In this document: positions 1 to 64,000 of the stretch, in pieces
Numbering within the stretch: position 1 is the first letter of the stretch
Layout: each line of letters opens with the position of its first letter
Assembly: GCA_965220385.1 (NCBI GenBank)
Contig: OZ244825.1
Span: forward strand, 212,769-276,768
DNA from: Candidatus Poribacteria bacterium
GTDB lineage: Bacteria > Poribacteria > WGA-4E > PCPOR2b
Direction: 5' to 3'
Length of the DNA stretch: 64,000 nt
Made by a program: the position numbers and the translations under genes
The notes under the pieces: generated by a model
Database searches by the model: none
The model's input: only the letters and a program-made list of their open reading frames with translations
Told to the model about the DNA's origin: nothing

Positions 1-59
1 AGGAAAAAACTCCAAATCCCGATCCCATCGGGAGTGGTGAGGCGAGAGGTATAAACGAT

Positions 60-527
60 ATGCTAAATCTTGAAAATGATAAACGGAACGATAAACAGGA
101 TGAAGAAATGCCTTCACTGAATCATAGTTATATCTGCCTTCAAATTCTCTGCCAGTTGCTGCAGAATGAGAAGGTTGAACCCCTACCGGAACTTACTCTG
201 GATATTGCAAATGGACTCACGCTGGATATTTCAATTTTCCCCAAGGAGCAAATACACCCAAATTTTTTCCGCGATGTCTCTAAATTTCAACAGATACCGG
301 TCTTAGCAATTGAAGTTATTTCTTCAAGTCAGACTATTGAGGAATTGCTGGAAAAGGCAGCACAATTAATACAAGCAGGAGTCAAGGCCGTCTGGACAAT
401 AGAGCCTCATAGCAGAAGTGTATTCGTGACAACCTCGTCAGAAGAAAAATTGTTCCATGACAGAATTGTTGAGAATGAGGAGATTCAAGTCGATTTCGCA
501 AAAGTATTTGGTCAACAGGCATCGTAA
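60..527 (+). CDS. Uma2/DUF820 family putative restriction endonuclease-fold protein
   Basis: PD-(D/E)xK-like segment LDISIFP...PVLAIEVISSSQ...GVKAVWTIEP; true start may be the ATG at 106. Confidence 0.8.
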   Translation: MLNLENDKRNDKQDEEMPSLNHSYICLQILCQLLQNEKVEPLPELTLDIANGLTLDISIFPKEQIHPNFFRDVSKFQQIPVLAIEVISSSQTIEELLEKAAQLIQAGVKAVWTIEPHSRSVFVTTSSEEKLFHDRIVENEEIQVDFAKVFGQQAS

Positions 528-583
528 CCTAAGAAATTTATAGTAGATTTCAGAATTAACTAGACACTGTAGCGCAAACTGTA

Positions 584-697
584 TGAAGTTTCAGAAAATA
601 ATTCGGTAATTCTATATTTTCCCCAGGCCCGGTAGGTGCGGTTTCCAACCGCACCGGCCATCGCTCGAAGATTACTGAATTAAAAAATTAATCTTCA
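584..697. mobile_element. 114-bp TA-flanked MITE (family A) carrying a GTAG-type REP hairpin (632-655)
   Basis: Imperfect terminal inverted repeats TGAAG..CTTCA, TA on both sides; closely similar inverted copy at 42600-42713. Confidence 0.75.
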
Positions 698-779
698 TAC
701 AGATGGTGGTACAAAAGACTATCTACTTTTCCTGTCTATTTGCTTTTAGAATTCACCATAGTTAGAGGACACAGCTGTT

Positions 780-1631
780 ATGGATTTCGTTCAACTTACT
801 GAAACACAACGACGAGACTTTAACGAAAACGGCTATCTGATTGTGCCTCAAGCCTTGGATCAAGATACGGTTGATCGTCTTATCGAAGGCGGTGACCGAT
901 TGATGGAATCATTTGAGTACGAAGATTACTACGCGCATCGGCGTCCCGGTCTTATCCAAGAGGAAGATGCCTACGCATCACTTATCACGAACGCAAGCAC
1001 AGTACCGCTCATTGTTCAACTGCTCGGTCCCAACATCCACATCACCAATACCGCGCTCATATATAAGCACCCACAAGCACCTGAAACGCCTGCCTTCCGC
1101 AACTGGCACCGCGATGTTGGAGTCCATCTCGATCTTGGACATCAGAAACTGCCCCGTGTCGGGCTGAAAATCGGCTACTGCTTGACAGATTTCAACGGAC
1201 CCAATTCTGGTGCAACCATGTTTGTCCGAAAAAGCAACAACCTCAGCGAGCCGTTGCCTATCCCCAAGGGCAAAGTTGACCCGCTGGAATTTGACGAACC
1301 CATCCTACGTGCTGGAGATGCATACCTATTTGAAAGTCGCCTGTATCACGCCGCTGCCCTTAATTTCACCGATCAGGTTGCCAAGGTTGTGATCTACGGC
1401 TACCACTATTCTTGGGTTAAGCAGGACTACTATCTTCGACATTATAACGGCAAGGTGCAACCGGATGCGGCGTTACTGGATAAATTGGATGACATCGGCA
1501 GACAGCTTCTCGACGCGGAGGAGGGAACTGACGGTCGTTCCGCACCTAACGGCATCCATTGGCCCCTCGCCGAATGGGCAGAACAGCACGGTGTTCTGCC
1601 GGAAGAACAGACGCATGTCGTTGAGGTTTGA
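780..1631 (+). CDS. Phytanoyl-CoA dioxygenase (PhyH) family Fe(II)/2OG dioxygenase
   Basis: F.ENGYLIV N-terminus, WHRD HxD motif, GD.YLF...HAA distal His. Confidence 0.85.
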   Translation: MDFVQLTETQRRDFNENGYLIVPQALDQDTVDRLIEGGDRLMESFEYEDYYAHRRPGLIQEEDAYASLITNASTVPLIVQLLGPNIHITNTALIYKHPQAPETPAFRNWHRDVGVHLDLGHQKLPRVGLKIGYCLTDFNGPNSGATMFVRKSNNLSEPLPIPKGKVDPLEFDEPILRAGDAYLFESRLYHAAALNFTDQVAKVVIYGYHYSWVKQDYYLRHYNGKVQPDAALLDKLDDIGRQLLDAEEGTDGRSAPNGIHWPLAEWAEQHGVLPEEQTHVVEV

Positions 1632-1670
1632 ACAAGCGTTAAACTCCCCTATAGCCCCTCCCGAAAGAAG

Positions 1671-2384
1671 TTGTCCGCCCCCATGAACAAGGAAATTTAC
1701 GTTCGTAAAATCTTCTCATCAATTGCGAAACGGTACGACTTCCTCAATTCTCTATTGAGTTTGCGACGCGATCGGGCGTGGCGGAAATTCACAGTGCGGA
1801 TGAGCGACGTGGCGCGAGGGAGCAGAGTCCTTGATGTTTGCACAGGTACCGGTGAACTCGCACTTGCATATGCCGACAAAATCGGCGATACTGCTGTAAT
1901 TGGCACAGACTTCGTTTATGACATGCTCGCCGTTGGTAAGGATAAAGTTGAAAAACAGGGGCGGACTAACGCTTTCATCCCAATTGAAGCGGATACACTT
2001 GAGCTGCCATTTTCGGACAATACTTTTGATATCGTATCGGTGGGTTTCGGTATCCGCAACGTTGCAGATCTCCGGCTCGGTATCCGCGAAATGTGTCGAG
2101 TCGCTGTGGCAAGCGGGCGGATCGCTATCCTTGAATTCACGCAGCCGACAACGCCGCTGTTTCGCCACCTTTACTACTTCTACTTCAAGGGGCTCCTGCC
2201 GTGTGTCGGAAATCTAATATCAAGGAATAGAGATGACGCCTACGGTTACTTGCCGGATTCCGTCATGCAGTTTCCTGACTGCGAACAGCTCAAGACGATT
2301 ATGGAGGAGTGTGGTCTCACGGATGTCCGATTTTACCGGAAAACCCTTGGCATTGTCGCTATCCATATTGGACGAAAAAAATGA
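1671..2384 (+). CDS. menG: Demethylmenaquinone methyltransferase (UbiE/MenG family)
   Basis: FSSIAKRYDFLN, VLDVCTGTG SAM motif, GFGIRNV, ILEF, Y.YL.DSV..FP. Confidence 0.9.
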   Translation: MSAPMNKEIYVRKIFSSIAKRYDFLNSLLSLRRDRAWRKFTVRMSDVARGSRVLDVCTGTGELALAYADKIGDTAVIGTDFVYDMLAVGKDKVEKQGRTNAFIPIEADTLELPFSDNTFDIVSVGFGIRNVADLRLGIREMCRVAVASGRIAILEFTQPTTPLFRHLYYFYFKGLLPCVGNLISRNRDDAYGYLPDSVMQFPDCEQLKTIMEECGLTDVRFYRKTLGIVAIHIGRKK

Positions 2385-3385
2385 CTCGGCTCCCCTGGAT
2401 TTTCCTAACTATCCCAATCGTGGCGGCTCTTACCGGGTGTGGCGATGATTCTGCAACGATTAAAATTGGGGTCAGCATTCCAGAAACAACGGCACCTACC
2501 TATACCCTCATCAAGCAGGCGATGGTTGATAGCGGAAAAGAGCACGGTGTCAAAGTGGTGTGGAATGGGGTCCGAGATGCCGGTGTCAAGCAGAATCTGG
2601 GGACACTGGAAACGCAACAGATTCGTAGGATGCTTGATGAAGGAATTCAGGTCCTGATATTCAAGGCGGTGGATCGGAAACGGGCGTATCCGATTTTGAA
2701 AGAGGCGGAGGAGAGGAACGTTCCTGTTATCATGTTGGATCAGTTGTTGGTCAGCATAAACGTCCGAGGACATATCGCCATCAATGAAACTGGGTTGGGG
2801 GAAGCAGCTGCCCAATATGCGCTTAAAAAGATCGGCTACAAAGGAAATGTGCTCGTTCTGGAGGAGTCCACCGGGGCAGAATCCTTTCGCAATATCTCGC
2901 TCGGAATCTATACCGTTTTAGACCAGTATGCTGATAAGATTAGAGTGCATTCCCGCGTTTCTCCACTTGACGCAAATGTTGCGTTAGATCTGACGGATCG
3001 TGTCCTGAAAAATTACGCAGGCAATATCCAAGCGATTATCGCTGCGGATAGTATCCTCGCAGTCGGTGCGGTGCGCGGTGTGCAACTGCATGAGCTCACC
3101 GATCAAATTATTACAGTTGGGGTGGGTGCTGGAGAGGAAGCGTGTCGTCAAATTATGTCCAAACAGCACGATGCCGAAGTGGACACAATGCCTTATCAGC
3201 GGGGGCAAGCGACGTTACAAGCCGCGCTCGATGCGGTCAATAAGCGCCCCTTCTCTTTCGATTTTGAATTACCCAACGGAAGAGTTTTGACAAAGACTAA
3301 ATTTGGCGCAATCCGCCTCATTACACCCGCTAACTATTCCGTCGTCAGACCGATGTGGCCCAATCTGTTTGAGGACAAAAAGTAG
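2381..3385 (+). CDS. Sugar ABC substrate-binding lipoprotein (RbsB / Peripla_BP_4 type)
   Basis: Lipobox ALTGC, periplasmic binding fold motifs; ATG at 2381 overlaps menG stop (ATGA). Confidence 0.75.
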   Translation: MTRLPWIFLTIPIVAALTGCGDDSATIKIGVSIPETTAPTYTLIKQAMVDSGKEHGVKVVWNGVRDAGVKQNLGTLETQQIRRMLDEGIQVLIFKAVDRKRAYPILKEAEERNVPVIMLDQLLVSINVRGHIAINETGLGEAAAQYALKKIGYKGNVLVLEESTGAESFRNISLGIYTVLDQYADKIRVHSRVSPLDANVALDLTDRVLKNYAGNIQAIIAADSILAVGAVRGVQLHELTDQIITVGVGAGEEACRQIMSKQHDAEVDTMPYQRGQATLQAALDAVNKRPFSFDFELPNGRVLTKTKFGAIRLITPANYSVVRPMWPNLFEDKK

Positions 3386-3394
3386 GGGATAGAG

Positions 3395-3925
3395 ATGCGA
3401 TATATTTCGTACTTCTTAATAATTGGATTGTTTGTCTTCGCTTCAGTTGCTTCAAATCAAGAGGGGGTGGACGAACCGATCCAAGTGGGTGAGCAGGTTC
3501 CCGATTTCACCTTGCAAGACGCCGAAGATCAGGAACACGCACTTAAGAAGATGCGGGGTAAGGTTGTCTTTCTGATAATGGGGCATCGAAAAATCCGGGA
3601 AGAAGATGATAAGTGGGGACGCGCCTTTCAGGTAGATTATGGGGAGAACGATAGGGTTATCGCATATATTGTCGCTGATATGCGGAGCGTGCCGGCGTTC
3701 GTGCCTAAGGGCTTTATTAAAAGGCAACTCAAGAAAAATAAGCCGCCGGTAACGCTGTTACTCGATTGGAAAGGCAAAGTGCATCAGACGTATCATACGG
3801 AGAAGGAAAAGCCGAATCTCTACCTCATTGACCCCGAAGGAAAACTCGCCTTTCATACAGAATCCAACTTCGACGAGGACACCTATCAAAAGCTGAAAGC
3901 AGTGATTGATGGGTTTACTAACTAA
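3395..3925 (+). CDS. Redoxin/AhpC-TSA-like thioredoxin-fold exported protein lacking CxxC
   Basis: Signal peptide; VGEQVPDFTLQD...GKVVFL; LYLIDPEGK. Confidence 0.7.
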   Translation: MRYISYFLIIGLFVFASVASNQEGVDEPIQVGEQVPDFTLQDAEDQEHALKKMRGKVVFLIMGHRKIREEDDKWGRAFQVDYGENDRVIAYIVADMRSVPAFVPKGFIKRQLKKNKPPVTLLLDWKGKVHQTYHTEKEKPNLYLIDPEGKLAFHTESNFDEDTYQKLKAVIDGFTN

Positions 3926-3931
3926 TAACCA

Positions 3932-4132
3932 TAGGACTTACGCAGTTAAATGGTCAAATCCCTGTAGTTCGGGATTCATCGCCGCCGTTCCCAACGCCCG
4001 ATGAATCCCCGATGAATCGGGATTAAGAAACGGGCAACTACAGTAGGGTTTCAGGTTTGTAGTAGGGCGATTTATCGCCCGTCGTGACGCGCAATGAATT
4101 GCGCTGCTACAAACTGAACTGCGTAACTCCTA
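3932..4132. mobile_element. TA-flanked MITE (family B) with REP hairpins
   Basis: Ends TAGGACTTACGCAGTT / AACTGCGTAACTCCTA (15/16 inverted match); internal hairpins; related copies at 5245-5401 and 33605-33806. Confidence 0.75.
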
Positions 4133-4154
4133 TAAAGATAAGGAACGAATCAAT

Positions 4155-4682
4155 ATGAACAGTGTATCGCCAGATAAACCGTTAGTCAGTATTGTTATGG
4201 GCAGTGATTCTGATCTGGACAAGATGAGCGAGGCTGCCGAAGTCTTAGAAGAATTTGATATCTCTTTTGAAATCACAATCTCGTCTGCACACCGCTCGCC
4301 AGAGCGGACAATGGAATACGCACACGGCGCGAACGATCGGGGTGTGCATGTCATCATCGCCGGCGCTGGACGCGCAGCCCATCTCGCCGGTGTCATTGCC
4401 GCGCATACCACCCTGCCTGTTATCGGTGTCCCTATTGACGGTGGACCGCTCAACGGAGTAGACGCGCTTTATGCCACCGTGCAGATGCCGCCCGGTATCC
4501 CCGTCGGGACAATGGCAATTGGATCCGGTGGTGCGCGTAACGCAGGGCTTTTCGCTGTCCAAATACTCGCACTCAAATTTCCTGAGCTCGGTGAGAAACT
4601 CGATGCGTACAAAGTCAAACTCAGCGACGGTGTAGCAGAGAAAGCCGAGCGGTTAGACGAGGTTGGCTACAAAAACTATTGA
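4155..4682 (+). CDS. purE: N5-carboxyaminoimidazole ribonucleotide mutase
   Basis: IVMGSDSD, SAHRSP, AGAGRAAHLAG, PVIGVP, VQMPPGIPV. Confidence 0.97.
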   Translation: MNSVSPDKPLVSIVMGSDSDLDKMSEAAEVLEEFDISFEITISSAHRSPERTMEYAHGANDRGVHVIIAGAGRAAHLAGVIAAHTTLPVIGVPIDGGPLNGVDALYATVQMPPGIPVGTMAIGSGGARNAGLFAVQILALKFPELGEKLDAYKVKLSDGVAEKAERLDEVGYKNY

Positions 4683-4729
4683 GGTTCCTGTAAACAGAGA
4701 GGGCAAACGTTTCTGCACAGAAGCTACTA

Positions 4730-5221
4730 TTGATTATGACGCAAAATTCAAAAGCAGATTGCTCCACAGATTTCTCAATAAGGGACAAGAAATCTGCCTT
4801 TAGGACGCGTAGCCCCGAGGAAACGCAGGAAATCGGTGTGCGGATTGGGAGCCAACTTAGCCCCGGTGATGTTGTCGCACTCATCGGTGATTTGGGAGCG
4901 GGAAAAACCTGTCTGACGCAGGGCATCGCCCGTGGAGTTGGTGTCTGTCAAGATGAGACCGTCAATAGCCCTTCCTACATCCTCATCAACGAATATGAGG
5001 GAAAAATCCCGATCTACCACATCGATCTCTATCGGCTTGAGCGGATAGGAGATATTGTCGATCTTGGGTTGGAGGAGTATTTAGAGGGAGATGGTATCTG
5101 CGTCATTGAATGGGGGGATCGGATGGGTGAACTGCTGCCCGAAAGCCACATTCAGGTCATAATCACCGCAGAAGATGAATTCACACGCACCATCGAAGTG
5201 TCGCCTATCAGCCCCAAGTAG
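4730..5221 (+). CDS. tsaE: tRNA threonylcarbamoyladenosine biosynthesis ATPase
   Basis: GDLGAGKT, VNSPSY, YHIDLYRL, IEW. Confidence 0.95.
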   Translation: MIMTQNSKADCSTDFSIRDKKSAFRTRSPEETQEIGVRIGSQLSPGDVVALIGDLGAGKTCLTQGIARGVGVCQDETVNSPSYILINEYEGKIPIYHIDLYRLERIGDIVDLGLEEYLEGDGICVIEWGDRMGELLPESHIQVIITAEDEFTRTIEVSPISPK

Positions 5222-5244
5222 CGACGTAAGGACTTTTTACTGTT

Positions 5245-5401
5245 TAGGACTTACGCAGCCAACTGTAGGCGGGGCATCTCCGATGAATCCCCGATGAATC
5301 GGGACAGGCGGGACAGGCGGGACTCCGATAAGCCGGGAGCAGGCAGGCGGGATTCAGAGCAACTTGCCCCGCACCAACTATGCTAAAATGTGCAAGTCCT
5401 A
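5245..5401. mobile_element. Family B MITE containing an interrupted GTAG-REP
   Basis: TAGGACTTACGCA ... TGTGCAAGTCCTA ends; REP halves at 5265-5279 and 5365-5372. Confidence 0.7.
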
Positions 5402-5475
5402 CTGTTATTTCCTTGCGTCTTTGTACCATTGCGACCTTGCGTTAAATATTCTTAGCACCTTTGGGGCACCAAAGA

Positions 5476-6699
5476 ATGGGTGAAACTGTGCAATCCCAGC
5501 GTAACATCTTGTACCTCGATAATGGGTCTGGCATTGGTGGTGGGCAGCGCAGCTTGCTATTGCTCCTCAAACATCTGGACGCGACACGGTTTCGCTCATT
5601 CCTCGGCTGTTTGGGAGACAGTATGCTGGCAGCGGCAGCGCGAAAAGCAGGACCCCCGGTCATCCCACTCAATCTGCCGAAGCAGCACGATAAGGGGGAC
5701 AAGGCACGCCGTTTCACACTCCACGACATCGGACGCGACCTGCAACATATCACGGTAATATTTCAGCTTTTGCGGGTGCTGGAAGAACAGCAAATCGATC
5801 TCCTCCATGCAAACTCTCTGGCTGCGGGTTTAATCGGTGGGGTTGCCGCGAAACTCTACGGCGTTCCAATCGTGATGCACAAACGGTACGCCACCGCGTA
5901 TGGCCTTTTGGATCGGATCTGTGAGGCACTGCTGGATCGTGTGATTCTGGTTTCGGAAGCAACGCGCTGGAAGTTTGCTCCACCCTCGAAGCAGGCGTTG
6001 ATCTATAACGGCGTCGAACTTTCGCCACTTCAATCCTCATCGCAAGTTGAGCGTCAGCGAAATCCCGATCTAATCGGGGTTGGACGTCAGCGAAATCCCG
6101 ATCCAATCGGGGTGGAAACGCTCCGAGCGGATCTCAACCTCGATCCCGATGCAGTGCTAATTGGTATTGTAACGCGCATCACGCCGGAGAAGGGGATTCA
6201 TACCTTAATTGAAGCAACCGCCAAACTCAAAGCATCGCCCCCTATCCAGCTGCTTGTTGTGGGCGGACCTTACTTTCCCAAAGATGCGGAATATATCGAT
6301 TCTCTGAAGGCACAAGCGAAAGAATTGGGAGTCACAGATCGTGTTATCTTCACCGGCTTTCTGGAAGATACGGGTGCGATTCTATCCCTCCTCGACATTG
6401 TTCTGCTTGCGTCAACCATCCCGGAAGCCTGCCCACGCACCATCATCGAAGCGATGGCAGCCGGTGTACCGGTCATTGCCACACCGCTCGGTGGAAGCAA
6501 GGAACTGGTAACACCGGAAACAGGACTCCTCGTCCCCGCTGAGGAGGCGGACGCCTTTGCTGCAGCGATTACCCAACTTGCCGAGGATACCGAGCGACGA
6601 AAACGGATGGGAAAGGCGTGCCGCTTGAGGGCAGAGCAACTGTTCTGTGCGACGCAGAATGCGCGGTTGACTGAAGACCTCTATTTAGATCTGTTGTGA
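5476..6699 (+). CDS. Glycosyltransferase family 4 (GT-B) with in-frame repeat insertion
   Basis: GGGQRS, IYNGV, KGIHTLIEA, EACPRTIIEAMAAGVPVIAT..GG..E. Confidence 0.9.
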   Translation: MGETVQSQRNILYLDNGSGIGGGQRSLLLLLKHLDATRFRSFLGCLGDSMLAAAARKAGPPVIPLNLPKQHDKGDKARRFTLHDIGRDLQHITVIFQLLRVLEEQQIDLLHANSLAAGLIGGVAAKLYGVPIVMHKRYATAYGLLDRICEALLDRVILVSEATRWKFAPPSKQALIYNGVELSPLQSSSQVERQRNPDLIGVGRQRNPDPIGVETLRADLNLDPDAVLIGIVTRITPEKGIHTLIEATAKLKASPPIQLLVVGGPYFPKDAEYIDSLKAQAKELGVTDRVIFTGFLEDTGAILSLLDIVLLASTIPEACPRTIIEAMAAGVPVIATPLGGSKELVTPETGLLVPAEEADAFAAAITQLAEDTERRKRMGKACRLRAEQLFCATQNARLTEDLYLDLL

Positions 6700-6854
6700 A
6701 TAGAGATTGGCAGATATGTCCTAAGACACTCCACCGTTCTTCCCCCTCATTTATTCCTTGTGGATTTTTCCTCATTCTGCTATAATCCCCCGCTAAATCT
6801 TTCAAATCTTCAGCCCAATCAGGCTTTAACAAATACGTGAGAAAGGAAACGACT

Positions 6855-8165
6855 ATGAAAAAACTTGCTTGCTATTTTGCGATACTCATGTTCTCTGTAT
6901 TAATCGTCGCAACACCATCAACAGATGCTCAAGAAAAATTAACGATTGCTTGGGCACAGTGGGATCCCGCGAACTATCTTGATGAACTGTCTAAGGACTT
7001 TACCGCGGAAACCGGGATTGAGGTCGATCTGGTTCAGATCTCTTGGTCCCATTTCCAAGATTCGGTCTTCACCGCATTTGTCGGAAAAAGTGACCGATAC
7101 GATATCGTTATCGGTGATAGCCAATGGCTTGGGAGAAACTCCGTTGGCGGTCACTATGTCGATTTGACCGACTGGATCAACGAAAACATTGATGTTGATT
7201 CGATTTACGCAACCGCCATGGAGGCATTCGCTGAATATCCGAAAGGAAGTGGAAAGTATTGGGCACTCCCCGCAGAGGTGGACGCCAACGGTTTCCTCTA
7301 TCGCACAGATCTCTTTGAGGATGCGGACGAAAAAGCAAAGTTCAAAGAAAAATATGGCTATGAGCTCGCTCCTCCTAAAACCTACGCAGAACTCCGTGAC
7401 ATTGCCGAGTTTTTTACGCGTCCCCCAAACCTCTACGGCATCGCGCCTTGGTACAGCAAAGAGTACGACGGGATCACCATGGGCTTTCAACAGGTGATGT
7501 GGTCGTACGGTGGTTCCTACGGCGATCCCGAAACCTATAAGGTGGAGGGTCACATCAATAGCGACGACGTAGTTGCAGCGCTGGAGTATTACACATCACT
7601 CAGGGAGTTCTCACCACCCGATGCACCCAACTACTACTGGGCGGAAACACTGGATGCGTTCAAAGCGGGAAAAGTTGCGATGGCGATGGACTATTTCGCC
7701 TTCTTCCCGGGGGTAGTCGATTCGAATCAGAATCCCAACTACTACGATAAAACAGGCTTCTTTGTCTCACCCGCCGGTCCGAAGGGACACGCCATCAGCA
7801 TCGGTGGTCAAGGTATGTCAATCTCTGCCTACTCCAAGAACGAAGACATCGCCAAGCGGTATCTGAAATGGTTTATGCAGAAACCGGTACAGGAAAAATG
7901 GGCGCAGCTGGGCGGGTTCACGCCGCATGAAGAGGTCCTCCAATCCGAAGTATTCCTCAACGCAACACCGTTCAACAGAGCCTTTGCTGCCAGTTTTCCT
8001 TACTTGCGTGACTTCTGGGCAGTACCCGAATACGCCGAACTTCTGGAGGCGTGCCAGACCGGATGGAACCAAGTTATCATCGGATCCAAATCTGCCAAAG
8101 AGGCGTTGGACGATATTGCGCGTAAGCATGAAGCAATCTTTGAGGACGCAGGCTATTATGACTAA
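6855..8165 (+). CDS. Sugar ABC transporter substrate-binding protein
   Basis: Signal peptide, SBP_bac_1-like motifs (YDIVIGDSQW, YRTDLF, GGQGMSI). Confidence 0.9.
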   Translation: MKKLACYFAILMFSVLIVATPSTDAQEKLTIAWAQWDPANYLDELSKDFTAETGIEVDLVQISWSHFQDSVFTAFVGKSDRYDIVIGDSQWLGRNSVGGHYVDLTDWINENIDVDSIYATAMEAFAEYPKGSGKYWALPAEVDANGFLYRTDLFEDADEKAKFKEKYGYELAPPKTYAELRDIAEFFTRPPNLYGIAPWYSKEYDGITMGFQQVMWSYGGSYGDPETYKVEGHINSDDVVAALEYYTSLREFSPPDAPNYYWAETLDAFKAGKVAMAMDYFAFFPGVVDSNQNPNYYDKTGFFVSPAGPKGHAISIGGQGMSISAYSKNEDIAKRYLKWFMQKPVQEKWAQLGGFTPHEEVLQSEVFLNATPFNRAFAASFPYLRDFWAVPEYAELLEACQTGWNQVIIGSKSAKEALDDIARKHEAIFEDAGYYD

Positions 8166-8573
8166 TGACCGATGGTGCTAATTTACAGCTATTGATACGC
8201 TCCTGAAAGTGAAACGTGAACACAGTTGGTTCATTGGGTAATTAATGAACTAGTGCTCTGGCATATAAATCATGATAAGTCTCTCACGGCTCGGCTCCGT
8301 TCCGCCTGTCCCGATTTATCGGGGAGAGTCCGAGACCCCGATAAATCGGGATTCAGAGCAACTTGGATAGCCATATCCAAGCCAGCTTTGCGGCGGTGTT
8401 GTGGATTTGTCAATCCACAACGAGCAGGGGCATTAACAATTATCTGACAATGTACTAGTGAACTAATGTACTAATGAACTCTATACGACAGTCTCACCAA
8501 CTAGCATTAAAGGTTAGTAGTATCGTTGGGAAATTAGGCTTACTGCTCACGTACCACTTGCACAGGGGAGGCA

Positions 8574-9479
8574 ATGCGGACCGCACGTTTTTCACGCGGG
8601 TTCAGTGACTACCAGATCAAGATGGCGTTTATCATGCCTACCATGATTCTGCTCATCTTGATGAATATCTTCCCGCTGCTATGGTCATTGTACTTAAGCT
8701 TTCATCGTTATAAGGCTTCCATGCCGAACCGTCCGGCAAAGTTTATCGGTGTCCAGAACTACGCACGGCTACTCACCGATCCGGAGATCTGGGGCTATTT
8801 TCAGACCACCGCCTACTTTGTCGTACTTGCCGTTATCACCCAATTCATCATCGGTTTCGGGTTGGCGCTGCTCCTCAATCGCGAATTTCGATATAAGGGG
8901 CTTGTAACAACGCTGATCCTGTTACCGATGATGCTCTCACCGGTTGTCGTAGGCCTATTCTGGCGGTTTATCTTCGCGTCCGACGCGTCGGGGTTGGTCA
9001 ACTATCTACTGAGCCCGCTGTTCGGAGGACCAATCGGCTGGACGACGGACCCAAAGATCGCCATGCTCGCGGTCGTGATTGTCGATACATGGATGTGGTC
9101 GCCATTCATGATGCTGATCTCTCTGGCTGGCTTGTCCGCTATCCCCAAATATCTCTACGAAGCCGCGGATGTAGACCGCGCCTCCCGATGGTTCAAGTTC
9201 CGTTGGATCACCCTTCCCTTGGTTTCTCCCCTACTACTAATCGCACTGCTGTTCCGCACGATGGATGCCTTCAAAATGTTCGATATTGTCTACGTGCTGA
9301 CCCGCGAAGGGGGACCGGGCATAGCGACGGAAACCGTTTCAATGAATCTGTACAAGCTGGCCTTTCGGAACTATAATACCGGCAAGGCGTGTGCGATGGC
9401 ATACATACTCCTGATTATCATTGTCGCGTTGAGTAACATTTACGTGAAACATCTGAACAAGGTTCGCGGCGAGGCGTAA
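8574..9479 (+). CDS. Sugar ABC transporter permease
   Basis: Multiple TM helices, EAA loop LYEAADVDRAS.WFKF. Confidence 0.92.
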   Translation: MRTARFSRGFSDYQIKMAFIMPTMILLILMNIFPLLWSLYLSFHRYKASMPNRPAKFIGVQNYARLLTDPEIWGYFQTTAYFVVLAVITQFIIGFGLALLLNREFRYKGLVTTLILLPMMLSPVVVGLFWRFIFASDASGLVNYLLSPLFGGPIGWTTDPKIAMLAVVIVDTWMWSPFMMLISLAGLSAIPKYLYEAADVDRASRWFKFRWITLPLVSPLLLIALLFRTMDAFKMFDIVYVLTREGGPGIATETVSMNLYKLAFRNYNTGKACAMAYILLIIIVALSNIYVKHLNKVRGEA

Positions 9480-9480
9480 A

Positions 9481-10635
9481 ATGGCACAGATAGAACGCAG
9501 TAGACTTGGACATTACGTGGCACTCGCTGTAATTGCGGTGGCAGTGCTGGTCTATCTCACCCCGATCTACTGGATTGTCGCAACATCCCTAAAATCGCCC
9601 AGTGATATTATTGCGCAGGTCCCCCAATTCCTGTTTCGGGTCACCCTTGAGCATTACCAGAAACTGATGCCCGATGCAGTGCCCGGGCTCACATACGTCT
9701 TCATTGCAGAAGCGTTGATCGGTATACTCGCCTGTTTCTTACCCGTCCGAAACATGGGGATTGCCCGTCGTTTTGCATTTCTGTGGAACGGCTTGCTGAT
9801 TTTAACCTGTCTTTACGCGCTTGCGACAACGATCAACTACAATTTCCTGATGCTGTCGATTTATACGATCGTCGTCTTCCTGCTGATTTCTCCCCACAGA
9901 TCAACCGAAGCGAGACGGGTTCGCCTGTCCCTCGTCGGTGCTAGTGTATTAGCAATCGTTGCCATCTGCACACTGTTCGCGCACGGAGGATCGAAATATT
10001 TCCACCAACTGCTGAATAGCATCATCATTGGGTTTGGCAGCACCCTGCTCGCCGTTGGGTTTGGGACACTGTCTGCCTATGCGTTCTCACGCTTCAAGGT
10101 CGCAGGCAAGGAGGATCTCCTCTTCTTCATCCTCAGCACACGGATGCTTCCTCCCGTCGTCGTTGTCATCCCAATCTACCTAATGTACAGCGCACTCGGA
10201 CTGCGTGACACCCACCTCGGACTCATCCTGCTCTACACCACTTTCAACGTCTCCTTCGCAGTTTGGCTGATGAAAGGCTTCATCGACGAAATCCCGAAAG
10301 AGTACGAAGACGCCGCCCTTGTTGATGGGTATACCCGCTTTCAAACCTTCGTCAAAGTTGTACTCCCCCAATCTGTGACAGGGATCGCTGCAACAGCCGT
10401 TTTCTGTCTAATCACCGCGTGGAACGAGTTTGCCTTTGCCCTTGTGTTGACCGAAGTTGGCGGCAGGGCGGTAACCGCGCCACCCTCAATTACCAGTGCG
10501 ATCGGATCTAGCGGCATTGATTGGGGCAAGATTGCGGCTGCAACCTTCGTCTTCCTCTTGCCTGTCGCGATTTTTACTTTCCTGATGCGAGGGCACCTCT
10601 TGCGTGGCGTTACATTTGGTGCAGTGAAAAAGTAG
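9481..10635 (+). CDS. Sugar ABC transporter permease with extra hydrophobic insertion
   Basis: EAA loop EDAALVDG.TRFQ.F; about 105 extra hydrophobic residues after TLEHY. Confidence 0.9.
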   Translation: MAQIERSRLGHYVALAVIAVAVLVYLTPIYWIVATSLKSPSDIIAQVPQFLFRVTLEHYQKLMPDAVPGLTYVFIAEALIGILACFLPVRNMGIARRFAFLWNGLLILTCLYALATTINYNFLMLSIYTIVVFLLISPHRSTEARRVRLSLVGASVLAIVAICTLFAHGGSKYFHQLLNSIIIGFGSTLLAVGFGTLSAYAFSRFKVAGKEDLLFFILSTRMLPPVVVVIPIYLMYSALGLRDTHLGLILLYTTFNVSFAVWLMKGFIDEIPKEYEDAALVDGYTRFQTFVKVVLPQSVTGIAATAVFCLITAWNEFAFALVLTEVGGRAVTAPPSITSAIGSSGIDWGKIAAATFVFLLPVAIFTFLMRGHLLRGVTFGAVKK

Positions 10636-10758
10636 AAATGCATTGGCGGACTTGCTGGAGGACGTGTTGACATTTATCGAATTTTGCTGACAAGCCCCCT
10701 TACTTTTAAGGAGGGGAGGTGGTCCGCCAAAATACGTTAATAGGTGAGATAAATAGGG

Positions 10759-10787
10759 TTGATTTTGAAGGTTGAGTCTGGTATAAT
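10759..10787 (+). promoter_or_regulatory. Sigma70-type promoter
   Basis: TTGATT-17-TATAAT with TGn extension; no ORF of 60 aa or more downstream on + before 11693. Confidence 0.6.
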
Positions 10788-10794
10788 CGCTTTA

Positions 10795-11050
10795 AGAAAT
10801 GGATGCACCGCTGAAAATGATTAGCAGGGGTAAAGTCCGCAGTCGTTTTCCCACCCTTCGATGGGAGTATGTTGTGGTGTTTTCCATCTTACCAAAGTTG
10901 CCCTTCGGGGCAGTGGATAGGGCGTTGTCCACTGGAGGAGACACCGTAAGATCCCGATAAATCGGGACAAGTGTCGTTGATACCACAATTCGACCTCCTA
11001 TTGACAATGGGTGAGTATCCCCAACCCTTTAGGATGTGGGAGTACGTCAA
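10795..11050 (+). mobile_element. Non-autonomous IS200/IS605-like element, TnpB omega-RNA-like right end
   Basis: Ends with hairpin TCCCCAACCCTTTAGGATGTGGGA then GTACGTCAA; upstream nested stems GGAGG/CCTCC and GACAC/GTGTC. Left boundary uncertain. Confidence 0.5.
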
Positions 11051-11073
11051 AACATAATATGGTGGCTCATGTA

Positions 11074-11156
11074 AAAACGGAGTGCAATTACGATTAAGGA
11101 ATACAGTGGAGAGCGGGGCAAGATGCCCCGCCTACGGGTTCTATTGCACACTTTCT
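11074..11156. mobile_element. 83-bp TA-flanked MITE-like element with intact GTAG-REP (11113-11135)
   Basis: TA at 11072 and 11157; partial TIR ...GTGCAAT / ATTGCAC...; REP GTAGGCGGGGCATCTTGCCCCGC on minus strand. Confidence 0.55.
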
Positions 11157-11374
11157 TAGCATGAGCCAAATAAGAAAAATAGGCTGCTCTGGGCTTTTTT
11201 AGCGAAAAAGGTAACACGAAAAAGGGAAAAGTTACACAGGTTACGGCATACGGAATTCCGCTGAATTCCCGATAAATTGTCCGATAAATCGAGGCCAGGG
11301 GGACAGGCGGTATTTCGATACGCTCAACTACAGGTTGTCTAGCAACTTGCGTTAATTATTAGACTGATATGTCA

Positions 11375-11671
11375 ATTTTAATCAATTGAGCCAGCCTTGA
11401 TGCGGTCTCCGGTGTGTCATTGGCGGAGAATTAGGCACTTGGTTATATGTGACGCATCAGTGTTAATTGGACATCGGTCTACCTGTTAGGCAATCGGGGT
11501 TTGTGGTCGTTCCATTGCGTTGGATTGTTGAACGCACCTTTTTTCGGTTCGGTTAGTTTCGCCGATTGACTATGGATTATGAACGTTCTGCTGAGACGGC
11601 TGAGGCAATGGTGTACATTGCTTCCATTTACTTGATGCGAAATCGTATCAAATGACTTTTCAAACAGGCTC
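11375..11671 (+). pseudogene. IS5-family transposase 3' remnant with right end
   Basis: One frame reads [41 protein letters not shown] with internal stops; terminal TTTTCAAACAGGCTC followed by TTA. Confidence 0.8.
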
Positions 11672-11692
11672 TTAAGATAAGGAGTATTAACA

Positions 11693-12670
11693 ATGTTAAA
11701 GTTTCAGATGGCTCTGATTGCCCTCTTGATCGGTTGCGTTGCCCTCATCTCCTGCGACCAGCTAGTAGTAGAAACATTAATACCAGCGCCACCAGAGGAT
11801 GATATGCCGGACGACATGATGGTTGGCTTGCCAATGTACATCGCAATGTACACTTCGTGGACGACGAATGTTACCTATCCCGAACCTGTAGGTACCGGTA
11901 ACGTGCACGGCGAAGGGGCTCGTACTGTTTACATCAACGACGTCGGAGCTATGGCGTTGGAAGATGAAAACCTGACCGCTTACCCCGCTGGGACTATAAT
12001 TGTCAAAGAAATCATGGACGACGCGAACACGTTTGTTCAGAAAGTCGCGACAATGAAGAAGACGGACGATTCGCGCCATAACGGGTGGACATACAAGAAA
12101 TATGCTCGCACCGATGAAAACACTGACTATATGCAGGTCGGAGGAGATGGACTCCCAGACGCAGCCGAAGGGTGTCATGCCTGCCACGCTGCAGCCCCCG
12201 TGGACAGTGTCTTCGTCGATTTCTCTATGGACGGCGAAATGCCAACTGACGGCGAAATGCCAACTGATGACACAATGGCAGCAGCGTACACCTCATGGCT
12301 GAGTGCTACACTTCCCACCGCTATCGGTTCCGGTGCTGCACACGGTCAGAACGCTCGCACCATCTATATCAACGATATCGGAGTGATGGCATTGCAGGCT
12401 GGGGAGACCACTTTCCCTGTCGGGACTATAGTGTACAAGGATATCATGGATGCCACGAACACCTCTGTTGTGTTAGTCGAGAGGATGGAAAAAACAGACG
12501 ATCCGATGTATGCTACAGAGAACGGATGGCTATACAACGAGGGTAACAGTCAAGCTGGGTGTCATGGCTGCCACGCGACCGCCGGTGTGGACCCCATCCC
12601 GGGCACAGACGCTGTCTTCACTGTCCCGGCCCTGATGGCTAGCCTCGCTGCCGCTGGCGCGGGTCAATAG
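11693..12670 (+). CDS. Lipoprotein with two tandem cytochrome P460/c'-beta family heme domains
   Basis: Lipobox LISC; two homologous domains, each with H...YIN, P.GT...K(E/D), M.K, GW, CxxCH (CHACH, CHGCH), D.VF. Confidence 0.8.
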   Translation: MLKFQMALIALLIGCVALISCDQLVVETLIPAPPEDDMPDDMMVGLPMYIAMYTSWTTNVTYPEPVGTGNVHGEGARTVYINDVGAMALEDENLTAYPAGTIIVKEIMDDANTFVQKVATMKKTDDSRHNGWTYKKYARTDENTDYMQVGGDGLPDAAEGCHACHAAAPVDSVFVDFSMDGEMPTDGEMPTDDTMAAAYTSWLSATLPTAIGSGAAHGQNARTIYINDIGVMALQAGETTFPVGTIVYKDIMDATNTSVVLVERMEKTDDPMYATENGWLYNEGNSQAGCHGCHATAGVDPIPGTDAVFTVPALMASLAAAGAGQ

Positions 12671-12823
12671 GACCAACGCGTAGCCTGAAAAACTGAAAAA
12701 TTTCTAGGGATACATGCATTGATCGGTGGTACCTAGCATCTCCTGATACCTCCTAAGAGTGCCGATCACAACGTTTTCGCAATTTGAGACAGCGAAGTAT
12801 CGTTTTGCTGCTTAAAAAAATTG

Positions 12824-12852
12824 TTGAAAATTAATGCGAAGTGTGATATATT
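12824..12852 (+). promoter_or_regulatory. Sigma70-type promoter upstream of the MDDG lipoprotein
   Basis: TTGAAA-17-TATATT with TGn. Confidence 0.5.
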
Positions 12853-13023
12853 CTTAGAGAAGTTATGTAGAATATGAATTTGGCAGGTGCCTATCTTTTG
12901 CCGGTTGCGCTTTTCACTGCAACTATCTACCAATAGATGCGTACCTTGTCATTACCTTGCGACGCAGCTTGCAGGTTTCCAACGTTTGCTGCGAAACACA
13001 TTTTAAAATAAGGAGTATTAACA

Positions 13024-13428
13024 ATGTTAAAATTTCAGATGGCTCTGATGTTCCTTCTAATCGGTTGTGTCGCGGTCATGGGTTGTAGCGACTCCGCCAT
13101 GGTGGATATGATGGGCGGTATGATGGACGACGACGACGACGATATGGACGGCATGGATGACGGCATGGATGACGGCATGGACGGCATGGATGACGGCATG
13201 GACGGCATGGATGACGGCATGGACGGCATGGATGACGGCATGGACGGCATGGATGACGGCATGGACGACGGCATGGACGACGGCATGGACGACGGCATGG
13301 ACGGCATGGACGACGGCATGGACGACGGCATGGACGACGGCATGGACGACGGCATGGACGACGGCATGGACGACGGCATGGACGACGGCATGGACGACGG
13401 CATGGACGGCATGGACGACAGTCAGTAA
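13024..13428 (+). CDS. Met/Asp/Gly tandem-repeat lipoprotein (hypothetical)
   Basis: SD AAGGAG, lipobox VMGC, leader nearly identical to that of the 11693 gene; remainder is MDDG/MDG repeats. Confidence 0.75.
   Translation: MLKFQMALMFLLIGCVAVMGCSDSAMVDMMGGMMDDDDDDMDGMDDGMDDGMDGMDDGMDGMDDGMDGMDDGMDGMDDGMDDGMDDGMDDGMDGMDDGMDDGMDDGMDDGMDDGMDDGMDDGMDDGMDGMDDSQ
13144..13419 (+). repeat. Coding tandem repeat of 9- and 12-bp units
   Basis: 7x ATGGACGGC, 6x ATGGATGACGGC, 11x ATGGACGACGGC, 1 partial unit. Confidence 0.95.
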
Positions 13429-13455
13429 TTTCAACCTTGACCTTAAGGGTTGAAA
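13429..13455. terminator. Hairpin after the MDDG gene, possible terminator
   Basis: TTTCAACC / GGTTGAAA stem. Confidence 0.45.
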
Positions 13456-13496
13456 AGCCATACACCAGTTAATGCCTAACAGTATACTTGGCTTAA

Positions 13497-13623
13497 TAAG
13501 CAAGAAGCTGGTAGGTAAAACACCGGTTGTTTTGGCTTGCCTTGTCGGTAGAAGAATTTCATATGCTATAACGAGGGGTTTGAACTGTGAAATCCCTCGC
13601 TTTAGCGTGTGAAAGCATGTCAA
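13497..13623 (+). mobile_element. Short non-autonomous IS200/IS605-like element (PATE-like)
   Basis: Left hairpin after AAGAAG; right end GAAATCCCTCGCTTTAGCGTGTGAAAGCATGTCAA. Confidence 0.5.
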
Positions 13624-13628
13624 TACCT

Positions 13629-14744
13629 ATGCCAACCGTGAAACTTGAAAATCTCACCAAGCGTTTCGATGACATCATCGCGCTTGACGGGATCAACCTT
13701 GATATCTACGATCAAGAATTCTTCGTCCTGCTCGGTCAGACCGGAGCAGGCAAAACAACCACCCTCCGTTGTATCGCCGGATTAGACCTACCTGAAAACG
13801 GCGCAATCTACCTCGATAATCAACAGATTAACCACCTCACACCCGCCGAACGGGATGTCGCTTTTGTATTTCAGGCGCATATCCTATATCCCCACCTAAC
13901 TGTCTACGAAAATATGGCATTCCCGCTACACCCGCGTGGCTTATCAGAGAACGAAATCCGTCTGCGTGTCACGGAAATTGCGTCAATGCTGCACATCGAT
14001 CACCTCCTACAGCGCAAACCGAACCAACTCAGCGGCGGCGAAACACAACGGGTTGGACTCGGCAGGGCAATGGTGCGGCGCCCCCAAATCTTCCTGATGG
14101 ACGAGCCAATCTCGAATCTGGATGCCAAACTCCGCACGGAGATGCGGGCAGAGATTAAGTGGCGGCAGCGCCAACTGGAAACCACTACTCTATACGTGAC
14201 CCATGACCAGATCGAGGCGATGTCGATGGCGGATCGTGTCGCTGTACTGGACGAAGGACGGGTTCAACAGGTCGGCACACCGATGGAGATATACGACCGC
14301 CCAGCGAATCTGTTCGTCGCCAGTTTCATCGGCAATCCAAGCATGAACCTGATTCCCTGTCAACTTGCGACTGCTGGAGAGGTGGTCTATCTGGATCTAA
14401 TTGGAGGGCATCGGATGCCGGTCAAGGACAAAAGAATTGCCCAGACCTTAATCGCGTCCGGAGGCAATCGAAATCTGATCCTCGGTGTGCATCCGGAGGA
14501 TGTGCTCATCAGCACTGACCGTTCCCCAGAAAATATCCCCGTAGAAGTCTATAGCTTTGAACCCCTTGGTGCGGAAACGATTGTGGATCTAACGCTAGGC
14601 AAAGACGAGGCGGGCGACGATATTATCTTAAAATCCAGAGTTGGGATGGCGTTTGAAGTGGGTATCGGGGCGACGTTGTGGATGACCTGTGTACCTGAAC
14701 GGATTCATATCTTCGACAAAGATACAGGTGAGGCGATTTGCTAG
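13629..14744 (+). CDS. Sugar ABC transporter ATP-binding protein (MalK-like)
   Basis: GQTGAGKT, LSGGE, FLMDEP, YVTHDQ, C-terminal TOBE region. Confidence 0.95.
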   Translation: MPTVKLENLTKRFDDIIALDGINLDIYDQEFFVLLGQTGAGKTTTLRCIAGLDLPENGAIYLDNQQINHLTPAERDVAFVFQAHILYPHLTVYENMAFPLHPRGLSENEIRLRVTEIASMLHIDHLLQRKPNQLSGGETQRVGLGRAMVRRPQIFLMDEPISNLDAKLRTEMRAEIKWRQRQLETTTLYVTHDQIEAMSMADRVAVLDEGRVQQVGTPMEIYDRPANLFVASFIGNPSMNLIPCQLATAGEVVYLDLIGGHRMPVKDKRIAQTLIASGGNRNLILGVHPEDVLISTDRSPENIPVEVYSFEPLGAETIVDLTLGKDEAGDDIILKSRVGMAFEVGIGATLWMTCVPERIHIFDKDTGEAIC

Positions 14745-14936
14745 GTTCTGTTGACACTTGGCTGTCGAGATACGGGATAAAATAATACGTAATGCGTTAT
14801 GCGTAAGAAAAAACGGGACGCAGATCTGCGTCCCCTACGAATTGCCCTCGTTGATGAAGGTTTGAGGTCGAGCAAGTCCGAGAATATCCCGTGATCGGGG
14901 CTGCCCGACCTACGGGATATCAGATATCAATACGCC

Positions 14937-15986
14937 CTAATTAATTGGCACAATTTCGCCGGTTCTGACTGATTCCGCTTCTTTATAGCAGAGCAGCAAT
15001 GCGTCCCTCGCGCCAACTCCTGATAGGGCGGTTGGTTCGCTCCCGCTATTGATGGCATCAACCGCATGCTGAATCTCACCCGTAAACGCATCAACGGGAT
15101 CTACCTCCCCCAAATCTACCTCGTGAACTTGCCTATCGTCAGTCAGCAGCGTCAACGGAGTTGAGGTGACAGGTTCGCCGCCAAGCGTTGCGAAATCATA
15201 CAACAGCGTCGCCTTTTCCAGATAAAGTTCGAAACCGTGCGAAAATGCCCGTCCCTGCTGAGATACCGCTCCCGATGAGCAACTAATGGAGAGATCCTTG
15301 TTGTTATAGATATACTGCGTCGTGAGGTATTCGACAAAATTACCGGCGGCGAGTTTGCCTTGTGAGAACACGGCATCAGGGACACCACAGAGCAGTTGAA
15401 TAAAATGCGTATCGTGGATATGCAGGTCAATCCCCGGTCCTCCACTCTTCTCTATATCGGAGAAATCGCGCGTCCATGTCGGTTGAGAGATTACCCGCTT
15501 AAAATGGCCACCGAGTAGCTCCCCGTATTCTCCGCTTTCAACCACCCCCTTCGCGTAAGCGAATTCTGCGAAAAACGGTAGGACATGTGCCACCATGAAC
15601 TGTAGCCCACTTTCCACGCCAACCTGCACCACCTCATTTGCCGCGTCAAGCCGAATCTCAATCGGTTTCTCGACCAGAACATGCTTCCCCGCTTTGAGCG
15701 CAGCAATGCTGACCGATTGGTGCATAAACGTCGGAAGACAGATGTTCACCATGTCAATATCAGGGTCTGCGAGGAGATCCTCAATCTGGTTATACTTCCG
15801 AAGGTGTGAGAGATCTTCGTTCCCGCCACGGGGACCAAAGTTTCCCTGAATGCCCGTCCAATCGCCGTCCAACTTTTTCTGATCCCGTGTACAGATAGCG
15901 ACAACTTCGCCACCTGAGACCTTCTTCGCCCCGTAATAATGAATCATTCCCATGAAACCAATGCCAACAATTCCAATCCGTACCAT
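14937..15986 (-). CDS. Gfo/Idh/MocA family oxidoreductase
   Basis: IGIVGIGFMG, HVLVEKP, DLHIHD. Confidence 0.9.
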   Translation of the reverse strand: MVRIGIVGIGFMGMIHYYGAKKVSGGEVVAICTRDQKKLDGDWTGIQGNFGPRGGNEDLSHLRKYNQIEDLLADPDIDMVNICLPTFMHQSVSIAALKAGKHVLVEKPIEIRLDAANEVVQVGVESGLQFMVAHVLPFFAEFAYAKGVVESGEYGELLGGHFKRVISQPTWTRDFSDIEKSGGPGIDLHIHDTHFIQLLCGVPDAVFSQGKLAAGNFVEYLTTQYIYNNKDLSISCSSGAVSQQGRAFSHGFELYLEKATLLYDFATLGGEPVTSTPLTLLTDDRQVHEVDLGEVDPVDAFTGEIQHAVDAINSGSEPTALSGVGARDALLLCYKEAESVRTGEIVPIN

Positions 15987-16070
15987 TACGTTCCTCCATA
16001 TTTTGTGGTGAAAAATACCCCTACTCGCTTTTGAGGCAAACATATTGTTCCTATCGGTTTGATTAACATC

Positions 16071-16099
16071 TTGACAAGACTATCATAATATGATAGTCT
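16071..16099 (+). promoter_or_regulatory. MTase promoter with embedded perfect 23-bp palindrome (candidate operator)
   Basis: TTGACA at 16071, TGn-TAGTCT at 16094; AGACTATCATA-A-TATGATAGTCT at 16077-16099. Confidence 0.75.
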
Positions 16100-16127
16100 A
16101 TACAAAATTATATTAGGAGATAAAACC

Positions 16128-18809
16128 GTGGCTCAAAAATATAAAGCTGTTTACTTTCCTGAACATCCAGCGGACACATCTCAGAAAAAATCGCTGACCT
16201 TGGCATTTGGTAAGAAAACAGATGAATTATACAAGTATGTTAAGGATCTTTCTAGTGCTGAACTCCGTCAGTTGCTACGGGAAGACTATCAAACCCTTGT
16301 GTCGAAAGCTGAAGCCGATGATTTACCACTAAACACCTATTGTCTTCGTCAATTAAAGCACACCGTAAACCTCATTCGGGAGCACGCTGTTCAGCTTCAA
16401 CTACCAGGCGTTGATGCAAAAACAGAATTATTTGATCCGGTAACTGTGACATTCAAGGGTGGCAAAAAAGAACCCTTTGCTCGATGGTATCCCTACTTAG
16501 AGGGATATTCCACTCAATTCGTGGAATCTATCTTAGAAAAGTATACTCCAAATGCACAGACTATTCTAGACCCATTTGCTGGGACGGGAACCACCGCCTT
16601 CACCGCATCACAACTTAATAAAACTGCTTATTTCTGCGAAATCAATCCTGTCTTGCAGTTTATGAGTTTAACAAAAATACGGGTCAGGCGATTAAAATGG
16701 TCTCAGCGTTCCGCGTTGGCTCGAGTGCTCACTCAAGCGAAGGTCTCATTGAATCAACTGGAAAAGTTCCCGCCAGATTATATCTTGCACCAAACCTACC
16801 TACAAACCTTTGGTAATAGTCTGTTTTTTGATGAGCCTGCTTATGACCAAGTTTTACGGGCGAAATCGTGGATTGATGAAGTGGCTCTTGAAAATCCAAT
16901 ATTGGCAGACCTGATTACTGTTGCAACCTTATCGGCACTTGTACCTGCGTCCCGAATGAAGCGAGCTGGTGATTTGAGATATAAAACGGATACAGAACTT
17001 GAGCGGCAAACAGTGCCACTCGCTGAAGGCATCCGCCAAAATATAGATCGGATAATTCATGATATTCGGGCTGATGTCGAAGGCCTGAAAACTGAGCCGT
17101 TGCTAATATGTGAAAACGCCCGTTCTTTAGGCGGCATATCTCCTCTTGGCATTGACGCTGTAGTAACAAGCCCTCCCTATGTCAACGGGACAAACTATTT
17201 TCGCAACACGAAGATGGAATTATGGTTCTTACGTTGTTTGAAAGAAAATAAGGATTTGAGAACATTTCGTGGAGCAGCCTTAACCGCTGGTATCAACGAT
17301 GTCACTGTTTCCAAAGCACTGTTACCATCTCACCCAGATGTTCAAAAAATCGTCTCTAAATTGGAACAGAATGCCTACGACTCCCGTATTCCTCGGATGA
17401 TTGCCAGCTATTTTAGCGAGATGACGGACATATTCCGGGCAATTCGTTCTCACTTAACCCCAGACGCGATGGTCGCGATTGATATCGGCGATTCTTGCTA
17501 TGCCGGCATTCATGTCCCGGTGGATACACTGCTGTCAGCCTGCTTGGATGAAATCGGTTTTGTTCAAGAGGATTCTGTAACGCTACGAAAACGCAAGTCC
17601 AGAGGCGGGATGTTGCTCAAACAGTCATTACTGGTTTTTAAGCCTGTTTCCAAACACAGAAGCTGCAATCCGCCCGAACAAGTTCCAGACTGGCGTACCG
17701 AATGGGACAGTTTCAAACAAAACCTACCTCATCAGAAAATCCCATTTACAAAACGGAATTGGGGGCATGCTTGGCACTCCCTATGTTCTTATCCCGGTAA
17801 GCTCAAACCTGCCATTGCACACCATTTGGTACGGACATTTGTTCCAGAAGGTGGACGAGTTCTAGATACTTTTGCAGGCGTTGGGACAATCCCACTTGAG
17901 GCGGCATTGGCTGGCAAACACGCCTACGGTTTTGAGATAAGTCCCGCTGCCTTTGCTATCGCTGGCGCAAAGGTTCGCCGCCCTACGGTGCTGGGTTGTG
18001 CGGCAGTTATTGAAACGTTAGAAGATTTCATCAGGTCCCACTCAACTACAGATGTAGAACTCGCTGAAGTGAATAACTTGGGTTTCAATGGCAAGATAGT
18101 TGAATATTACGAACCCCAAACCTTGAGCGAAATCATCTTGGCGCGTCGCTTTTTTCAAGTCCATCCGCCGAAGACTCCTGAAGAGCAATTTGTATGTGCC
18201 TCACTGCTACATATTTTACACGGCAACCGTCCCTACGCTCTCAGCCGCCGTTCTCATCCATTGACACCCTACAAACCAACGGGACCTTATGAGTATCGCT
18301 CGCTGATTGATCGATTACGTGCGAAAGTTGAGAGAGGGTTGGACGAAGGTTTGCCTGCGGATTTTCGTCCCGGCAAGATCTTCTTCCAAGATGCAACAAG
18401 CTGGTGGCCTCGAGAGGTTGATCAGTTGGATGCCGTTATTACATCTCCCCCTTTCTTTGATAGTACCCGATTTTATCTTGCAAACTGGTTACGGCTATGG
18501 TTTTCGGGCTGGTCTGCCCGTGATTTTGAAGCCTGTCCATCAGTTTTTGTTGATGAACAGCAAAAAAGCAGTTTTGATGTCTATATCCCGATTCTTCGCC
18601 AAGCGAAGGAACGGCTTAAATCGGATGGTGTGCTTGTGCTACATCTGGGTAAAAGTGTTAAGTGTGATATGGCTGCTCATTTACAGGAACTTGGTAAACG
18701 GTGGTTTCGTTCAACGGACCTTTTTGATGAAAGTGTTGCTCACTGTGAATCTCACGGTATCCGTGACAAGGGAACGGTTACCTCTCATCAGTATCTTGTT
18801 TTGTATTAG
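16128..18809 (+). CDS. Fused two-domain DNA methyltransferase, probably N4-cytosine
   Basis: Domain 1 DPFAGTG...SPPY; domain 2 DTFAGVG...SPPF. Confidence 0.88.
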   Translation: MAQKYKAVYFPEHPADTSQKKSLTLAFGKKTDELYKYVKDLSSAELRQLLREDYQTLVSKAEADDLPLNTYCLRQLKHTVNLIREHAVQLQLPGVDAKTELFDPVTVTFKGGKKEPFARWYPYLEGYSTQFVESILEKYTPNAQTILDPFAGTGTTAFTASQLNKTAYFCEINPVLQFMSLTKIRVRRLKWSQRSALARVLTQAKVSLNQLEKFPPDYILHQTYLQTFGNSLFFDEPAYDQVLRAKSWIDEVALENPILADLITVATLSALVPASRMKRAGDLRYKTDTELERQTVPLAEGIRQNIDRIIHDIRADVEGLKTEPLLICENARSLGGISPLGIDAVVTSPPYVNGTNYFRNTKMELWFLRCLKENKDLRTFRGAALTAGINDVTVSKALLPSHPDVQKIVSKLEQNAYDSRIPRMIASYFSEMTDIFRAIRSHLTPDAMVAIDIGDSCYAGIHVPVDTLLSACLDEIGFVQEDSVTLRKRKSRGGMLLKQSLLVFKPVSKHRSCNPPEQVPDWRTEWDSFKQNLPHQKIPFTKRNWGHAWHSLCSYPGKLKPAIAHHLVRTFVPEGGRVLDTFAGVGTIPLEAALAGKHAYGFEISPAAFAIAGAKVRRPTVLGCAAVIETLEDFIRSHSTTDVELAEVNNLGFNGKIVEYYEPQTLSEIILARRFFQVHPPKTPEEQFVCASLLHILHGNRPYALSRRSHPLTPYKPTGPYEYRSLIDRLRAKVERGLDEGLPADFRPGKIFFQDATSWWPREVDQLDAVITSPPFFDSTRFYLANWLRLWFSGWSARDFEACPSVFVDEQQKSSFDVYIPILRQAKERLKSDGVLVLHLGKSVKCDMAAHLQELGKRWFRSTDLFDESVAHCESHGIRDKGTVTSHQYLVLY

Positions 18810-19821
18810 CACCCATGGTCTGATGAAGCACTCGTTGATATTCCTGATCGGCTTGACGGATCCAAGCGGGTGAAATGGTTGTGGAATAATCAAAAAAATC
18901 AACCCCTTCGTGCTCCAATACTCGATTGCGTAGTTTGATGATTTCTGCTATGTAGGCCGCGTATTTTGTCAGAAGCTGATCGACCTGTTCAGGAGTCTTG
19001 AGACGTTCAATCGCTTCGGGGTTGTAGTGCGGTGGTCCAGCAAGTGTCTCGTATGGAATACCTGTCCGGACAGCAAGAGTTTTTAACTCATTTTCTGAGT
19101 AGTATGCTGAGGGCCAATTGCCGGATTTCTCACCGTTATGTTCTTGACATAGCAGCGTCGCATTTTCGGTTGTCAAGGGCCATAAAAAGACAGCAGGAAG
19201 TGTGTGGTCAAGCGGGCGTTCTTTGGCATCAACTTTTCGCAGGTCTCTACCACACTTAAAACAACGGTAGCCAAAACGTTTGTAGATTTCTTCGCTGTTG
19301 ATTTTGGTGCTTGCAGATAGGTCGAGATACATTCGCCGCTTTTGCGCTGCTTCGCGGTGCTGATCCGTTAACCGAGTCTTATTTTTAATCGAGTTGTAAA
19401 CTGCTTTGCACAGTCTACATTCTCCTTGGCGCCCTGATTTCCGAGAGCTATGCCGATCAAACAAATGAAGCGGTTTAATTGTATTGCAAATAATGCAATA
19501 CTTATACTCTTGCGCTTCTTCGATGTAATAATCATGCAGAATGGTAAATGTGCCTTCTTCAGTTATAGAATTATCTCTCCGATCTACTAGTTGATACTCA
19601 TAGAACTGAGTTTCGTCCCCTGATAACATAATCATCCCGCAACTTGGACAGGTGATCTCGAAATCATCTCCGATTTCGTTTTTAGGAATAAAAATAAATT
19701 CCTGACACTCACTGTTCAAACACTGAAAACCTTTGAAAACTGTATCTCCCATTCCTCGAACGTGTTGAGCACGAATCTGATTGGTTTTATCGACCTTTGT
19801 ATACGGCTTACGTCTTACCAT
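18778..19821 (-). CDS. HNH endonuclease with multiple zinc-binding motifs (probable restriction enzyme)
   Basis: CFKC...DH...N..LLCQEHNGEK; additional CLNSEC/CPSC and CIIC/CRLC; convergent with the MTase, overlapping it by 32 bp. Confidence 0.8.
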   Translation of the reverse strand: MVRRKPYTKVDKTNQIRAQHVRGMGDTVFKGFQCLNSECQEFIFIPKNEIGDDFEITCPSCGMIMLSGDETQFYEYQLVDRRDNSITEEGTFTILHDYYIEEAQEYKYCIICNTIKPLHLFDRHSSRKSGRQGECRLCKAVYNSIKNKTRLTDQHREAAQKRRMYLDLSASTKINSEEIYKRFGYRCFKCGRDLRKVDAKERPLDHTLPAVFLWPLTTENATLLCQEHNGEKSGNWPSAYYSENELKTLAVRTGIPYETLAGPPHYNPEAIERLKTPEQVDQLLTKYAAYIAEIIKLRNRVLEHEGVDFFDYSTTISPAWIRQADQEYQRVLHQTMGANTKQDTDER

Positions 19822-19894
19822 TTTGGCTCCCACTATTTTATTTTCGATCGATATAAGATCCTTGCGAATCAAGCGTTGTTGGCACGAATTACCC

Positions 19895-20740
19895 TCATGC
19901 CCAGACAAACACCTCATCATCATCTGGCGAATAACCGATAAAGATAGCGAGGACCGTGCGTGGGGATTTGCCTTTAATGCCGGGGACTTCGTGAATACAT
20001 CGGGTATTAAAAAAGTAGAGATCGCCGACCTCTAAATCGACCTGAGTGTTTTCGACCTTGTTCTCTGCTGCATGCTGATGGAAGGTGTTATCTGTGATGT
20101 GGTGAGCGATTTCTGGCTGCCACAGGCAGCGATGGAGAATAGACTGTGCCGTTTCACCCTCAATTTCTGAATTCTGGAAGCAGAGGATCCCAGCCAGCTG
20201 ATGTTCGAAACGATACACCTCATAATTGACGCGATTCTCCCGCCATCTGACCGAATCGAAGTGGGGACTGTAGGAGATACCACCATAGTGGATCCGGAAA
20301 ATCGCAGGTCCATAGCGTCTGCCGTCAGGTTCATAAGCGGTCACGACCCGCTTGCCGGGTGCCAGACGGGCAAGATTTTCATAGAGCGTTGTAACTGGGT
20401 TATCGTATCCGTCGAACAGCGTTTCAAAGAGGGTGTGGGTCTCTACGGCGTGTGAAAAGAAATCCTCCGGTGAGTTGCCCCGATTGCCCAGACTGGTGCC
20501 GATGTCTATCCGCTCTCTTGGAACAATCGACGGATTGTTGTAATGCGTGTCCTGATCATACATCAAATCTTTTTCGATAAACCGTTGGATGAGTCCTTCG
20601 CAGTGTGCGGGGTTGTAAGCCTGACGGATCACCGGTGCCGGTGTGTGCATCTCCGCCAGTGCTTGGATTGGATTTGGATACTTCTCCAGAATCGTTTCCC
20701 AATCCGGCTCAATAGGTATCCACGGATCCTGTTGCGACAT
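19895..20740 (-). CDS. Fe(II)/2OG-dependent oxygenase family protein
   Basis: PHFD HxD motif, GDLYFFNTRCIHEV, distal Arg. Confidence 0.7.
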   Translation of the reverse strand: MSQQDPWIPIEPDWETILEKYPNPIQALAEMHTPAPVIRQAYNPAHCEGLIQRFIEKDLMYDQDTHYNNPSIVPRERIDIGTSLGNRGNSPEDFFSHAVETHTLFETLFDGYDNPVTTLYENLARLAPGKRVVTAYEPDGRRYGPAIFRIHYGGISYSPHFDSVRWRENRVNYEVYRFEHQLAGILCFQNSEIEGETAQSILHRCLWQPEIAHHITDNTFHQHAAENKVENTQVDLEVGDLYFFNTRCIHEVPGIKGKSPRTVLAIFIGYSPDDDEVFVWA

Positions 20741-20833
20741 AATTTACTCCCTGTTATGTGGCTGGGGTTATTCGGCCAGAAGTTACGTGCTTCCAATGTA
20801 GTAGTACAATGAATTGCTTTCTTCCCTCACCCC

Positions 20834-20965
20834 TGTGGGAGGGGCTCCCTACCCTAAAATGACACCTACCCTCTGTGGGAGGGGCTTCCTAGCCCCGATA
20901 CCCCCTTGTAGGAGAGACTTCCTAGACTCGATAATACGTGTCGGGATTTGGAAATCCCTCCTACA
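20834..20965. repeat. Cluster of four GTRG-footed REP hairpins
   Basis: TGTGGGAGGGGC.. x2, TGTAGGAGAGAC.., and an inverted TGTAGGAGGGATTTCCAAATCCCGA. Confidence 0.75.
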
Positions 20966-20988
20966 GAAGAATTGGATTAGTCCTACTT

Positions 20989-21471
20989 TTACAAATCCCG
21001 AATCTCAACCTCCAACGAATCCAAATCTACAACGGCAACTGTGGATCTGCCGGTCGTCCAACCTCCGGTCTCGCCCGGATTCACGATCAGCGTTCCTTCG
21101 TTACGAACATCGATCTCATGGGTATGTCCATAGATCACAATATCGTATTCACCGCTTTTCGCGATCGGTTCGGCAAGTTCCGGGTAGTGCATTGCAGCAA
21201 TCTTGCGGCCTCCCACCTCCACGCTTGCGAGGTTGGGGTGAACCTCTCCAACCTCCTCAAACCTTGCAGAAAGACCGATACGCTCCCCATCGTTGTTACC
21301 GAAGACGCCGACGGCGCGACACTTCAAGTCTGCCATCGCTGCCACTACGAATGGCGCGATAAAATCACCGGCATGTATCACCAATTCTACGCCTTCATTG
21401 TTGAACAGTTCGACCGCTTTCTTGACCATCGGGACGTTGTCGTGACTGTCTGAAAAGACACCAATTTTCAT
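20989..21471 (-). CDS. Metallophosphoesterase (YfcE/MJ0936 family)
   Basis: SDSH, HAGD, GNND, HY, YGHTH, NPG. Confidence 0.92.
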   Translation of the reverse strand: MKIGVFSDSHDNVPMVKKAVELFNNEGVELVIHAGDFIAPFVVAAMADLKCRAVGVFGNNDGERIGLSARFEEVGEVHPNLASVEVGGRKIAAMHYPELAEPIAKSGEYDIVIYGHTHEIDVRNEGTLIVNPGETGGWTTGRSTVAVVDLDSLEVEIRDL

Positions 21472-21554
21472 GTTAACCTCCTAGGATATAATACCAGAAA
21501 TAAAGTTCCCGACTCGTTCTTTTATAATCGCCCAAGTTGTTAGCTGATAAACCA

Positions 21555-21588
21555 AGAAACCGAGTTTTTTCTGCAAAACTCGGTTTCT
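21555..21588. repeat. Perfect 14-bp-stem hairpin
   Basis: AGAAACCGAGTTTT-TTCTGC-AAAACTCGGTTTCT. Confidence 0.7.
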
Positions 21589-21787
21589 CTATGATAGGGC
21601 ACATAGACATTTATATGATGAGTTATGTCTAATCGTAGGTGCTTGCAGCCCGCCTTTCCCGATTCATCGGGGATTTATCGGGGGCGCGGTTGCCTCAACC
21701 ATTGACCAACGATACAGGTTGAGTTGATTGTAGGTCGAGATTCATATCTCGACACTGAATCGTAAGTTGGTCGGTGCAATAAGGAGT

Positions 21788-22654
21788 TTAACCGCTGAAT
21801 TCTTGAGCCTTATGCTCAATTAGATCCGGATTGACATAGCCCTTGTGCAGAACGACGCGATACCAGAACTCAAGTCGCTCATCTTGTGCGAGTTGAAACG
21901 GCTCGTAATAAGCCGGGGACGGATGGAGTATACCGTAGTTATCGCGGTTCCGCACCCACCACGTCGTCGGATGCCGCGGATTGGACGGATGATCAATAAT
22001 CGTTGCGCCGTAGACGCCGCCATCTTCTGCATGTGTTCCAGCAAAACCGCACCACCGACTCTGTTCCCCAAAAATATCCATCGGCTCCGTGCGGCCATCC
22101 CCATCTAACAGTTGTCCGGGTGTGAGCGCGTTGTCGAACCGAATCGTTAAACCGCTGTAGAACAGCCCGCCCCCTCCCGGTTCTCCGCGGTTGAGATCTA
22201 ACGTCACCGCTTCCCCATGTGGCTGAAATTGGAGATGCACATCAATAGCTAAATGATCCGCTCCCGGCGATAACACGGTCGTCCGGCGGGTCTCTACGAG
22301 GTGCGTCACATCTTGCCAATCGATCCACGCATTCTCAACTGTGAATTGTGCTTTCTCTACATCAGTCAACTGCTCCACATTCCGTCGATGGACAATCCTT
22401 CCAAACCCTGTCGGATCTTCGCCCGGCTTCGGCTGTTCCCAAAAGTTCACGCCGTTCACCTTCTTCCATGCAACCCACATCCCCTGATGGTGGACATGAT
22501 CTTCAGGCTGGTTCATCGTCAGCGGCGGTGAGTCCGGTAAACGGAGCGGCTGCCAGTAGGTTCGCTGCCCACCCGTTTGAAAATGGTAGTTCAGCAAAGT
22601 CTGCCCGTCCCAAGTTAAGCCCAATCCATCATTGATCGATTCAAGTGCGAACAT
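21788..22654 (-). CDS. DUF6807 (PmoA-like annotation) family protein
   Basis: PEDHVHHQGMW, NFWE, YSGL..R, DHPSNPRHPT.W. Confidence 0.8.
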   Translation of the reverse strand: MFALESINDGLGLTWDGQTLLNYHFQTGGQRTYWQPLRLPDSPPLTMNQPEDHVHHQGMWVAWKKVNGVNFWEQPKPGEDPTGFGRIVHRRNVEQLTDVEKAQFTVENAWIDWQDVTHLVETRRTTVLSPGADHLAIDVHLQFQPHGEAVTLDLNRGEPGGGGLFYSGLTIRFDNALTPGQLLDGDGRTEPMDIFGEQSRWCGFAGTHAEDGGVYGATIIDHPSNPRHPTTWWVRNRDNYGILHPSPAYYEPFQLAQDERLEFWYRVVLHKGYVNPDLIEHKAQEFSG

Positions 22655-22698
22655 CTATTTTTCCTTTCTGGGAAGAAGTGCGGAATATACTGCCCGAA

Positions 22699-24621
22699 TC
22701 AAGCGTTGCGATAATCAATCATTGTCTGTCGATACGCCTCTGGGACGCCGATGTCGAAACGCCTGCCTTTGACAACGTAACCCGAAAAATTATCCTCTTT
22801 CCGTAATTTATCCAAGCAGGAGGTCAACTGAAATTCGCCACGCTCGCGGAGGCTATGGGTGATGTTTTCTTCAAGGTAGTCAAAGATTTCCGGCACCAAT
22901 ACATACATACCGAATACAGTCAGGAAGTTATCTGCGTCCAATCCCTCCACACGAAGACGCTGCCGCGCGTATTCTACAGCGGGTTTTTCGGAGAATTCTG
23001 TTATTGAAAGAATTGTATCCGACTCTTGCCATGTGCCGGTCGCGCAACCAAAATTGTGAATCTTGTCTGCATGCGTAACTTTCAACCCAACCACGCTATG
23101 TTCCACCCGATCATAGACATCCAAGATCTGTCGTGCACAGGAAACCTCACTGTCGGAGGCATAGAGGTGATCGCCTAACATCAGCAAAAACGGCTCGCCA
23201 TCTACCCATTCTCGTGCACAGAAAACAGCGTGCCCAAAGCCCTCCTGAACATCTTGGGTCACAAACGAAATCCGCTGCCCCAAGTCCATCAGGTACTCGG
23301 AATACTCCTGATCTTCCTTCGATAGCTTGTTGAAATTCTCAATAAACGGAGCCGTCTTAAAAAAACTTTCAAACAGTTCCTGATCTCTGCTTTGCACAAC
23401 AAGACAAACCTCCTCGATGCCGGCATCAATCGCTTCTTCGACAATTGCCATGATCACCGGCTTCGGTTTGCCGGATTTGTCGATGATGGGAAAAAGCTCT
23501 TTCTTTATCGCCTTTGATGCTGGAAAAAGACGGGTCCCAAAACCGGCAGCGGGAATCACCGCTTTTCGCACACGCCGACCTGCCCGAATAACTAATTTCA
23601 AACAGGACATCTTCAGATCCCGTTCAATGATTTCGATAGCCTTCTCTTGGCTCGCTTGGTCCTTAACGATAAATTGTGCGGTGCCATCTCCTTGAGAGCC
23701 GACCCCTTTTCCGCCCAGTATGTACGGCTGAATCGGACCGTAGTTGAGAATTTTATGCAACACAGGCGCCGTGAGTTGTGACGGACACGCGGGCTGAACG
23801 TGCGTATCGAATTCCGACTGTGCTTTTTTCATCAGTTCCCCGATGTGTACCGCATCACCACCCTGTAACGCTTCGTACGCTTCGTGTGTTATCCCGGTGC
23901 TGATTGGACCAAGATATTTTTGAACGTTCCTCTGCATATCGTTCTCGGCAAAGGGATAACAGTGGTTGAGCTGATTCAGTATCTGTCTTGTATCCTTGAC
24001 CGCACCCAGATCAACGATGATGAAGTATAAATCTTTTGATACGTTGATCTCTTCAACGTCGATTCGGTCGCCGTCAAAGGTCATCATGATGGGGCGGTTG
24101 CCGTAAGCGCAGCCCTGATCCATCCGACCACAACGGGAAGGGGTGGTAATCTCGCCGATGTAGGCGTATTCCATTTCGCCACGCACGGTCATCTTCAGGT
24201 CATAAACCCGATTGAATGCGCGAGCGACCAGTACACAGGTTGCAGCACTCGACGAAAGCCCCTTCTTTGAAGGAAGGTCTGTCAGATAATTGTTGATATC
24301 AAGCCCATGCACCTGATAGTGTGTCAGGATCTGGTAGGCGACCCCCGCAGCATAACTGAAAAAGCCGCCCTTCTGTGCTTCGGCGAGAAGTGTCTCACTT
24401 TCCATCGGCACTTCAAACGGGTCCATTCGTGTGCCGTCGCTTAGGGTTGTTCGCAGAATCAGTTTGGTCGGGTGCGGATTAACCTCAGCATGAAGCCCCT
24501 GATTGGTGCTAGCGATGATTGCGTAACCCTTTTCTAAATCGGCATTCACACGCCGATAGCCGCCCGCCCAATCGGTATGTTCACCAAAGAGGCAGATCCG
24601 ACCTGGCACAAAAATTTTCAT
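22699..24621 (-). CDS. GHMP sugar kinase fused to GalU-type nucleotidyltransferase
   Basis: PGRICLFGEHTD, KGLSSSA, GRMDQ; then KAVIPAAGFGTRLFP..K..KE, EGFGHAV, LGDH, EKP. Confidence 0.88.
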   Translation of the reverse strand: MKIFVPGRICLFGEHTDWAGGYRRVNADLEKGYAIIASTNQGLHAEVNPHPTKLILRTTLSDGTRMDPFEVPMESETLLAEAQKGGFFSYAAGVAYQILTHYQVHGLDINNYLTDLPSKKGLSSSAATCVLVARAFNRVYDLKMTVRGEMEYAYIGEITTPSRCGRMDQGCAYGNRPIMMTFDGDRIDVEEINVSKDLYFIIVDLGAVKDTRQILNQLNHCYPFAENDMQRNVQKYLGPISTGITHEAYEALQGGDAVHIGELMKKAQSEFDTHVQPACPSQLTAPVLHKILNYGPIQPYILGGKGVGSQGDGTAQFIVKDQASQEKAIEIIERDLKMSCLKLVIRAGRRVRKAVIPAAGFGTRLFPASKAIKKELFPIIDKSGKPKPVIMAIVEEAIDAGIEEVCLVVQSRDQELFESFFKTAPFIENFNKLSKEDQEYSEYLMDLGQRISFVTQDVQEGFGHAVFCAREWVDGEPFLLMLGDHLYASDSEVSCARQILDVYDRVEHSVVGLKVTHADKIHNFGCATGTWQESDTILSITEFSEKPAVEYARQRLRVEGLDADNFLTVFGMYVLVPEIFDYLEENITHSLRERGEFQLTSCLDKLRKEDNFSGYVVKGRRFDIGVPEAYRQTMIDYRNA

Positions 24622-24683
24622 CTTCTGACTCCGTTTTGTCTACCTTTTCCTAAACACCCCTGACGGTCGATACATAGTGCATT

Positions 24684-26321
24684 CTACCAGCCTACCGCGT
24701 AGCCATCCCGCCGTGGATCTGAGCCGCCGATAAGTGCACCCGAATCTGCGTCAATCTGAATCGCCTGTGCACTGCCGGGGCCGTCCCAATCACCCAAAAT
24801 GCGAAGATCATGGCCCCGTTGAGCGAGTCCACTGCGGACCTCTTCCGGGAATCGCCCTTCTAACTGGAGTGCATCCTCGCAGGTGTGCGGTATGGTCGAT
24901 TCCATCGGGTTCTGGAGGTTACGCCAACGTGGTGCTTCAACGGTCTCTTGCGGCGTCATCCCGAAATCGACGATGTGTGTAATCAACTGAAGGTTGGTTT
25001 GGACCTGCGTATCTGCTCCCGGTGTTCCGCAGGCAAGGAACGGTTTGCCATCCTTTGTTACAATCACAGGGTTCATGGTATGCCGCACACGCTTGCCGGG
25101 CATGAGGCAATTCGGATGGTCTTCCTCGAGATGCCAATACGTCATCCGATTGTTGAGCAAGATACCGGTCTCTCCTGCGATAAGGCTTGAACCAAATCCC
25201 GACTGTATACTCTGCAACACGCAGACCGCATTTCCTGCGCCATCCGCTGTACAAAAGCAGGTGGTGTCCTCAAATTGTTCGGGACCGCCGGATGGAACAT
25301 CAGTTGCTGCTCGGTCGGGATCGATGCGTTCCGCCTGCTTTTTCGCATATTCTTTCGATAACATACCTGTGATGGGAACGTCAACCCAATCCGGATCTGC
25401 CATATATTTCTCCCGATCCGCAAAGGAGAGTTTTTTTGCTTCGACCATCAGGTGAACGCTTTCAGCGGTGTTGCAGCCCATCGACTTCAGATCGAACTGC
25501 TCGACGATGTTCAATTCCTGTAATAGGATATGTCCACTCGAATTGGGTGGCATCTCATACACTTCATATCCCCGATAGTTCGTGTGGATCGGATCGCTCC
25601 AACGGGCGTGGTAATCTGCCAAATCCTTTTCAGTCAACAATCCATCATACTGTTCGCTAAACTCCACAATCGCTCTGGCAATTTCACCTTCATAGAGAGT
25701 GCCACGTCCTTCTGCTGCGATTTTTCGCAAAGTTTCCGCAAGTGCCTTGTTATAGATAATCTCGCCCGGTCCGGGCGGATCGCCATCATTCGTAAATATT
25801 GGACGTGTATATGGATCTGCAGCGAAACGTGGATTTTCGCCTTTGAGTCCCCCAGCAAGGTTGTGGCTGATTGGGAAGCCGTTTTCGCAGAGCGAGATTG
25901 CTGGTTCAAATGCCTGCTCCAATTTAAGGGCACCGTAGCGCTCGTGCGCTTTCAGCCAGCCATCGACAATCCCCGGCACCGAGACGCTGCGGATACCCTT
26001 CATCGGAATCCCGCCATCCCGCAGATACAGTTCGCGGGTCGCAGCGTAAGGTGCTGGACCTGTCGCGTTCACACCTGTTACCGTGCCTGTTTCAGCCCAG
26101 TAGATCAGAATAAATCCATCTCCGCCGACGCCGGATCCTGCCGGTTCGACCACACCCAACGCCGCTGCTGTTGCGACTGCGGCATCAACGGCATTTCCGC
26201 CCGCCGAAATTGCTTGAATCCCAGCCTGTGATGCCAGCATATGTCCAGATGTCACCATGCCGTTCCTACCCATCGCAGAGGGTCGGAATCCTGAAAATTT
26301 AATCCCATGGGGTGATTGCAT
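24684..26321 (-). CDS. ggt: Gamma-glutamyltransferase
   Basis: GGNAVDAA, VVEP..SG.GGDGF, SVPG, PPNS.G, TT nucleophile, HTMNP, GTPG, DPRRDG. Confidence 0.95.
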   Translation of the reverse strand: MQSPHGIKFSGFRPSAMGRNGMVTSGHMLASQAGIQAISAGGNAVDAAVATAAALGVVEPAGSGVGGDGFILIYWAETGTVTGVNATGPAPYAATRELYLRDGGIPMKGIRSVSVPGIVDGWLKAHERYGALKLEQAFEPAISLCENGFPISHNLAGGLKGENPRFAADPYTRPIFTNDGDPPGPGEIIYNKALAETLRKIAAEGRGTLYEGEIARAIVEFSEQYDGLLTEKDLADYHARWSDPIHTNYRGYEVYEMPPNSSGHILLQELNIVEQFDLKSMGCNTAESVHLMVEAKKLSFADREKYMADPDWVDVPITGMLSKEYAKKQAERIDPDRAATDVPSGGPEQFEDTTCFCTADGAGNAVCVLQSIQSGFGSSLIAGETGILLNNRMTYWHLEEDHPNCLMPGKRVRHTMNPVIVTKDGKPFLACGTPGADTQVQTNLQLITHIVDFGMTPQETVEAPRWRNLQNPMESTIPHTCEDALQLEGRFPEEVRSGLAQRGHDLRILGDWDGPGSAQAIQIDADSGALIGGSDPRRDGYAVGW

Positions 26322-26680
26322 ATGTTATCCTCCGAAATTGTAAGCCAACCTATCATAGGTTTTGAATTCTTGGGAGATTTCTCTGCTATTATCAGGCACA
26401 ACCTTAGCACCATTGGCGCTGAAAAATCAAGGGAAACTTATCCACTCTGGGCGCATCACGCAGCGTCAAGGTAAAAGTCACTGCCGCCAAAATTGGAACA
26501 AACCGTTTTTCCCTGTGTGTAAACTATTAAGCATCTTATCACAATTCTAAGCGGCACATCAATTTAATTCTCCGGTTGCTGATGGTCTTGAGGGAACAAT
26601 CAACCGCTTGGATAGCATGTTCCGTTCAGTGCTGCACAAGCGCAGTTCCACGAACTTGAGGAATCAATATCAATCGGCGC

Positions 26681-26709
26681 TTGACACCTTCAAGCAAAGA
26701 TGATAAAAT
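26681..26709 (+). promoter_or_regulatory. Sigma70 promoter of the TPR gene
   Basis: TTGACA-17-TAAAAT with TGn. Confidence 0.7.
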
Positions 26710-26774
26710 GCGCTCACGCTTTTTTAACAAAAACACATCAGCAGGGGCAAACCACACCAACAGGAGTTTGAAAA

Positions 26775-28013
26775 ATGAAAAAATTCATTATTGTAGAGAT
26801 TATCGTTGTCGTAGCCTTGGTAATCGGCTTTTTGGTTGGTAGGGCATCAAATTCAACAAACAACCTCGCCGCCTACTACACAAACGCGGACGCCGCGTGG
26901 GCAAAGGCTCAGAAAGCAGACACGCCTCCCGTAACGCTTGAAGATGAAGATCAGAAGCGTGTAAGCCAGGTCAGGGCTTTATACCGACATGTATTCGAGA
27001 AATACCCTGACAGTCGTTGGGCGGATGATGCTATCTATCAGCTGGCATCGCGGCTTGGACGAACGGATGAGGAGGCTTTTGCCCTATTTCGGCGACTCAT
27101 TAATGCCTACCCTGACAGCGAATGGACGGATGATTCTCTATACACTATCGCCATCGCTTACTATCGAAGGGCAGAAGAAACGAAAAAAACGGACAGCGTT
27201 GAAAGTGCAGATGTCGACTATGACCGGGCATCGGCGATGTTCAATCGACTCATTGAAGATTATCCGGGTAGTGTGCTTGCCGACGAATCGCGTTTCAACA
27301 GAGCGATGTGTCTCTATGGGAAAGAGAAATGGACTGCCGCACTTGAGGCGTTGGGTGTGTTACGGGAAGACTTCATAGGTAATGAGCTCATCCACAGCAT
27401 TGTCTACTACACAGGGGTGATCTTTACCGAGAAGCAAGCCTATGAGGATGCACGGGTTGAATTTCAGAATGTCGTTGATTCAGGACATGAGCAACTTGCC
27501 CCACTTGCACAGTTCGGTATCGGTCAAACCTATTTCGCAGAAGTCAAATATGATGAAGCGATCGACAGCTATCAACAGGTAATTGACAAATTCCCTGATA
27601 CTACAATGGCACAGGATGCACATTTTAACATCGGTTGGGCGTATGAAAAGTTGAAAAAATATGATGAAGCAATTATCCAACTGGAGGGGGCGATAGAGAA
27701 GTATCCGCACAATGCGAATACCTCCAATATGCAGTTCTATGTTGGGCAGATTTATTACGCAAAGGATGATACTGACGGGGCGATTAATGCGTATCGGAAG
27801 GTCGCCGATAATCCAACCTATGATTACGATACGCGGAGGCAGGCGCAATACTGGATTGGTAATATCTACGAAACAGCGGACAGGACGGACGAAGCGATAG
27901 AAGAATACCAGAAACTGCTCAAGGACTTCCCGGAACCCCACCGCACACTCCGCCATCCATCGAACAATATTAACGAGAACTATATTCAGAAACTACGTAC
28001 CGGAGAATTATAA
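26775..28013 (+). CDS. Membrane-anchored tetratricopeptide repeat protein
   Basis: N-terminal TM; repeated YPDS..A..A.Y..G/A TPR units. Confidence 0.85.
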   Translation: MKKFIIVEIIVVVALVIGFLVGRASNSTNNLAAYYTNADAAWAKAQKADTPPVTLEDEDQKRVSQVRALYRHVFEKYPDSRWADDAIYQLASRLGRTDEEAFALFRRLINAYPDSEWTDDSLYTIAIAYYRRAEETKKTDSVESADVDYDRASAMFNRLIEDYPGSVLADESRFNRAMCLYGKEKWTAALEALGVLREDFIGNELIHSIVYYTGVIFTEKQAYEDARVEFQNVVDSGHEQLAPLAQFGIGQTYFAEVKYDEAIDSYQQVIDKFPDTTMAQDAHFNIGWAYEKLKKYDEAIIQLEGAIEKYPHNANTSNMQFYVGQIYYAKDDTDGAINAYRKVADNPTYDYDTRRQAQYWIGNIYETADRTDEAIEEYQKLLKDFPEPHRTLRHPSNNINENYIQKLRTGEL

Positions 28014-28178
28014 ACGACTTCTGGCATCACAAACTTCGGTTTTACAGGCAGGCAAACCTTGTGGAGGTGCTCAACCTTCGCAAGGTTGTGCTCGCTGCAT
28101 CGATTGATTCCACCGTCTACATCTCCAAAACCCCTCCCACGCGATTCCTATCTCTCCCGATAAACCGAATCTTACACC

Positions 28179-28922
28179 TCAACGACGATGGACATCAAGG
28201 TAGATAAACACCCGCTCGATCTGCTCAATGCGTTTCTGCAAAGCTGCCGCGCGCTCAAAGCGTAGAGCGATCGCCTCTTGGTTTCGTTCTATGGTCAGTT
28301 TCTTAATGACCGCTTTATATCTCCCATCCAGTATCCGAATCACATCTCTAATCATCGCACGATACGCTTTACGGTCAACCTTCGCCGCGCAAGGGGCTTG
28401 ACAACGCTTTAAGTGATAACTGAAGCACGGCTTAAAATCTGGCAGTGGGGTGATCGTTCCGTCACAGGTCCGAATCGGAAAAATCCGATGTAAAACCTCA
28501 ATAACCTCCCTTGTCCATCTCAGACTTGAGTACGGGCCAAAATATCGCGCTTTATCAGCTTCCTCCTTGAAAACGATCGTTACCTTGGGGAAATCCTCGT
28601 TGGTAGAGATCTTAATGAACGGAGACCGCCGGACAGATTTCAGACTGGTATTGTACGGGGGTTGGTGATGTTTGATCAGTCGGGATTCCAGCAGTAACGC
28701 CTCTAACTCCGAAGCACAAACCTGATACTCAACCTGTGTGGCGTGCTGCACCAACCGTTTAATCTTGCCCCAACGGTTCTGCTTGGAATTATATAGGTAG
28801 GACCGAACCCGTTTCTTGAGGGATTTTGCCTTGCCGATGTAGAGAATCTCCCCGGACCTGCTGAGAAAAAAATACACGCCCGGCAGCGACGGGAGATTAA
28901 CAACCATTTCCTTAGTAAGCAT
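28179..28922 (-). CDS. Stand-alone UvrC N-terminal module (GIY-YIG + Cys cluster + UVR)
   Basis: PGVYFF...YIGKAKSLKKRV, ALLLE..LIK...P.YN, FGP, four Cys, FERAA. Confidence 0.88.
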   Translation of the reverse strand: MLTKEMVVNLPSLPGVYFFLSRSGEILYIGKAKSLKKRVRSYLYNSKQNRWGKIKRLVQHATQVEYQVCASELEALLLESRLIKHHQPPYNTSLKSVRRSPFIKISTNEDFPKVTIVFKEEADKARYFGPYSSLRWTREVIEVLHRIFPIRTCDGTITPLPDFKPCFSYHLKRCQAPCAAKVDRKAYRAMIRDVIRILDGRYKAVIKKLTIERNQEAIALRFERAAALQKRIEQIERVFIYLDVHRR

Positions 28923-29055
28923 ACTACTTTCAGAAGTGAATGGAGGGTGGAAGGAAAGGAAGGAGGGTGGAAATTGTTTGAACTTTCAGTTCTTCGCTTT
29001 CCGCTATTCAGGTTCTTGCGTGCAGATAGGGTGAATCGAAAAGAGAATCGTGGGC

Positions 29056-29781
29056 TTAATTTGCGAACGGGAAGGTTCCTGCATATCCGCGCGGACGTGA
29101 GACGTGCCAAATCCCGTCATACATCGGTGTCACCTGATAATGGCACACCACGTTACTCCGCTCCATATCGTCCCGTTCTTTCGCGCCTTGGTGGGGAATA
29201 TGGTTGATAAACAGGACGCAGTCGCCCGCTTTGGGGTGGAGCACAACGTGCTCTTGTGCCTCGCACCACGCCTCAAACTTGGGACGGTCCAGGGGATATA
29301 GGTGAGGTGGCTCGACGAGATGTCCGCCCTTGACATACTTCAAATGCCCCGAACCGGGGTCATTGTCCTGAAAATAGTAGGTGGCGTTGAGCCCAATCGG
29401 AGACACCGCGAAGCGATGCTGTTCCGCCGCCCGTTTCTCCTGCCAGTAGCCGTAGAAATCGAGGTGCCATTCCTGAAGGTACGGTCCCGGATTGATATGA
29501 GCGCGCAGACTCCGCAGTTGACACTGTTTCCCCATCATTCCTTCGAGGTATGGACGGACATTTGGATGTCCTATCAATGGGGCATACGTTTCCGGTTCTC
29601 GGTCTAACAGCGTGTCAAACCACATATTTCCTACCGCGTTAAGCCCTTCCTCCCAGCCCATCTCGCGGGCATGGTTGATGCGCTGTCGAATATGTTCCGT
29701 CTCTTCCGGAGATAATGCTCCTTCTATCAGTATGAAGCCGTCCTGCTCTAATCTGTCCAGTTGGTTTTCGATGTTTTCCAT
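29056..29781 (-). CDS. PhyH family dioxygenase
   Basis: LEQDGFILIEGAL, WHLD, AGD.VLF...HQG. Confidence 0.85.
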   Translation of the reverse strand: MENIENQLDRLEQDGFILIEGALSPEETEHIRQRINHAREMGWEEGLNAVGNMWFDTLLDREPETYAPLIGHPNVRPYLEGMMGKQCQLRSLRAHINPGPYLQEWHLDFYGYWQEKRAAEQHRFAVSPIGLNATYYFQDNDPGSGHLKYVKGGHLVEPPHLYPLDRPKFEAWCEAQEHVVLHPKAGDCVLFINHIPHQGAKERDDMERSNVVCHYQVTPMYDGIWHVSRPRGYAGTFPFAN

Positions 29782-30268
29782 GGACCGCGGAGGTCTCCTT
29801 CCCAGTCGTATCAATTTTTGAGGTAACCGATATCACCCTTAGTTTACTACAGCTTGCCGAAATCGTCAATCCACAATTAGCGATAAAAATCATCTGTGGT
29901 CAATTAGGGAGTTACGCATCAAGTCCCCCTGACAAGGGGGATTTAGGGGGTTGCCTTTAATTCAAACTGTCTAAGTAAGTCTAAAATCTACGGGAGCGCC
30001 GAAAACGGAGGATTATTCTCGGTGGTTTAGGATATAAGGAACGGAGATCCTCATTCGCTCCAGTTGATCCGCTCAATATAACCGTCTTTCTGCCGTGCTT
30101 ACCGAGTTGGTATCATCAAAATGTCGATACTCCTGTATTATAAGATTATAGGAATTCGCATGGCAATTTTCTACGCTTGCGAATACCTCTCCAAGTGTGG
30201 TAGAATATCCCATCAAAAGTTTAGTCAAATAGGACTTGCGAAATCTAATTCTTCAAGAGGTTTATAAG

Positions 30269-31279
30269 ATGGATAGGAGTTATCGTGTCGCCATCGTTGG
30301 GGCAACAGGAGCGGTTGGCACGACCATGCGGCAGATTCTGGAAGAACGCGCTTTCCCCATCGATTCACTCAAGTTACTCGCTTCCCATCGTTCTGCCGGT
30401 GAGATTTTAACATTCAAAGATCAACCCATCGTAATCGAAGAGCTAACGCACGATTCATTTGATGATGTCGATTTGGTGTTTTCGTCAGCGGGCGCATCCG
30501 TCAGTCGCGAGTTTATACCGACTGCAATCGAAAAGGAGTGTCTCGTCATTGATAACACCAGTGCGTTTCGGATGGACGCAGATACGCCGTTAGTTATCCC
30601 CGAAGTAAATATGCAAGCAGCAATGCGGCATCAAGGCTTAATCGCCAATCCAAACTGTTCAACCATCCAAATGCTGGTGGCACTCAAGCCGCTCTACGAC
30701 GAAGCAGGCATTAAACGTATCGTTGTTTCGACCTATCAAAGTGTTTCGGGAAAAAGCGGATCCGCTGTCATTGAACTGGTTGATCAGACAACCGCTGCGT
30801 TGGAAGGGCGTCCAATTACATGTGATCAGTTTCCACATCAAATGGCGTTTAACGTTGCCTTCGATTGGCCCTTTGCCGATGATGGTTACAGCGAAGAAGA
30901 ACTGAAAATGGTTAAGGAAACGCACAAGATACTCGAAGACGATACCATTGGCGTTTCAGCGACAACCGTTCGAGTGCCAGTATTCTTTGCCCATTCTGAA
31001 TCCGTTAACATTCAAACAGACAGAAAACTTACCGCTGACGAAGCGCGTCGGATCCTTTCTCAAGCCCGCGGTGTTACTGTTATCGACGATCCGAAAAGCC
31101 GGTCCTATCCTCTGGCTATCAATGCTGCAGGACAGGATGATGTCTATGTTGGACGCATCCGTGAGGATGACTCGATTGAAAACGGCTTAAACTTGTGGGT
31201 CGTTGCAGACAATCTCCGTAAGGGTGCCGCACTGAACGCTATTCAGATTGCTGAGATCTTGGATCAGATTAATGTGTAA
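30269..31279 (+). CDS. asd: Aspartate-semialdehyde dehydrogenase
   Basis: VGATGAVG, DNTSAFRM, PEVN, IANPNCST, STYQSVSG, RVPVF..H, DNLRKGAALNA. Confidence 0.97.
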   Translation: MDRSYRVAIVGATGAVGTTMRQILEERAFPIDSLKLLASHRSAGEILTFKDQPIVIEELTHDSFDDVDLVFSSAGASVSREFIPTAIEKECLVIDNTSAFRMDADTPLVIPEVNMQAAMRHQGLIANPNCSTIQMLVALKPLYDEAGIKRIVVSTYQSVSGKSGSAVIELVDQTTAALEGRPITCDQFPHQMAFNVAFDWPFADDGYSEEELKMVKETHKILEDDTIGVSATTVRVPVFFAHSESVNIQTDRKLTADEARRILSQARGVTVIDDPKSRSYPLAINAAGQDDVYVGRIREDDSIENGLNLWVVADNLRKGAALNAIQIAEILDQINV

Positions 31280-31451
31280 TCGCTACATAGGTGCTCCAGT
31301 CAGCAACCGGTGGGGAACAGCTATCGTTGTTCCCTGCTGAAAGTGCCTAAGTCCCATAGAACCAAAGCAGCACTACAAGTATTTGCCCTCCCCTTGAATC
31401 AAACCGACAAACCAACGCTAACAGAAAACCTCAAGGAGTCAAATCGAACAG

Positions 31452-31661
31452 ATGTCCTCCACACTTGAGAACGAGTTAGGTGAAATCTATGAGCGGGAAG
31501 TCGAAAAACTGATCGAATCTGAGCGCAAATATCACCCAACCCTCGGAGCAGCCGACGTTGCCGCTGTTGTTCAGGCATTTCGATTTGCACTTGAACATGG
31601 AGTCGATAAAGTCACCGTCCAAATGCTCTACGATATGGTCAATGACAGGTCGGGAGATTGA
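31452..31661 (+). CDS. Small helical hypothetical protein (69 aa)
   Basis: SD AAGGAG upstream; stop 3 bp before the SMC-like gene. Confidence 0.6.
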   Translation: MSSTLENELGEIYEREVEKLIESERKYHPTLGAADVAAVVQAFRFALEHGVDKVTVQMLYDMVNDRSGD

Positions 31662-31664
31662 CGT

Positions 31665-33563
31665 ATGCGACTTGAACGTATCATCCTCAAATCTTTCGGC
31701 TGTTTTGACCGCAGAGACTTTGACCTGAGCGACGGGGTGAATCTTATCTTCGGTCCTAATTTCAGTGGCAAAAGTACGCTTGTCAATGCCATTTTCTTCG
31801 CGCTGACAGGCAAGCCGATCGTCCCGAAGGTGGGTTTGCCGGCAATGGCACAATCCGGCGCGACCAGCGGCACCGCCGGACTCAGTTTTCGCAATGGAGA
31901 ACATAGCTATCAACTGTTCCGCTCGACGCAGGGGGAAGTTCAACTCCGCCAGAAGGAAGATAATGAAAAATGGCGTATCCTCTTTACCGGCAAACGTTCG
32001 GCGGACGAAGATCTACGGCAAAAGTTCCATTTCAGCTACCACCAGCTTGCTGCAGCGACATTCCTACGCGAAGGCGAGATTTTTGAGTTCCTTGCACGGC
32101 AGCCCGCTGATCGGCGCGATGTACTACACGCGCTGCTCGGCATCGATCGGTTGATGGAGGTGCGTCAACGCTTCCTTGAAGGACGGCGTATTGCCAGGCG
32201 AGAGGAGAAGCGGATACAGGATCATCAACGCAGCATGCGGGTGACGACTGTCAAGAATCATCGTGAAGAGATTGAACGGACCGGGGCAGAGCTGAAGAAA
32301 TTGGAAGGTCAGTACGAACTGCTTACCGGTAAAGGAAACCAAAGCGGGGACGCAGCACTTGTCACCGAATTGACCCAGGCACAAGAGCGGTTCCAAAAGG
32401 AAATTGACGGACTGATCCAGGAACGGGCCACAGTTCTGAGCGGCTTCACCGATGTTGATCACCTGCGGACCTCCATCAAGGAAATTGAGGCAGCAACCGC
32501 GAGCGCGGGCGGACTGGAAAAGGGGCGGGATGAACTCATCCAACGGATCGGCAGTCTGAACAGTCAAGTCCACACCCTTACGACGGAATGCGAAACCCTG
32601 CGCCAATTGATCGACAGTGATCACGGTCACTGCCCAACCTGCCATCAGCCCGTCCAACAAAAGATCATCGAGGGCATACTTGCTGAGAAAGAGGCGGCAA
32701 AAGCTTCAAGCCAACGAGAACTTGAATCGCAGCAGAAAACCCTCGACAAACAGACTGAGAATATCAATGCCCTGCGCGGACTCAAGCAGCGACATCAATT
32801 GATGCAAGGCAAGGTCGAGCAGCTTGAACGGACCGAAAAGCAGCTTGCCAAACTCCAACGTGATTTCGATGGGATTGCCAGTCGGTTGGGCGCGCTACAG
32901 CCGGCAACACCGCCGCAAATCAGTCCGATATCCGATGCATCTGCCGATCCCGCACAGATCGCGGAGCAACGCCGCCAGCTCAAATACCGAATCGACAGCC
33001 TGCGCCGTCAACTTGACAGACTCAATAGGGAAGAAGCGGTTATTGCCCATAAACTCGAAGAACTACAGCGGGTTCAATCTCAAGCAAATCAGGTTCTACG
33101 CACCCGCCTCAGCTTTGAACTTGCCTGCGATGGCGTTGACAAGACAATTGCTTCCCTCCAACAAACTATCCTCCAACCCGCCGAAAAGGAAATCCAGCGT
33201 TGGTTGGAACGGATGGACCTCACCCGATTCTCTCAGATTGATCTCAAAAGCCAGCACCTACTCCCCTCCCTCAACGTCGAAGGCGTCGAGCGTAACCTAA
33301 TGCTCCTCAGCGGCAGCGAAAAGATGATGCTCTACCTCTGCTTCAAAGCTGCCCTCTCAGAAGCGCTAGGGACTCTCGGTTTCTTTGTCTTCGATGACCC
33401 AACCCTCCACCTTGATCCGGATCGACGCGGCGCGATGATTGACTTCATTCAGCAGCTCGCCGAAGAACATCAGGTTATCGTAACCAGCAATGACCCGGAA
33501 GTTCGCGCTGGATTGCCGGACGCACATCTGATTGAGACAACGCCACACACTTCTCATGTATAA
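31665..33563 (+). CDS. SbcC/Rad50-like SMC ATPase with zinc hook
   Basis: GPNFSGKST, coiled coils, central CPTC, LSGSEK, FVFDDPT.HLD. Confidence 0.85.
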   Translation: MRLERIILKSFGCFDRRDFDLSDGVNLIFGPNFSGKSTLVNAIFFALTGKPIVPKVGLPAMAQSGATSGTAGLSFRNGEHSYQLFRSTQGEVQLRQKEDNEKWRILFTGKRSADEDLRQKFHFSYHQLAAATFLREGEIFEFLARQPADRRDVLHALLGIDRLMEVRQRFLEGRRIARREEKRIQDHQRSMRVTTVKNHREEIERTGAELKKLEGQYELLTGKGNQSGDAALVTELTQAQERFQKEIDGLIQERATVLSGFTDVDHLRTSIKEIEAATASAGGLEKGRDELIQRIGSLNSQVHTLTTECETLRQLIDSDHGHCPTCHQPVQQKIIEGILAEKEAAKASSQRELESQQKTLDKQTENINALRGLKQRHQLMQGKVEQLERTEKQLAKLQRDFDGIASRLGALQPATPPQISPISDASADPAQIAEQRRQLKYRIDSLRRQLDRLNREEAVIAHKLEELQRVQSQANQVLRTRLSFELACDGVDKTIASLQQTILQPAEKEIQRWLERMDLTRFSQIDLKSQHLLPSLNVEGVERNLMLLSGSEKMMLYLCFKAALSEALGTLGFFVFDDPTLHLDPDRRGAMIDFIQQLAEEHQVIVTSNDPEVRAGLPDAHLIETTPHTSHV

Positions 33564-33604
33564 CTGAATCCTTCTACATTGCCACTCATTGATTCTTGTC
33601 TCGT

Positions 33605-33806
33605 TAGGAGTTACGCACTTCAGTAAGGAACAACGATCGTTTTTCCCTACGAACTGTTGATGGGACCTCTATTGTAGTTGCCCGATTCATCGGGCGTCTG
33701 TTCCGTCTGTCCCGATTCCATCGGGGAGACCAGGATTGAGAAGGGTGTTTAGCGGCGATAAATCGCCGAACTACAGGGTTTTGAACGCTCAACTGTGTAA
33801 GTCCTA
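33605..33806. mobile_element. Family B MITE, inverted relative to 3932-4132
   Basis: TAGGAGTTACGCA ... AACTGTGTAAGTCCTA; shares CCCTGTAGTTCG and CGGGCAACTACA blocks with the 3932 copy. Confidence 0.75.
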
Positions 33807-33826
33807 CTCGTATAAGGGGATCAAAG

Positions 33827-34525
33827 ATGAACCGCAAAAAAACAGTACTCGTACTCTCCCTTTTGGCAGCTATCGGTATCATTGCTTTTTTCGTCTATGA
33901 GTTTTCTACTGCGGGTAAGGTTACGGTTAGGAGGGTGCCCCCTGAAAGATATACCGGTCCTCAGACGGTTGAAGCCCTGATGGCAGCGTTTGATGAGAAG
34001 TTTGACCGTCCCTATCTTGACAGGAAGATTGATCGGCAGTACCCCCGCGCGGAATGGCTTGCGATGTGTCTTGATAGAGGAGCCGTGTTTGGGGATTTCG
34101 GTGACTACTCTGATTTGATGAGCCAGCGATGGCTTTTGTTAAGTTTGGAGGAGAAGGGGGATTGGGTCAAAGGAGCTAGAGGCGTACCAGCGACGGATGA
34201 TTGGGAGACATTCAAGGACGCTTATATTGATAGGATGGTTTGGGAACACCAGAAAATTTATGAGGCGCGGCAGATTGACCCGGAAGTGTTCGGTGGGCTG
34301 TTTACCGGTCCTGATAAACGCATCTACCTACCGGGGCGTGCGAATCGCGTCTATGTTAAAAGAGGCAAGAAATCGGCATTTTTTCATGGTGCGCCACTTA
34401 CTGAGCTACAGCAGGTCATGATAACACTGTTAGGAATACACCCGAGAGGCTATGAAATCATCTATATTGATGAAAATGGAACTATCCTCTCCAAGCGTCC
34501 ACGACCCATCCTGCTCCCGATGTGA
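33827..34525 (+). CDS. Membrane-anchored hypothetical protein, paralog of 35626-37107
   Basis: N-terminal TM; shared blocks ERYTGPQTVEALM, YPRAEWLA, FGGLFTGPDKR.YLPG. Confidence 0.8.
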   Translation: MNRKKTVLVLSLLAAIGIIAFFVYEFSTAGKVTVRRVPPERYTGPQTVEALMAAFDEKFDRPYLDRKIDRQYPRAEWLAMCLDRGAVFGDFGDYSDLMSQRWLLLSLEEKGDWVKGARGVPATDDWETFKDAYIDRMVWEHQKIYEARQIDPEVFGGLFTGPDKRIYLPGRANRVYVKRGKKSAFFHGAPLTELQQVMITLLGIHPRGYEIIYIDENGTILSKRPRPILLPM

Positions 34526-34541
34526 TGACCCGTCCTCGCAA

Positions 34542-34580
34542 TTGCCGCCATTTTGTTCTGATAGTGGCGGTATTTTTTTT
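34542..34580 (+). terminator. Intrinsic terminator
   Basis: GCCGCCA / TGGCGGT stem followed by a T run. Confidence 0.6.
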
Positions 34581-34842
34581 AATTTTGCATGAGTGCCTCA
34601 TTACACTTCTCATATATAATCAGATTTGCCGACATCGCCACTCATTTACTGGATTTTTTTGAACGAAAAGATTATATATTCTAGAACGTATTGACATTTT
34701 GCTGTTGCGAATTTAAGAAAAATTGTAACCGTTGCTCTATCTGCCAAAAATTCAGACCTAAATCACCTCCAGGTGCATCAGTATTGGTTCAGTCCATCAA
34801 ATATCAACAAAAAAATAACCCCTCATTTGCTCTCATTCAAAC

Positions 34843-34887
34843 TATTTTCGTCAACTTGAAACTAATAGTTTCAAGTTGACGAAAATA
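34843..34887. repeat. Perfect 45-bp palindrome (22-bp arms)
   Basis: TATTTTCGTCAACTTGAAACTA-A-TAGTTTCAAGTTGACGAAAATA. Confidence 0.95.
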
Positions 34888-35091
34888 AATTTGTATTGTG
34901 TTTAACTCTTCTGGTATCCTTCAAATCGTAGAAAGGAAATTGGTTCAATATGCCCGGTTTCAAGCCTTTTGAGCGGGGGTATTCCTTTCTATAAGATGGT
35001 TATAGTTTGGATACTAACAAGCGCGAACTGTTCCTTTGAACGTTTGCGCGAATCATCAGGTTCTATGAGCCAATACAATGGAGGTTAAACA

Positions 35092-35556
35092 ATGTATCGG
35101 AAAGTTTTGTTTGCAACGCTGGCAGGGTTGTTTATTGTGAGTTTGTGCTTTTTCGTGTATAACCAGGTCCATGCTGCGGTGACTTGTAGTGCGAGTGCCT
35201 CTGCGAATTCCTTTTATGCTAGAGGCTCTGTATCCCCTGGGATTACAAATCTCGAATGGGAGCATAAAGAAGGTCAGAAGTATAATGGCACAGCAACGGT
35301 GAGAGCCGCATGCGGCGGAGATGTCGAGAAGCTGGAGGATGTAACAATTCGTATAAGGGTGGAGAAGGAAGAACACGGTTGGACTACTGGATCATACACG
35401 AATACTACATACGAATTGTATACAGTGAGTGAAGGTGCTAACGTACGGAACTGGGATTGGCCATCAGTTTCCAAAATTGGATACGCAACAGGTTCGATAA
35501 GCGGTGCCAGTGACACTGATCGTGCCGAATATCACTCTAGCGGTTACTACAATTAA
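35092..35556 (+). CDS. Secreted hypothetical protein
   Basis: SD GGAGG; signal peptide ending VHA; two Cys; appears beta-rich. Confidence 0.75.
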   Translation: MYRKVLFATLAGLFIVSLCFFVYNQVHAAVTCSASASANSFYARGSVSPGITNLEWEHKEGQKYNGTATVRAACGGDVEKLEDVTIRIRVEKEEHGWTTGSYTNTTYELYTVSEGANVRNWDWPSVSKIGYATGSISGASDTDRAEYHSSGYYN

Positions 35557-35625
35557 TCGTTCCTAAATTGGAAATTCGGGTGCCTTCAGGGCACCCGAAT
35601 TCTAACCTCATATAGGAAATAAAAG

Positions 35626-37107
35626 ATGAAACGCAAAAGAACAGTGCTAGCACTTTTCCTTTTGGCAACTATCGGTATCATCGCCTTTTTCGTCTTCCGA
35701 GTAAACCGACCAATCTTCCCTTTTCCCGCGTCTGGAGCTGGAGACTTTGTGGATGGAGGTGGACTCCACACGAGTCATCAAAAAGAATTTGAAGATCCGT
35801 GGCAGGCTTGGGTGGAAAAACAGACCGCCGAAACAGTGAAAAATATAGCAGCAGCGTACAAGAAACAGAAACAATCTCCAATGAATGAAAGTCAAATAGC
35901 AGAATGGCGCATCAATATTCATACCAACATGACAGAGTACGCCGAAAAGATGAAAGAGAAGTATTCTTCTCCTGCTGCGATGGAGGCAGGGGGAGATGGA
36001 TTATCCACTAAGGGGAAACTTACGGTTAGGAAAGTGCCCCTTGAAAGATATACCGGACCTCAGACGGTTGAAGCCCTGATGGAAGCATTTGATGCGTATG
36101 ACCGCAGCGGATATACAAATCCCCTAGATGCCTTAGCGGATGAGAAATATCCGCGTGCCGAATGGCTTGCGACGCTGCTTGATAAAGGAGTCATATTTGG
36201 GGATTATGGCGATTACTCTCTTTTTATGAACGAGCGAATAAATTTGGTAAGTTTTGAGCGTGATGAAGACTGGCGGCGATGGGGCGGGGGAAAATTCGAC
36301 GATTGGGAAACATTTAAGGAAGATTATATTGATAGGAGGGTTTGGGAAGAACAGCAAATCGCTGCTGAACGGCAAAGTGATCCAAGCGTGTTCGGTGGAC
36401 TATTTACCGGACCTGATAAGCGCACCTACCTCCCGGGACGTCCAAATCGCGTCTACGTTCAAAGAGAAGGGCGCGGGGCATTTTTTCATGGGGCACCACT
36501 TACTGATAAACAGCAGTGGGATATTATGTTGCAAGGGAAGCACCCGGAAGGGTATGAAATCATCTATGTCGATGAAAATGGGACTATTCTCTCCGAGCCA
36601 CCGCCACCCATCCCACCCCCGACGGGGGAAGAACGACGACAGTTGGAGGCGTGGCTGAAAAGAGGGGAAAGGCAACAGGCAGCCGACGTGCCAGACCAAA
36701 CTTTCGAGGATTTGGACGGTTGGGATAGCGGAGGCCAGGAGGACAGTCCTTCGGGGAACGAAACTGTGAGAGCAGAAGCCCAAGCCGCTCAGAAACGGTT
36801 TGAGCAATCACAAGCGGAGGCTTTAGAACGTGCTACCAAGAACGATACCGAAATAGGGGCAGCACTCGAAAAACAGTTGACACCCGAACTGCCCACAGCA
36901 GCGGGTACCGAAACGCAACTGAGTGAAAGATTCTCCCCTGAACGGTTGGAAAAAGCGCGAGAGGTCTTGGAACGGTATGGACCTGAGGAAGGGATGCGTC
37001 GTCTCAGAGAAGATGATCCCGAAGTTGCAGCGCAGGTTGAACGGACCCGTCGGGATCGGAACCCGGCTGAGAGCGAAACGGATGAACCTGAAAATCCAAC
37101 GCGGTAA
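35626..37107 (+). CDS. Membrane-anchored hypothetical protein, long paralog of 33827-34525
   Basis: Same core with an N-terminal insert and a Pro/acidic C-terminal extension. Confidence 0.8.
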   Translation: MKRKRTVLALFLLATIGIIAFFVFRVNRPIFPFPASGAGDFVDGGGLHTSHQKEFEDPWQAWVEKQTAETVKNIAAAYKKQKQSPMNESQIAEWRINIHTNMTEYAEKMKEKYSSPAAMEAGGDGLSTKGKLTVRKVPLERYTGPQTVEALMEAFDAYDRSGYTNPLDALADEKYPRAEWLATLLDKGVIFGDYGDYSLFMNERINLVSFERDEDWRRWGGGKFDDWETFKEDYIDRRVWEEQQIAAERQSDPSVFGGLFTGPDKRTYLPGRPNRVYVQREGRGAFFHGAPLTDKQQWDIMLQGKHPEGYEIIYVDENGTILSEPPPPIPPPTGEERRQLEAWLKRGERQQAADVPDQTFEDLDGWDSGGQEDSPSGNETVRAEAQAAQKRFEQSQAEALERATKNDTEIGAALEKQLTPELPTAAGTETQLSERFSPERLEKAREVLERYGPEEGMRRLREDDPEVAAQVERTRRDRNPAESETDEPENPTR

Positions 37108-37126
37108 CCTATTCCGCTGCTACAGA

Positions 37127-38005
37127 TTAGGTTGAGCTCTCCAATCCCAACTGCCCTGCAAGGTCATCAACAAATTGACGTGCAACCCGTCCCGATCTGC
37201 CACTCGACGACGCTTCCCACTCCAACGCTCTCCGATGAAGCTCCGCCGTTGAGATAGACAATCCACGCTTTTGGGCGTAGTTGGAGACAATCTGTAGGTA
37301 GGTGTGTTGAGAGAACCGATAGAAGGCGAGTCGCAACCCAAACCGATCACTGAGCGAAACCTTCTCTTCGGTCGTCTCTCGCGGATACAGCTCATCTTCA
37401 TCGGTGTTGGGATATTGGTTTTCTCCGACTTGACGCGGCATCAAGTGACGGCGGTTGGAGGTCGCGTAGATCAGGACATTCTCAGGACGAGCGGCAATCC
37501 CACCCTCCAACATCGCTTTCAACTCCCTATATTCCGCTTCCCCTTCGCTGAAGGAGAGGTCATCGCAAAAGAGGATATATTGTTCCGGGCGATCCCACAG
37601 GAGATCGGCAATCTCTTGCAGATAAAGCAGCCCCTCCCTGTTCACCTCGACCAGCCGCAATCCCTCCGACGCATACCGATGGAGTATCCCTTTGATGAGT
37701 GACGACTTACCTGTCCCCCGATCACCCCACAGCAGCGCGTGGTTCGCAGGTAAACCCTGCAAGAACTGACGTGTATTCCGATCCAACTCCTCAATCTGCC
37801 GATCCACCCCAATCAGGTCCGCAAGTTCGATGAGGTCGGGGTGTTTGACGGGAATCAGACGTTGACTCCGCCACCGAAAGGCGATATGTCCGTCGAGCGG
37901 CTCAGAAGGGGTTTCAATCGCAGCGGTGCTAGCTGTCAAGAGTCCTTCCACTTTGTCGAGCAGCTGCTCCACGCGGGGAATAATTTCTTTCCAATCTTGT
38001 GCCAT
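37127..38005 (-). CDS. DUF815 family AAA+ ATPase
   Basis: LLWGDRGTGKSS, FCDDLSF, YATSNRRHL, EEK.SLSDRFGL, SGR.ARQF. Confidence 0.92.
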   Translation of the reverse strand: MAQDWKEIIPRVEQLLDKVEGLLTASTAAIETPSEPLDGHIAFRWRSQRLIPVKHPDLIELADLIGVDRQIEELDRNTRQFLQGLPANHALLWGDRGTGKSSLIKGILHRYASEGLRLVEVNREGLLYLQEIADLLWDRPEQYILFCDDLSFSEGEAEYRELKAMLEGGIAARPENVLIYATSNRRHLMPRQVGENQYPNTDEDELYPRETTEEKVSLSDRFGLRLAFYRFSQHTYLQIVSNYAQKRGLSISTAELHRRALEWEASSSGRSGRVARQFVDDLAGQLGLESST

Positions 38006-38030
38006 AAGTTCTTTACACTTTTAGTGTTTT

Positions 38031-38939
38031 TCACGCCTCTCCAGAGCGATCCTCTTTCACGGCCTCCGCCAAAATCGAAATCATCTCCGCTAGATCTGGG
38101 AACGCCTCCGAATCTTCAGGCGGGAGATCTGCGAGATGCGTCTCCCCGACCAATCGGTACATATCCGCCACACCCGCTAAAATCTTTGGCGTCAAACCGA
38201 CATGACCAAACGTCGCCGAGATCTCCTCCATCTCACCGATCCACCGTCTGGACTTCGGCGGCATCCCCGGCAATCCGCCCTCCATCCGCTGATACAATGC
38301 CGATTGACTCATCTGAAATTCCGCTTTGAGCGCGTCAGACACCCCCAGCAATTCGGCAGCGGTCAGCAGTTCCGTGCACAGTGCGGTCAGCCCCTTTGTC
38401 AACGAGGCGTAGCACATCTTAATCGCTGAAGCCAATCCAATCCGCTCGCCGAGTGGACGGACATCAAGCCCAAATTTCGTCAACGCTGCAAAATCACGGG
38501 CGTGGACACCTGAGGCGTAGAAGCGGGTCGCCCCCGGTTTTCTGGGCGGGGGGCCGATGATTGACGCATCGACAAAGCGAGCACCGGCTGCCGTGATGAT
38601 TCCAGCCAGTTGGCGCGTGGTTTGTGGGGCGATTGCGTTACAATCGACGTAGGTGAGATCCGTGTCCGTCTCAGCGAGTGCGTCCGCAACCGCTTGGGAG
38701 GCTCCCTTGGCTTCCGCCGGCACCATAATCGACAGGATCATCTCGGCTTCATTTACAAGGGTTTGATACGTCTGCACATCTTCAATCTTCCCTTTTTCAG
38801 CGAGGGTTCGAGTGCGTTCACTTCTCCCCTGAAGACAGGTAATCACGCGCAAGCCGTGTGTAACAAGGACGTGACCGACAACATGTCCCATATCGCCGGG
38901 ACTCAGAAGTCCAACAGTCTTTATTGGCATAATATTCAT
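38031..38939 (-). CDS. NAD(P)-dependent oxidoreductase (6PGD/3-hydroxyisobutyrate DH-like, DUF1932)
   Basis: GLLSPGDMG, VD.NAIAP, SIIGPPP, ASAIKMCYA. Confidence 0.88.
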   Translation of the reverse strand: MNIMPIKTVGLLSPGDMGHVVGHVLVTHGLRVITCLQGRSERTRTLAEKGKIEDVQTYQTLVNEAEMILSIMVPAEAKGASQAVADALAETDTDLTYVDCNAIAPQTTRQLAGIITAAGARFVDASIIGPPPRKPGATRFYASGVHARDFAALTKFGLDVRPLGERIGLASAIKMCYASLTKGLTALCTELLTAAELLGVSDALKAEFQMSQSALYQRMEGGLPGMPPKSRRWIGEMEEISATFGHVGLTPKILAGVADMYRLVGETHLADLPPEDSEAFPDLAEMISILAEAVKEDRSGEA

Positions 38940-38995
38940 CTCTCTTTCAATCTGAGGTTATTTGGATTGATGCTTTCAGTCAATTAGTAGGATAC

Positions 38996-39562
38996 TTATT
39001 CTAAAGGGGTGACGTTTCTATTCTCCCATTCCGAGCGGAGGAGACCGTACAGATACATATCATAGCGTTTCCCATCCCGCTGCAGATGTTCCCGATATAC
39101 TCCTTCATGCTGGAAGCCCAACTTTTCGTACAGCGCGATGGCGCGTTTATTGTAGCTAAACACCGTGAGTTGGACCCGATGCAAATTGAGTTCGTCAAAA
39201 GCAAATCGGAGCATCAGCTGCATGGCTTCGTAACCGTAGCCTTTTCCCCAGTGCTGTGCCTCCCCAATGGCAATGCTTACGCCGCCCGCCCGATGTGTCC
39301 ATAGGATTCCGTCGAGTTCAACATACCCAATGGGTGTATCGCTGTCGAGGGTGCGAATGGCAAAAAGGAAAGCGTCAGTTGCTCTATCCGTGTCGTCTAA
39401 CCGCTGTGCTAACGATGTCTCAGTCTTAGGATAAGCGGGAAGGGCGTCAAGTAGTCGTAAGAATTCGGCGTTCTGATGCCATTTGGCAACAGTTGGGAGG
39501 TCGTCTTGCGTTAATGCTGTGAGCCGGACTCGGCTACCGCGCAAGAGTGTCGAAGGGGTCAT
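38996..39562 (-). CDS. GNAT N-acetyltransferase (RimJ/RimL type)
   Basis: WGKGYG.EAM, LHRV.L.V..YN.RAIALYEKLGF..EG. Confidence 0.92.
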   Translation of the reverse strand: MTPSTLLRGSRVRLTALTQDDLPTVAKWHQNAEFLRLLDALPAYPKTETSLAQRLDDTDRATDAFLFAIRTLDSDTPIGYVELDGILWTHRAGGVSIAIGEAQHWGKGYGYEAMQLMLRFAFDELNLHRVQLTVFSYNKRAIALYEKLGFQHEGVYREHLQRDGKRYDMYLYGLLRSEWENRNVTPLE

Positions 39563-39638
39563 GCATTGTAGTCCTGATGGATTACTCGGCGCGTTGCTGA
39601 TTTCGTTTTTGTCGGTCCAGTCTGTGGGTAGGCGAGTA

Positions 39639-40340
39639 TTACGCTAATTCCGTCTCCTCGTCCGTATCTTTTTCCGTCTCCCTATCCGCACCTACATCTG
39701 TCTCTTCAGTTGTGCCATCGGAATCGCTCGGTCGTTCTGTTTCTTCTGGTTCCACTAATCTCGTCGGTATAAAGAGTATATCTTCGGGGGTGATCTCCTG
39801 CTCTTCCTCCTGCTGTTCTTCCGTGTTATCAACTGTCTCGGACGTATCATCAAGCACAGTGGGCGCTGCCTCTGTCTCACCTTCTTCCGTATTATCTGCT
39901 GTCTCAGATGTGTAGGCAAAAATAGTGGGTTCCGATTCTACCTGACTCTCTTCCATGTTATCACTTACTTCAGACACGTCGTCAAGCACAGCAGGCTCTG
40001 ATTCTACCTGACCTTCTGACCTGTTCTCGACATTGTTGAGCATTGTCATGAGTCCTTCGAGCCGCTCGCGGACTTCCGCTTTCTCTTGATCTACCTCGAG
40101 ACGTTCCTGTTCACGCTCAGCCCGGAGCACCGTTATCTCCGTTTCAAAGTGATTGAGTTCAGCGTTTCGCTGTTCGAGGTTCTGAATCTGGACATCTCGC
40201 TGATCCAAGTCGTTACGAAGCTGATTGTTTTCGGATTCGAGCGCGAGTTTCTCTGCCCTGAGACTGTTAATAGTCCCAATGGCACGTTCAACGCGCTCTT
40301 CCAACAGTGTAAGTACATCGTCACGTAAATCTTCGAGCAT
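39639..40340 (-). CDS. ZapB-like coiled-coil protein with acidic repeat tail
   Basis: L..LEERVERAI..I..LR.E coiled coil; three 22-aa acidic repeats. Confidence 0.65.
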   Translation of the reverse strand: MLEDLRDDVLTLLEERVERAIGTINSLRAEKLALESENNQLRNDLDQRDVQIQNLEQRNAELNHFETEITVLRAEREQERLEVDQEKAEVRERLEGLMTMLNNVENRSEGQVESEPAVLDDVSEVSDNMEESQVESEPTIFAYTSETADNTEEGETEAAPTVLDDTSETVDNTEEQQEEEQEITPEDILFIPTRLVEPEETERPSDSDGTTEETDVGADRETEKDTDEETELA

Positions 40341-40425
40341 TTGAGCCTCCTGATAATTTATGTGATGAAAAGTTTCGGGGAAGGGTTGTCTACGGCTTAC
40401 TACGAAGGGAGTTGAAACTTAATTT

Positions 40426-41292
40426 CTATCCTTCACTCGTTAGCAAATCTTCAAGACCAACCGTCCGGGCATAGTGGAAAAGATACTGCTGGGCGTAACC
40501 GAGGTATTCGCCAAAGTAGTCTTCGGCAAACTCACGAATCTCACGAATTGAGGCTTCACGTTTGAGATAAATCCGTTCTATAATCCGTTTGACCCACACA
40601 TCAATGGGGAGGGCTTGGACATGTCCCAACGAAAACAGGCAGATGCAGTCGGCAACCTTCTCACCAATCCCTTTGAGCCCCATCAATTCCTGTTTTGCAT
40701 CGGTGTAGGGCATATGCTTCAGAGCCTCAAGGTCGAATTCCCCTGCTGCAACCGCCGACGAAACTGTCCACAGGTAAGGGGCACGGTATCCCAGCCCACA
40801 ATCGTACAGCGTCTCGACACCGGCTTCGGCGAGGGCTTGCGGTGTCGGAAAAGCGTAGTCAATCGAGTCATCAAGGGTGATGTTTTCGCCGAATCGTTCA
40901 GAGATAGTGCGGATCATCCCCTTAATCCGGGGCACGTTGTTATTCTGAGACAGGATAAACGAAGCGAGGCATTCCCACACCTCTTGGTTCAAAATCCGCA
41001 TCCCCCGGTACGTCTCAATTGATCGGTGGATAAACGGATCAATTGAGACAGCGTCCAAGATCGACGGTAAATCCCTGTTGAGATCCAAGTAGTGGCGGAG
41101 AAAGGCTTCTAATTGATCGCCTTCTTCATCAGCGGAACTTTCTACGATCAGTGTCCGGTTTTCCTGACGTATCCTCAGCTGCCTACCTTCGACAACGCCG
41201 TAATACCAACCGTTGATTGGCTGCCAACGGAATGATTGCCCGCACTCCAGCGTATGCTTCAGATCAAAATCGGTAACAGGTTCAATTCGGAT
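40426..41292 (-). CDS. 8-oxoguanine DNA glycosylase (OGG1-like); conserved frame extends to an ATC at 41292
   Basis: FDLKHTLECGQSFRW upstream of the called TTG; SQNNNVPRI, GLGYRA, HhH GIGEKVADC, PIDVWV, GYAQQYLF. Confidence 0.85.
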   Translation of the reverse strand: MRIEPVTDFDLKHTLECGQSFRWQPINGWYYGVVEGRQLRIRQENRTLIVESSADEEGDQLEAFLRHYLDLNRDLPSILDAVSIDPFIHRSIETYRGMRILNQEVWECLASFILSQNNNVPRIKGMIRTISERFGENITLDDSIDYAFPTPQALAEAGVETLYDCGLGYRAPYLWTVSSAVAAGEFDLEALKHMPYTDAKQELMGLKGIGEKVADCICLFSLGHVQALPIDVWVKRIIERIYLKREASIREIREFAEDYFGEYLGYAQQYLFHYARTVGLEDLLTSEG

Positions 41293-41607
41293 AAAGCAGC
41301 CCCCTCACGCAAAGATGATAGAATCCCTATTAGCAAAATTATGCGTATTATACAACGAAATTCCAATCAATACAAGGGCAGAAATTACAACAAGAAGGCT
41401 ATTTACTTTTCAGTTTCTTGACCCGTTATGGCAGGTAGCGCATTCCACATTGCAGGCGAGGAGCCTCACCCCGCCCGAAGAATTATGGTAGGTTTTAGAA
41501 TTAATGAGACGCTCCAAACCGAACCGCATGGCCCCTAGGCCCGGTAAGGGCTGTTTCTAACCGCACCGCATCCCGACGCGCCCCCGATTACACAAACGAG
41601 GTTGATA

Positions 41608-42441
41608 TTAATAAGAGGATACATCGGTATCCGGATGTTCTTTGAAAAATCGCGCCTGATTCACGCCGAAATCTTCCTGAAGCTGAATTGTCAGTCCGCC
41701 ATCCACCGCTAGTGCGTGCCCTGTGATAAAAGATGCCTCGTCCGAGCAGAGAAAGTTGATGGCGTTAGCGATGTCAATCGGGCGGCCAACACGGCGCACC
41801 GGATATTGCGCCTCAAAGAAACGTAGCAGCGACGGGTTCTGTTTCCAATGCTCTTCGATCCGCTCGGTTACGATATGACCGGGGCAGATTGCGTTCACGC
41901 GGATACCCATCGGGCCAAAGTCAATCGCCATCTGACGGGTAACCCCGATGACCGAGGATTTACCCGCCTCATATACCAGTTTCTTCGGTGCCATCAGGAG
42001 GCCGTGGACGGACGAGATATTGATGATACTGCCTTTGCCCGTTTTTTCAATCTCCGGCACGGCGAATTTCGCGCCCAAGAACATGGACTTGACTAACACA
42101 TTCATCGCATAATCCCAAGCCTCCTCCGTCAAGTCCACCGCGCTACCGTCCGGTTCTGTGGTGTTGAAAGCGTTGTTGACGAGGATGTTGAGATGACCCC
42201 ATAACTCAACCGCTCTACGGACCATTGCCTCAATATCGTCCCTGCGAGAGACATTGGTCTCAATGACTTCCGCGACACCCCCTGCGTTGCGAATCCGCTC
42301 GGCGTTGGCTTCAGCCGTTTCAACATCCATATCAGCGATGAGGACTTTCGCACCCGATTCAGCGAGCCGTCTCGACGTTGCACCGCCAATACCTTGAGCA
42401 CCGCCTGTGACAATTGCGACCTGATCTGTTAAACTTCCCAT
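41608..42441 (-). CDS. Short-chain dehydrogenase/reductase
   Basis: TGGAQGIG, VNNA, YEAGK, NAICPG. Confidence 0.92.
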   Translation of the reverse strand: MGSLTDQVAIVTGGAQGIGGATSRRLAESGAKVLIADMDVETAEANAERIRNAGGVAEVIETNVSRRDDIEAMVRRAVELWGHLNILVNNAFNTTEPDGSAVDLTEEAWDYAMNVLVKSMFLGAKFAVPEIEKTGKGSIINISSVHGLLMAPKKLVYEAGKSSVIGVTRQMAIDFGPMGIRVNAICPGHIVTERIEEHWKQNPSLLRFFEAQYPVRRVGRPIDIANAINFLCSDEASFITGHALAVDGGLTIQLQEDFGVNQARFFKEHPDTDVSSY

Positions 42442-42599
42442 AATTTCGTCTCCTTGATTATACAGTGTCGATAATTTTTCTATTAATCCAAGTTTTTGCT
42501 TCTCCAAAGTTGAGGTGTTCTATATAACTCAGGTTCCTCGATATTCAAAATCCAATCTATTTTCTGTTGTGGTGCAAGTTACCTGTCTTTCGCTCCAGA

Positions 42600-42713
42600 T
42601 GAAGATTAATTTATTAATTGGGTAATTTCCGAGCGATGTCCGGTGCGGTTGCAAACCGCACCTACCGGGTCTGGGGGAAGATAGAATTACCCGTTTAATT
42701 TTTTAAAACTCCA
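42600..42713. mobile_element. Family A MITE (inverted copy of 584-697) inserted into a CGCTCCAGAGGAGCG repeat
   Basis: 114 bp; the intact target repeat is at 42753-42767. Confidence 0.75.
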
Positions 42714-42918
42714 GAGGAGCGATATGTCTATAGAAAGCAGGTCCAATCTCCGCGCTCCAGAGGAGCGCAATGTGTACGGTGGGAACAAATCACCAGAACC
42801 CAAAAACCAGCGAGACGATAGGTGCTCTGTCTTGATATTTCATAGGTTATGGGTGTGAATTTTCAATGGAGGGCACACGGCGAGGGAACAAATCCGTCCG
42901 GTCTATAAATCCCAAACA

Positions 42919-44892
42919 TCACGGCAAACTCAACGCGATCAGTTCAGCGGCACGATTCGCCCCACCTATCGGGATCAGGATAAACTGCTTGCCATCTGCC
43001 ATGTAGCTTATCGGCGCACCGTGTGCATTACTGGGCAGCTCTGTTCTGGAAATCAACTGCCCGTTATCAGGATCAAACGCCCACAGAAACGGATTTTGGT
43101 CCGTGAAGGATACTTCAATCGCATTACCGCGGGGCGAGTTGCCTGTGCCGTCCCACGACGCTTGTGTCGCCGCAAAAAGCAGCGATTGAGTCAGTAGCGG
43201 GAAGTTGCGCTGTGCCCATCCCAACGGCGGAAGGTCAAGATGCCGCAAGGTGGGATGATCCCTCGGTCCATCTCCGACCGGTTGCATCCACTTATGTTCA
43301 CCCGTATTCAGATCAATGGCTGTGATGCGTCCATAAGGCGGCTTGAATAAAGAGAGACCTCGCGGTCCATTCGGTCCAAACGCGAGGGAGCCGGTATAGG
43401 CGTAATCCGCCTTTGGATCTTTCGCTTTATTTATCGTGATGACGGCAGGGTAGGTAACCGATGGAATATAGATAATCCCTCTGTTTGGATCAACAGCAGC
43501 CCCCGCCCAACTCGCACCGCCGAGGATACCGGGCATGGCGATTACTCCCTTTTCGGTTGGGGGTGTATAGAGCGTTCCATAGTCGTAACCCTCAAGGATA
43601 CTGAGTGCTTGCTCGCGCAATCCCGGCGTGAAATCAATCAAATCATCGGGCGTCACACCTTGGCGATCGAAAGGTGCTGGCTTGGTTGGGGAGGGTTGTG
43701 TAGCCGAGGACGATTCTCCCGGCACAGTTGATTGGGATACGGGGCGTTCTTCAATCGGCCAAACCGGCTCTCCAGTCACGCGGTCGAATACGAAACAGAA
43801 CGCCTGTTTCGTCACTTGGGCGACCGCCTTAATCTCCTTTCCATCGACCGTGATGTCAATCAGATTTGGCGCGGCAGGCGGATCATAATCCCAAAGCCCG
43901 TGATGCAAAATCTGAAAATGCCAAACCCGTTCCCCGGTCTCTGCATTGAGGCAGACAAGGCTATCGGCAAAGAGGTTATCTCCGAGCCGATGTCCGCCGT
44001 AATAGTCGTTGGTGGGCGTACTAACGGGCAGATAGACATAACCCAACTCCTCGTCCGCGCTCATCATCGTCCAGACATTTGTGTTACCGGTCGTCTTCCA
44101 AGAATCCTCCTTCCACGTCTCGTTTCCGTACTCCCCCTCTTGCGGGATGGTATGGAAAATCCAACGTTGCTCGCCGGTCCGTACATCAAACCCCCTGACA
44201 TCTCCCGGCGGCATCAGCTTTTGGGGTGGCTTGTTAACTGCGAAGGAATCGAGTACCGTAGAACCAACGACGACCATATCTCTACAGATAATCGGCGGCG
44301 AGAAAACAGCGTACAGCCGGCGATTCACCGGACGCCGCAACCCTTTCGTCAGATCGACGCGACCGTTTTTACCAAACCCTTGTATCGGCTTCCCTGTTCC
44401 AGCGTCAAGTGCGATCAGGTACCCATCGCCTGTACCGAGTAGCACACGTTTGTCATCGCCGTTCTCCCAATAAGAGACACCGCGATGCACGAAACCTGTG
44501 TTGGCAGGCGTGCCGTCCTTATAGGTCTTGGGATCATACACCCAGATGGTTTCTCCCGTGACAGCGTTGATGGCGGTCACCAGATTGAGCGACGTACTGG
44601 TGTATATGACGCCCCCAATCATGAGCGGTGTGGCTTCGTTCACCATCGTCCATAGATCGGGATTGGCTTCGACGAGCGCATTGTCAGGCGAGTCCCAACG
44701 CCACGCAACCCGAAGATCCTTGACGTTGTCCCTGTTAATCTGATTGAGTGAAATGTATTTAGTGCTGGCTTTATCCGAGCCGTATGCCCGCCATTCCCCA
44801 ACCTCACCGGCATCTGCCGGGAGAACAGTCAGACCGCTTGCACATACGACCGAGACAATATAAAGAAATAGCGAAGAGTATGTTCGGATCAC
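42919..44892 (-). CDS. PQQ-dependent dehydrogenase (soluble, glucose/quinate dehydrogenase-like)
   Basis: Signal peptide; EATPL, HRGV.Y, GDVRGFD..TG...W, HH.LWDYD, PPYG, YMADGKQ. Confidence 0.9.
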   Translation of the reverse strand: MIRTYSSLFLYIVSVVCASGLTVLPADAGEVGEWRAYGSDKASTKYISLNQINRDNVKDLRVAWRWDSPDNALVEANPDLWTMVNEATPLMIGGVIYTSTSLNLVTAINAVTGETIWVYDPKTYKDGTPANTGFVHRGVSYWENGDDKRVLLGTGDGYLIALDAGTGKPIQGFGKNGRVDLTKGLRRPVNRRLYAVFSPPIICRDMVVVGSTVLDSFAVNKPPQKLMPPGDVRGFDVRTGEQRWIFHTIPQEGEYGNETWKEDSWKTTGNTNVWTMMSADEELGYVYLPVSTPTNDYYGGHRLGDNLFADSLVCLNAETGERVWHFQILHHGLWDYDPPAAPNLIDITVDGKEIKAVAQVTKQAFCFVFDRVTGEPVWPIEERPVSQSTVPGESSSATQPSPTKPAPFDRQGVTPDDLIDFTPGLREQALSILEGYDYGTLYTPPTEKGVIAMPGILGGASWAGAAVDPNRGIIYIPSVTYPAVITINKAKDPKADYAYTGSLAFGPNGPRGLSLFKPPYGRITAIDLNTGEHKWMQPVGDGPRDHPTLRHLDLPPLGWAQRNFPLLTQSLLFAATQASWDGTGNSPRGNAIEVSFTDQNPFLWAFDPDNGQLISRTELPSNAHGAPISYMADGKQFILIPIGGANRAAELIALSLP

Positions 44893-45171
44893 CGGTTGGC
44901 CTCCTTCATGTCAATAGCTGATATAGGAATGCTGTTATCCATGTAAACCAAGCCTCCGCCATTATAGCAGATCCAAGCAGTCGAGTCAACAGAATTGGAG
45001 CCGCTTGGGGGACGAAAGCGCACCGCTGATTTTTGGGTTTCTCTTTTCGGGGTAACTATGTTATAATCTTGAGAAATTTGAAAAAATACAATCTCTTTAT
45101 AATGGGAAACCCAAAACCGTGAGGGTTCTCTCAAAAAATCTCATAGCACGTCTAAATGAGGGAGGAAACAG

Positions 45172-46044
45172 ATGATTGATTGTCATTATCTTGAGCCGAC
45201 CTCCGTGTCGGAGGCTTGTGCACTGTTAGCCGAGCACGGAGATGGTGCGAAGGTTGTTGCCGGCGGACAGAGCATGGCGATACTGCTGCGGAATGGATTA
45301 AGTCAACCGTCCCATCTAATCAGTATTCAGCATGTCACCGGATTAGAAGACATAAATGCATCGAGCGAAGGTGCAACAATTGGTGCAAAGGTTACGCTGA
45401 ATCGTTTGAACGGCATAGGTGAGACACATCCGACGCTACGTGCCTTAGATGATGTCGTCAGGGATGTCGCAGACCAACAGATTCGTAACTTTGCAACGCT
45501 CGGCGGAGCAATCTGCGAGGCGCATCCCGCGAGTGACATCACCGTTGCCTTGAGCGCACTCCATGCCACAGTAAAATTGGCGAGCGCGAACGGTGAACGG
45601 ACTGTGCCTATCTGCGACTTCGTCACCGGTGCTTTTGCTACCGCTGTCGGACCGGGTGAGTTACTGACCGAGGTCGTTGTTCCATCGTTCGATCTCGCAT
45701 CCGCTGCAGCCGCACATCGCCGGTTCGCGCTGCGGGCAGGCGATTATCCTGTCGTCGGAGTCGGCGCGTTTGTCAGCCTTGATGGATCAGGAAACTGCGA
45801 GGATGTCCGTATTGTAATTGGTAACTGTTCAGGTGCCCCGGCGCACGCACAGGAGGCGGAAGCGCGACTGAAGGGAAATAGCATCGTTGGAAACAATGGG
45901 GCGCTTGCCGAAGCCGGTGAACTCGCTGCAGCCCATGTTTCACCAGCGGGCGATCCGATGGCGCCGAGCGAATACAAAATAGACCTCGTTAGCGTGCTGA
46001 CCAGAGAAGCATTGGAGGAAGCGGTTACACGCGCAACCGCCTAA
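45172..46044 (+). CDS. Molybdenum hydroxylase FAD-binding (medium) subunit
   Basis: AGGQSM, QIRN.AT.GG, HPASD. Confidence 0.92.
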   Translation: MIDCHYLEPTSVSEACALLAEHGDGAKVVAGGQSMAILLRNGLSQPSHLISIQHVTGLEDINASSEGATIGAKVTLNRLNGIGETHPTLRALDDVVRDVADQQIRNFATLGGAICEAHPASDITVALSALHATVKLASANGERTVPICDFVTGAFATAVGPGELLTEVVVPSFDLASAAAAHRRFALRAGDYPVVGVGAFVSLDGSGNCEDVRIVIGNCSGAPAHAQEAEARLKGNSIVGNNGALAEAGELAAAHVSPAGDPMAPSEYKIDLVSVLTREALEEAVTRATA

Positions 46045-46174
46045 GACATTTACCAAAGTCCCCCTGACAAGTGGTACATCCCGGTTTATCGGGGGCGGGA
46101 TTTAGGGGGTTGGTTCTGTAGTGGAGGCGTATAAGTAGGTCTAAAATCTACCACGGTTATATGGAGGCTTTTTA

Positions 46175-46645
46175 ATGAAATACCCATTATCATTGACTGT
46201 CAATGAGGAAAATTATGACATCCTCGTTGAACCCTACCACACCTTGATGGAGGCTATTCGCGATGGGATTGGGTTAACGGGGACAAAGTGTGCTTGTGAA
46301 GATGGGCGGTGCGGAACCTGCACGGTAATGATCGACGGACAGCTGGTCAAATCGTGTCTGATGCTTGGGCTACAGGCGAATAGGAAATCGGTCCTGACCA
46401 TAGAAGGTATGGGATCACCCGACGATCTGCACCCATTGCAAACTGCGTTTCTTGAACACGGTGCTGTGCAGTGTGGTTATTGTACGCCGGGGATGCTGCT
46501 CACGGCAAAACAGTTGCTGGACGAAAACCCGAACCCAACTGAAGAAGACATCCGATCTGCGTTTGTGGGAAATCTTTGCCGATGTGGAGTCTACACGCAC
46601 GCGACTGAAGCGGTATTGAGCGTCGCAGGGGAGGAGGAGAAATAG
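46175..46645 (+). CDS. Molybdenum hydroxylase 2Fe-2S (small) subunit
   Basis: C..G.CGTC, QCGYCTPG, CRC. Confidence 0.95.
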   Translation: MKYPLSLTVNEENYDILVEPYHTLMEAIRDGIGLTGTKCACEDGRCGTCTVMIDGQLVKSCLMLGLQANRKSVLTIEGMGSPDDLHPLQTAFLEHGAVQCGYCTPGMLLTAKQLLDENPNPTEEDIRSAFVGNLCRCGVYTHATEAVLSVAGEEEK

Positions 46646-46646
46646 C

Positions 46647-48998
46647 ATGGCTGTTGTTGGAACTTCTACCAAACGTATTGATGGTATAGAGAAAGTAACC
46701 GGGACCGCAGAATTTACGACCGATATCGTGCTGCCACGGATGATCCACGCCAAGCTGAAGCGCAGCCCGTATGCACATGCAAAAATTCTGGGGATTGACA
46801 CCAGCAAAGCCGAGCAGATGCCCGGTGTGCGCGCTGTCATTACCGCCGCCGACCTGCCTGACGTGCGGTTAGGTGTCCTAACGTTGGATGAGCATCTACT
46901 CGCCCATGACAAAACACGTCTCGTCGGCGAACCGGTCGCTGCTGTCGCCGCAGATACTCCGGAAATTGCCCGGGCAGCCTGTGAGCAGATCGAAGTCGAA
47001 TACGAAGAACTCGCTCCCCTATTTGATCCGGAAGAAGCGATCAAATTAGATCCGCCGGTGGTGCTGCACGAAGAATACGAAGAATACGAAAAGCTCCTTG
47101 AAATTGCCGAAATGGACGAGCGTCCGCCCAACCTATGGCAAGCCTACCGCATCCGCCATGGCGACATCGACGACGCATTCAAAAAAGCGGAGGACGAAGG
47201 TGGATACATCATCGAAAATCGGTATGCAACCGGTTATGTTCACACCGCATGTATGGAGCCGCACGGCGCAGTAGCACAATGGAGTTCTGACGGATCACTC
47301 ACGCTCTGGGCGGGCGGGCAATCCCCCTACATCGCACGCGACGGTTTAGCGAAAGCACTTGACCTATCGCCTTCCAAGGTCCGCGTTATTGTTCCATTTG
47401 TTGGTGGCGCTTTTGGTGGCAAGTTGACGGTCAAAGAGGGGGCTATCGCCGCTTCACTTGCCCACAAAGCGGGGCGGCCCGTCAAAATCATCTTGACCCG
47501 CGCCGAAGACCTCTCCGCCACAGCTGCACGGACACCGTTCATCTTTGATATAAAGGACGCGGTAACCAAAGATGGTATCCTCATTGGTCGTAAAGTCACT
47601 TCGATCCTCTGGGGCGGTGGTTATAGCGGCGAAGGGATTCTCAAACCAATTTTCTCCACCCATCTCTATCCCGGTTCCTACCGTTTAGCCGCACTCTGGG
47701 TGGACTCCTACGGTGTCTATACCAACCGTGTCTCCGGCGGTGCGTTGCGTGGCTACGGCTGTGCAGAGTCCGCTTGGGCGGTCGAAACCCAGATGGACAT
47801 CATCGCGAGAAAGTGCAATATCGACGCCGTTGAGCTGCGTATAAATAACCTGCTGACCGAAGGCGAGCGCACCGCTATCACCATGCCCGCCCATGCGTTC
47901 AGTGCTCACGAATGTTTGACCAAATGTGCTGATGCAATTGAGTGGGAAACCCCCTCTGAGTCGTTAGAGCAGCCATGGTATCGTGGCAAGGGCATCGCTC
48001 TGGGTAACAAGTATTCCTTTGCTCCGACCGCTTCCAGTACAGAACTAAAGGTTCATGAGGATGCTTCCTGTGAGTTGCGGACCAGCGCGGTCGATTTGGG
48101 ACAGGGTGCTTACACCATTCTCACGCAGATCGTCGCCGATGAGTTCGGGATCGAGATTGATCAGGTCAAACTGGTCACTCCAGACACAGCGATTACGCCG
48201 TTCGATCACGTCGCCGGTTCCAGTCGCCAGACCTTCCATACCGGCAACGCCACCCGCATGGCGTGTGACGATGCGAAACGCCAGATTCGAGAACTCGCTG
48301 CATCCAAGCTGGAGGCGGACCCGGACGACTTAGAGGTTTCCGGTGGACGCATCTCCGTTAAAGGGTCTTCCAAGTCAATCGAGGTTGAAGACCTGTTCGT
48401 GGTTGAGATGTTGGCAGGTAAACGTCCGGCAGTTGATGAAATTATCGGCAAGGCAACTTGGGAAGTTACTGCCAGTCCGCACGACCCAAACACCGGACAG
48501 GGCGAGGAACCGATGGCTTACATGGGGCACGGTGCCCAAGCTGCCGAAGTTGAGGTCAACGTTGAAACGGGTCAGGTCCGTGTTCGGAAGTTCGTCTCTG
48601 CGATTGATGTCGGCAAGGCAATGAACCCGCAAGGGGTCGAGATGCAGAACTACGGCGGCGGGTGCATGGGTATCGGTATCGCACTGCACGAGGACATGTG
48701 CTTTGATACAAACGGAGAGATGACCAACGCCAGCTTGATGGACTATAAGATTCCCTCCATCGTTGAGATGCCGATGAAAGAATATATGGAGTCGATTATC
48801 GTCGAAGTCCCGCACCAGCACGGACCTTACGGTGCCAAGGGTGCCGGTGAAATCGTCGTGGTCCCCACATCGCCCGCAATCGGTAACGCGATCTATGATG
48901 CGATTGGTGTGCGTATCTGGGATCAACCGCTGACGCCGGAGAAGGTCGTCAAAGCGTGGAAAGAAAAGACGGCATCCGGTAACGGTTCTGGATCATAA
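46647..48998 (+). CDS. Xanthine dehydrogenase-family molybdopterin-binding (large) subunit
   Basis: GGAFGGK, ALRGYG, DLGQG, GSSRQT, GPYGAKG.GE. Confidence 0.93.
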   Translation: MAVVGTSTKRIDGIEKVTGTAEFTTDIVLPRMIHAKLKRSPYAHAKILGIDTSKAEQMPGVRAVITAADLPDVRLGVLTLDEHLLAHDKTRLVGEPVAAVAADTPEIARAACEQIEVEYEELAPLFDPEEAIKLDPPVVLHEEYEEYEKLLEIAEMDERPPNLWQAYRIRHGDIDDAFKKAEDEGGYIIENRYATGYVHTACMEPHGAVAQWSSDGSLTLWAGGQSPYIARDGLAKALDLSPSKVRVIVPFVGGAFGGKLTVKEGAIAASLAHKAGRPVKIILTRAEDLSATAARTPFIFDIKDAVTKDGILIGRKVTSILWGGGYSGEGILKPIFSTHLYPGSYRLAALWVDSYGVYTNRVSGGALRGYGCAESAWAVETQMDIIARKCNIDAVELRINNLLTEGERTAITMPAHAFSAHECLTKCADAIEWETPSESLEQPWYRGKGIALGNKYSFAPTASSTELKVHEDASCELRTSAVDLGQGAYTILTQIVADEFGIEIDQVKLVTPDTAITPFDHVAGSSRQTFHTGNATRMACDDAKRQIRELAASKLEADPDDLEVSGGRISVKGSSKSIEVEDLFVVEMLAGKRPAVDEIIGKATWEVTASPHDPNTGQGEEPMAYMGHGAQAAEVEVNVETGQVRVRKFVSAIDVGKAMNPQGVEMQNYGGGCMGIGIALHEDMCFDTNGEMTNASLMDYKIPSIVEMPMKEYMESIIVEVPHQHGPYGAKGAGEIVVVPTSPAIGNAIYDAIGVRIWDQPLTPEKVVKAWKEKTASGNGSGS

Positions 48999-49048
48999 GC
49001 CACGGCGCGATAACCTAGACATTAGAAATACACTATCAGTAGTTTTTT

Positions 49049-49103
49049 AAGGAGGGCGTCCACTTAAAAGCTTCAGTGACGTGGATTTTGCCCTCCTTTT
49101 TTT
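49049..49103 (+). terminator. Intrinsic terminator of the Mo-hydroxylase operon
   Basis: AAGGAGGGC / GCCCTCCTT stem, T7 tail. Confidence 0.7.
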
Positions 49104-49124
49104 ACTAATTGTATAACATTCCTA

Positions 49125-50397
49125 AGCAAGTTTAAGTATACATTTTGAGTTTTTACAGAAGGGTGTGCTGGAGCTGCCCTGATTCATGAATCCCCATCAA
49201 AGATTGGAATCGTGAAAACGGTAATCTATCCAGCCACCCGATGACAGTTTGACAGAGTTGAGAGAAACTGTTGAAAAAATAACTCCTGTTAATTTGATCT
49301 CGCATCAGATGCCACAATCGCTCAATGAGATTCAGATGTGGACTATAAGTTGGCATCGGGACTAAACGCAATCGGTCTTTGTGGTGAATCAGGAAATCGT
49401 CAAGTTTTGCCGTTGTATGACTCGATGCATTATCACGGACGACAAACAGCAACTCATCGGGATACATATCCATTAGGTTTTGCCAATGTGTTTTGATCTG
49501 AAGATGGGTTTTATTGGCATAGATTTCATACAAGCCGGCCCCCGAAGGATACTCTAAGGAGCCGATGAGGTATTTCCGCCGGTTTTTGCCGGGGGTGTTG
49601 ACCTTATATTCAGTGCCTTGCTGTCGATAAATACGTCCACTGTTGGGACACCAAGACACGTTAGCTTCATCAAAGAAAAACAGGCGAGCCGTCTTTTTTT
49701 CGGTCTCAAGTGCAGACAGACCTAAACGCCGAAGTTGGGTATCCGGGAGAATCAACCGAGTCGCCTCACTCGTCAACTCTCCCGTTTTGGCAAACACCTC
49801 AACTCCGTCAGTTGAGTCCGTTTCGCTTGATATTCTGGATCCGGACTGCCAACACGGAGTTTGCTTCGACCGGTGCGGTAGCCTACCCGTCGTAAAGCCA
49901 GATGGATCGCTGGCGGTGTGACCGAAATCTCGTGATACGCTTGGAGATAAACTCTTATCAGCTCAAGCGTCCATTGTCGAGAGTCCGTCTGAAGTTTTTC
50001 GTATTGATTCGGCGTTTGCTCAAGAAGTCGATTCCAGTCCGATTTGCTAAAGTGTGTGATTTTACCACGACGCCCCGGAGGACGCTTAGGCATCAACGCA
50101 TCTAAACCAGAGCTATTGTATGTATGAATATAAGTCCTAACACTCTCATCAGAGAGATTAAACATCTTGGCGAGTTTCGACACGGGCATACGTTCAATGC
50201 CACTAAGTTTGATGATTAGTAAACGCCTATACCATTTCGGGTGTGTCGCTTCACAAAGCGCAACATCAAGACGTTCAACAGCCAAGGAATCGTTAAGTTC
50301 TGCGTAAATCATCAATTAAGACACTCCTTGTGAGATAGATTTACACACAGTATAACGCAAAACTCTATAAATTGGTGATTTATTATTTAATATTGCT
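49125..50397 (-). mobile_element. IS630-family insertion sequence, two ORFs (49773-50315 HTH; 49153-49797 DDE)
   Basis: FFDE, VVRDNASSH, SPHLNLIERLW; TA-flanked ends TAAGCAAGTTT.. and ..AATATTGCTTA. Confidence 0.9.
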
Positions 50398-50399
50398 TA

Positions 50400-50631
50400 A
50401 GCAATATTGAATAATAAACTTTCGATTCTCAGTAGGTGTCGCACCCGTAGGGGCGGGGTTTCCCCGCCCGCCATCGATGTAAAATGTGCATATTTAATAT
50501 TGAAACTTGCTTATGAGAGCAATATTGAATAATAAACTTTCGATTCTCAGTAGGTGTCGCACCCGTAGGGGCGGGGTTTCCCCGCCCGCCATCGATGTAA
50601 AATGTGCATATTTAATATTGAAACTTGCTTA
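50400..50631. repeat. Two identical 114-bp copies (50400-50513, 50518-50631) of an IS630-cognate MITE with REP cargo
   Basis: Direct comparison of both copies; ends match the adjacent IS630 ends. Confidence 0.9.
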
Positions 50632-52677
50632 AAACATCTTAGACCATCTCATATTGAATTGGGGCGTCCGCCCCGACTCAATAGCTTGCGCCCAGTTTAG
50701 CTTCCAATTGTCTCCTATCAGTAAACCGGCGCCCAGATTAACCTTCGGATCAGAGGTGCTGATTTCGCCTAACTTGTCCCATACCCCGCCTGCATCCGTG
50801 AAAAATGTAACGAATACCCCGTCAATGATGTGATGACGATACTCCAAATTGAGTAGGATACCCTGGTTACCAGCAAATTCATAAAGATCATACCCACGAA
50901 GCGATCCAGGACCCCCAAGAATAAATTGACGTTGAACCGGCACCTCCTTTGCTGAAAACCCAACTTTCAAACGGAGGTCAAGCATGTGCCAATCGCCGAT
51001 AGGTTGGTAACGTCTGGAGTGTATCTCAAATCGTGTAAAATCAAAGTCAGAACCCACCGCCGAATTGCTATGCTCCACTGCAAAGGTATTGTACCAACCC
51101 TCGTTCTCAAAACGACTATCAAAATCATATCTCAAAGCGATACTCCGCATTTGTCCGGGCGTTATTGGTGTATTTTTTTCCTTGTCCGATCTCCATCGAA
51201 AGAGGGACCAATCTGTCATTTTGTTCAGGCTTTCGTGATTTTCATTGATTACAGTCAGTTTCAAGGAATGGAGGAGTACCTCCGGTTGCCATCGTAGCGA
51301 GATTTCAGAACCAGCCTTCAGATAATAATCTCGGAAGTCCCCGCCATATAACAGGGCAGTCAGAAGTTGCTCGGTATCGTCTAGTAAAATATCTGGATCT
51401 CTTACCGATGTCAGGCGATGGAATTGAAACCTAACGGTCAGATTCCGGTCAACTCCTCCTAATAATCTTGCCTCTCCACCCGCTTCATAGTTCAACTGTT
51501 TGTTTGAAAAACCGTAGCTCAAAGCCCCAAATAGCTTCGGTTGAAGCGGTATCTCAATCTCCGTAGGTTTCGACAGTTCAAGCCGGGGTCCAAGTCGTAG
51601 CCCCTGTACGCGATTAAACCCACCACTCATTGTGAGGTCCATTACGATGTCCGGTAGGATCTCGTCCTTCGCTGTATTCTCCTCCACTGTAATTGTTACA
51701 ATCCGTTTATCTTCTTCTTGATGGATATGCCAGTCCGCTCGCCTGATATGCGGAAGAATGGCCTTCATTGTTTTGATAGCATTGCTAATGTCATCTGGTC
51801 CCTTTTCAAGCGCCTCTCTGATTTCCGAAGCCTTCACTCTTTGGTTGCCTCGAATCCGAACTTCATTGATTGGTTGCTTTTCCCTATCCATAAAGTGGGT
51901 TGAAGGAAATGAGAACGCTGTGTTCCCGGAGGGTTGATCCGTGATCGAAGGGGTTACACCATTAGGTTGTTTTTCCATCGATTTTGACCGTTCTTTGATA
52001 CCAAACCCGTCTTGATGGTCTTGGAACGGGTTGTCTTCCAAGGCGTTAAGTTGTGGGATGTCCACACCAACGCCTTCAAGGTTTCTTAATAATTCACCAA
52101 TCCGTTGTGGGTGCAGATGTCCGATGATATTCACTAGATGCGCTTCGGTTTCCCCTGTGACCATTACAAAAAGTCCGTCGATTGTCTCTGTATTGAGCAG
52201 TACCCATATTTGAATCTTCTCACTGTCCTCCCTGATTTTGGCAAAGGCTTCCCAACCACGCTTTTTCAACACCCGTTCATAGTAACGGATCATTGGGTCG
52301 AAACTCGTGGCATTACCAGAGTAGCTACGGACATATACTCCCGCTAGCATTGCAATCAATTCGGAAATCTCAGGTTCTTGTTCCGTCGTTTTAGCGACGA
52401 ATGCGATTAACTCACTATCTAGGTTCACTTCGACCTTTGGCTTTAGGGGAATTGGACCATTGAAGGTGACAACACCTCCTGCTGTTTCTTCTCTTTTTCC
52501 GCCTCGTACCCAACCAAGAATGGATTCAATCTGTGGCTTTAAGGGAATCGGAAAATCGAAGGCAATAACACCTCTTGCAGCCTCTTGCGTTTTTGCAGTC
52601 TCTGCCCAGCCAAGAACAGAAAGGGAGAGAATGAGCAGTAGGAAGACGATGGAACGACAGTTTGCATAGCGTTTCAC
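50629..52677 (-). CDS. DUF4252 + single POTRA + Omp85 (BamA/TamA-like) beta-barrel fusion
   Basis: Signal peptide; DUF4252-like block; INEVRIRGNQRV; LGGPGSLRGY, FTDAG, NLGAGL, C-terminal Phe. Confidence 0.8.
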   Translation of the reverse strand: MKRYANCRSIVFLLLILSLSVLGWAETAKTQEAARGVIAFDFPIPLKPQIESILGWVRGGKREETAGGVVTFNGPIPLKPKVEVNLDSELIAFVAKTTEQEPEISELIAMLAGVYVRSYSGNATSFDPMIRYYERVLKKRGWEAFAKIREDSEKIQIWVLLNTETIDGLFVMVTGETEAHLVNIIGHLHPQRIGELLRNLEGVGVDIPQLNALEDNPFQDHQDGFGIKERSKSMEKQPNGVTPSITDQPSGNTAFSFPSTHFMDREKQPINEVRIRGNQRVKASEIREALEKGPDDISNAIKTMKAILPHIRRADWHIHQEEDKRIVTITVEENTAKDEILPDIVMDLTMSGGFNRVQGLRLGPRLELSKPTEIEIPLQPKLFGALSYGFSNKQLNYEAGGEARLLGGVDRNLTVRFQFHRLTSVRDPDILLDDTEQLLTALLYGGDFRDYYLKAGSEISLRWQPEVLLHSLKLTVINENHESLNKMTDWSLFRWRSDKEKNTPITPGQMRSIALRYDFDSRFENEGWYNTFAVEHSNSAVGSDFDFTRFEIHSRRYQPIGDWHMLDLRLKVGFSAKEVPVQRQFILGGPGSLRGYDLYEFAGNQGILLNLEYRHHIIDGVFVTFFTDAGGVWDKLGEISTSDPKVNLGAGLLIGDNWKLNWAQAIESGRTPQFNMRWSKMF

Positions 52678-52741
52678 GGTTTGTTTTTTCCTTCTTATTG
52701 AGGTGTGTAGCTTACCTTGTCATTATCATGTTTTGTGAGAC

Positions 52742-53347
52742 TTATTCTGAGACGGGCAAACGGACACCATACTGTCCGAGATTTGCGTTCAGTTCGGCAA
52801 AGAATTCGGGACGGATATCGCACACGATCCGGACCACATGCATCTCATTGTTTTCAATTGTGACTATGAAGATTCCACGGAACCTGTTTGCATTGTATTT
52901 TGCATAAATGCAGGAACTGTGCTGATCTTCATAAACACGGGTGATTAAGTTCCATTTTTTCTGACGCATCAGTTCCGCGTAGAGGTCAAAAATTTCAGAT
53001 CTATCTGTTTCGGACGATTGATCTAAGATGAAGTGGCTTACTTGGACACTCTTTACTCCACGAATCGTGAGTGTCGCTGCCCGATTTTCTTCTTCGCCCA
53101 AAGATGTTCCAAGGTGTTTGAGTACCCACCAGCCGGGTCCTCCAATACCAAATCCTATCTCTTTGTGAACGTGGCTTAATCGATCCGCGCGACCAGTGTC
53201 CCCACCGCTTCCCAACAGGCAGCCGCAACCGATATTTACCGCGAGGAGGAGAGGGTAGATAAAAAACGAAAAACGTAAAATGTGATTAGCTGATCTATTG
53301 TTCATGATTTTTTTGAAGATTATCAAAACTAATTTGACAAGGTGCAA
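52742..53347 (-). CDS. Divergent DUF4252-like exported/lipoprotein
   Basis: KW.LI.RV.E, GIFIVT, VV.I..DI.PE; start may be the ATG at 53305. Confidence 0.65.
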   Translation of the reverse strand: MHLVKLVLIIFKKIMNNRSANHILRFSFFIYPLLLAVNIGCGCLLGSGGDTGRADRLSHVHKEIGFGIGGPGWWVLKHLGTSLGEEENRAATLTIRGVKSVQVSHFILDQSSETDRSEIFDLYAELMRQKKWNLITRVYEDQHSSCIYAKYNANRFRGIFIVTIENNEMHVVRIVCDIRPEFFAELNANLGQYGVRLPVSE

Positions 53348-53356
53348 AATTTCCCA

Positions 53357-53962
53357 CTACTCTTTCTGGGACTTACTCTTTTCTTCAGGCTTTGATTCGT
53401 TCTCAACCTTGATATCCATACCTTCAACATGAGGTAGACCAAGGTTGTCCAGATTTACAAGTAATTCGCCGATTCGTTCCGGATTGATTTCACCGACGAT
53501 ATTTACGAGGGTCACTTCTGCCTCTCCTGCGACCATGACGAAAAGCCCAAATATGATATCTTCACCGAGTAATATACGTACCTGAACAGTCTCTCCCTCT
53601 TCTTTGACTTTGGCGATGACCTCCCACTTTTCGTGTTCCAGCCTATCCTCATAATGGTGGACCAATTTATTATCAATCGTGGTGTGGTTTTCATAGACGC
53701 GGACATATACGCCTTTCAGCATTTCAAGTAATTCAGTGACTTCTGAGTTCGGTTTTGCGGCTTTGGCAACGAGTGAGATTAACTTACCACTTAAATTGAC
53801 CTCAATTTTTGCCTCCCGAGCGTTCGGAAAATCAAATGCAATAAGCCCTTTTGTTTCTTCCTTCTCTTTTTGGGCTTCAGCAAATGCTTCACCCCTAGGC
53901 ACTATGTCGATAAAAATACACAGACCGACTGCAAGTGTTACAATTTGTAAAATGTGTCTCAT
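53357..53962 (-). CDS. DUF4252 family exported protein
   Basis: EVNLSGKLISL, LKGVYVRVY, WE.IAKVKE, LVNIVGEI.PE.I. Confidence 0.8.
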   Translation of the reverse strand: MRHILQIVTLAVGLCIFIDIVPRGEAFAEAQKEKEETKGLIAFDFPNAREAKIEVNLSGKLISLVAKAAKPNSEVTELLEMLKGVYVRVYENHTTIDNKLVHHYEDRLEHEKWEVIAKVKEEGETVQVRILLGEDIIFGLFVMVAGEAEVTLVNIVGEINPERIGELLVNLDNLGLPHVEGMDIKVENESKPEEKSKSQKE

Positions 53963-54108
53963 AGTTCAGTCCCCTCCAAACAGAACACAGAGGCGTATTA
54001 ATTTCATTTGGATAGCTTGTCTATCAAGCTAAAATTATCGAGAGACAAGGAGTTGAGAATCTAAGGAGGCAAAGTTGCCAATGCTCTTGAACTCCTTGGA
54101 TTGTCGTC

Positions 54109-54690
54109 TTAAATGTCTTCATTTGGTTGGCTTGGTTCAGTGTCAATTTTGAGATCTTTAAGTTGGGGCAGATCTAGGTTCAGATTCATATCTTCCAAGT
54201 TACTGATGACATCACCAACCTTTTCAAAATCGATATGCCCGAAAATATTTACGAGGATCGTTTCCTTAGCTCCGGTGACCATGATAAACACACCGCTAAC
54301 TATCTCTTCATCAAAGAGCAAAGCAACCCGGACAATCCCATCTCCCTCTTTAGCTTTGACGATGGTTTCCCATTTGCCTACTTTCAGTTTGTTCTCATAG
54401 TGACGAAGCATCTGATCAAGATTCTCGCCATTCTCGTATCCCCGAATGTATACCCCTTTGATCATTGCCACTAATTTGCCAATTTCCGACTCGTGCTCCA
54501 CAGATTTGGTAAGGAGTGTGAACAGTTTGCTGCTCACGTTCACTTCAATTATCGCTTCGGATACATCGGAAAAATCGAAATTGATGCGCCCTTTAATATT
54601 TTCGTTTTGTATCTCAGCAATCCCATTTCCGACGGTAAAAAGGAGGGATAGCAGCACAGCAAGTTGTGTGAAGTTTATACATCGTTTCAT
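54109..54690 (-). CDS. DUF4252 family exported protein
   Basis: EVNVSSKLF.L, IKGVYIRGY, WETIVKAKE, LVNIFG.IDFEK. Confidence 0.8.
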   Translation of the reverse strand: MKRCINFTQLAVLLSLLFTVGNGIAEIQNENIKGRINFDFSDVSEAIIEVNVSSKLFTLLTKSVEHESEIGKLVAMIKGVYIRGYENGENLDQMLRHYENKLKVGKWETIVKAKEGDGIVRVALLFDEEIVSGVFIMVTGAKETILVNIFGHIDFEKVGDVISNLEDMNLNLDLPQLKDLKIDTEPSQPNEDI

Positions 54691-54740
54691 GAGTCGTTTT
54701 CTCCTAAATACGTTGAAGGTTATGGAAATGAGGAACAGCA

Positions 54741-55391
54741 TCACTCAGGTGACTGGTTATTGCCAAAATCCTCATCGTTACCAGTGGAACTATCTGTCAA
54801 TTTGTTGAGTATGATGAAGCTACGTTGAATTGTCTCTGAAGAGTTAATTTCATCCATCGTAAGCATTAACGCTCTGCGTGGTGCCTCTCTCACCTGATCG
54901 GCGGAAAGGCGTTTGTCGATAGCCAGTCCTGTTTTATGCATCGCGTAGCGCACCGTGCTCAAAGCATAACTGAGTTCGTGGGCAGCCTGTTCAATTTGTA
55001 AAGATTGCTGGTGCTGCTGGTATGCACCGAATGTCACGAGGATAATGAGGCTAGCAGTGACGGCTCCAACTGTAACCGGACGAATGGACAACCCACGTAG
55101 AGCTTGCTTCAATGAATCAAACCACCCCTGAGTGGTGGGCTGTGGATGAGATCGAACGTAGGCAGCAACGTGGTCAAAAACATCGGAAGGGGGTTCGGGT
55201 TTTGGCACTTCTTGCAACGCCTCACTGAGTTCAAGCGCGAAGTCCAACTCATTTTGGCAATCTTGGCATGTAGCCAGGTGTGTCTCAATTGCTGTTTGAG
55301 CGTCGGCGTTCAGTTCACCGGCAAGGTATTCTTCCAAAACCGAATGCACCTGTTCACAACGTATTGTTTGTGTTGTCGAATGTTGTTGCAT
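54741..55391 (-). CDS. Zinc-binding (ZAS) transmembrane anti-sigma factor
   Basis: HLATCQDC (HxxxCxxC), single TM. Confidence 0.85.
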   Translation of the reverse strand: MQQHSTTQTIRCEQVHSVLEEYLAGELNADAQTAIETHLATCQDCQNELDFALELSEALQEVPKPEPPSDVFDHVAAYVRSHPQPTTQGWFDSLKQALRGLSIRPVTVGAVTASLIILVTFGAYQQHQQSLQIEQAAHELSYALSTVRYAMHKTGLAIDKRLSADQVREAPRRALMLTMDEINSSETIQRSFIILNKLTDSSTGNDEDFGNNQSPE

Positions 55392-55395
55392 CGAG

Positions 55396-55938
55396 TTATC
55401 TCCCCATAAGGTTTCCCAATATATCCCGCAATTTCTTTTTTGCCCGAAACATATTTGATTTCACGGTGCCGACAGGCTGATTTAGCGTTTCCGCAATTTC
55501 CTCAAAACTTAATTCGTTTATTTCCCGCATAATCACGACCGTGCGAAAATGGAGAGGGAGTTGGGCGATTGCCTGTTGAACCAATTGTTGACGTTCCTGC
55601 CTCATATAGAGTTCTTCCGGCGATAGATCTGACGAGTCAGACGCCGTACCCTGATGCTGATGGTGAACCAATGTTTCAATTTCTTCAGTATCTCCCGTCG
55701 TTAACGGCACTTGAAATCTACGCCGGCGCAATAGGTCAATACATAAATTATTGGCGCATTTGAGCAGCCACGAATGGATTGTCTTGAGGCGTAATTCAGC
55801 GTTGGAATGCCACGCTTTGATGAAAGTCTCCTGAGTCACGTCCTTTGCGTCATCTGGGTTATTGAGCAGGTACAGTGCGTGTTGATAGACCTGTGCTTGG
55901 TACTGCTTGACGAGATCAAGAAATACCTCCTCTGGCAT
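55396..55938 (-). CDS. ECF RNA polymerase sigma factor
   Basis: DAKDVTQETF, SWLL..ANN.CID.LRR, EIAE.L..PVGTVKS..FRA. Confidence 0.95.
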   Translation of the reverse strand: MPEEVFLDLVKQYQAQVYQHALYLLNNPDDAKDVTQETFIKAWHSNAELRLKTIHSWLLKCANNLCIDLLRRRRFQVPLTTGDTEEIETLVHHQHQGTASDSSDLSPEELYMRQERQQLVQQAIAQLPLHFRTVVIMREINELSFEEIAETLNQPVGTVKSNMFRAKKKLRDILGNLMGR

Positions 55939-55976
55939 ATCGTGACTCCATGAGCTTTCGTTGAAGCTACTCTTAT

Positions 55977-56002
55977 TACGAATGCCACAATGAAAAGTTG
56001 TA
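55977..56002 (-). promoter_or_regulatory. Candidate ECF autoregulatory promoter
   Basis: TACAAC-N16-CGTA, resembling the SigW-type TGAAAC-N16-CGTA. Confidence 0.55.
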
Positions 56003-56175
56003 TCGGAATCGTGCCTTTTGGACGTATTGTGGCTTTGTACGTTTTCTATTTCGGGTTGCCTTTACTACGAATGACGCAGCGAAAAGTTGCATTAAAGTTT
56101 GAACAATTAGCAAATTGCGAGATGTGGTGGTCTGAGCGAAAAGACGTATCAACATTCCAAAGACAGAAAACCTTC

Positions 56176-56204
56176 TTGACAATTATTTGCCATCATACTA
56201 TACT
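56176..56204 (+). promoter_or_regulatory. Sigma70 promoter of the epimerase-pckA operon
   Basis: TTGACA-17-TATACT. Confidence 0.7.
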
Positions 56205-56301
56205 TAGCCCAAAACAACAATCGGTCAGAAATTTACAACTTCCTTGATGTAATCGGGACGCAATTAAGCGAACATGCTAATAAAAACTTTGCAGCCATTT
56301 T

Positions 56302-57309
56302 ATGAATATCCAACATTATATCACCGACCTCAAACTTGTCTACCCCTTCAAGATTGCCCGACGAGCCGTCGATGAATTCCGTCAAGTGATTTCTGTGGAG
56401 ATTGATGGCGGACTTGGTGAGACGGCTCCCGCGCGTTTCTACGGCGAAACCGTCGAAACGGTTCAGGTCGCATTTGACATCCTTGATGGGGGTCTTGATG
56501 GAAATCTTGACCCCATTGAAAGCGTGATGTCGGAGCTTGAATCGGTTCTCGGACGTAACTACGCTGCAAAGTCCGCGATTGACATGGCGCTGCACGACCG
56601 GCTTGGGAAGAAGTTAGACGCGCCGCTCTATCAGCTCTGGGGACTCGATCCGAAGGCGACGCCGCTAACGACATTCACAATTGGAATTGATGAGCCAGAG
56701 ATCATGCAGCAAAAGGTGCGTGAAGCGGAGCCCTATCCCCTCCTCAAGGTGAAACTTGGCACCGACCGTGATTTAGAGCTCATCCGCGCGCTCCGTGAGG
56801 TCACGGATAAGCCGATCTATGTGGATGCCAATACAGCATGGACCCCCAAAGAGGCGGTTCGTATGATTCGTCAGCTTGCCCCTTACGGTGTCGAACTGAT
56901 CGAGCAACCCACAAAGCCGGACGATCTGGAGGGACTAAAGTTTGTCCGCGAGCACTCAGAGCTCCCGATTTTCGCCGATGAAAGTGTGAAACGTGCCGCC
57001 GATATACCTTCGTTGGTCGGCTGCGTTGATGGTATCAATATTAAGTTGGTCAAATGCGGTGGCTTGCTCGAAGCGATGCGCATCATTCACATTGCGCGAG
57101 CGCATGGGCTGCAAGTGATGATTGGTTGTATGATTGAAAGCTCCCTCGGCATTACAGCAGCAGCACATCTCACACCGCTTGTGGATTACGCAGATCTGGA
57201 CGGGCATCTACTGGTTGCGAATGATCCATATCGCGGCGTAACACTTGAAAAAGGCAAACTCATTTTGCCCGATCTGCCCGGAATTGGGGTCGTTCCAGTT
57301 GAAAATTAG
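56302..57309 (+). CDS. Dipeptide epimerase (L-Ala-D/L-Glu epimerase, enolase superfamily)
   Basis: KVK, VDAN, EQP, DES, NIKLVKCGG, DLDG. Confidence 0.9.
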   Translation: MNIQHYITDLKLVYPFKIARRAVDEFRQVISVEIDGGLGETAPARFYGETVETVQVAFDILDGGLDGNLDPIESVMSELESVLGRNYAAKSAIDMALHDRLGKKLDAPLYQLWGLDPKATPLTTFTIGIDEPEIMQQKVREAEPYPLLKVKLGTDRDLELIRALREVTDKPIYVDANTAWTPKEAVRMIRQLAPYGVELIEQPTKPDDLEGLKFVREHSELPIFADESVKRAADIPSLVGCVDGINIKLVKCGGLLEAMRIIHIARAHGLQVMIGCMIESSLGITAAAHLTPLVDYADLDGHLLVANDPYRGVTLEKGKLILPDLPGIGVVPVEN

Positions 57310-57360
57310 GAGAAATCTGCGTCATCTGTTTAATGCACGATCAGCTTTCAGGAGAACTGC

Positions 57361-58944
57361 ATGAGCAAAGCCCAGTTATTGAGAGACCATAAAATCGGAA
57401 ACATTGATAATTTATATTGGAATTTATCAACACCCACCCTATATGAAGAAGCCCTCAAACGGGGCGAAGGGCTAATTGCTCAATTTGGTCCTTTCATCGT
57501 CGAAACAGGCCCCCACACAGGCCGTTCACCCAACGACAAATTCATCGTTGAACAATCGTCAAGCCGAGATAAAATCTCGTGGGGCAAAATCAACCGTCCC
57601 ATCTCCGAAGAGCACTTCGATCGCGTGTATAATCACATGCTGACCTACATTCAGCGACGTGATGTCTTCGTTCAAGATTGCTACGCCGGCGCCGATCCAC
57701 AGCATCGCATTGCCGTTCGTGCCATCACTGAGTATGCGTGGCACAGCCTGTTCACCCAAAGCCTCCTCATTCCCGCCAACAAGTTGTCTCCAGACCGTTC
57801 ACCCGATTTTACAATTATTGATTTCCCGGGGCTTCATGCCAATCCTGAGTTACACGGCACCAACTCAGCAACCTTTATCCTTATAAATTTTGAACGGAAT
57901 CTGGTGCTTATTGGTGGAACAAAGTATGCCGGAGAGATAAAAAAATCGGCTTTCACATACCTTAACTACCTATTGCCGGGTCAGGGAGTGCTGCCGATGC
58001 ACTGCTCCGCGAACCTGGGACCCGATGGGGATGTCGCCCTTTTCTTCGGGCTGTCCGGAACGGGCAAAACAACGCTCTCCTCCGCGGCAGACAGGAGTCT
58101 CATCGGTGATGACGAACACGGCTGGAGCGATCGCGGCGTTTTCAACTTTGAGGGCGGTTGTTACGCAAAGACAATTAACCTGTCCAAAGAGGCGGAACCG
58201 GAGATTTACGCCTGTACCCATAAGTTCGGAACGGTGCTGGAAAATGTGATTCTCGACCCGGTAACACGCCGAATTGATCTCGATGATGATTCATTAACCG
58301 AAAATACGCGTGCAGGTTACCCAGTGACCCACCTCGATAATATCGTGTCGGAAGGCGTCGGTGGACATCCAAAGAACCTGATTATGCTTACCTGCGATGC
58401 ATTTGGCGTGATGCCTCCGGTCGCTAAACTGACAACCGAACAAGCGATGTACCATTTCCTTTCGGGGTATACCGCGAAGGTCGCCGGCACTGAACAGGGA
58501 CTCGGAGATCGCCCCGAAGCGACCTTCAGCCACTGTTTTGGCGACCCATTTATGCCTTTAGATCCCGCTGTATATGCGGACATGCTTGGCAAAAAGATAA
58601 ATCAACATGGGGTGGATTGCTGGTTAATCAACACCGGGTGGAGCGGCGGTGCCTACGGCGAAGGTTCACGAATGAAAATTGCCTACACCCGTGCCATCGT
58701 TGACGCTGTTTTGAAGGGTAAGTTGTCGGATGTTCCAACAGCGCCGGATCCGATTTTTAGACTCCATGTTCCAACCGCCTGCGAAGGGGTGCCATCTGAA
58801 GTCCTCAAACCGCGTAACACTTGGAAAGATGGTGCGGCTTACGACCGCCAAGCGCGAGAGCTTGCTAAGATGTTTGTGGAAAACTTTGAGCAATTCGCTG
58901 ACAGTGCGACCAAGGCTGTCCGAGCGGCAGGTCCCAAGATCTAA
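57361..58944 (+). CDS. pckA: Phosphoenolpyruvate carboxykinase (ATP)
   Basis: TGRSPNDKF, YAGEIKK, MHCSAN, FFGLSGTGKTT, GDDEHGW, NFEGGCYAK, NTGW. Confidence 0.98.
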   Translation: MSKAQLLRDHKIGNIDNLYWNLSTPTLYEEALKRGEGLIAQFGPFIVETGPHTGRSPNDKFIVEQSSSRDKISWGKINRPISEEHFDRVYNHMLTYIQRRDVFVQDCYAGADPQHRIAVRAITEYAWHSLFTQSLLIPANKLSPDRSPDFTIIDFPGLHANPELHGTNSATFILINFERNLVLIGGTKYAGEIKKSAFTYLNYLLPGQGVLPMHCSANLGPDGDVALFFGLSGTGKTTLSSAADRSLIGDDEHGWSDRGVFNFEGGCYAKTINLSKEAEPEIYACTHKFGTVLENVILDPVTRRIDLDDDSLTENTRAGYPVTHLDNIVSEGVGGHPKNLIMLTCDAFGVMPPVAKLTTEQAMYHFLSGYTAKVAGTEQGLGDRPEATFSHCFGDPFMPLDPAVYADMLGKKINQHGVDCWLINTGWSGGAYGEGSRMKIAYTRAIVDAVLKGKLSDVPTAPDPIFRLHVPTACEGVPSEVLKPRNTWKDGAAYDRQARELAKMFVENFEQFADSATKAVRAAGPKI

Positions 58945-59005
58945 TCGGCTATACAATCTCTGACCCTAGATCTGTTTCACGTATCGGACAGGAAAGGATC
59001 TGAAA

Positions 59006-59716
59006 ATGGCTGAAAAACGATTTGCGGTTGTTACTGGTGGGACCGGTGCGTTAGGAGGGGTCGTTACGGGAGCCCTGCTCAGAGAAGGTTATCAGGTTGC
59101 GGTGCCTTATACCTCCGAACGCAATATCGAGCCATTTGAGCGTCAGATCGGTCCCCTCAAATCTCAAGTAACACTGATTCGTGCAGACCTAACGGTTGAA
59201 ACGGAAGTTCAAAACTTCGTCCAAACCACCTTGGATCAGTTCGGTCAGATCGACATTCTCATAAATACAATCGGTGGCTTTGTCGGCGGCATCCCCGTTG
59301 CCGAGATGCCAGAGGAACGATGGGATTTCATGATGAATCTCAATCTGAAGTCCATTTTTCTCTGCTGTAAAGCGGTTCTGCCACACATGACTGAGCGGAA
59401 GTACGGGAAGATTGTAAACACCTCTGCGCGTGCAGGATTAAGTGGGATCGCTGGATTGGGCGCCTATTCCGTCTCCAAAAACGGTGTGCGAATTCTCACA
59501 GAATCAATCGCAGAGGAAGTGAAAGACGTGGGGATTAACGTCAATTCCCTGCTGGTGAGCATCATCGATACGCCTGCGAACCGCGAAGGGATGCCGGACG
59601 AAGATCACTCCCGTTGGGTCTCGCCCGACGATATCGCCAACGTTATCCTATTCCTTATTTCCGATGCCGCCGCTATCATCAACGGCGCAGCAATTCCTGT
59701 CTACGGCAGAGCGTAA
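59006..59716 (+). CDS. Short-chain dehydrogenase/reductase
   Basis: TGGTGALG, YSVSK, IIDTPANR. Confidence 0.92.
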   Translation: MAEKRFAVVTGGTGALGGVVTGALLREGYQVAVPYTSERNIEPFERQIGPLKSQVTLIRADLTVETEVQNFVQTTLDQFGQIDILINTIGGFVGGIPVAEMPEERWDFMMNLNLKSIFLCCKAVLPHMTERKYGKIVNTSARAGLSGIAGLGAYSVSKNGVRILTESIAEEVKDVGINVNSLLVSIIDTPANREGMPDEDHSRWVSPDDIANVILFLISDAAAIINGAAIPVYGRA

Positions 59717-59735
59717 TTGCCGATAAAGGAGCAAA

Positions 59736-60791
59736 ATGTATCGACAGAAATTTCATCTATGGTTATCCATTTTCTGTATATTGGGTCTGCTGATCTATGG
59801 CTGCGATAATCAAAAAGGTGGGGACAAACAATCGGCCACCCAAGAAGGGACTGCTCAGGAAAGCAAGCCGAAGGAGAAACAGATATGGCTCTCCATCCTC
59901 GGTGGAGCGGTCGGTGGGACGTTTTCACCATTCGCAGGTGGAATTGGTACGGTTGTTTCAAAAGCGGAACCCAGCATCAGGATCTCTGTCGAAGCGTCCG
60001 CCGGCTCCATTGAAAATGTGCGCCGTGTGGACACCGGTGGGGACTATATGGGCGTCGCATTTGCCTCCGATGTCTATCTAGGCTATCATGGCGAGGAGGT
60101 TTTTGCCGAAGAGGGAAAAAAAGAAAATATCCGAGTGGTAACGCTGCTCTATATCGCTTACAATCAATTTGTGACCTTGGCGGGCAGCGATGTACATCAA
60201 TTTGAGGATATTGTCGGGAAGAAAGTGGCGATGGGTGCAGCCGGATCAGGCTCTGCACAGACACTGGAACGCCTCGCGAAAGTTGCAGGAATTCACGGTA
60301 AGTTCGCGCCGGTGTATAAAGGAGGGACAGCAGGAGCGGATGCCCTGCGGGATGGGCAGGTGGCCGGTTTTCAGTGGCTCGTCAATGCGCCCAATTCTGC
60401 CGTCATTTATGTCTCCGAAATCAAATCTGTCCGCCTCATCGACTTCGACGCACCCGCCAAAAAGTACGGATTTTACGAGAAATACCCCTTCTACCTGCCC
60501 GGTCGGCTCCCTGACAAGGCTTACAAAGATGTCCAGCCGGTCAATACATTCCTGATGCCGACAGTCCTCATCGCGCATAAGGATATCAGCGAGGAAACGA
60601 TCTACACCATCCTGAAACATCTTTACGGTCAAGCGGGACATAAAGTTTTGGTGACCACCACCCCCGCCGCGAAAGACATGACACTCGAAAATGCACTGAA
60701 AGCCTTCGTAATCCCGCTCCACCCGGGCGCAGATCGCTTTTGGAAAGAGCAGGGCGTCGAGATCCCAGCAGCAGCGCAACCTGTGGATTAG
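59736..60791 (+). CDS. TAXI-family TRAP substrate-binding lipoprotein
   Basis: LIYGC lipobox; GGTF, S.GS.EN, G..GSG, IPLHPGA. Confidence 0.88.
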   Translation: MYRQKFHLWLSIFCILGLLIYGCDNQKGGDKQSATQEGTAQESKPKEKQIWLSILGGAVGGTFSPFAGGIGTVVSKAEPSIRISVEASAGSIENVRRVDTGGDYMGVAFASDVYLGYHGEEVFAEEGKKENIRVVTLLYIAYNQFVTLAGSDVHQFEDIVGKKVAMGAAGSGSAQTLERLAKVAGIHGKFAPVYKGGTAGADALRDGQVAGFQWLVNAPNSAVIYVSEIKSVRLIDFDAPAKKYGFYEKYPFYLPGRLPDKAYKDVQPVNTFLMPTVLIAHKDISEETIYTILKHLYGQAGHKVLVTTTPAAKDMTLENALKAFVIPLHPGADRFWKEQGVEIPAAAQPVD

Positions 60792-60809
60792 ACCCGCTCA
60801 CCGTCGATT

Positions 60810-61772
60810 CTACCCGCATGTTCGGATGCACGCCAACACCTGGGCGTGCAATTCCCCATTCGTCGCTAAAATTCCACGGTTGTCCGTCATCCGCCTTCCC
60901 TGTGAGAAATCAAGTTTCCGTCCATCGACATCCGTTACCACCCCACCAGCCTCTTCCACCACAATCAGTCCCGCGGCATGATCCCAGATGCACTCACGGT
61001 AGTCCGGCGTCATCGGGTTCGGTAGACGAATATAGACGGACGCTTCGCCCCGCGCAAGTACGCCATACTTCACTTGGCTGTCCATCCGGATCGGCGGTTC
61101 GACAATACCAACCTGTTGAGCGATTTGTGCGTGAGCGTCGAGGTCGCTGTGGCTGGATTCAACGCTCTCTGCAAAGCGATGGGTGGTATGAGAAATGTGA
61201 ACCTCTTCTGAGGATTGCGCATCCAACGATAGCATCCGCGTGCCTACTCCTCTCTGTGCAACGAATAGACAACCGGGTTGTGACCCCGGATCGTCCAATT
61301 TCTGCGTCAGATTCGGGCAGCCCAATAGTCCGAGTTTTACCTCCCCGTCAACTATCAACGCCAGTGCGATGGCGTACTGATCGCCCCGCAAAAATCCTTT
61401 CGTTCCATCAATCGGATCCAACGTCCAAAAGCGTTCTCCCACCTGTCCATTGCCCTGATCGATCCACTCGCGCACCGTTTCAGCTGAAGGCTGCCCTACA
61501 GCAAAGCGGTTGACATACTCAGTTACACGTGCCATCAGTTGCGGGTTTTCTTGCAACGCCTGAGAATCCTCTTCAGCGACAATGATGTCGTCTGGAAATA
61601 CCTCGCGGATCGCTTGACAGATTAGAGCCTGAGATCCAAAATCTGCCACCGTCACCGGGCTTCGATCCGCCTTCTCCACCGCATCCGCCTGCACCATATC
61701 AGCCTGCACCTGCTGACACAGCTGCGCTGCGCTAAATACCGCACTCATTGCAAGCCGTCTCTCTAATATCAT
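60810..61772 (-). CDS. 3'(2'),5'-bisphosphate nucleotidase (HAL2-like inositol monophosphatase family)
   Basis: SPVTVADF, EED, DPIDGTKGF, WDHAAG. Confidence 0.93.
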   Translation of the reverse strand: MILERRLAMSAVFSAAQLCQQVQADMVQADAVEKADRSPVTVADFGSQALICQAIREVFPDDIIVAEEDSQALQENPQLMARVTEYVNRFAVGQPSAETVREWIDQGNGQVGERFWTLDPIDGTKGFLRGDQYAIALALIVDGEVKLGLLGCPNLTQKLDDPGSQPGCLFVAQRGVGTRMLSLDAQSSEEVHISHTTHRFAESVESSHSDLDAHAQIAQQVGIVEPPIRMDSQVKYGVLARGEASVYIRLPNPMTPDYRECIWDHAAGLIVVEEAGGVVTDVDGRKLDFSQGRRMTDNRGILATNGELHAQVLACIRTCG

Positions 61773-61925
61773 AGGATTACAACCTGATATTTGGTTTTTT
61801 TCCTCACGCCAAAAGAAAATGCAAAGTGCGAAGAATGTGACATGCGAAAAATGAACTAATGAACTGATGAACCAATGAACTAAATCGGCTTCTATTGCAC
61901 GATTTCTTAACGTGGGCAAATTCTC

Positions 61926-63482
61926 TTAACCGCCGTATTCAAGGGTGCGACGCAAGATACTCCGATGCCCAAGATTGTTTTCGATATGGTAAATAACAGT
62001 GTACGTCCCCGTTGCAGATCGGAACTGATTGACATCAATAGTAGGGGTGAACCGCAGCACCTCTGACCCGTCGTTTGGGATGTCAAGACGCTGTGAAAAG
62101 GGACCATGACATCGTTCACCCAACGGGTTAAGCACTTTCCACGTGACTTCAAGCCACGTCGGACGCGGATCACGACGGAGGTAAACGACAACCTCATCCG
62201 CCTCCAGTGTGTCTCCGTCGAAACCGAGGACGCCAAGTTCAGAAAGCATTTTGGCTGTCAGTGTCCGCGGGATATGTTCCATATAGCCTCTGCCGGGGAT
62301 CTGCCGCCACACACCGCCTGTTGCCCAAGCGAGTTGCTTTATGGGCAGAAAATTCAGCCCGATCACATCGACACGAACCTCCTGCTGCTGTAGTGTTTCA
62401 ATAACCCCATCTTGGCTATACTCCGATCTGCCGTCGTAGTCTGCATCGTGGAAGGCACCATCGCTCACAAGAACGAAAAATCGTTGAGTGTTGTCTCGAA
62501 ATTTAGTTTTGTTTAGCGCGGCCATCAACGCATCCAGTCCAGATTCGGCGAGATCGCCCCCGCCCTCAAACTTAATCTTATAAAGCCAGTTCTTAAATTT
62601 GCCGTGATTCGTCGTAACCCCCCGAACCTTCGGTCTGTTCTCTGCAGCGTCCGCGAAGGTGACCAAGCCAAAAGCTGTATCGTGCCCTGCGCGTGTAAAG
62701 TGCTCAAACAAGAGGTCGATGTAAGCGCGGATACCACGGACGTTGTCTTCCATGCTCCCTGTCTTGTCGATAACAAAGACTAGATCGACCTCGGTAACGA
62801 TCGCCGCATCTGTCAGATCTCGAGCCAGTTCAGTCATCATCTGGACGTAATTGTCACCCGTAGAGGTCCCCGAAGGAATGCCGCCGCCCGAATTTCCGAT
62901 AGGCATTCCGTCAAGTGTTTCACCGCGTTTTCGTCCAACGCGTAAGGTTGCTACACCGATTTCAGGAGAACTCTCTGATAGATTGCTGTCCCCGTCATTT
63001 ATTTTGATATCCTGATTGGCTGCCAGAGGTGCACCGCTTTCGGACGCTTCTCTCGATACATCTACCGCTGTCACGGGAACCGCTCTGGAATCTGGGCGCG
63101 CTTTTGAGGATAATTCTGGCTGAGAAACAGATTCAACCCTATCCGGCGGGGGAGAGGCATCAACTTTTGACCCAATTGCTTCGCGCTGACTGGTCTTGAG
63201 GGAATCAATCGTCAGCCAATCAGCCGTGGAGGCAGGTTTCGGCTTGGGCGTAGGGGGAGAAACCTCCTGAACAACCTCCACAGGTTCAGGGGGCGGTGAC
63301 TCAACCGGCTTGGGCGGGACAACTACCGGACGTTCAAAATGGGTGATATCGACCTGAACGGTATCATCAAAAAAGGGTAGTTGACGCTGCTCGATCTGTA
63401 ATTGCATCATGATGACTGCAACGATGAGGTGAATGATAAGCGAGTAGATTAAGGCTGGACGGGAACTTCTGCGATGTAACAT
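61926..63482 (-). CDS. Membrane-anchored Pro-rich VWA-domain protein
   Basis: SLIIHL TonB-like anchor, Pro-rich linker, DLVFVIDKTGSM MIDAS, VSDGAFH. Confidence 0.8.
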   Translation of the reverse strand: MLHRRSSRPALIYSLIIHLIVAVIMMQLQIEQRQLPFFDDTVQVDITHFERPVVVPPKPVESPPPEPVEVVQEVSPPTPKPKPASTADWLTIDSLKTSQREAIGSKVDASPPPDRVESVSQPELSSKARPDSRAVPVTAVDVSREASESGAPLAANQDIKINDGDSNLSESSPEIGVATLRVGRKRGETLDGMPIGNSGGGIPSGTSTGDNYVQMMTELARDLTDAAIVTEVDLVFVIDKTGSMEDNVRGIRAYIDLLFEHFTRAGHDTAFGLVTFADAAENRPKVRGVTTNHGKFKNWLYKIKFEGGGDLAESGLDALMAALNKTKFRDNTQRFFVLVSDGAFHDADYDGRSEYSQDGVIETLQQQEVRVDVIGLNFLPIKQLAWATGGVWRQIPGRGYMEHIPRTLTAKMLSELGVLGFDGDTLEADEVVVYLRRDPRPTWLEVTWKVLNPLGERCHGPFSQRLDIPNDGSEVLRFTPTIDVNQFRSATGTYTVIYHIENNLGHRSILRRTLEYGG

Positions 63483-63512
63483 GGGGTCACCTACTCTTGT
63501 GAGTCAGTTAGT

Positions 63513-64000
63513 CTATGAAGCTGATTCCGCAATCCGAATCCCAACATTATGCACCATCTCTATCGGTTCATACGCTGCACGATTTGCGCATCGCGCCGCG
63601 AATTGACCCCGCGGCACCCATGACCCGCCCCGGATGGTCCTGCGCCTGCCCTCGGCTGGGCCGAAGGGATTCTGCGCCGGTGCGTATTTATAAGTCTCCG
63701 GGTGAAACCAATCCATGCACCATTCGTAAACATTACCGCCCATATCGTAGCAGCCATAGGGACTGACACCTTCCGGATAGTTGTCAACGGGTGTTGTTTG
63801 TTTGAGAGCACTTTCCGACGAATTCGTTTTCGATGGATCCCATTCATTCCCCCACGGATACTCTCGCCCATCGGTGCCTCGTGCTGCTTTCTCCCATTCC
63901 GCTTCTGTCGGCAGACGATACGCTTCCCCTGTCAATTGATTAAGATAGCGTAGAAACTCGCGTGCGTCGTACCAACTGACGCCAACCACAGGACGGTCCG
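63513..64000 (-). CDS. FGE-sulfatase (SUMF1/EgtB/PvdO) domain protein, truncated by the window edge
   Basis: PVVGVSWYDA, RLPTEAEWEKAARG, YPWG, DM.GNV.EW, RGGSW. Confidence 0.9.
   Translation of the reverse strand, partial: DRPVVGVSWYDAREFLRYLNQLTGEAYRLPTEAEWEKAARGTDGREYPWGNEWDPSKTNSSESALKQTTPVDNYPEGVSPYGCYDMGGNVYEWCMDWFHPETYKYAPAQNPFGPAEGRRRTIRGGSWVPRGQFAARCANRAAYEPIEMVHNVGIRIAESAS

Follow-up and report, generated by a model that had tools for sequence, protein, structure and literature searches.

A Met/Asp-repeat lipoprotein gene next to a tandem cytochrome P460 gene in Candidatus Poribacteria

Directly downstream of a gene for a haem lipoprotein, the genome of Candidatus Poribacteria, an obligate sponge symbiont, carries an open reading frame that codes for little more than short repeats of Met, Asp and Gly. 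Such an arrangement raises the question of whether this is a gene at all and, if so, what selection could be preserving in its product. The features of the locus are listed in Table 1, with positions counted in the window, that is, the whole 64-kb stretch of DNA that was analyzed. The frame is preceded by a Shine-Dalgarno sequence (AAGGAG, 13010-13015), and its product is laid out as a lipoprotein-type signal peptide and a 19-aa head (MLKFQMALMFLLIGCVAVMGC followed by SDSAMVDMMGGMMDDDDDD), and then 25 in-frame repeat units. The signal peptide (MLK...LLIGCVAVMGC, followed by S) has the N-terminal positive residue, hydrophobic core and lipobox of lipoproteins, a call made by pattern inspection only ([LVI][ASTVI][GAS]C). 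The lipobox of the window copy, V-M-G-C, has an atypical Met at -2, and its relatives have the canonical F/L-V/I-S-C. The lipobox Cys is kept in at least 90% of the 22 family members described below, and the signal peptide is conserved in all 22. From the lipobox, the protein is predicted to be lipid-anchored and periplasmic; a surface location, as had been proposed in the preliminary description, is unsupported, there being no sign of export beyond the periplasm.

Table 1. Positions of the features at the repeat-lipoprotein locus
Feature	Position	Strand	Basis or remarks
Tandem cytochrome P460 lipoprotein gene, 325 aa, two P460 domains (CHACH, CHGCH)	11693..12670	+	PF16694
Promoter-like site, TTGAAA-17 nt-TATATT, TG extension	12824..12852	+	Consensus scan
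Conserved leader, ~170 nt	12853..13023	+	Includes hairpin and Shine-Dalgarno sequence
Leader hairpin, CGCAGC...GCUGCG	12963-12993	+	Inside conserved leader
Met/Asp-repeat lipoprotein gene	13024..13428	+	405 nt, 134 aa
Signal peptide and lipobox VMGC	13024..13086	+	Direct sequence reading; AF2 helix at residues 2-19 only
Predicted lipidated Cys21	13084-13086	+	Lipobox pattern
Non-repeat head, SDSAMVDMMGGMMDDDDDD	13087..13143	+	Conserved in L002, L005, L010, L013
Repeat block A, 5 MDG and 6 MDDG (all GAT-GAC)	13144..13260	+	Effective period 21 nt
Repeat block B, 11 MDDG (all GAC-GAC), 2 MDG and MDD	13261..13419	+	Period 12 nt
C-terminal Ser-Gln and stop codon	13420..13428	+	Family alignment
Hairpin directly 3' of stop codon, 10 bp, no U-run	13429..13455	+	dG -11.2 kcal/mol, z -1.2

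Met, Asp and Gly make up 25%, 38% and 21% of the full-length protein. The mature form, of 114 aa, is 26% Met, 45% Asp plus Glu and 23% Gly, contains no Lys, Arg or His, and has a net charge of about -51. The lack of Lys and Arg means that this family would escape tryptic proteomics. Structure prediction (AF2) gave no secondary structure beyond the signal peptide (pLDDT ~52), and the mature protein is predicted to be an intrinsically disordered Met/Asp/Gly polyanion. Met/Asp-rich segments occur elsewhere in the window only in the P460 reading frame. Four other frames overlap the array on the opposite strand or in an alternative frame (13035-13412, 13057-13623, 13076-13465 and 13157-13453); they have no start context, signal peptide or any conservation, and were set aside as shadows of the repeat. 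A reading of the units as DxDxDG calcium loops was also rejected, as the MDDG/MDG spacing does not match D-x-[DN]-x-[DN]-G. Nor is such a loop family-wide: relatives with DMDMDG or DGDMDG match, and the Pro-containing ADPM and MPMEPE arrays do not.

Our own parse of the array gives exactly the 25 units counted in the preliminary description (17 MDDG, 7 MDG and a terminal MDD that runs into SQ and the stop codon), and every unit is 9 or 12 nt long and so preserves the frame, as had been stated. The codon split reported there is likewise present, the first six MDDG units being ATG GAT GAC GGC and the last eleven ATG GAC GAC GGC; under random placement, the chance of the six GAT units all falling first among the 17 is 1/12,376. 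Block A consists essentially of MDG plus GAT-type MDDG with a 21-nt period, and block B includes eight consecutive identical units (13306-13401); TRF scores the 12-nt period at 378 and the 21-nt period at 308. Local slippage and duplication, the history first proposed, is borne out by the two-block structure and by in-frame indels of 3 nt and 15 nt at 13156 in related strains. Three near-identical relatives (P0148, P0150 and P0152) differ in unit copy number only. The idea of a polarised expansion is better replaced by one of two sub-arrays that expanded separately, of which the 3' one is the most homogeneous.

A repeat of this kind might have collapsed when traced in raw reads, a possibility raised at the outset. 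In X1, an independent run from the same host sample, two in-array 31-mer unitigs were found at 3.6 and 8.0 times the flank depth, where the window predicts multiplicities of 3.76 for block A and 8.17 for block B. The k-mer depth agrees with the number of copies in the assembly, so the array is no artefact of assembly. Run X5, from a different sample, gave a block B multiplicity of 2.4 at low and noisy coverage, which suggests that block B is shorter in that sample.

The gene is real and is transcribed, as seen in sponge metatranscriptome contigs. An RNA contig of run X17 starts at 12853, immediately after the promoter-like site, and no RNA contig covers 12680-12852. Over the 5' part of the gene, RNA contigs reach a depth of 544, compared with 21 for the downstream ATPase gene; these values are contig k-mer depths from two metatranscriptomes of related strains and not counts of mapped reads. 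Both promoter hexamers are invariant across seven orthologous loci, and conservation of the promoter and leader spans 7-11 lineages, with a mean column identity of 85% in the leader across lineages whose P460 proteins are merely 55-85% identical. The preliminary description had left room for a gene that is neither expressed nor conserved; the RNA contigs and the conserved promoter and leader speak against this. One pair of the leader hairpin varies between C-G, U-G and U-A, and compensatory changes were seen in 3 of the 43 pairs of the leader consensus fold (covariation term -2.2 kcal/mol), which is no more than suggestive. An Rfam scan of the whole window gave no matches. RNA contigs drop in depth across the end of the gene, from 544 to 21 in X13 and from 21 to 7 in X17. 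The hairpin that follows the stop codon has a z value that is not significant alone and a sequence that is conserved in orthologues, and a scan for intrinsic terminators 3' of the gene found none.

The upstream neighbor codes for a lipoprotein with a Met/Asp-rich tether and interdomain linker. PF16694 matches it in two stretches with 59.1 bits (cut-off 27), and a profile of the P460 family matches the Methylococcus capsulatus P460 structure 6HIU (E 8e-6; ~1e-5 for 6HIU and 9HRK). Two invariant lysines in ..VK.. motifs, K105 and K249, align with Lys78 of 6HIU, the haem cross-link residue of that enzyme (PMC11928373, table 2), and are candidate cross-link residues. As the known cytochrome P460 and c'-beta members are homodimers (PMC11928373), the two domains of the tandem protein could form an intramolecular dimer; an AlphaFold model of the protein was too low in confidence for use (pLDDT 52, pTM 0.38). 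The folded P460 domains have a median Met content of 4.8%, compared with 1.8% in 29 other proteins of the window. Their interdomain linkers of at least 25 aa contain 0-38% Met (mostly 5-38%) and 16-42% Asp, and C-terminal tails of at least 25 aa are found in 29 of 116 P460 homologues. The P460 tails of P0025, P0028, P0030 and P0090 carry MDH, HMDH or DHxD repeats, and several tails are rich in His and Asp rather than Met, such as DHTDHVDDD in P0025. A literature search found no paper linking Poribacteria with P460 or with methionine sulfoxide reductase, and the tandem P460 lipoproteins of this phylum are themselves undescribed.

The link between the repeat lipoprotein and the neighboring haem protein, which had been put forward from adjacency within this stretch, is now strongly supported. 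A small lipoprotein adjoins the P460 gene at 20 of 44 Poribacteria P460 loci, and the pair occurs in two unrelated gene contexts. Over the Shine-Dalgarno region and first codons, the two genes of the window are identical at 47 of 49 nt. At locus L036, the P460 tail and the neighboring small protein are built on the same MDD unit, and at L052, P460 and an (AMDDG)6 array form a single in-frame fusion, the 3' flank of which is orthologous. It is the two contexts, the matching Met/Asp(/His) linkers and tails, and the in-frame fusion that make the link strong. The repeat protein shares with the P460 lipoprotein its ribosome-binding site, signal peptide, type of Met/Asp tether, linker and tail, and x-Gln end; having no haem domain, it can be described as a 'domain-less' relative of its tandem neighbor.

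Such an origin allows for a remnant with no function, left when the 5' part of the P460 gene was duplicated and its linker turned into a self-expanding coding minisatellite. The common 5' end would fit this, as would the high nucleotide identity of the repeats, which indicates recent expansions, and the patchy survival of the gene: L006 and L026 lack it, and L010 has only a pseudogene. We consider this very improbable, since the gene is kept at those 20 loci, in deep Poribacteria lineages and in both contexts, the frame is intact in 22 of 22 arrays, conservation extends to the promoter, leader, lipobox, head and C-terminus, and transcription is strong.

The related loci define a Poribacteria-specific, undescribed family of small, acidic, mostly Met-rich lipoproteins, which is always found beside, or fused to, cytochrome P460 haem proteins. 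It is recognized by synteny, where sequence searches fail. A phmmer search with the repeat lipoprotein against 5.8 billion proteins returned merely three weak compositional matches, and Pfam and NCBIfam gave spurious compositional matches alone (FliH, Yae1_N), far below the cut-offs. A lookup of the exact product found nothing, because short-read contigs break within the array. A profile of ten relatives, nine of them with the family signal peptide, retrieved 74 clusters among 1.84 billion representatives. Compositional analogues from outside Poribacteria (P0001 and P0003) lie in gene contexts with no P460 link; P0001, from another sponge-associated lineage, has GMDGEED repeats and adjoins genes for a FecCD-type ABC transporter and a TonB receptor.

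Within the family, the repeat units themselves are unrelated. In addition to MDDG, orthologous slots hold MMDDG/MMTDDDDDD, ADPM, MPMEPE, DMPEP, DMTEP, DMDMDMDD, GGMGGMANDDDDDD and others, in arrays of similar total length (the orthologues in the ABC context are 112-166 aa long), while the flanking ABC proteins are 88-99% identical. The head is conserved as SDSAM[MVQ]DMMGGMMD in L002, L005, L010 and L013 despite different downstream repeats, and the x-Gln end is common to 19 of the 22 aligned members and many P460 proteins. The array periods are multiples of 3 in all 22 cases, and all are open in the Met/Asp frame. Met accounts for 11-34% of residues in 21 of 22 members (background 1.8%). Little or no Met is present in L028 (1%) or in P0131, P0184 and P0187, which are rich in Asp, Thr, Ala and Pro, and P0199 is another Met-poor member. 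The spacing between Met residues ranges from 0 to 9 among orthologues. Judged from these comparisons, selection retains the reading frame and membrane anchor, an acidic character and, for most members, a high Met content. It does not retain the repeats as sequences; slippage during replication and fresh expansions replace them.

Two readings of this pattern need no chemistry of Met. One is a size-variable interface lipoprotein under diversifying selection by the host, phages or grazers, as in mycoplasmas, with the P460 association a historical by-product of partial gene duplication. The very fast replacement of repeats between near-identical flanks, the fast evolution of P460 itself (55-85% identity), the differences in copy number among strains and the life of the organism as an obligate sponge symbiont would agree with it, but antigenic diversification would not be expected to conserve composition, on/off switching is impossible with periods that are all multiples of 3, nothing indicates surface export, and the in-frame fusion and matching tails favor a functional link. 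It is improbable on these grounds. A passive acidic spacer or brush, a charged, disordered tether around P460 in which Met is chemically idle, is unlikely too, if somewhat less so. It would fill or organize the periplasmic space, or buffer hard cations and the Donnan potential. Acidity and disorder are indeed the sole universal features, given the Met-poor members (L028, P0131, P0184, P0187 and P0199); the tethers and interdomain linkers of P460 proteins consist of the same low-complexity material, and the length is fairly constrained. However, neutral linker composition does not readily account for a Met content so far above background, ordinary linkers being typically made of Ser, Gly, Thr, Pro and Glu, and a mere spacer would not usually have its own gene with strong transcription and a conserved promoter.

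We tentatively favor a role in which the repeat protein, a disordered polyanion with a lipid anchor, would serve as a Met sink for reactive species formed at P460, a proposal made by analogy. The array would act within nanometres of P460, in trans where both proteins are anchored to one membrane and in cis where it forms the tail of a fusion, and its Met residues would sacrificially consume the reactive nitrogen or oxygen species that may arise where the P460 haem would oxidize hydroxylamine to NO/N2O and mature with peroxide. The Asp residues would make the chain soluble, prevent it from folding and repel it from the anionic membrane, leaving it to stand out as an extended brush. The design principle would be that of MrpX, a periplasmic Met-rich scavenger of hypochlorite from a haem enzyme. 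Several observations disfavor a Met sink. Genes for MsrP/Q or MsrA/B were found neither in the window nor within 5 kb on either side of related loci (36 loci, L014-L049, in this flank scan), and the MrpX and BcrX systems have an Msr gene in the same operon. Some members (L028, P0131, P0184 and P0187) are poor in Met, the extreme negative charge would be unneeded for a redox sink, and the gene is dispensable, given its absence in L006 and L026 and its decay in L010. The His/Asp-rich P460 tails, such as that of P0025, look more like metal binding.

Soft-metal binding, the other side of the metal or oxidant buffer first proposed, is nearly as likely as the Met sink. The protein would then buffer or chaperone metals in the periplasm as a 'metal sponge' fixed to the membrane by its lipid, much like SilE/PcoE or those segments of CueO/CopA that are rich in Met, with Met thioethers for Cu(I) and Ag(I), and Asp carboxylates (and His in some relatives) for Cu(II), Zn and Ca. 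The side chains of the family are all metal ligands (Met, Asp/Glu and sometimes His), with Lys and Arg almost absent, and the four P460 tails with MDH-type repeats would suit such a role, as would the transporter and receptor genes beside the analogue P0001. The labile copper site of CueO is formed by two Met and two Asp (PMC6155172), and SilE is intrinsically disordered and acts in the periplasm as a metal sponge (PMC5008109). On the other hand, cop, cus, sil, pco and czc genes are absent from the window and from the 5 kb on either side of related loci, the window protein has no His, and the variable spacing of Met means that no defined site is conserved. A copper-binding tail would also have no known reason to be on a haem-only enzyme, yet the L052 array is fused to P460.

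More broadly, and with similar doubt, Poribacteria may possess a module that pairs a catalytic P460 haem lipoprotein with a dedicated Met/Asp polymer, disordered, strongly expressed and anchored by lipid. The polymer would be encoded by its own gene or as an extension of P460 and would act as a renewable chemical buffer. If so, it would serve as a sacrificial redox sink through its Met residues, as a ligand of soft metals, or as both, in hydroxylamine/NO chemistry within the sponge holobiont, selection would act purely on composition while repeats are continually reinvented, and enzyme-coupled 'composition-only' proteins would form a new functional class. Either role, if borne out, would show how symbionts cope with hydroxylamine/NO from co-resident ammonia oxidizers, and would extend the MrpX principle beyond chlorine stress. 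Whatever its role, the family is missed by standard sequence search, yet it is conserved, strongly transcribed and genetically coupled to a nitrogen-cycle haem enzyme in one of the dominant sponge-symbiont phyla. With its orthologous slot filled by eight or more unrelated repeat units that are alike in length and in Met/acid content, it is a clean natural example of selection on composition, and fusions of the L052 type provide it with a concrete partner, P460.

Among known systems, the neighboring gene resembles cytochrome P460/c'-beta in its two PF16694 domains, each with a CXXCH motif and a Lys78 equivalent. Known P460s are soluble, single-domain proteins, whereas those of Poribacteria are lipoproteins, mostly of two domains, and differ further by their Met/Asp/His low-complexity tethers, linkers and tails. 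The Vlp/Vsa lipoproteins of mycoplasmas have a signal peptide followed by in-frame tandem repeats that vary in number among strains, and the repeat lipoprotein shares both its lipoprotein signal peptide and its in-frame, strain-variable repeats with them. Vlp/Vsa proteins are surface-exposed in wall-less bacteria, phase-variable, and not defined by Met/Asp composition or a haem-protein partner. SilE/PcoE and the Met-rich regions of CueO/CopA/PcoA are similarly periplasmic, disordered and Met-rich, and MDH-like repeats are present in some P460 tails, but the repeat lipoprotein has no His, no HxxM/MxxH motifs, no nearby metal-resistance genes and no detectable sequence similarity to them. MrpX of Azospira suillum, which is small and exported, contains 20% Met and 44% charged residues, is unfolded and without sequence conservation, and is oxidized by HOCl from a periplasmic haem enzyme (PMC4436054); BcrX of Brucella is comparable to it (PMC8315932). 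The repeat lipoprotein is like these 'MXKDX repeat' proteins in being small, exported, about 20-30% Met, highly charged and predicted to be unfolded, with composition conserved rather than sequence, and in its tie to a periplasmic haem enzyme as a source, putative in the case of P460, of reactive species. It differs in its predicted lipid anchor, MrpX and BcrX being soluble, and is purely acidic, with no Lys, MXKDX pentapeptide or NCBIfam match. Neither MsrPQ nor an ECF sigma factor shares an operon with it, the sole ECF sigma pair of the window (54741-55938) lying 40 kb away, and its partner is a cytochrome P460, where that of MrpX is a chlorite dismutase.

The Met/Asp/Gly-repeat lipoprotein begins with the signal peptide MLKFQMALMFLLIGCVAVMGC, followed by a 19 aa head (SDSAMVDMMGGMMDDDDDD) and 25 repeat units (17 MDDG, seven MDG and a terminal MDD), and ends in Ser-Gln-stop. 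Asp-Asp is encoded as GAT-GAC in every one of the six 5' MDDG units and as GAC-GAC in each of the eleven 3' units, an ordering with a chance probability of 1/12,376, and the periods detected by TRF are 12 and 21 nt. The array really is composed of two blocks (see the table), and the unit counts and codon polarity given in the preliminary description are confirmed. Short-read contigs otherwise end inside the array. In sequencing run X1, from the host sample shared with the assembly, array unitigs (Logan) occur at 3.6 and 8.0 times the flank depth, against 31-mer multiplicities of 3.76 and 8.17 expected from the array in the window, which independently supports its length and answers the concern that it might collapse in reads. 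A history of slippage, also proposed in that description, holds, as seen in the two-block array, in deletions of 3 and 15 nt at 13156 in related strains, and in the near-identical proteins P0148, P0150 and P0152, which differ solely in unit number. The k-mer depth of the 3' block in run X5, from a different sample, is 2.4 compared with 8.2 expected, suggesting a shorter block. At the related locus L010 (6355-6777), frameshifts within the array split the gene into pieces of 73 and 61 aa, while L006 and L026 lack it, the P460 gene there abutting the ATPase gene.

A phmmer search with the repeat lipoprotein returned only three compositional look-alikes, and the protein falls outside all Pfam and NCBIfam models. 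For the P460 neighbour there are 406 homologues, and at their loci a lipoprotein of 112–166 aa with the same signal peptide, a related head and different repeats fills the P460-ATPase intergenic slot, so the family is found through synteny where sequence search fails. The slot repeat unit is MMDDG/MMTDDDDDD in locus L002, ADPM (~20–25 copies) in L004 and L008, DMDMDMDD/DMDS in L005, MPMEPE in L009, DMPEP in L012, DMTEP in L020 and GGMGGMANDDDDDD in L011; identity among these loci is 88–99% for the flanking ABC proteins and 55–85% for the P460 proteins. In a second context (gene order enolase-superfamily, SurA-like, TPR, small lipoprotein, P460, plus an opposite-strand amylase gene), the small lipoprotein lies either upstream or downstream of P460, and its units are MMDDGT, MMDDG, DMDG, MDD, MTDPG or MEGMTGMEGEDADKTG. 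The mature parts of 22 members contain 11–34% Met (one exception, 1%), 20–54% Asp+Glu and 0–5 basic residues, and some family members are Asp/Thr/Ala/Pro-rich and Met-poor. The dominant repeat period is divisible by 3 in all 22, and selection acts on frame and composition, not on sequence. A role as a variable interface protein is a lower-ranked reading. A profile searched against 1.84 billion protein representatives matched only 74 clusters, and the three matches with a database name were all 'hypothetical protein' of Poribacteria. All related genomic loci found belong to Candidatus Poribacteria MAGs, and the runs bearing the sequence come from a host organism's sequencing project and from sponge, marine or coral metagenomes. 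In another sponge-associated lineage, the lipoproteins P0001 (L050, 6001-6498) and P0196 carry a signal peptide unlike that of the family and repeats of GMDGEED or GMAEEDD, and this type adjoins genes for a FecCD-type ABC transporter, Peripla_BP_2 and a TonB-dependent receptor; lipoproteins built of Met/acid repeats may recur more widely across sponge microbiomes.

The preliminary description had linked the lipoprotein to the neighbouring haem protein and proposed co-occurrence with P460 genes as a check. A small lipoprotein gene adjoins P460 in 20 of 44 genome loci, and the tie is upheld by shared 5' ends, matching linkers and tails, and a fusion. From the Shine-Dalgarno site through the first eight codons, the lipoprotein and P460 genes of the window are identical at 47 of 49 nt, and their products have paralogous signal peptides; an x-Gln C-terminus is usual in both protein types. 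The tethers and interdomain linkers of P460 proteins are mostly 5–38% Met and 16–42% Asp, and C-terminal tails of at least 25 aa occur in 29 of 116 homologues. In L036, the small protein beside P460 uses the MDD unit that is also present in the P460 tail. Met/Asp-rich segments within the window are confined to its lipoprotein and P460 genes, and P460 domains are themselves Met-enriched (median 4.8% vs 1.8% background). Joint action of the array and the haem protein is best supported by L052, a locus with the same ABC context and no separate small gene, where a single-domain P460 ends ...MDGMDDMDDG(AMDDG)6Q. Past its stop codon, the DNA is orthologous to the stretch following the small gene's stop codon in each of L002, L005 and the window, and, as read from its sequence, L052 represents an in-frame array-P460 fusion. 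The lipoprotein is coupled to P460 both physically and genetically. P460 domains retain a Lys aligned with the haem cross-link Lys78 of Methylococcus capsulatus P460; in the window protein, this putative cross-link Lys is present in both domains (K105 and K249). The position matching Asp102, the distal carboxylate of active P460s, appears, on a weak profile alignment, to be Glu in domain 2 and Ala in domain 1. We found no paper connecting Poribacteria with P460.

Features of the lipoprotein locus and of the remainder of the window
Feature	Position	Strand	Description
Second ABC permease gene	9481-10635		384 aa; ~190 aa N-terminal extension ahead of BPD_transp_1 domain, kept in all orthologous loci
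ORF-poor stretch	10636-11692		1,057 nt without credible ORF, second ABC permease to P460 gene; L002 equivalent ~320 nt; similarity to fetched loci limited to last 50 nt; no Rfam match
Promoter-like site in ORF-poor stretch	10759-10787
P460 gene	11693-12670	+	325 aa lipoprotein, two cytochrome P460 domains (PF16694); one side of repeat lipoprotein gene
Promoter-like site, repeat lipoprotein gene	12824-12852	+	TTGAAA-17-TATATT plus TG extension
Leader	12853-13023
Leader hairpin	12963-12993		Conserved; one pair varies C-G/U-G/U-A
Shine-Dalgarno AAGGAG	8 nt upstream of ATG	+
Repeat lipoprotein ORF	13024-13428	+	134 aa, direct parse
Array 5' block	13144-13260	+	21-nt period (MDG + MDDG)
Array 3' block	13261-13419	+	12-nt period, including eight consecutive identical units
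MalK/UgpC-like ATPase gene	13587-14744		Other side from P460 gene
DNA methylase gene	16128-18809		893 aa, two N6_N4 domains; conserved in L004, L010, L011, L052
Halogenase homologue	19895-20740		WelO5-like Fe/2-oxoglutarate (PF22814, E 1e-18); syntenic in L002, L005
DDE_3 transposase	49153-50315		Transposase and HTH part on two overlapping ORFs, IS630-like manner
ECF sigma factor cluster	50629-55938	-	zf-HC2 anti-sigma factor, three DUF4252 proteins, Omp85-like protein with fourth DUF4252 domain

Upstream of the P460 and repeat lipoprotein genes lie sugar-type ABC transporter genes (solute-binding protein and two permeases); a TnpB/IS605 OrfB gene upstream of this operon in L002 is absent from the window. 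The promoter-like site of the lipoprotein gene and its ~170-nt leader are near-invariant across 7 to 11 orthologous loci, with both hexamers invariant, and the mean column identity of the leader (85%, 11 lineages) is above that of the surrounding coding sequences. The leader may be a cis-regulatory RNA; it partly resembles that of the P460 gene. The leader and 5' coding part are represented by contigs of two sponge metatranscriptomes from related strains, at 12853-13200 (X17, depth 21) and 12930-13111 (X13, depth 544), those from the array end into the ATPase gene have depths of 7 (X17) and 21 (X13), and no X13 or X17 contig covers 12680-12852. These contig k-mer depths, a crude measure of expression, indicate that the gene has its own promoter and strong transcription. 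Expression and conservation, whose absence the preliminary description had named as refuting it, are both borne out, and a functionless remnant is among the lower-ranked readings. X13 and X17 contigs of paralogous P460 genes, aligned to 11981-12045 of the window (~86% identical over 65 nt), have very high depths of 577 and 1232, and expression of the whole P460 family in sponge-associated Poribacteria seems strong.

The AF2 model of the lipoprotein has a helix only at residues 2–19 (pLDDT ~52 elsewhere), and disorder is predicted for the rest. The N-terminus is exported and probably lipid-anchored; the surface location earlier proposed is not supported. A passive acidic spacer ranks low as an account of such a protein. 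The reading placed first, although only tentatively and with its chemistry taken by analogy, is that the lipoprotein would serve as a sacrificial Met sink beside the P460 haem enzyme. It has an experimentally established precedent of the same design in MrpX, a periplasmic peptide with 20% Met and 44% charged residues that is unfolded, not conserved in sequence, and active beside a periplasmic haem enzyme (PMC4436054); BcrX is similar (PMC8315932). A Met sink would also explain the free spacing of array units, their position tethered to or beside the enzyme, the Met enrichment reaching linkers and domains, and the high transcription. A close second, itself rather unlikely, is a metal buffer or ligand: the side chains used are exclusively ligands, several of the P460 tails of at least 25 aa contain His (DHTDHVDDD, DDHMKDDDMM, ADHMHDHMDH), and precedents exist in SilE and the Met2Asp2 copper site of CueO. 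However, it leaves attachment to a haem-only enzyme unexplained, and no metal-homeostasis genes are nearby; neither Msr nor cop, cus or sil genes occur within the 64-kb window. The buffer role of the preliminary description is plausible by analogy.

Compared with the MrpX/MXKDX proteins, the lipoprotein lacks a family-model match, Lys residues and an Msr operon, and compared with the metal sponges SilE/PcoE it has neither His motifs nor a sil/pco context, which places it outside the described families. Any likeness to them would be, at most, in the way of working. In general kind, it is classified among the periplasmic Met-rich disordered proteins, and its lipid anchor, pure polyanion character, coupling and fusion to P460, and wholesale repeat replacement are previously undescribed.

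Follow-up and report, generated by a model that had tools for sequence, protein, structure and literature searches.

In P. gingivalis, the co-regulated operons PG_0214-0218 and PG_0985-0987 encode a sigma factor, a putative anti-sigma factor and DUF4252 proteins and contain no barrel gene; PG_0214-0218 is co-induced as one unit under H2O2 and NO stress (PMC10101095, PMC11018363). Known targets of SigCH (PG0214) are hmuYR and cdhR (PMC13403362), neither of which has a counterpart in the operon described here. The P. gingivalis operons (PMC10101095) and the NCBIfam families GFO_1088 and GFO_1090 bear out the statement, made in an initial annotation of this DNA, that DUF4252 genes often follow ECF/anti-sigma pairs. 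The barrel protein of the present locus belongs to the part of the Omp85 superfamily that swaps N-terminal modules, alongside subfamilies whose N-terminus is not a POTRA or is absent (WD40-Omp85, noNterm and the lipoproteins BamL/TamL); DUF4252 is absent among the N-terminal domains named in the main text of the Omp85 survey by Heinz and Lithgow 2014 (PMC4104836).

The window, the whole 64,000-nucleotide stretch analysed, comes from the genome of a Candidatus Poribacteria sponge symbiont and carries six co-directional ORFs on the minus strand (50629-55938). They encode, in order, an ECF sigma factor, a ZAS anti-sigma factor, the DUF4252 proteins D1, D2 and D3, and a 682-aa DUF4252-linker-POTRA-Omp85 fusion (Table 1), and both the ORFs and their Pfam matches agree with the gene content first proposed. 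The parts, their export signals, the predicted barrel fold, the promoter motif and the conserved gene linkage are established here. The locus is almost certainly an autoregulated six-gene ECF operon with an ECF promoter, a sigma factor, a membrane ZAS anti-sigma factor, two soluble periplasmic DUF4252 proteins, a DUF4252 lipoprotein and an outer-membrane DUF4252-Omp85 protein whose tethered DUF4252 domain lies in the periplasm.

Table 1. Coordinates of the operon's features in the window, in order of transcription.
Feature	Position	Strand	Description
Distal promoter copy	56062..56092	-	exact motif CAACTTTT-N10-TTCGTA at 56066-56089; -35 GCAAC, -10 CGTA
Proximal promoter copy	55973..56003	-	exact motif 55977-56000; ~40 nt upstream of sigma start codon
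ECF sigma factor	55396..55938	-	180 aa, containing only regions 2 and 4; Pfam Sigma70_r2 1.8e-15, r4_2 7e-16
ZAS anti-sigma factor	54741..55391	-	216 aa; Pfam zf-HC2 2.3e-8; NF052375 51 bits, residues 19-180
D1, exported free DUF4252 protein	54109..54690	-	~193 aa; PF14060 9e-13; signal peptide ...GNGIA/E
D2, exported free DUF4252 protein	53357..53962	-	201 aa; PF14060 1.9e-16; signal peptide ...AFA/E
D3, divergent DUF4252 lipoprotein	52742..53305	-	PF14060 5e-6, 27.0 bits; lipobox ...VNIGC/GC
Fusion protein	50629..52677	-	682 aa; signal peptide, DUF4252, flexible linker, one POTRA, predicted 16-strand Omp85 barrel, end ...KMF
DUF4252 domain of fusion	52069..52443	-	residues 79-203; PF14060 1.8e-12; pLDDT ~90
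POTRA of fusion	51679..51915	-	residues 255-333; β-α-α-β-β, pLDDT 90-96
Omp85 barrel of fusion	50632..51645	-	residues 345-682; 16 predicted strands; loop 6 LRGY (593-596); FxDxG (626-630)

By sequence comparison, the SigCH (GFO_1088/PG0214) cassette of Bacteroidota is the nearest counterpart of the window's sigma, anti-sigma and DUF4252 proteins; it shares the order of sigma factor, anti-sigma factor and at least one exported DUF4252 protein. The sigma factor scores 121 bits against SigW and 110 bits against the GFO_1088/PG0214 family (NF058625, cut-off 130), for which relatives reach 120-125 bits; NF052375 tops the anti-sigma matches and the DUF4252 proteins match GFO_1090, with all of these scores lying under the NCBIfam equivalog cut-offs of the cassette families (130, 100 and 150). 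Unlike the poribacterial operon, the Bacteroidota cassettes have neither an Omp85 gene nor the fusion. The anti-sigma factor contains the ZAS ligands C12/H38-x3-C42-x2-C45, read directly from the translation, and a single transmembrane segment (residues 106-124, by hydropathy) that places the zf-HC2 side in the cytoplasm and a tail of ~92 aa in the periplasm; it also matches TIGR03988 RsrA at 1e-6.

An ECF-type promoter, GCAAC-N16-CGTA, lies upstream of the sigma gene. An exact match to the longer form TGCAACTTTT-N10-TTCGTA precedes the sigma gene at each of the six orthologous loci (L001-L005 and L007) and occurs nowhere else in those loci, in agreement with the SigW-like promoter noted initially. 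The window carries the element as two 31-nt copies, 81% identical and 89 nt apart; its three motif matches (two of them exact, the third differing at 2 positions) were equalled by 0 shuffles, and no internal copy was found within the operon. The distal copy lies ~90 nt past the end given for the finding in the initial annotation.

All four DUF4252 proteins exceed the PF14060 gathering cut-off of 23.9 bits (D1 48.9, D2 60.7, D3 27.0, fusion 47.9), which confirms the four domains claimed. D1, D2 and the fusion carry Sec-type signal peptides; D3 has instead a lipobox, whose cysteine is kept in 9/9 orthologues and is followed by a Gly-rich tether. Two ORFs were listed with upstream starts: D1 (from 54744) likely begins at 54690, since its orthologues begin at M19, and D3 (from 53347) likely begins internally at M15 (53305). 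D2 is the nearest paralogue of the fused DUF4252 domain (42% identity).

AlphaFold2 modeling of the fusion gave a pLDDT of 39.6 with a 9-sequence alignment and 86.3 with a 139-sequence alignment. The latter model shows 16 long barrel strands, one β-α-α-β-β POTRA, a disordered linker ahead of it (residues 225-251) and a DUF4252 domain of order β-α-α-β-α-β-β-β-β-α, which sits on a flexible tether ~50 residues from the POTRA-barrel part. Foldseek returned TamA 4c00 (E 2e-14) and BamA as best matches, each at probability 1.0; 4c4v and 4n74 (TMt 0.65) and Toc75/Sam50, likewise at probability 1.0, also matched. By sequence, the barrel matches Omp85 PF01103 (52.9 bits) and TamA (6.5e-8), its best PDB sequence matches spanning loop 6 to beta-16, and the POTRA matches Pfam POTRA_1 at an E of only 0.037, with paralogues reaching PF07244 at 6e-6. 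The motifs S592-L-R-G-Y596 and F626-x-D628-x-G630 are invariant across orthologues. The model thus indicates that the C-terminus is a true outer-membrane Omp85 barrel, as the annotation had read it.

The fusion shares the RGY and FxDxG motifs with TamA and BamA, which are also the closest structural and PDB sequence matches of its barrel. It differs in having one POTRA, compared with three in TamA and five in BamA, and in the extra DUF4252 domain; it falls far under the NCBIfam cut-offs of BamA (37.6 vs 297 bits), TamA (28.6 vs 625) and TamL NF052279 (26 vs 400), and no TamB or BAM lipoprotein gene was found near it. The type Vd or patatin-Omp85 proteins PlpD and FplA (PMC11116518) have the same layout within a single polypeptide, an N-terminal globular domain joined by a linker to exactly one POTRA and a 16-strand barrel. 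However, the N-terminal domain of PlpD is a patatin lipase, no sequence relationship extends beyond the barrel, and PlpD is encoded outside any ECF sigma/anti-sigma operon.

The fusion also occurs outside this assembly: 163 relatives were found, and 70 of the 71 loci fetched bear a Poribacteria title. All six genes are kept in four window-type (type A) loci (L001, L002, L004 and L005), two others (L003 and L007) have one gene only in the D1/D2 slot, and flanking synteny is preserved across L001-L005. A second Poribacteria type (type B) has the order sigma, anti-sigma, optional free DUF4252 and DUF4252-CBM9-like-Omp85. In another lineage, POTRA-less DUF4252-barrel proteins, which like TamL are lipoproteins (invariant LSGC lipobox), follow sigma, zf-HC2 and free DUF4252 genes in 4/4 informative contexts (L072, L073, L076 and L077). 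The promoter motif is common to types A and B and to this lineage. In the window, as in L039, L072 and L073, the sigma factor, the anti-sigma factor and DUF4252 match one and the same set of NCBIfam families (NF058625, NF052375 and NF058626), and NF058625 is the top match for the sigma factor in three of the four.

A same-strand sigma-domain gene lies within 6 kb upstream of 62/81 Poribacteria fusion genes; in this window, sigma genes number one per 64 kb. Many of the upstream sigmas are sigma-1TM-periplasmic-domain proteins, so that each would couple a sensor in the inner membrane to a DUF4252 barrel in the outer one. In contrast, no sigma gene was found at 13 loci where the barrel relative lacks DUF4252 and 3.7 kb or more of upstream sequence is available. 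Because the Bacteroidota cassettes lack a barrel and these barrels lack sigma neighbours, sigma linkage goes, on the evidence of gene neighbourhoods, with DUF4252 and not with the barrel. Many unrelated N-terminal modules occur on this barrel subfamily, among them the toastrack DUF4097, an envelope-stress module; a toastrack-type module at L003 is fused to DUF4252 itself.

We tentatively favour, at a probability of roughly 0.4, a trans-envelope signalling relay rather than a machine dedicated to secretion or assembly. The anti-sigma factor would keep sigma at the inner membrane, and the DUF4252 proteins would be periplasmic partners of this switch, as RseB is of RseA; the barrel-anchored DUF4252 domain would form the outer-membrane end, as the FecA N-terminal domain does with FecR. 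An outer-membrane event (an altered barrel state, damage to the envelope or a ligand) may shift DUF4252 contacts, whether these are homotypic among the four paralogues, made to the 92-aa anti-sigma tail, or of both kinds; anti-sigma inactivation would then free sigma to transcribe its own operon from GCAAC-N16-CGTA. All protein-protein contacts, the signal and the direction of information flow are inferred. The analogies are functional only: FecA-FecR-FecI likewise combines an outer-membrane barrel bearing an N-terminal periplasmic domain, an anti-sigma factor that crosses the membrane once, and an ECF sigma, and RseA-RseB of sigma-E has soluble periplasmic proteins encoded straight after the anti-sigma gene, but FecA is a 22-strand TonB-dependent transducer, and no STN, FecR or RseB homology was found in the operon.

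The conserved partnership of DUF4252 with sigma and anti-sigma points to signalling rather than translocation. The cassette is conserved across the deep divergence of window-type, type B and POTRA-less loci, with the same NCBIfam families and a common promoter motif; sigma linkage tracks DUF4252; and the upstream sigma-domain genes, many membrane-tethered, and the toastrack among alternative modules may argue in the same direction. Four paralogous DUF4252 domains per operon, one of them tethered, are compatible with a homotypic relay. Against the relay, DUF4252 matched no known sensor or binding fold, and some Poribacteria paralogues without DUF4252 (L020, L041 and L047) lie amid sigma-fusion genes.

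The same sigma linkage would be expected if the DUF4252 and fusion genes were mere regulon output, envelope-protective or ligand-binding effectors, one of them just anchored by the Omp85 barrel, with no feedback on sigma. ECF operons often bear their main targets downstream, and here all six genes stand under a single promoter. The variety of N-terminal modules suits an anchoring platform, and PG_0214-0218 is induced as a unit (PMC10101095, PMC11018363). We nevertheless hold this explanation unlikely: DUF4252 is tightly paired with a single sigma/anti-sigma family in lineages far apart, its gene coming immediately after that of the anti-sigma factor, as is commoner in signalling accessories such as RseB and FecA; paralogues pair with membrane-tethered sigma fusions without a separate anti-sigma; and a simple anchor is not expected to hold loop 6 and FxDxG invariant.

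These catalytic-looking features, superfluous for a mere anchor, also count against the relay and, with the single POTRA and the predicted 16-strand barrel, would suit a sigma-controlled translocon or insertase. Such a machine could export or assemble DUF4252 proteins, for example flipping D3 or secreting D1/D2 much as in two-partner secretion, or show its own DUF4252 domain as a passenger in the type Vd order of passenger, one POTRA and barrel (layout per PMC11116518). Neighbouring genes supply candidate substrates, each bearing a signal peptide or a lipobox, and the CBM9-like module of some paralogues could work at the surface. PA14-domain genes adjoin paralogous fusions and could encode cargo. 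However, the Bacteroidota cassette lacks any Omp85 (PMC10101095), therefore DUF4252 proteins need no dedicated barrel. The cassette persists in relatives that have no POTRA, DUF4252-less barrels lack sigma linkage, no TPS domain or TpsA-like gene is present, and ShlB PF03865 scores 18.7 bits, below its cut-off of 22.7. In PlpD, the prototype of type Vd, the patatin domain reportedly remained in the periplasm. The assembly or secretion system with DUF4252 adaptors or cargo, as first suggested, thus found no specific support, and we regard a translocon as doubtful.

Very improbable is a thiol switch like that of RsrA, in which the cytoplasmic ZAS zinc site would receive the signal and the proteins of the periplasm and outer membrane would share the operon without taking part: the complete C-H-C-C set, the RsrA match and the H2O2 and NO response of the homologous P. 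gingivalis clusters speak for it, but RsrA is soluble whereas this anti-sigma factor has a transmembrane segment and a conserved periplasmic tail, the conserved DUF4252 linkage is left unexplained, and most membrane-bound ZAS proteins are not known to sense redox state.

As the annotation had supposed, the architecture appears to be new: DUF4252 was mentioned only incidentally in the literature found, and no paper on a DUF4252-Omp85 design was among it. Yet this architecture recurs, and in Candidatus Poribacteria the DUF4252-Omp85 fusion forms an expanded family of paralogues.

The minus strand of the window carries six co-directional ORFs between 50629 and 55938, whose Pfam domains confirm the gene set proposed in the initial annotation: sigma factor, anti-sigma factor, DUF4252 proteins and an Omp85 protein. 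The sigma factor is small, contains regions 2 and 4 only, adjoins an anti-sigma gene and has an AAC...CGT promoter, as is typical of the ECF class (group 4 sigma-70); it scores 91.9 bits against TIGR02937 (cut-off 42.9) and is encoded by the only sigma gene in the whole 64-kb window. Its stop codon is 4 nt from the gene for the anti-sigma factor, which exceeds the PF13490 cut-off (34.4 versus 22.2 bits). With the complete ligand set C12 and H38-x3-C42-x2-C45 in its translation, the latter is predicted to be a ZAS-type anti-sigma factor with a putative zinc site. Its single hydrophobic segment (residues 106–124) is followed by a predicted periplasmic tail of ~92 residues. In one orthologous Poribacteria genome, ~2 kb of inserted DNA lies between the sigma gene and the anti-sigma gene (L001:3583–5606).

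Features of the operon, its surroundings and the fusion protein (nucleotide positions in the window; residue ranges in the fusion protein)
Feature	Position	Strand	Evidence or remark
31-nt promoter element, one copy	56062–56092	-	exact pattern at 56066–56089
31-nt promoter element, other copy	55973–56003	-	exact pattern at 55977–56000
ECF sigma factor	55396–55938	-	Pfam regions 2 and 4
Anti-sigma factor	54741–55391	-	zf-HC2, E 2.3e-8
Likely start codon of D1	54690	-	orthologue comparison
Likely start codon of D3	53305	-	orthologue comparison
Fusion gene	50629–52677	-	682 aa, last gene of the operon
Partly duplicated first DUF4252 strand region	52440–52575 (residues ~36–86)	-	GVIAFDFPIPLKPQI and GVVTFNGPIPLKPKV
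DUF4252 domain of fusion	residues 79–203		AlphaFold2
Disordered linker of fusion	residues 225–251		AlphaFold2
Single POTRA of fusion	residues 255–333		b-a-a-b-b, pLDDT 90–96 (AlphaFold2)
Omp85 barrel of fusion	residues 345–677		16 long strands (AlphaFold2)
IS630-like transposase	49153–50315	-	two ORFs (214 and 180 aa); assigned by visual inspection of the translation rather than a Pfam match

Alignment of the window with six orthologous loci revealed one sharply conserved block upstream of the sigma gene, TGCAACTTTT-N10-TTCGTAGTAA. The block reads as a typical ECF promoter (AAC-N16-CGT), in agreement with the SigW-like promoter suggested earlier. The exact pattern occurs once in each of the six orthologous loci, always upstream of the sigma gene, and twice in the window because a 31-nt element is duplicated there (81% identity, 89-nt spacing). 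A near-identical motif, TGCAACTTTT-N10-TTTGTAGTAA, is found in the paralogous type-B cassettes of Poribacteria, and three cassettes of another lineage, in which DUF4252 is joined to a barrel without POTRA, have GTAAC-N17-CGTT at -40 to -47. No internal copy of the motif is present in the operon. The upstream genes (epimerase, PEP carboxykinase) are divergent and the downstream gene (molybdopterin dehydrogenase) is convergent, an arrangement kept in loci L001–L005. The conserved promoter, the lack of internal copies and the orientation of the flanking genes argue for the six genes forming one autoregulated unit. A third promoter-like site (32004–32027), two mismatches away from the pattern and contained within a 632-aa ORF of the opposite strand, was attributed to chance, and a generic scan for sigma-70 promoters and terminators gave no more sites than shuffled sequence. 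The split IS630-like transposase immediately follows the fusion gene, and the orthologous locus L002 has only ~140 nt at this position. PADLOC returned no defence-system match.

The protein encoded by the last gene, hereafter the fusion, was modeled by AlphaFold2. A model from nine sequences (pLDDT 39.6), usable for the POTRA alone, was superseded by one from a 139-sequence alignment with a mean pLDDT of 86.3 and a barrel mostly above 90. Loop 6 of the modeled barrel points inward and bears LRGY 593–596, and the C-terminus is aromatic (...KMF). A Foldseek search of the PDB retrieved TamA (4c00, E 2e-14), BamA, Toc75 and Sam50, all with a probability of 1.0; for the TamA barrel in isolation (4n74), TMt is 0.65. 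Together with a PF01103 (Omp85) score of 52.9 bits (cut-off 24), these results uphold the 16-strand Omp85 barrel and also the SLRGY and FxDxG motifs named from the sequence: LRGY 593–596 and F626/D628/G630 are invariant among orthologues, and in 24 paralogues G595 and Y596 are invariant, F626/D628/G630 are at least 90% conserved and R594 is variable. The POTRA expected of the Omp85 superfamily is present as a predicted fold; its sequence signal is weak in the fusion (POTRA_1, E 0.037) and significant in paralogues (PF07244, 6e-6).

The fusion scores 37.6 bits against the BamA model (TIGR03303, cut-off 297), 28.6 against TamA (NF047950, 625), 26.3 against TamL (NF052279, 400) and 18.7 against the TpsB model ShlB (PF03865, 22.7). 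Because all four scores fall below the cut-offs, the fusion is predicted to be an Omp85 protein that belongs to none of the named subfamilies. It has one POTRA, compared with five in BamA, two in TpsB and three in TamA, which also has a TamB partner; TamL is distinguished by a lipoprotein N-terminus, and TpsB by a neighboring TpsA substrate with a TPS domain. No TamB-like gene is present in the operon or its flanks, and no large TpsA-like ORF within 48–59 kb of the window. The N-terminal domain, one POTRA and the barrel follow in the same order as in type Vd proteins (PlpD, FplA), from which the fusion is set apart by having DUF4252 as its N-terminal domain, with no patatin domain detected by Pfam. 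In PlpD, the type Vd prototype, the N-terminal domain was reportedly found recently to remain periplasmic, and the role of the protein revised. The type Vd layout is described as an N-terminal patatin-like passenger, one POTRA and an Omp85 barrel (PMC11116518). The main text of an Omp85 superfamily survey does not contain DUF4252 (PMC4104836), and a literature search found no description of a DUF4252–Omp85 architecture, in line with the initial annotation, which knew of none.

All four DUF4252 domains reported earlier pass the PF14060 gathering cut-off of 23.9 bits: D1, D2 and D3, the free exported proteins encoded between the anti-sigma and fusion genes, score 48.9, 60.7 and 27.0 bits, and the fusion scores 47.9 (residues 83–196). 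D2 shares 42% identity with the fused domain, D1 37% and D3 21%. Sec-type signal peptides are predicted in D1, D2 and the fusion, and D3 appears to be a lipoprotein since its lipobox cysteine is kept in 9/9 orthologues. PDB sequence searches gave no match for DUF4252, whether queried with one protein or with a profile of 16 sequences (best E 0.18, at chance level); Foldseek with both whole-protein models retrieved Omp85 barrels only and no fold relative of DUF4252. The literature search likewise found no characterization of the domain, only incidental mentions in six papers. Weak Pfam matches of Omp_AT to D2 (0.013) and of T5_p143 to D1, and a DUF5686 match below the cut-off, were set aside as noise or generic barrel similarity. 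The partial duplication within the fusion is common to orthologues at least 81% identical and absent from the 50% relatives P0014 and P0015; the segment between the two copies has low pLDDT. A fusion of DUF4252 to a toastrack domain (DUF4097) takes up the D1/D2 slot in one orthologous operon (L003:5058–6203), and in another protein (P0102) DUF4252 is joined to DUF5694.

The possibility that the fusion is unique to this assembly is refuted by a scan in which each species was represented by one genome: it identified 163 relatives, and the family is recurrent. The close homologues form 15 protein clusters at 48–98% identity, every full-length one having both PF14060 and PF01103; single-sequence and profile queries returned the same 15 close orthologues, and paralogues were drawn from the genome-contig scan and an exhaustive HMMER search. 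Homologues in several complete MAGs are 81–86% identical to the fusion. All but one of the 71 fetched loci (70/71) bear a Candidatus Poribacteria title, and more than one locus was obtained from several of the genomes. Poribacteria are sponge symbionts.

HMM searches of the fetched loci defined five arrangements. Type A, the window-like one, has sigma, anti-sigma and free DUF4252 genes followed by the fusion gene; the free genes number three in L001, L002, L004 and L005, and the D1/D2 slot is a single gene in L003 and L007. Type B has sigma, anti-sigma, zero or one free DUF4252 gene and a fusion of 820–860 aa with a CBM9-like module. Two fusion genes follow a 1045-aa sigma–TM–Sortilin/BNR protein in type C and tandem 476-aa sigma fusions in type D, and in type E a POTRA-barrel without DUF4252 lies among sigma fusions. 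Among the 81 fusion genes whose flanks are long enough, 62 have a same-strand sigma-domain ORF within 6 kb upstream. In the long sigma proteins, one TM segment directly follows the sigma domain (23/23 of ~1000 aa and 29/35 of ~400 aa).

Arrays of sigma-fusion genes, with up to seven sigma-domain ORFs in 18 kb, occupy the whole of L018 as well as L010:81–2360, L010:2579–5678 and L013:4017–7151. Their products are mostly membrane-tethered (sigma, one TM, periplasmic domain) and end in a Sortilin/BNR propeller (~1045 aa), ankyrin repeats (760 aa, no TM) or unassigned sequence (440–500 aa). Another recurring Poribacteria ORF, of ~400–415 aa, combines an ECF sigma domain comprising regions 2 and 4 with a tubulin/FtsZ GTPase domain (Pfam Tubulin, 1e-38 to 1e-43), to our knowledge an unusual architecture; it lies 0.1–6 kb downstream of type-B cassettes (L033:14567–15775, L039:10581–11783, L059:5143–6381 and L065:13460–14668; also L040, L050 and L058). 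PA14-domain proteins of ~385 aa are encoded beside paralogous fusion genes (L010:10086–11237, L013:10990–13321) and could be their partners or cargo.

Beyond Poribacteria, the exhaustive HMMER search yielded 5791 relatives at E ≤ 1e-3, of which 151 reach E ≤ 1e-30. The N-termini in this barrel subfamily are interchangeable: DUF4252 plus POTRA, DUF4252 directly on the barrel, CBM9 plus POTRA, a bactofilin-like domain, or toastrack (DUF4097) plus CBM9 and three POTRA. The DUF4252-barrel proteins without POTRA share an invariant LSGC and are lipoproteins; in 4/4 contexts, all those with enough sequence (L072, L073, L076, L077), their gene is preceded by ECF sigma, zf-HC2 anti-sigma and 185-aa free DUF4252 genes. 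A T9SS-type Por_Secre_tail gene adjoins the L073 cassette, which suggests an organism of the FCB group. No sigma or anti-sigma gene lies upstream of barrel relatives without DUF4252 in 13 loci, which serve as a natural control for the sigma linkage. No sigma genes occur near the toastrack-type barrels of 1100–1200 aa (P0038, P0051 and P0171, the last at L075:6001–9342) or the bactofilin-type P0074 (L074:3700–5250); the L074 locus also encodes a separate DUF4097 protein two genes downstream of the barrel gene.

The sigma factors lead to a known cassette. The NF058625 model (GFO_1088 family, sigma_PG0214) gives 110.1 bits for the window sigma and 119.8–125 for those of L039, L072 and L073, and is the top match in three of the four (L039, L072, L073). 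Against an equivalog cut-off of 130 bits the window sigma is a near miss, probably a relative and not a curated member of the GFO_1088/PG0214 (SigCH) family. The anti-sigma factors of the same four loci match NF052375 best, over a region reaching past the zinc finger, and the free DUF4252 proteins match GFO_1090 (NCBIfam). In P. gingivalis, PG_0214–0218 and PG_0985–0987 are clusters of sigma, putative anti-sigma and DUF4252 genes whose levels change in concert, both in response to H2O2 and NO stress and when regulators are mutated (PMC10101095; PMC11018363); SigCH, the sigma factor in control of hmuYR and cdhR, is PG0214 (PMC13403362). The conserved partnership therefore seems to be that of DUF4252 with the PG0214-type sigma/anti-sigma family: it is present with a POTRA-barrel, a POTRA-less barrel or no barrel, and absent when the barrel has another N-terminal module.

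Because the partnership follows DUF4252 and not the barrel, we favor, at a probability of about 40%, a signaling role in which DUF4252 would act as a periplasmic accessory of the anti-sigma factor, and the copy anchored by the Omp85 barrel would form the outer-membrane end of the relay. In a bolder version of this reading, the tethered domain would report the state of the barrel through homotypic contacts with DUF4252 paralogues, both free and lipid-anchored, and the relay would end at the ZAS anti-sigma factor or at membrane-tethered sigma fusions. In Poribacteria it would have multiplied into many parallel channels, with several DUF4252-POTRA-Omp85 paralogues in a genome and a separate sigma beside each, perhaps sensing the sponge host matrix. 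The architecture joins two known kinds, the Omp85 superfamily and the PG0214-type ECF cassette, and is recurrent and clearly conserved. That it represents a new class of cell-surface signaling, with an Omp85 barrel instead of a TonB-dependent transducer as outer-membrane sensor, a DUF4252 relay and parallel channels in Poribacteria, is on balance doubtful. The operon does not belong to FecA/FecR/FecI-type signaling, and Pfam detects no TonB-dependent receptor, STN or FecR domain in any of its six proteins; the likeness of the proposed relay to FecA-FecR-FecI and RseB-RseA is functional only, with no homology.

Most Omp85 proteins studied so far insert or translocate proteins, and the initial annotation had envisaged a dedicated secretion or assembly system. 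Its architecture and the absence of a prior description stand, and its proposed function is supported by intact Omp85 hallmarks, exported proteins encoded alongside and PA14-domain genes adjoining the paralogues; secretion or assembly is nevertheless not the best fit to a partnership that tracks DUF4252, and we consider it unlikely. It is similarly improbable that the DUF4252 and barrel genes are only an output of the regulon, from which the same gene linkage would arise.

The fused domain occurs elsewhere as a free protein, always beside one ECF sigma/anti-sigma family, which makes the relay a testable hypothesis for the role of DUF4252. It covers DUF4252 in the genetically tractable SigCH (PG0214) operon of P. 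gingivalis, how transcriptional signaling could come to include an Omp85 barrel, and why sponge symbionts retain many barrel/sigma pairs. If true, it would provide a first function for DUF4252 and the SigCH cassette; should the locus instead prove to be a small, autonomous secretion module under sigma control, it would add a new, minimal member to the type V-like systems. Whether the answer is signaling or secretion, the known roles of Omp85 barrels would widen.
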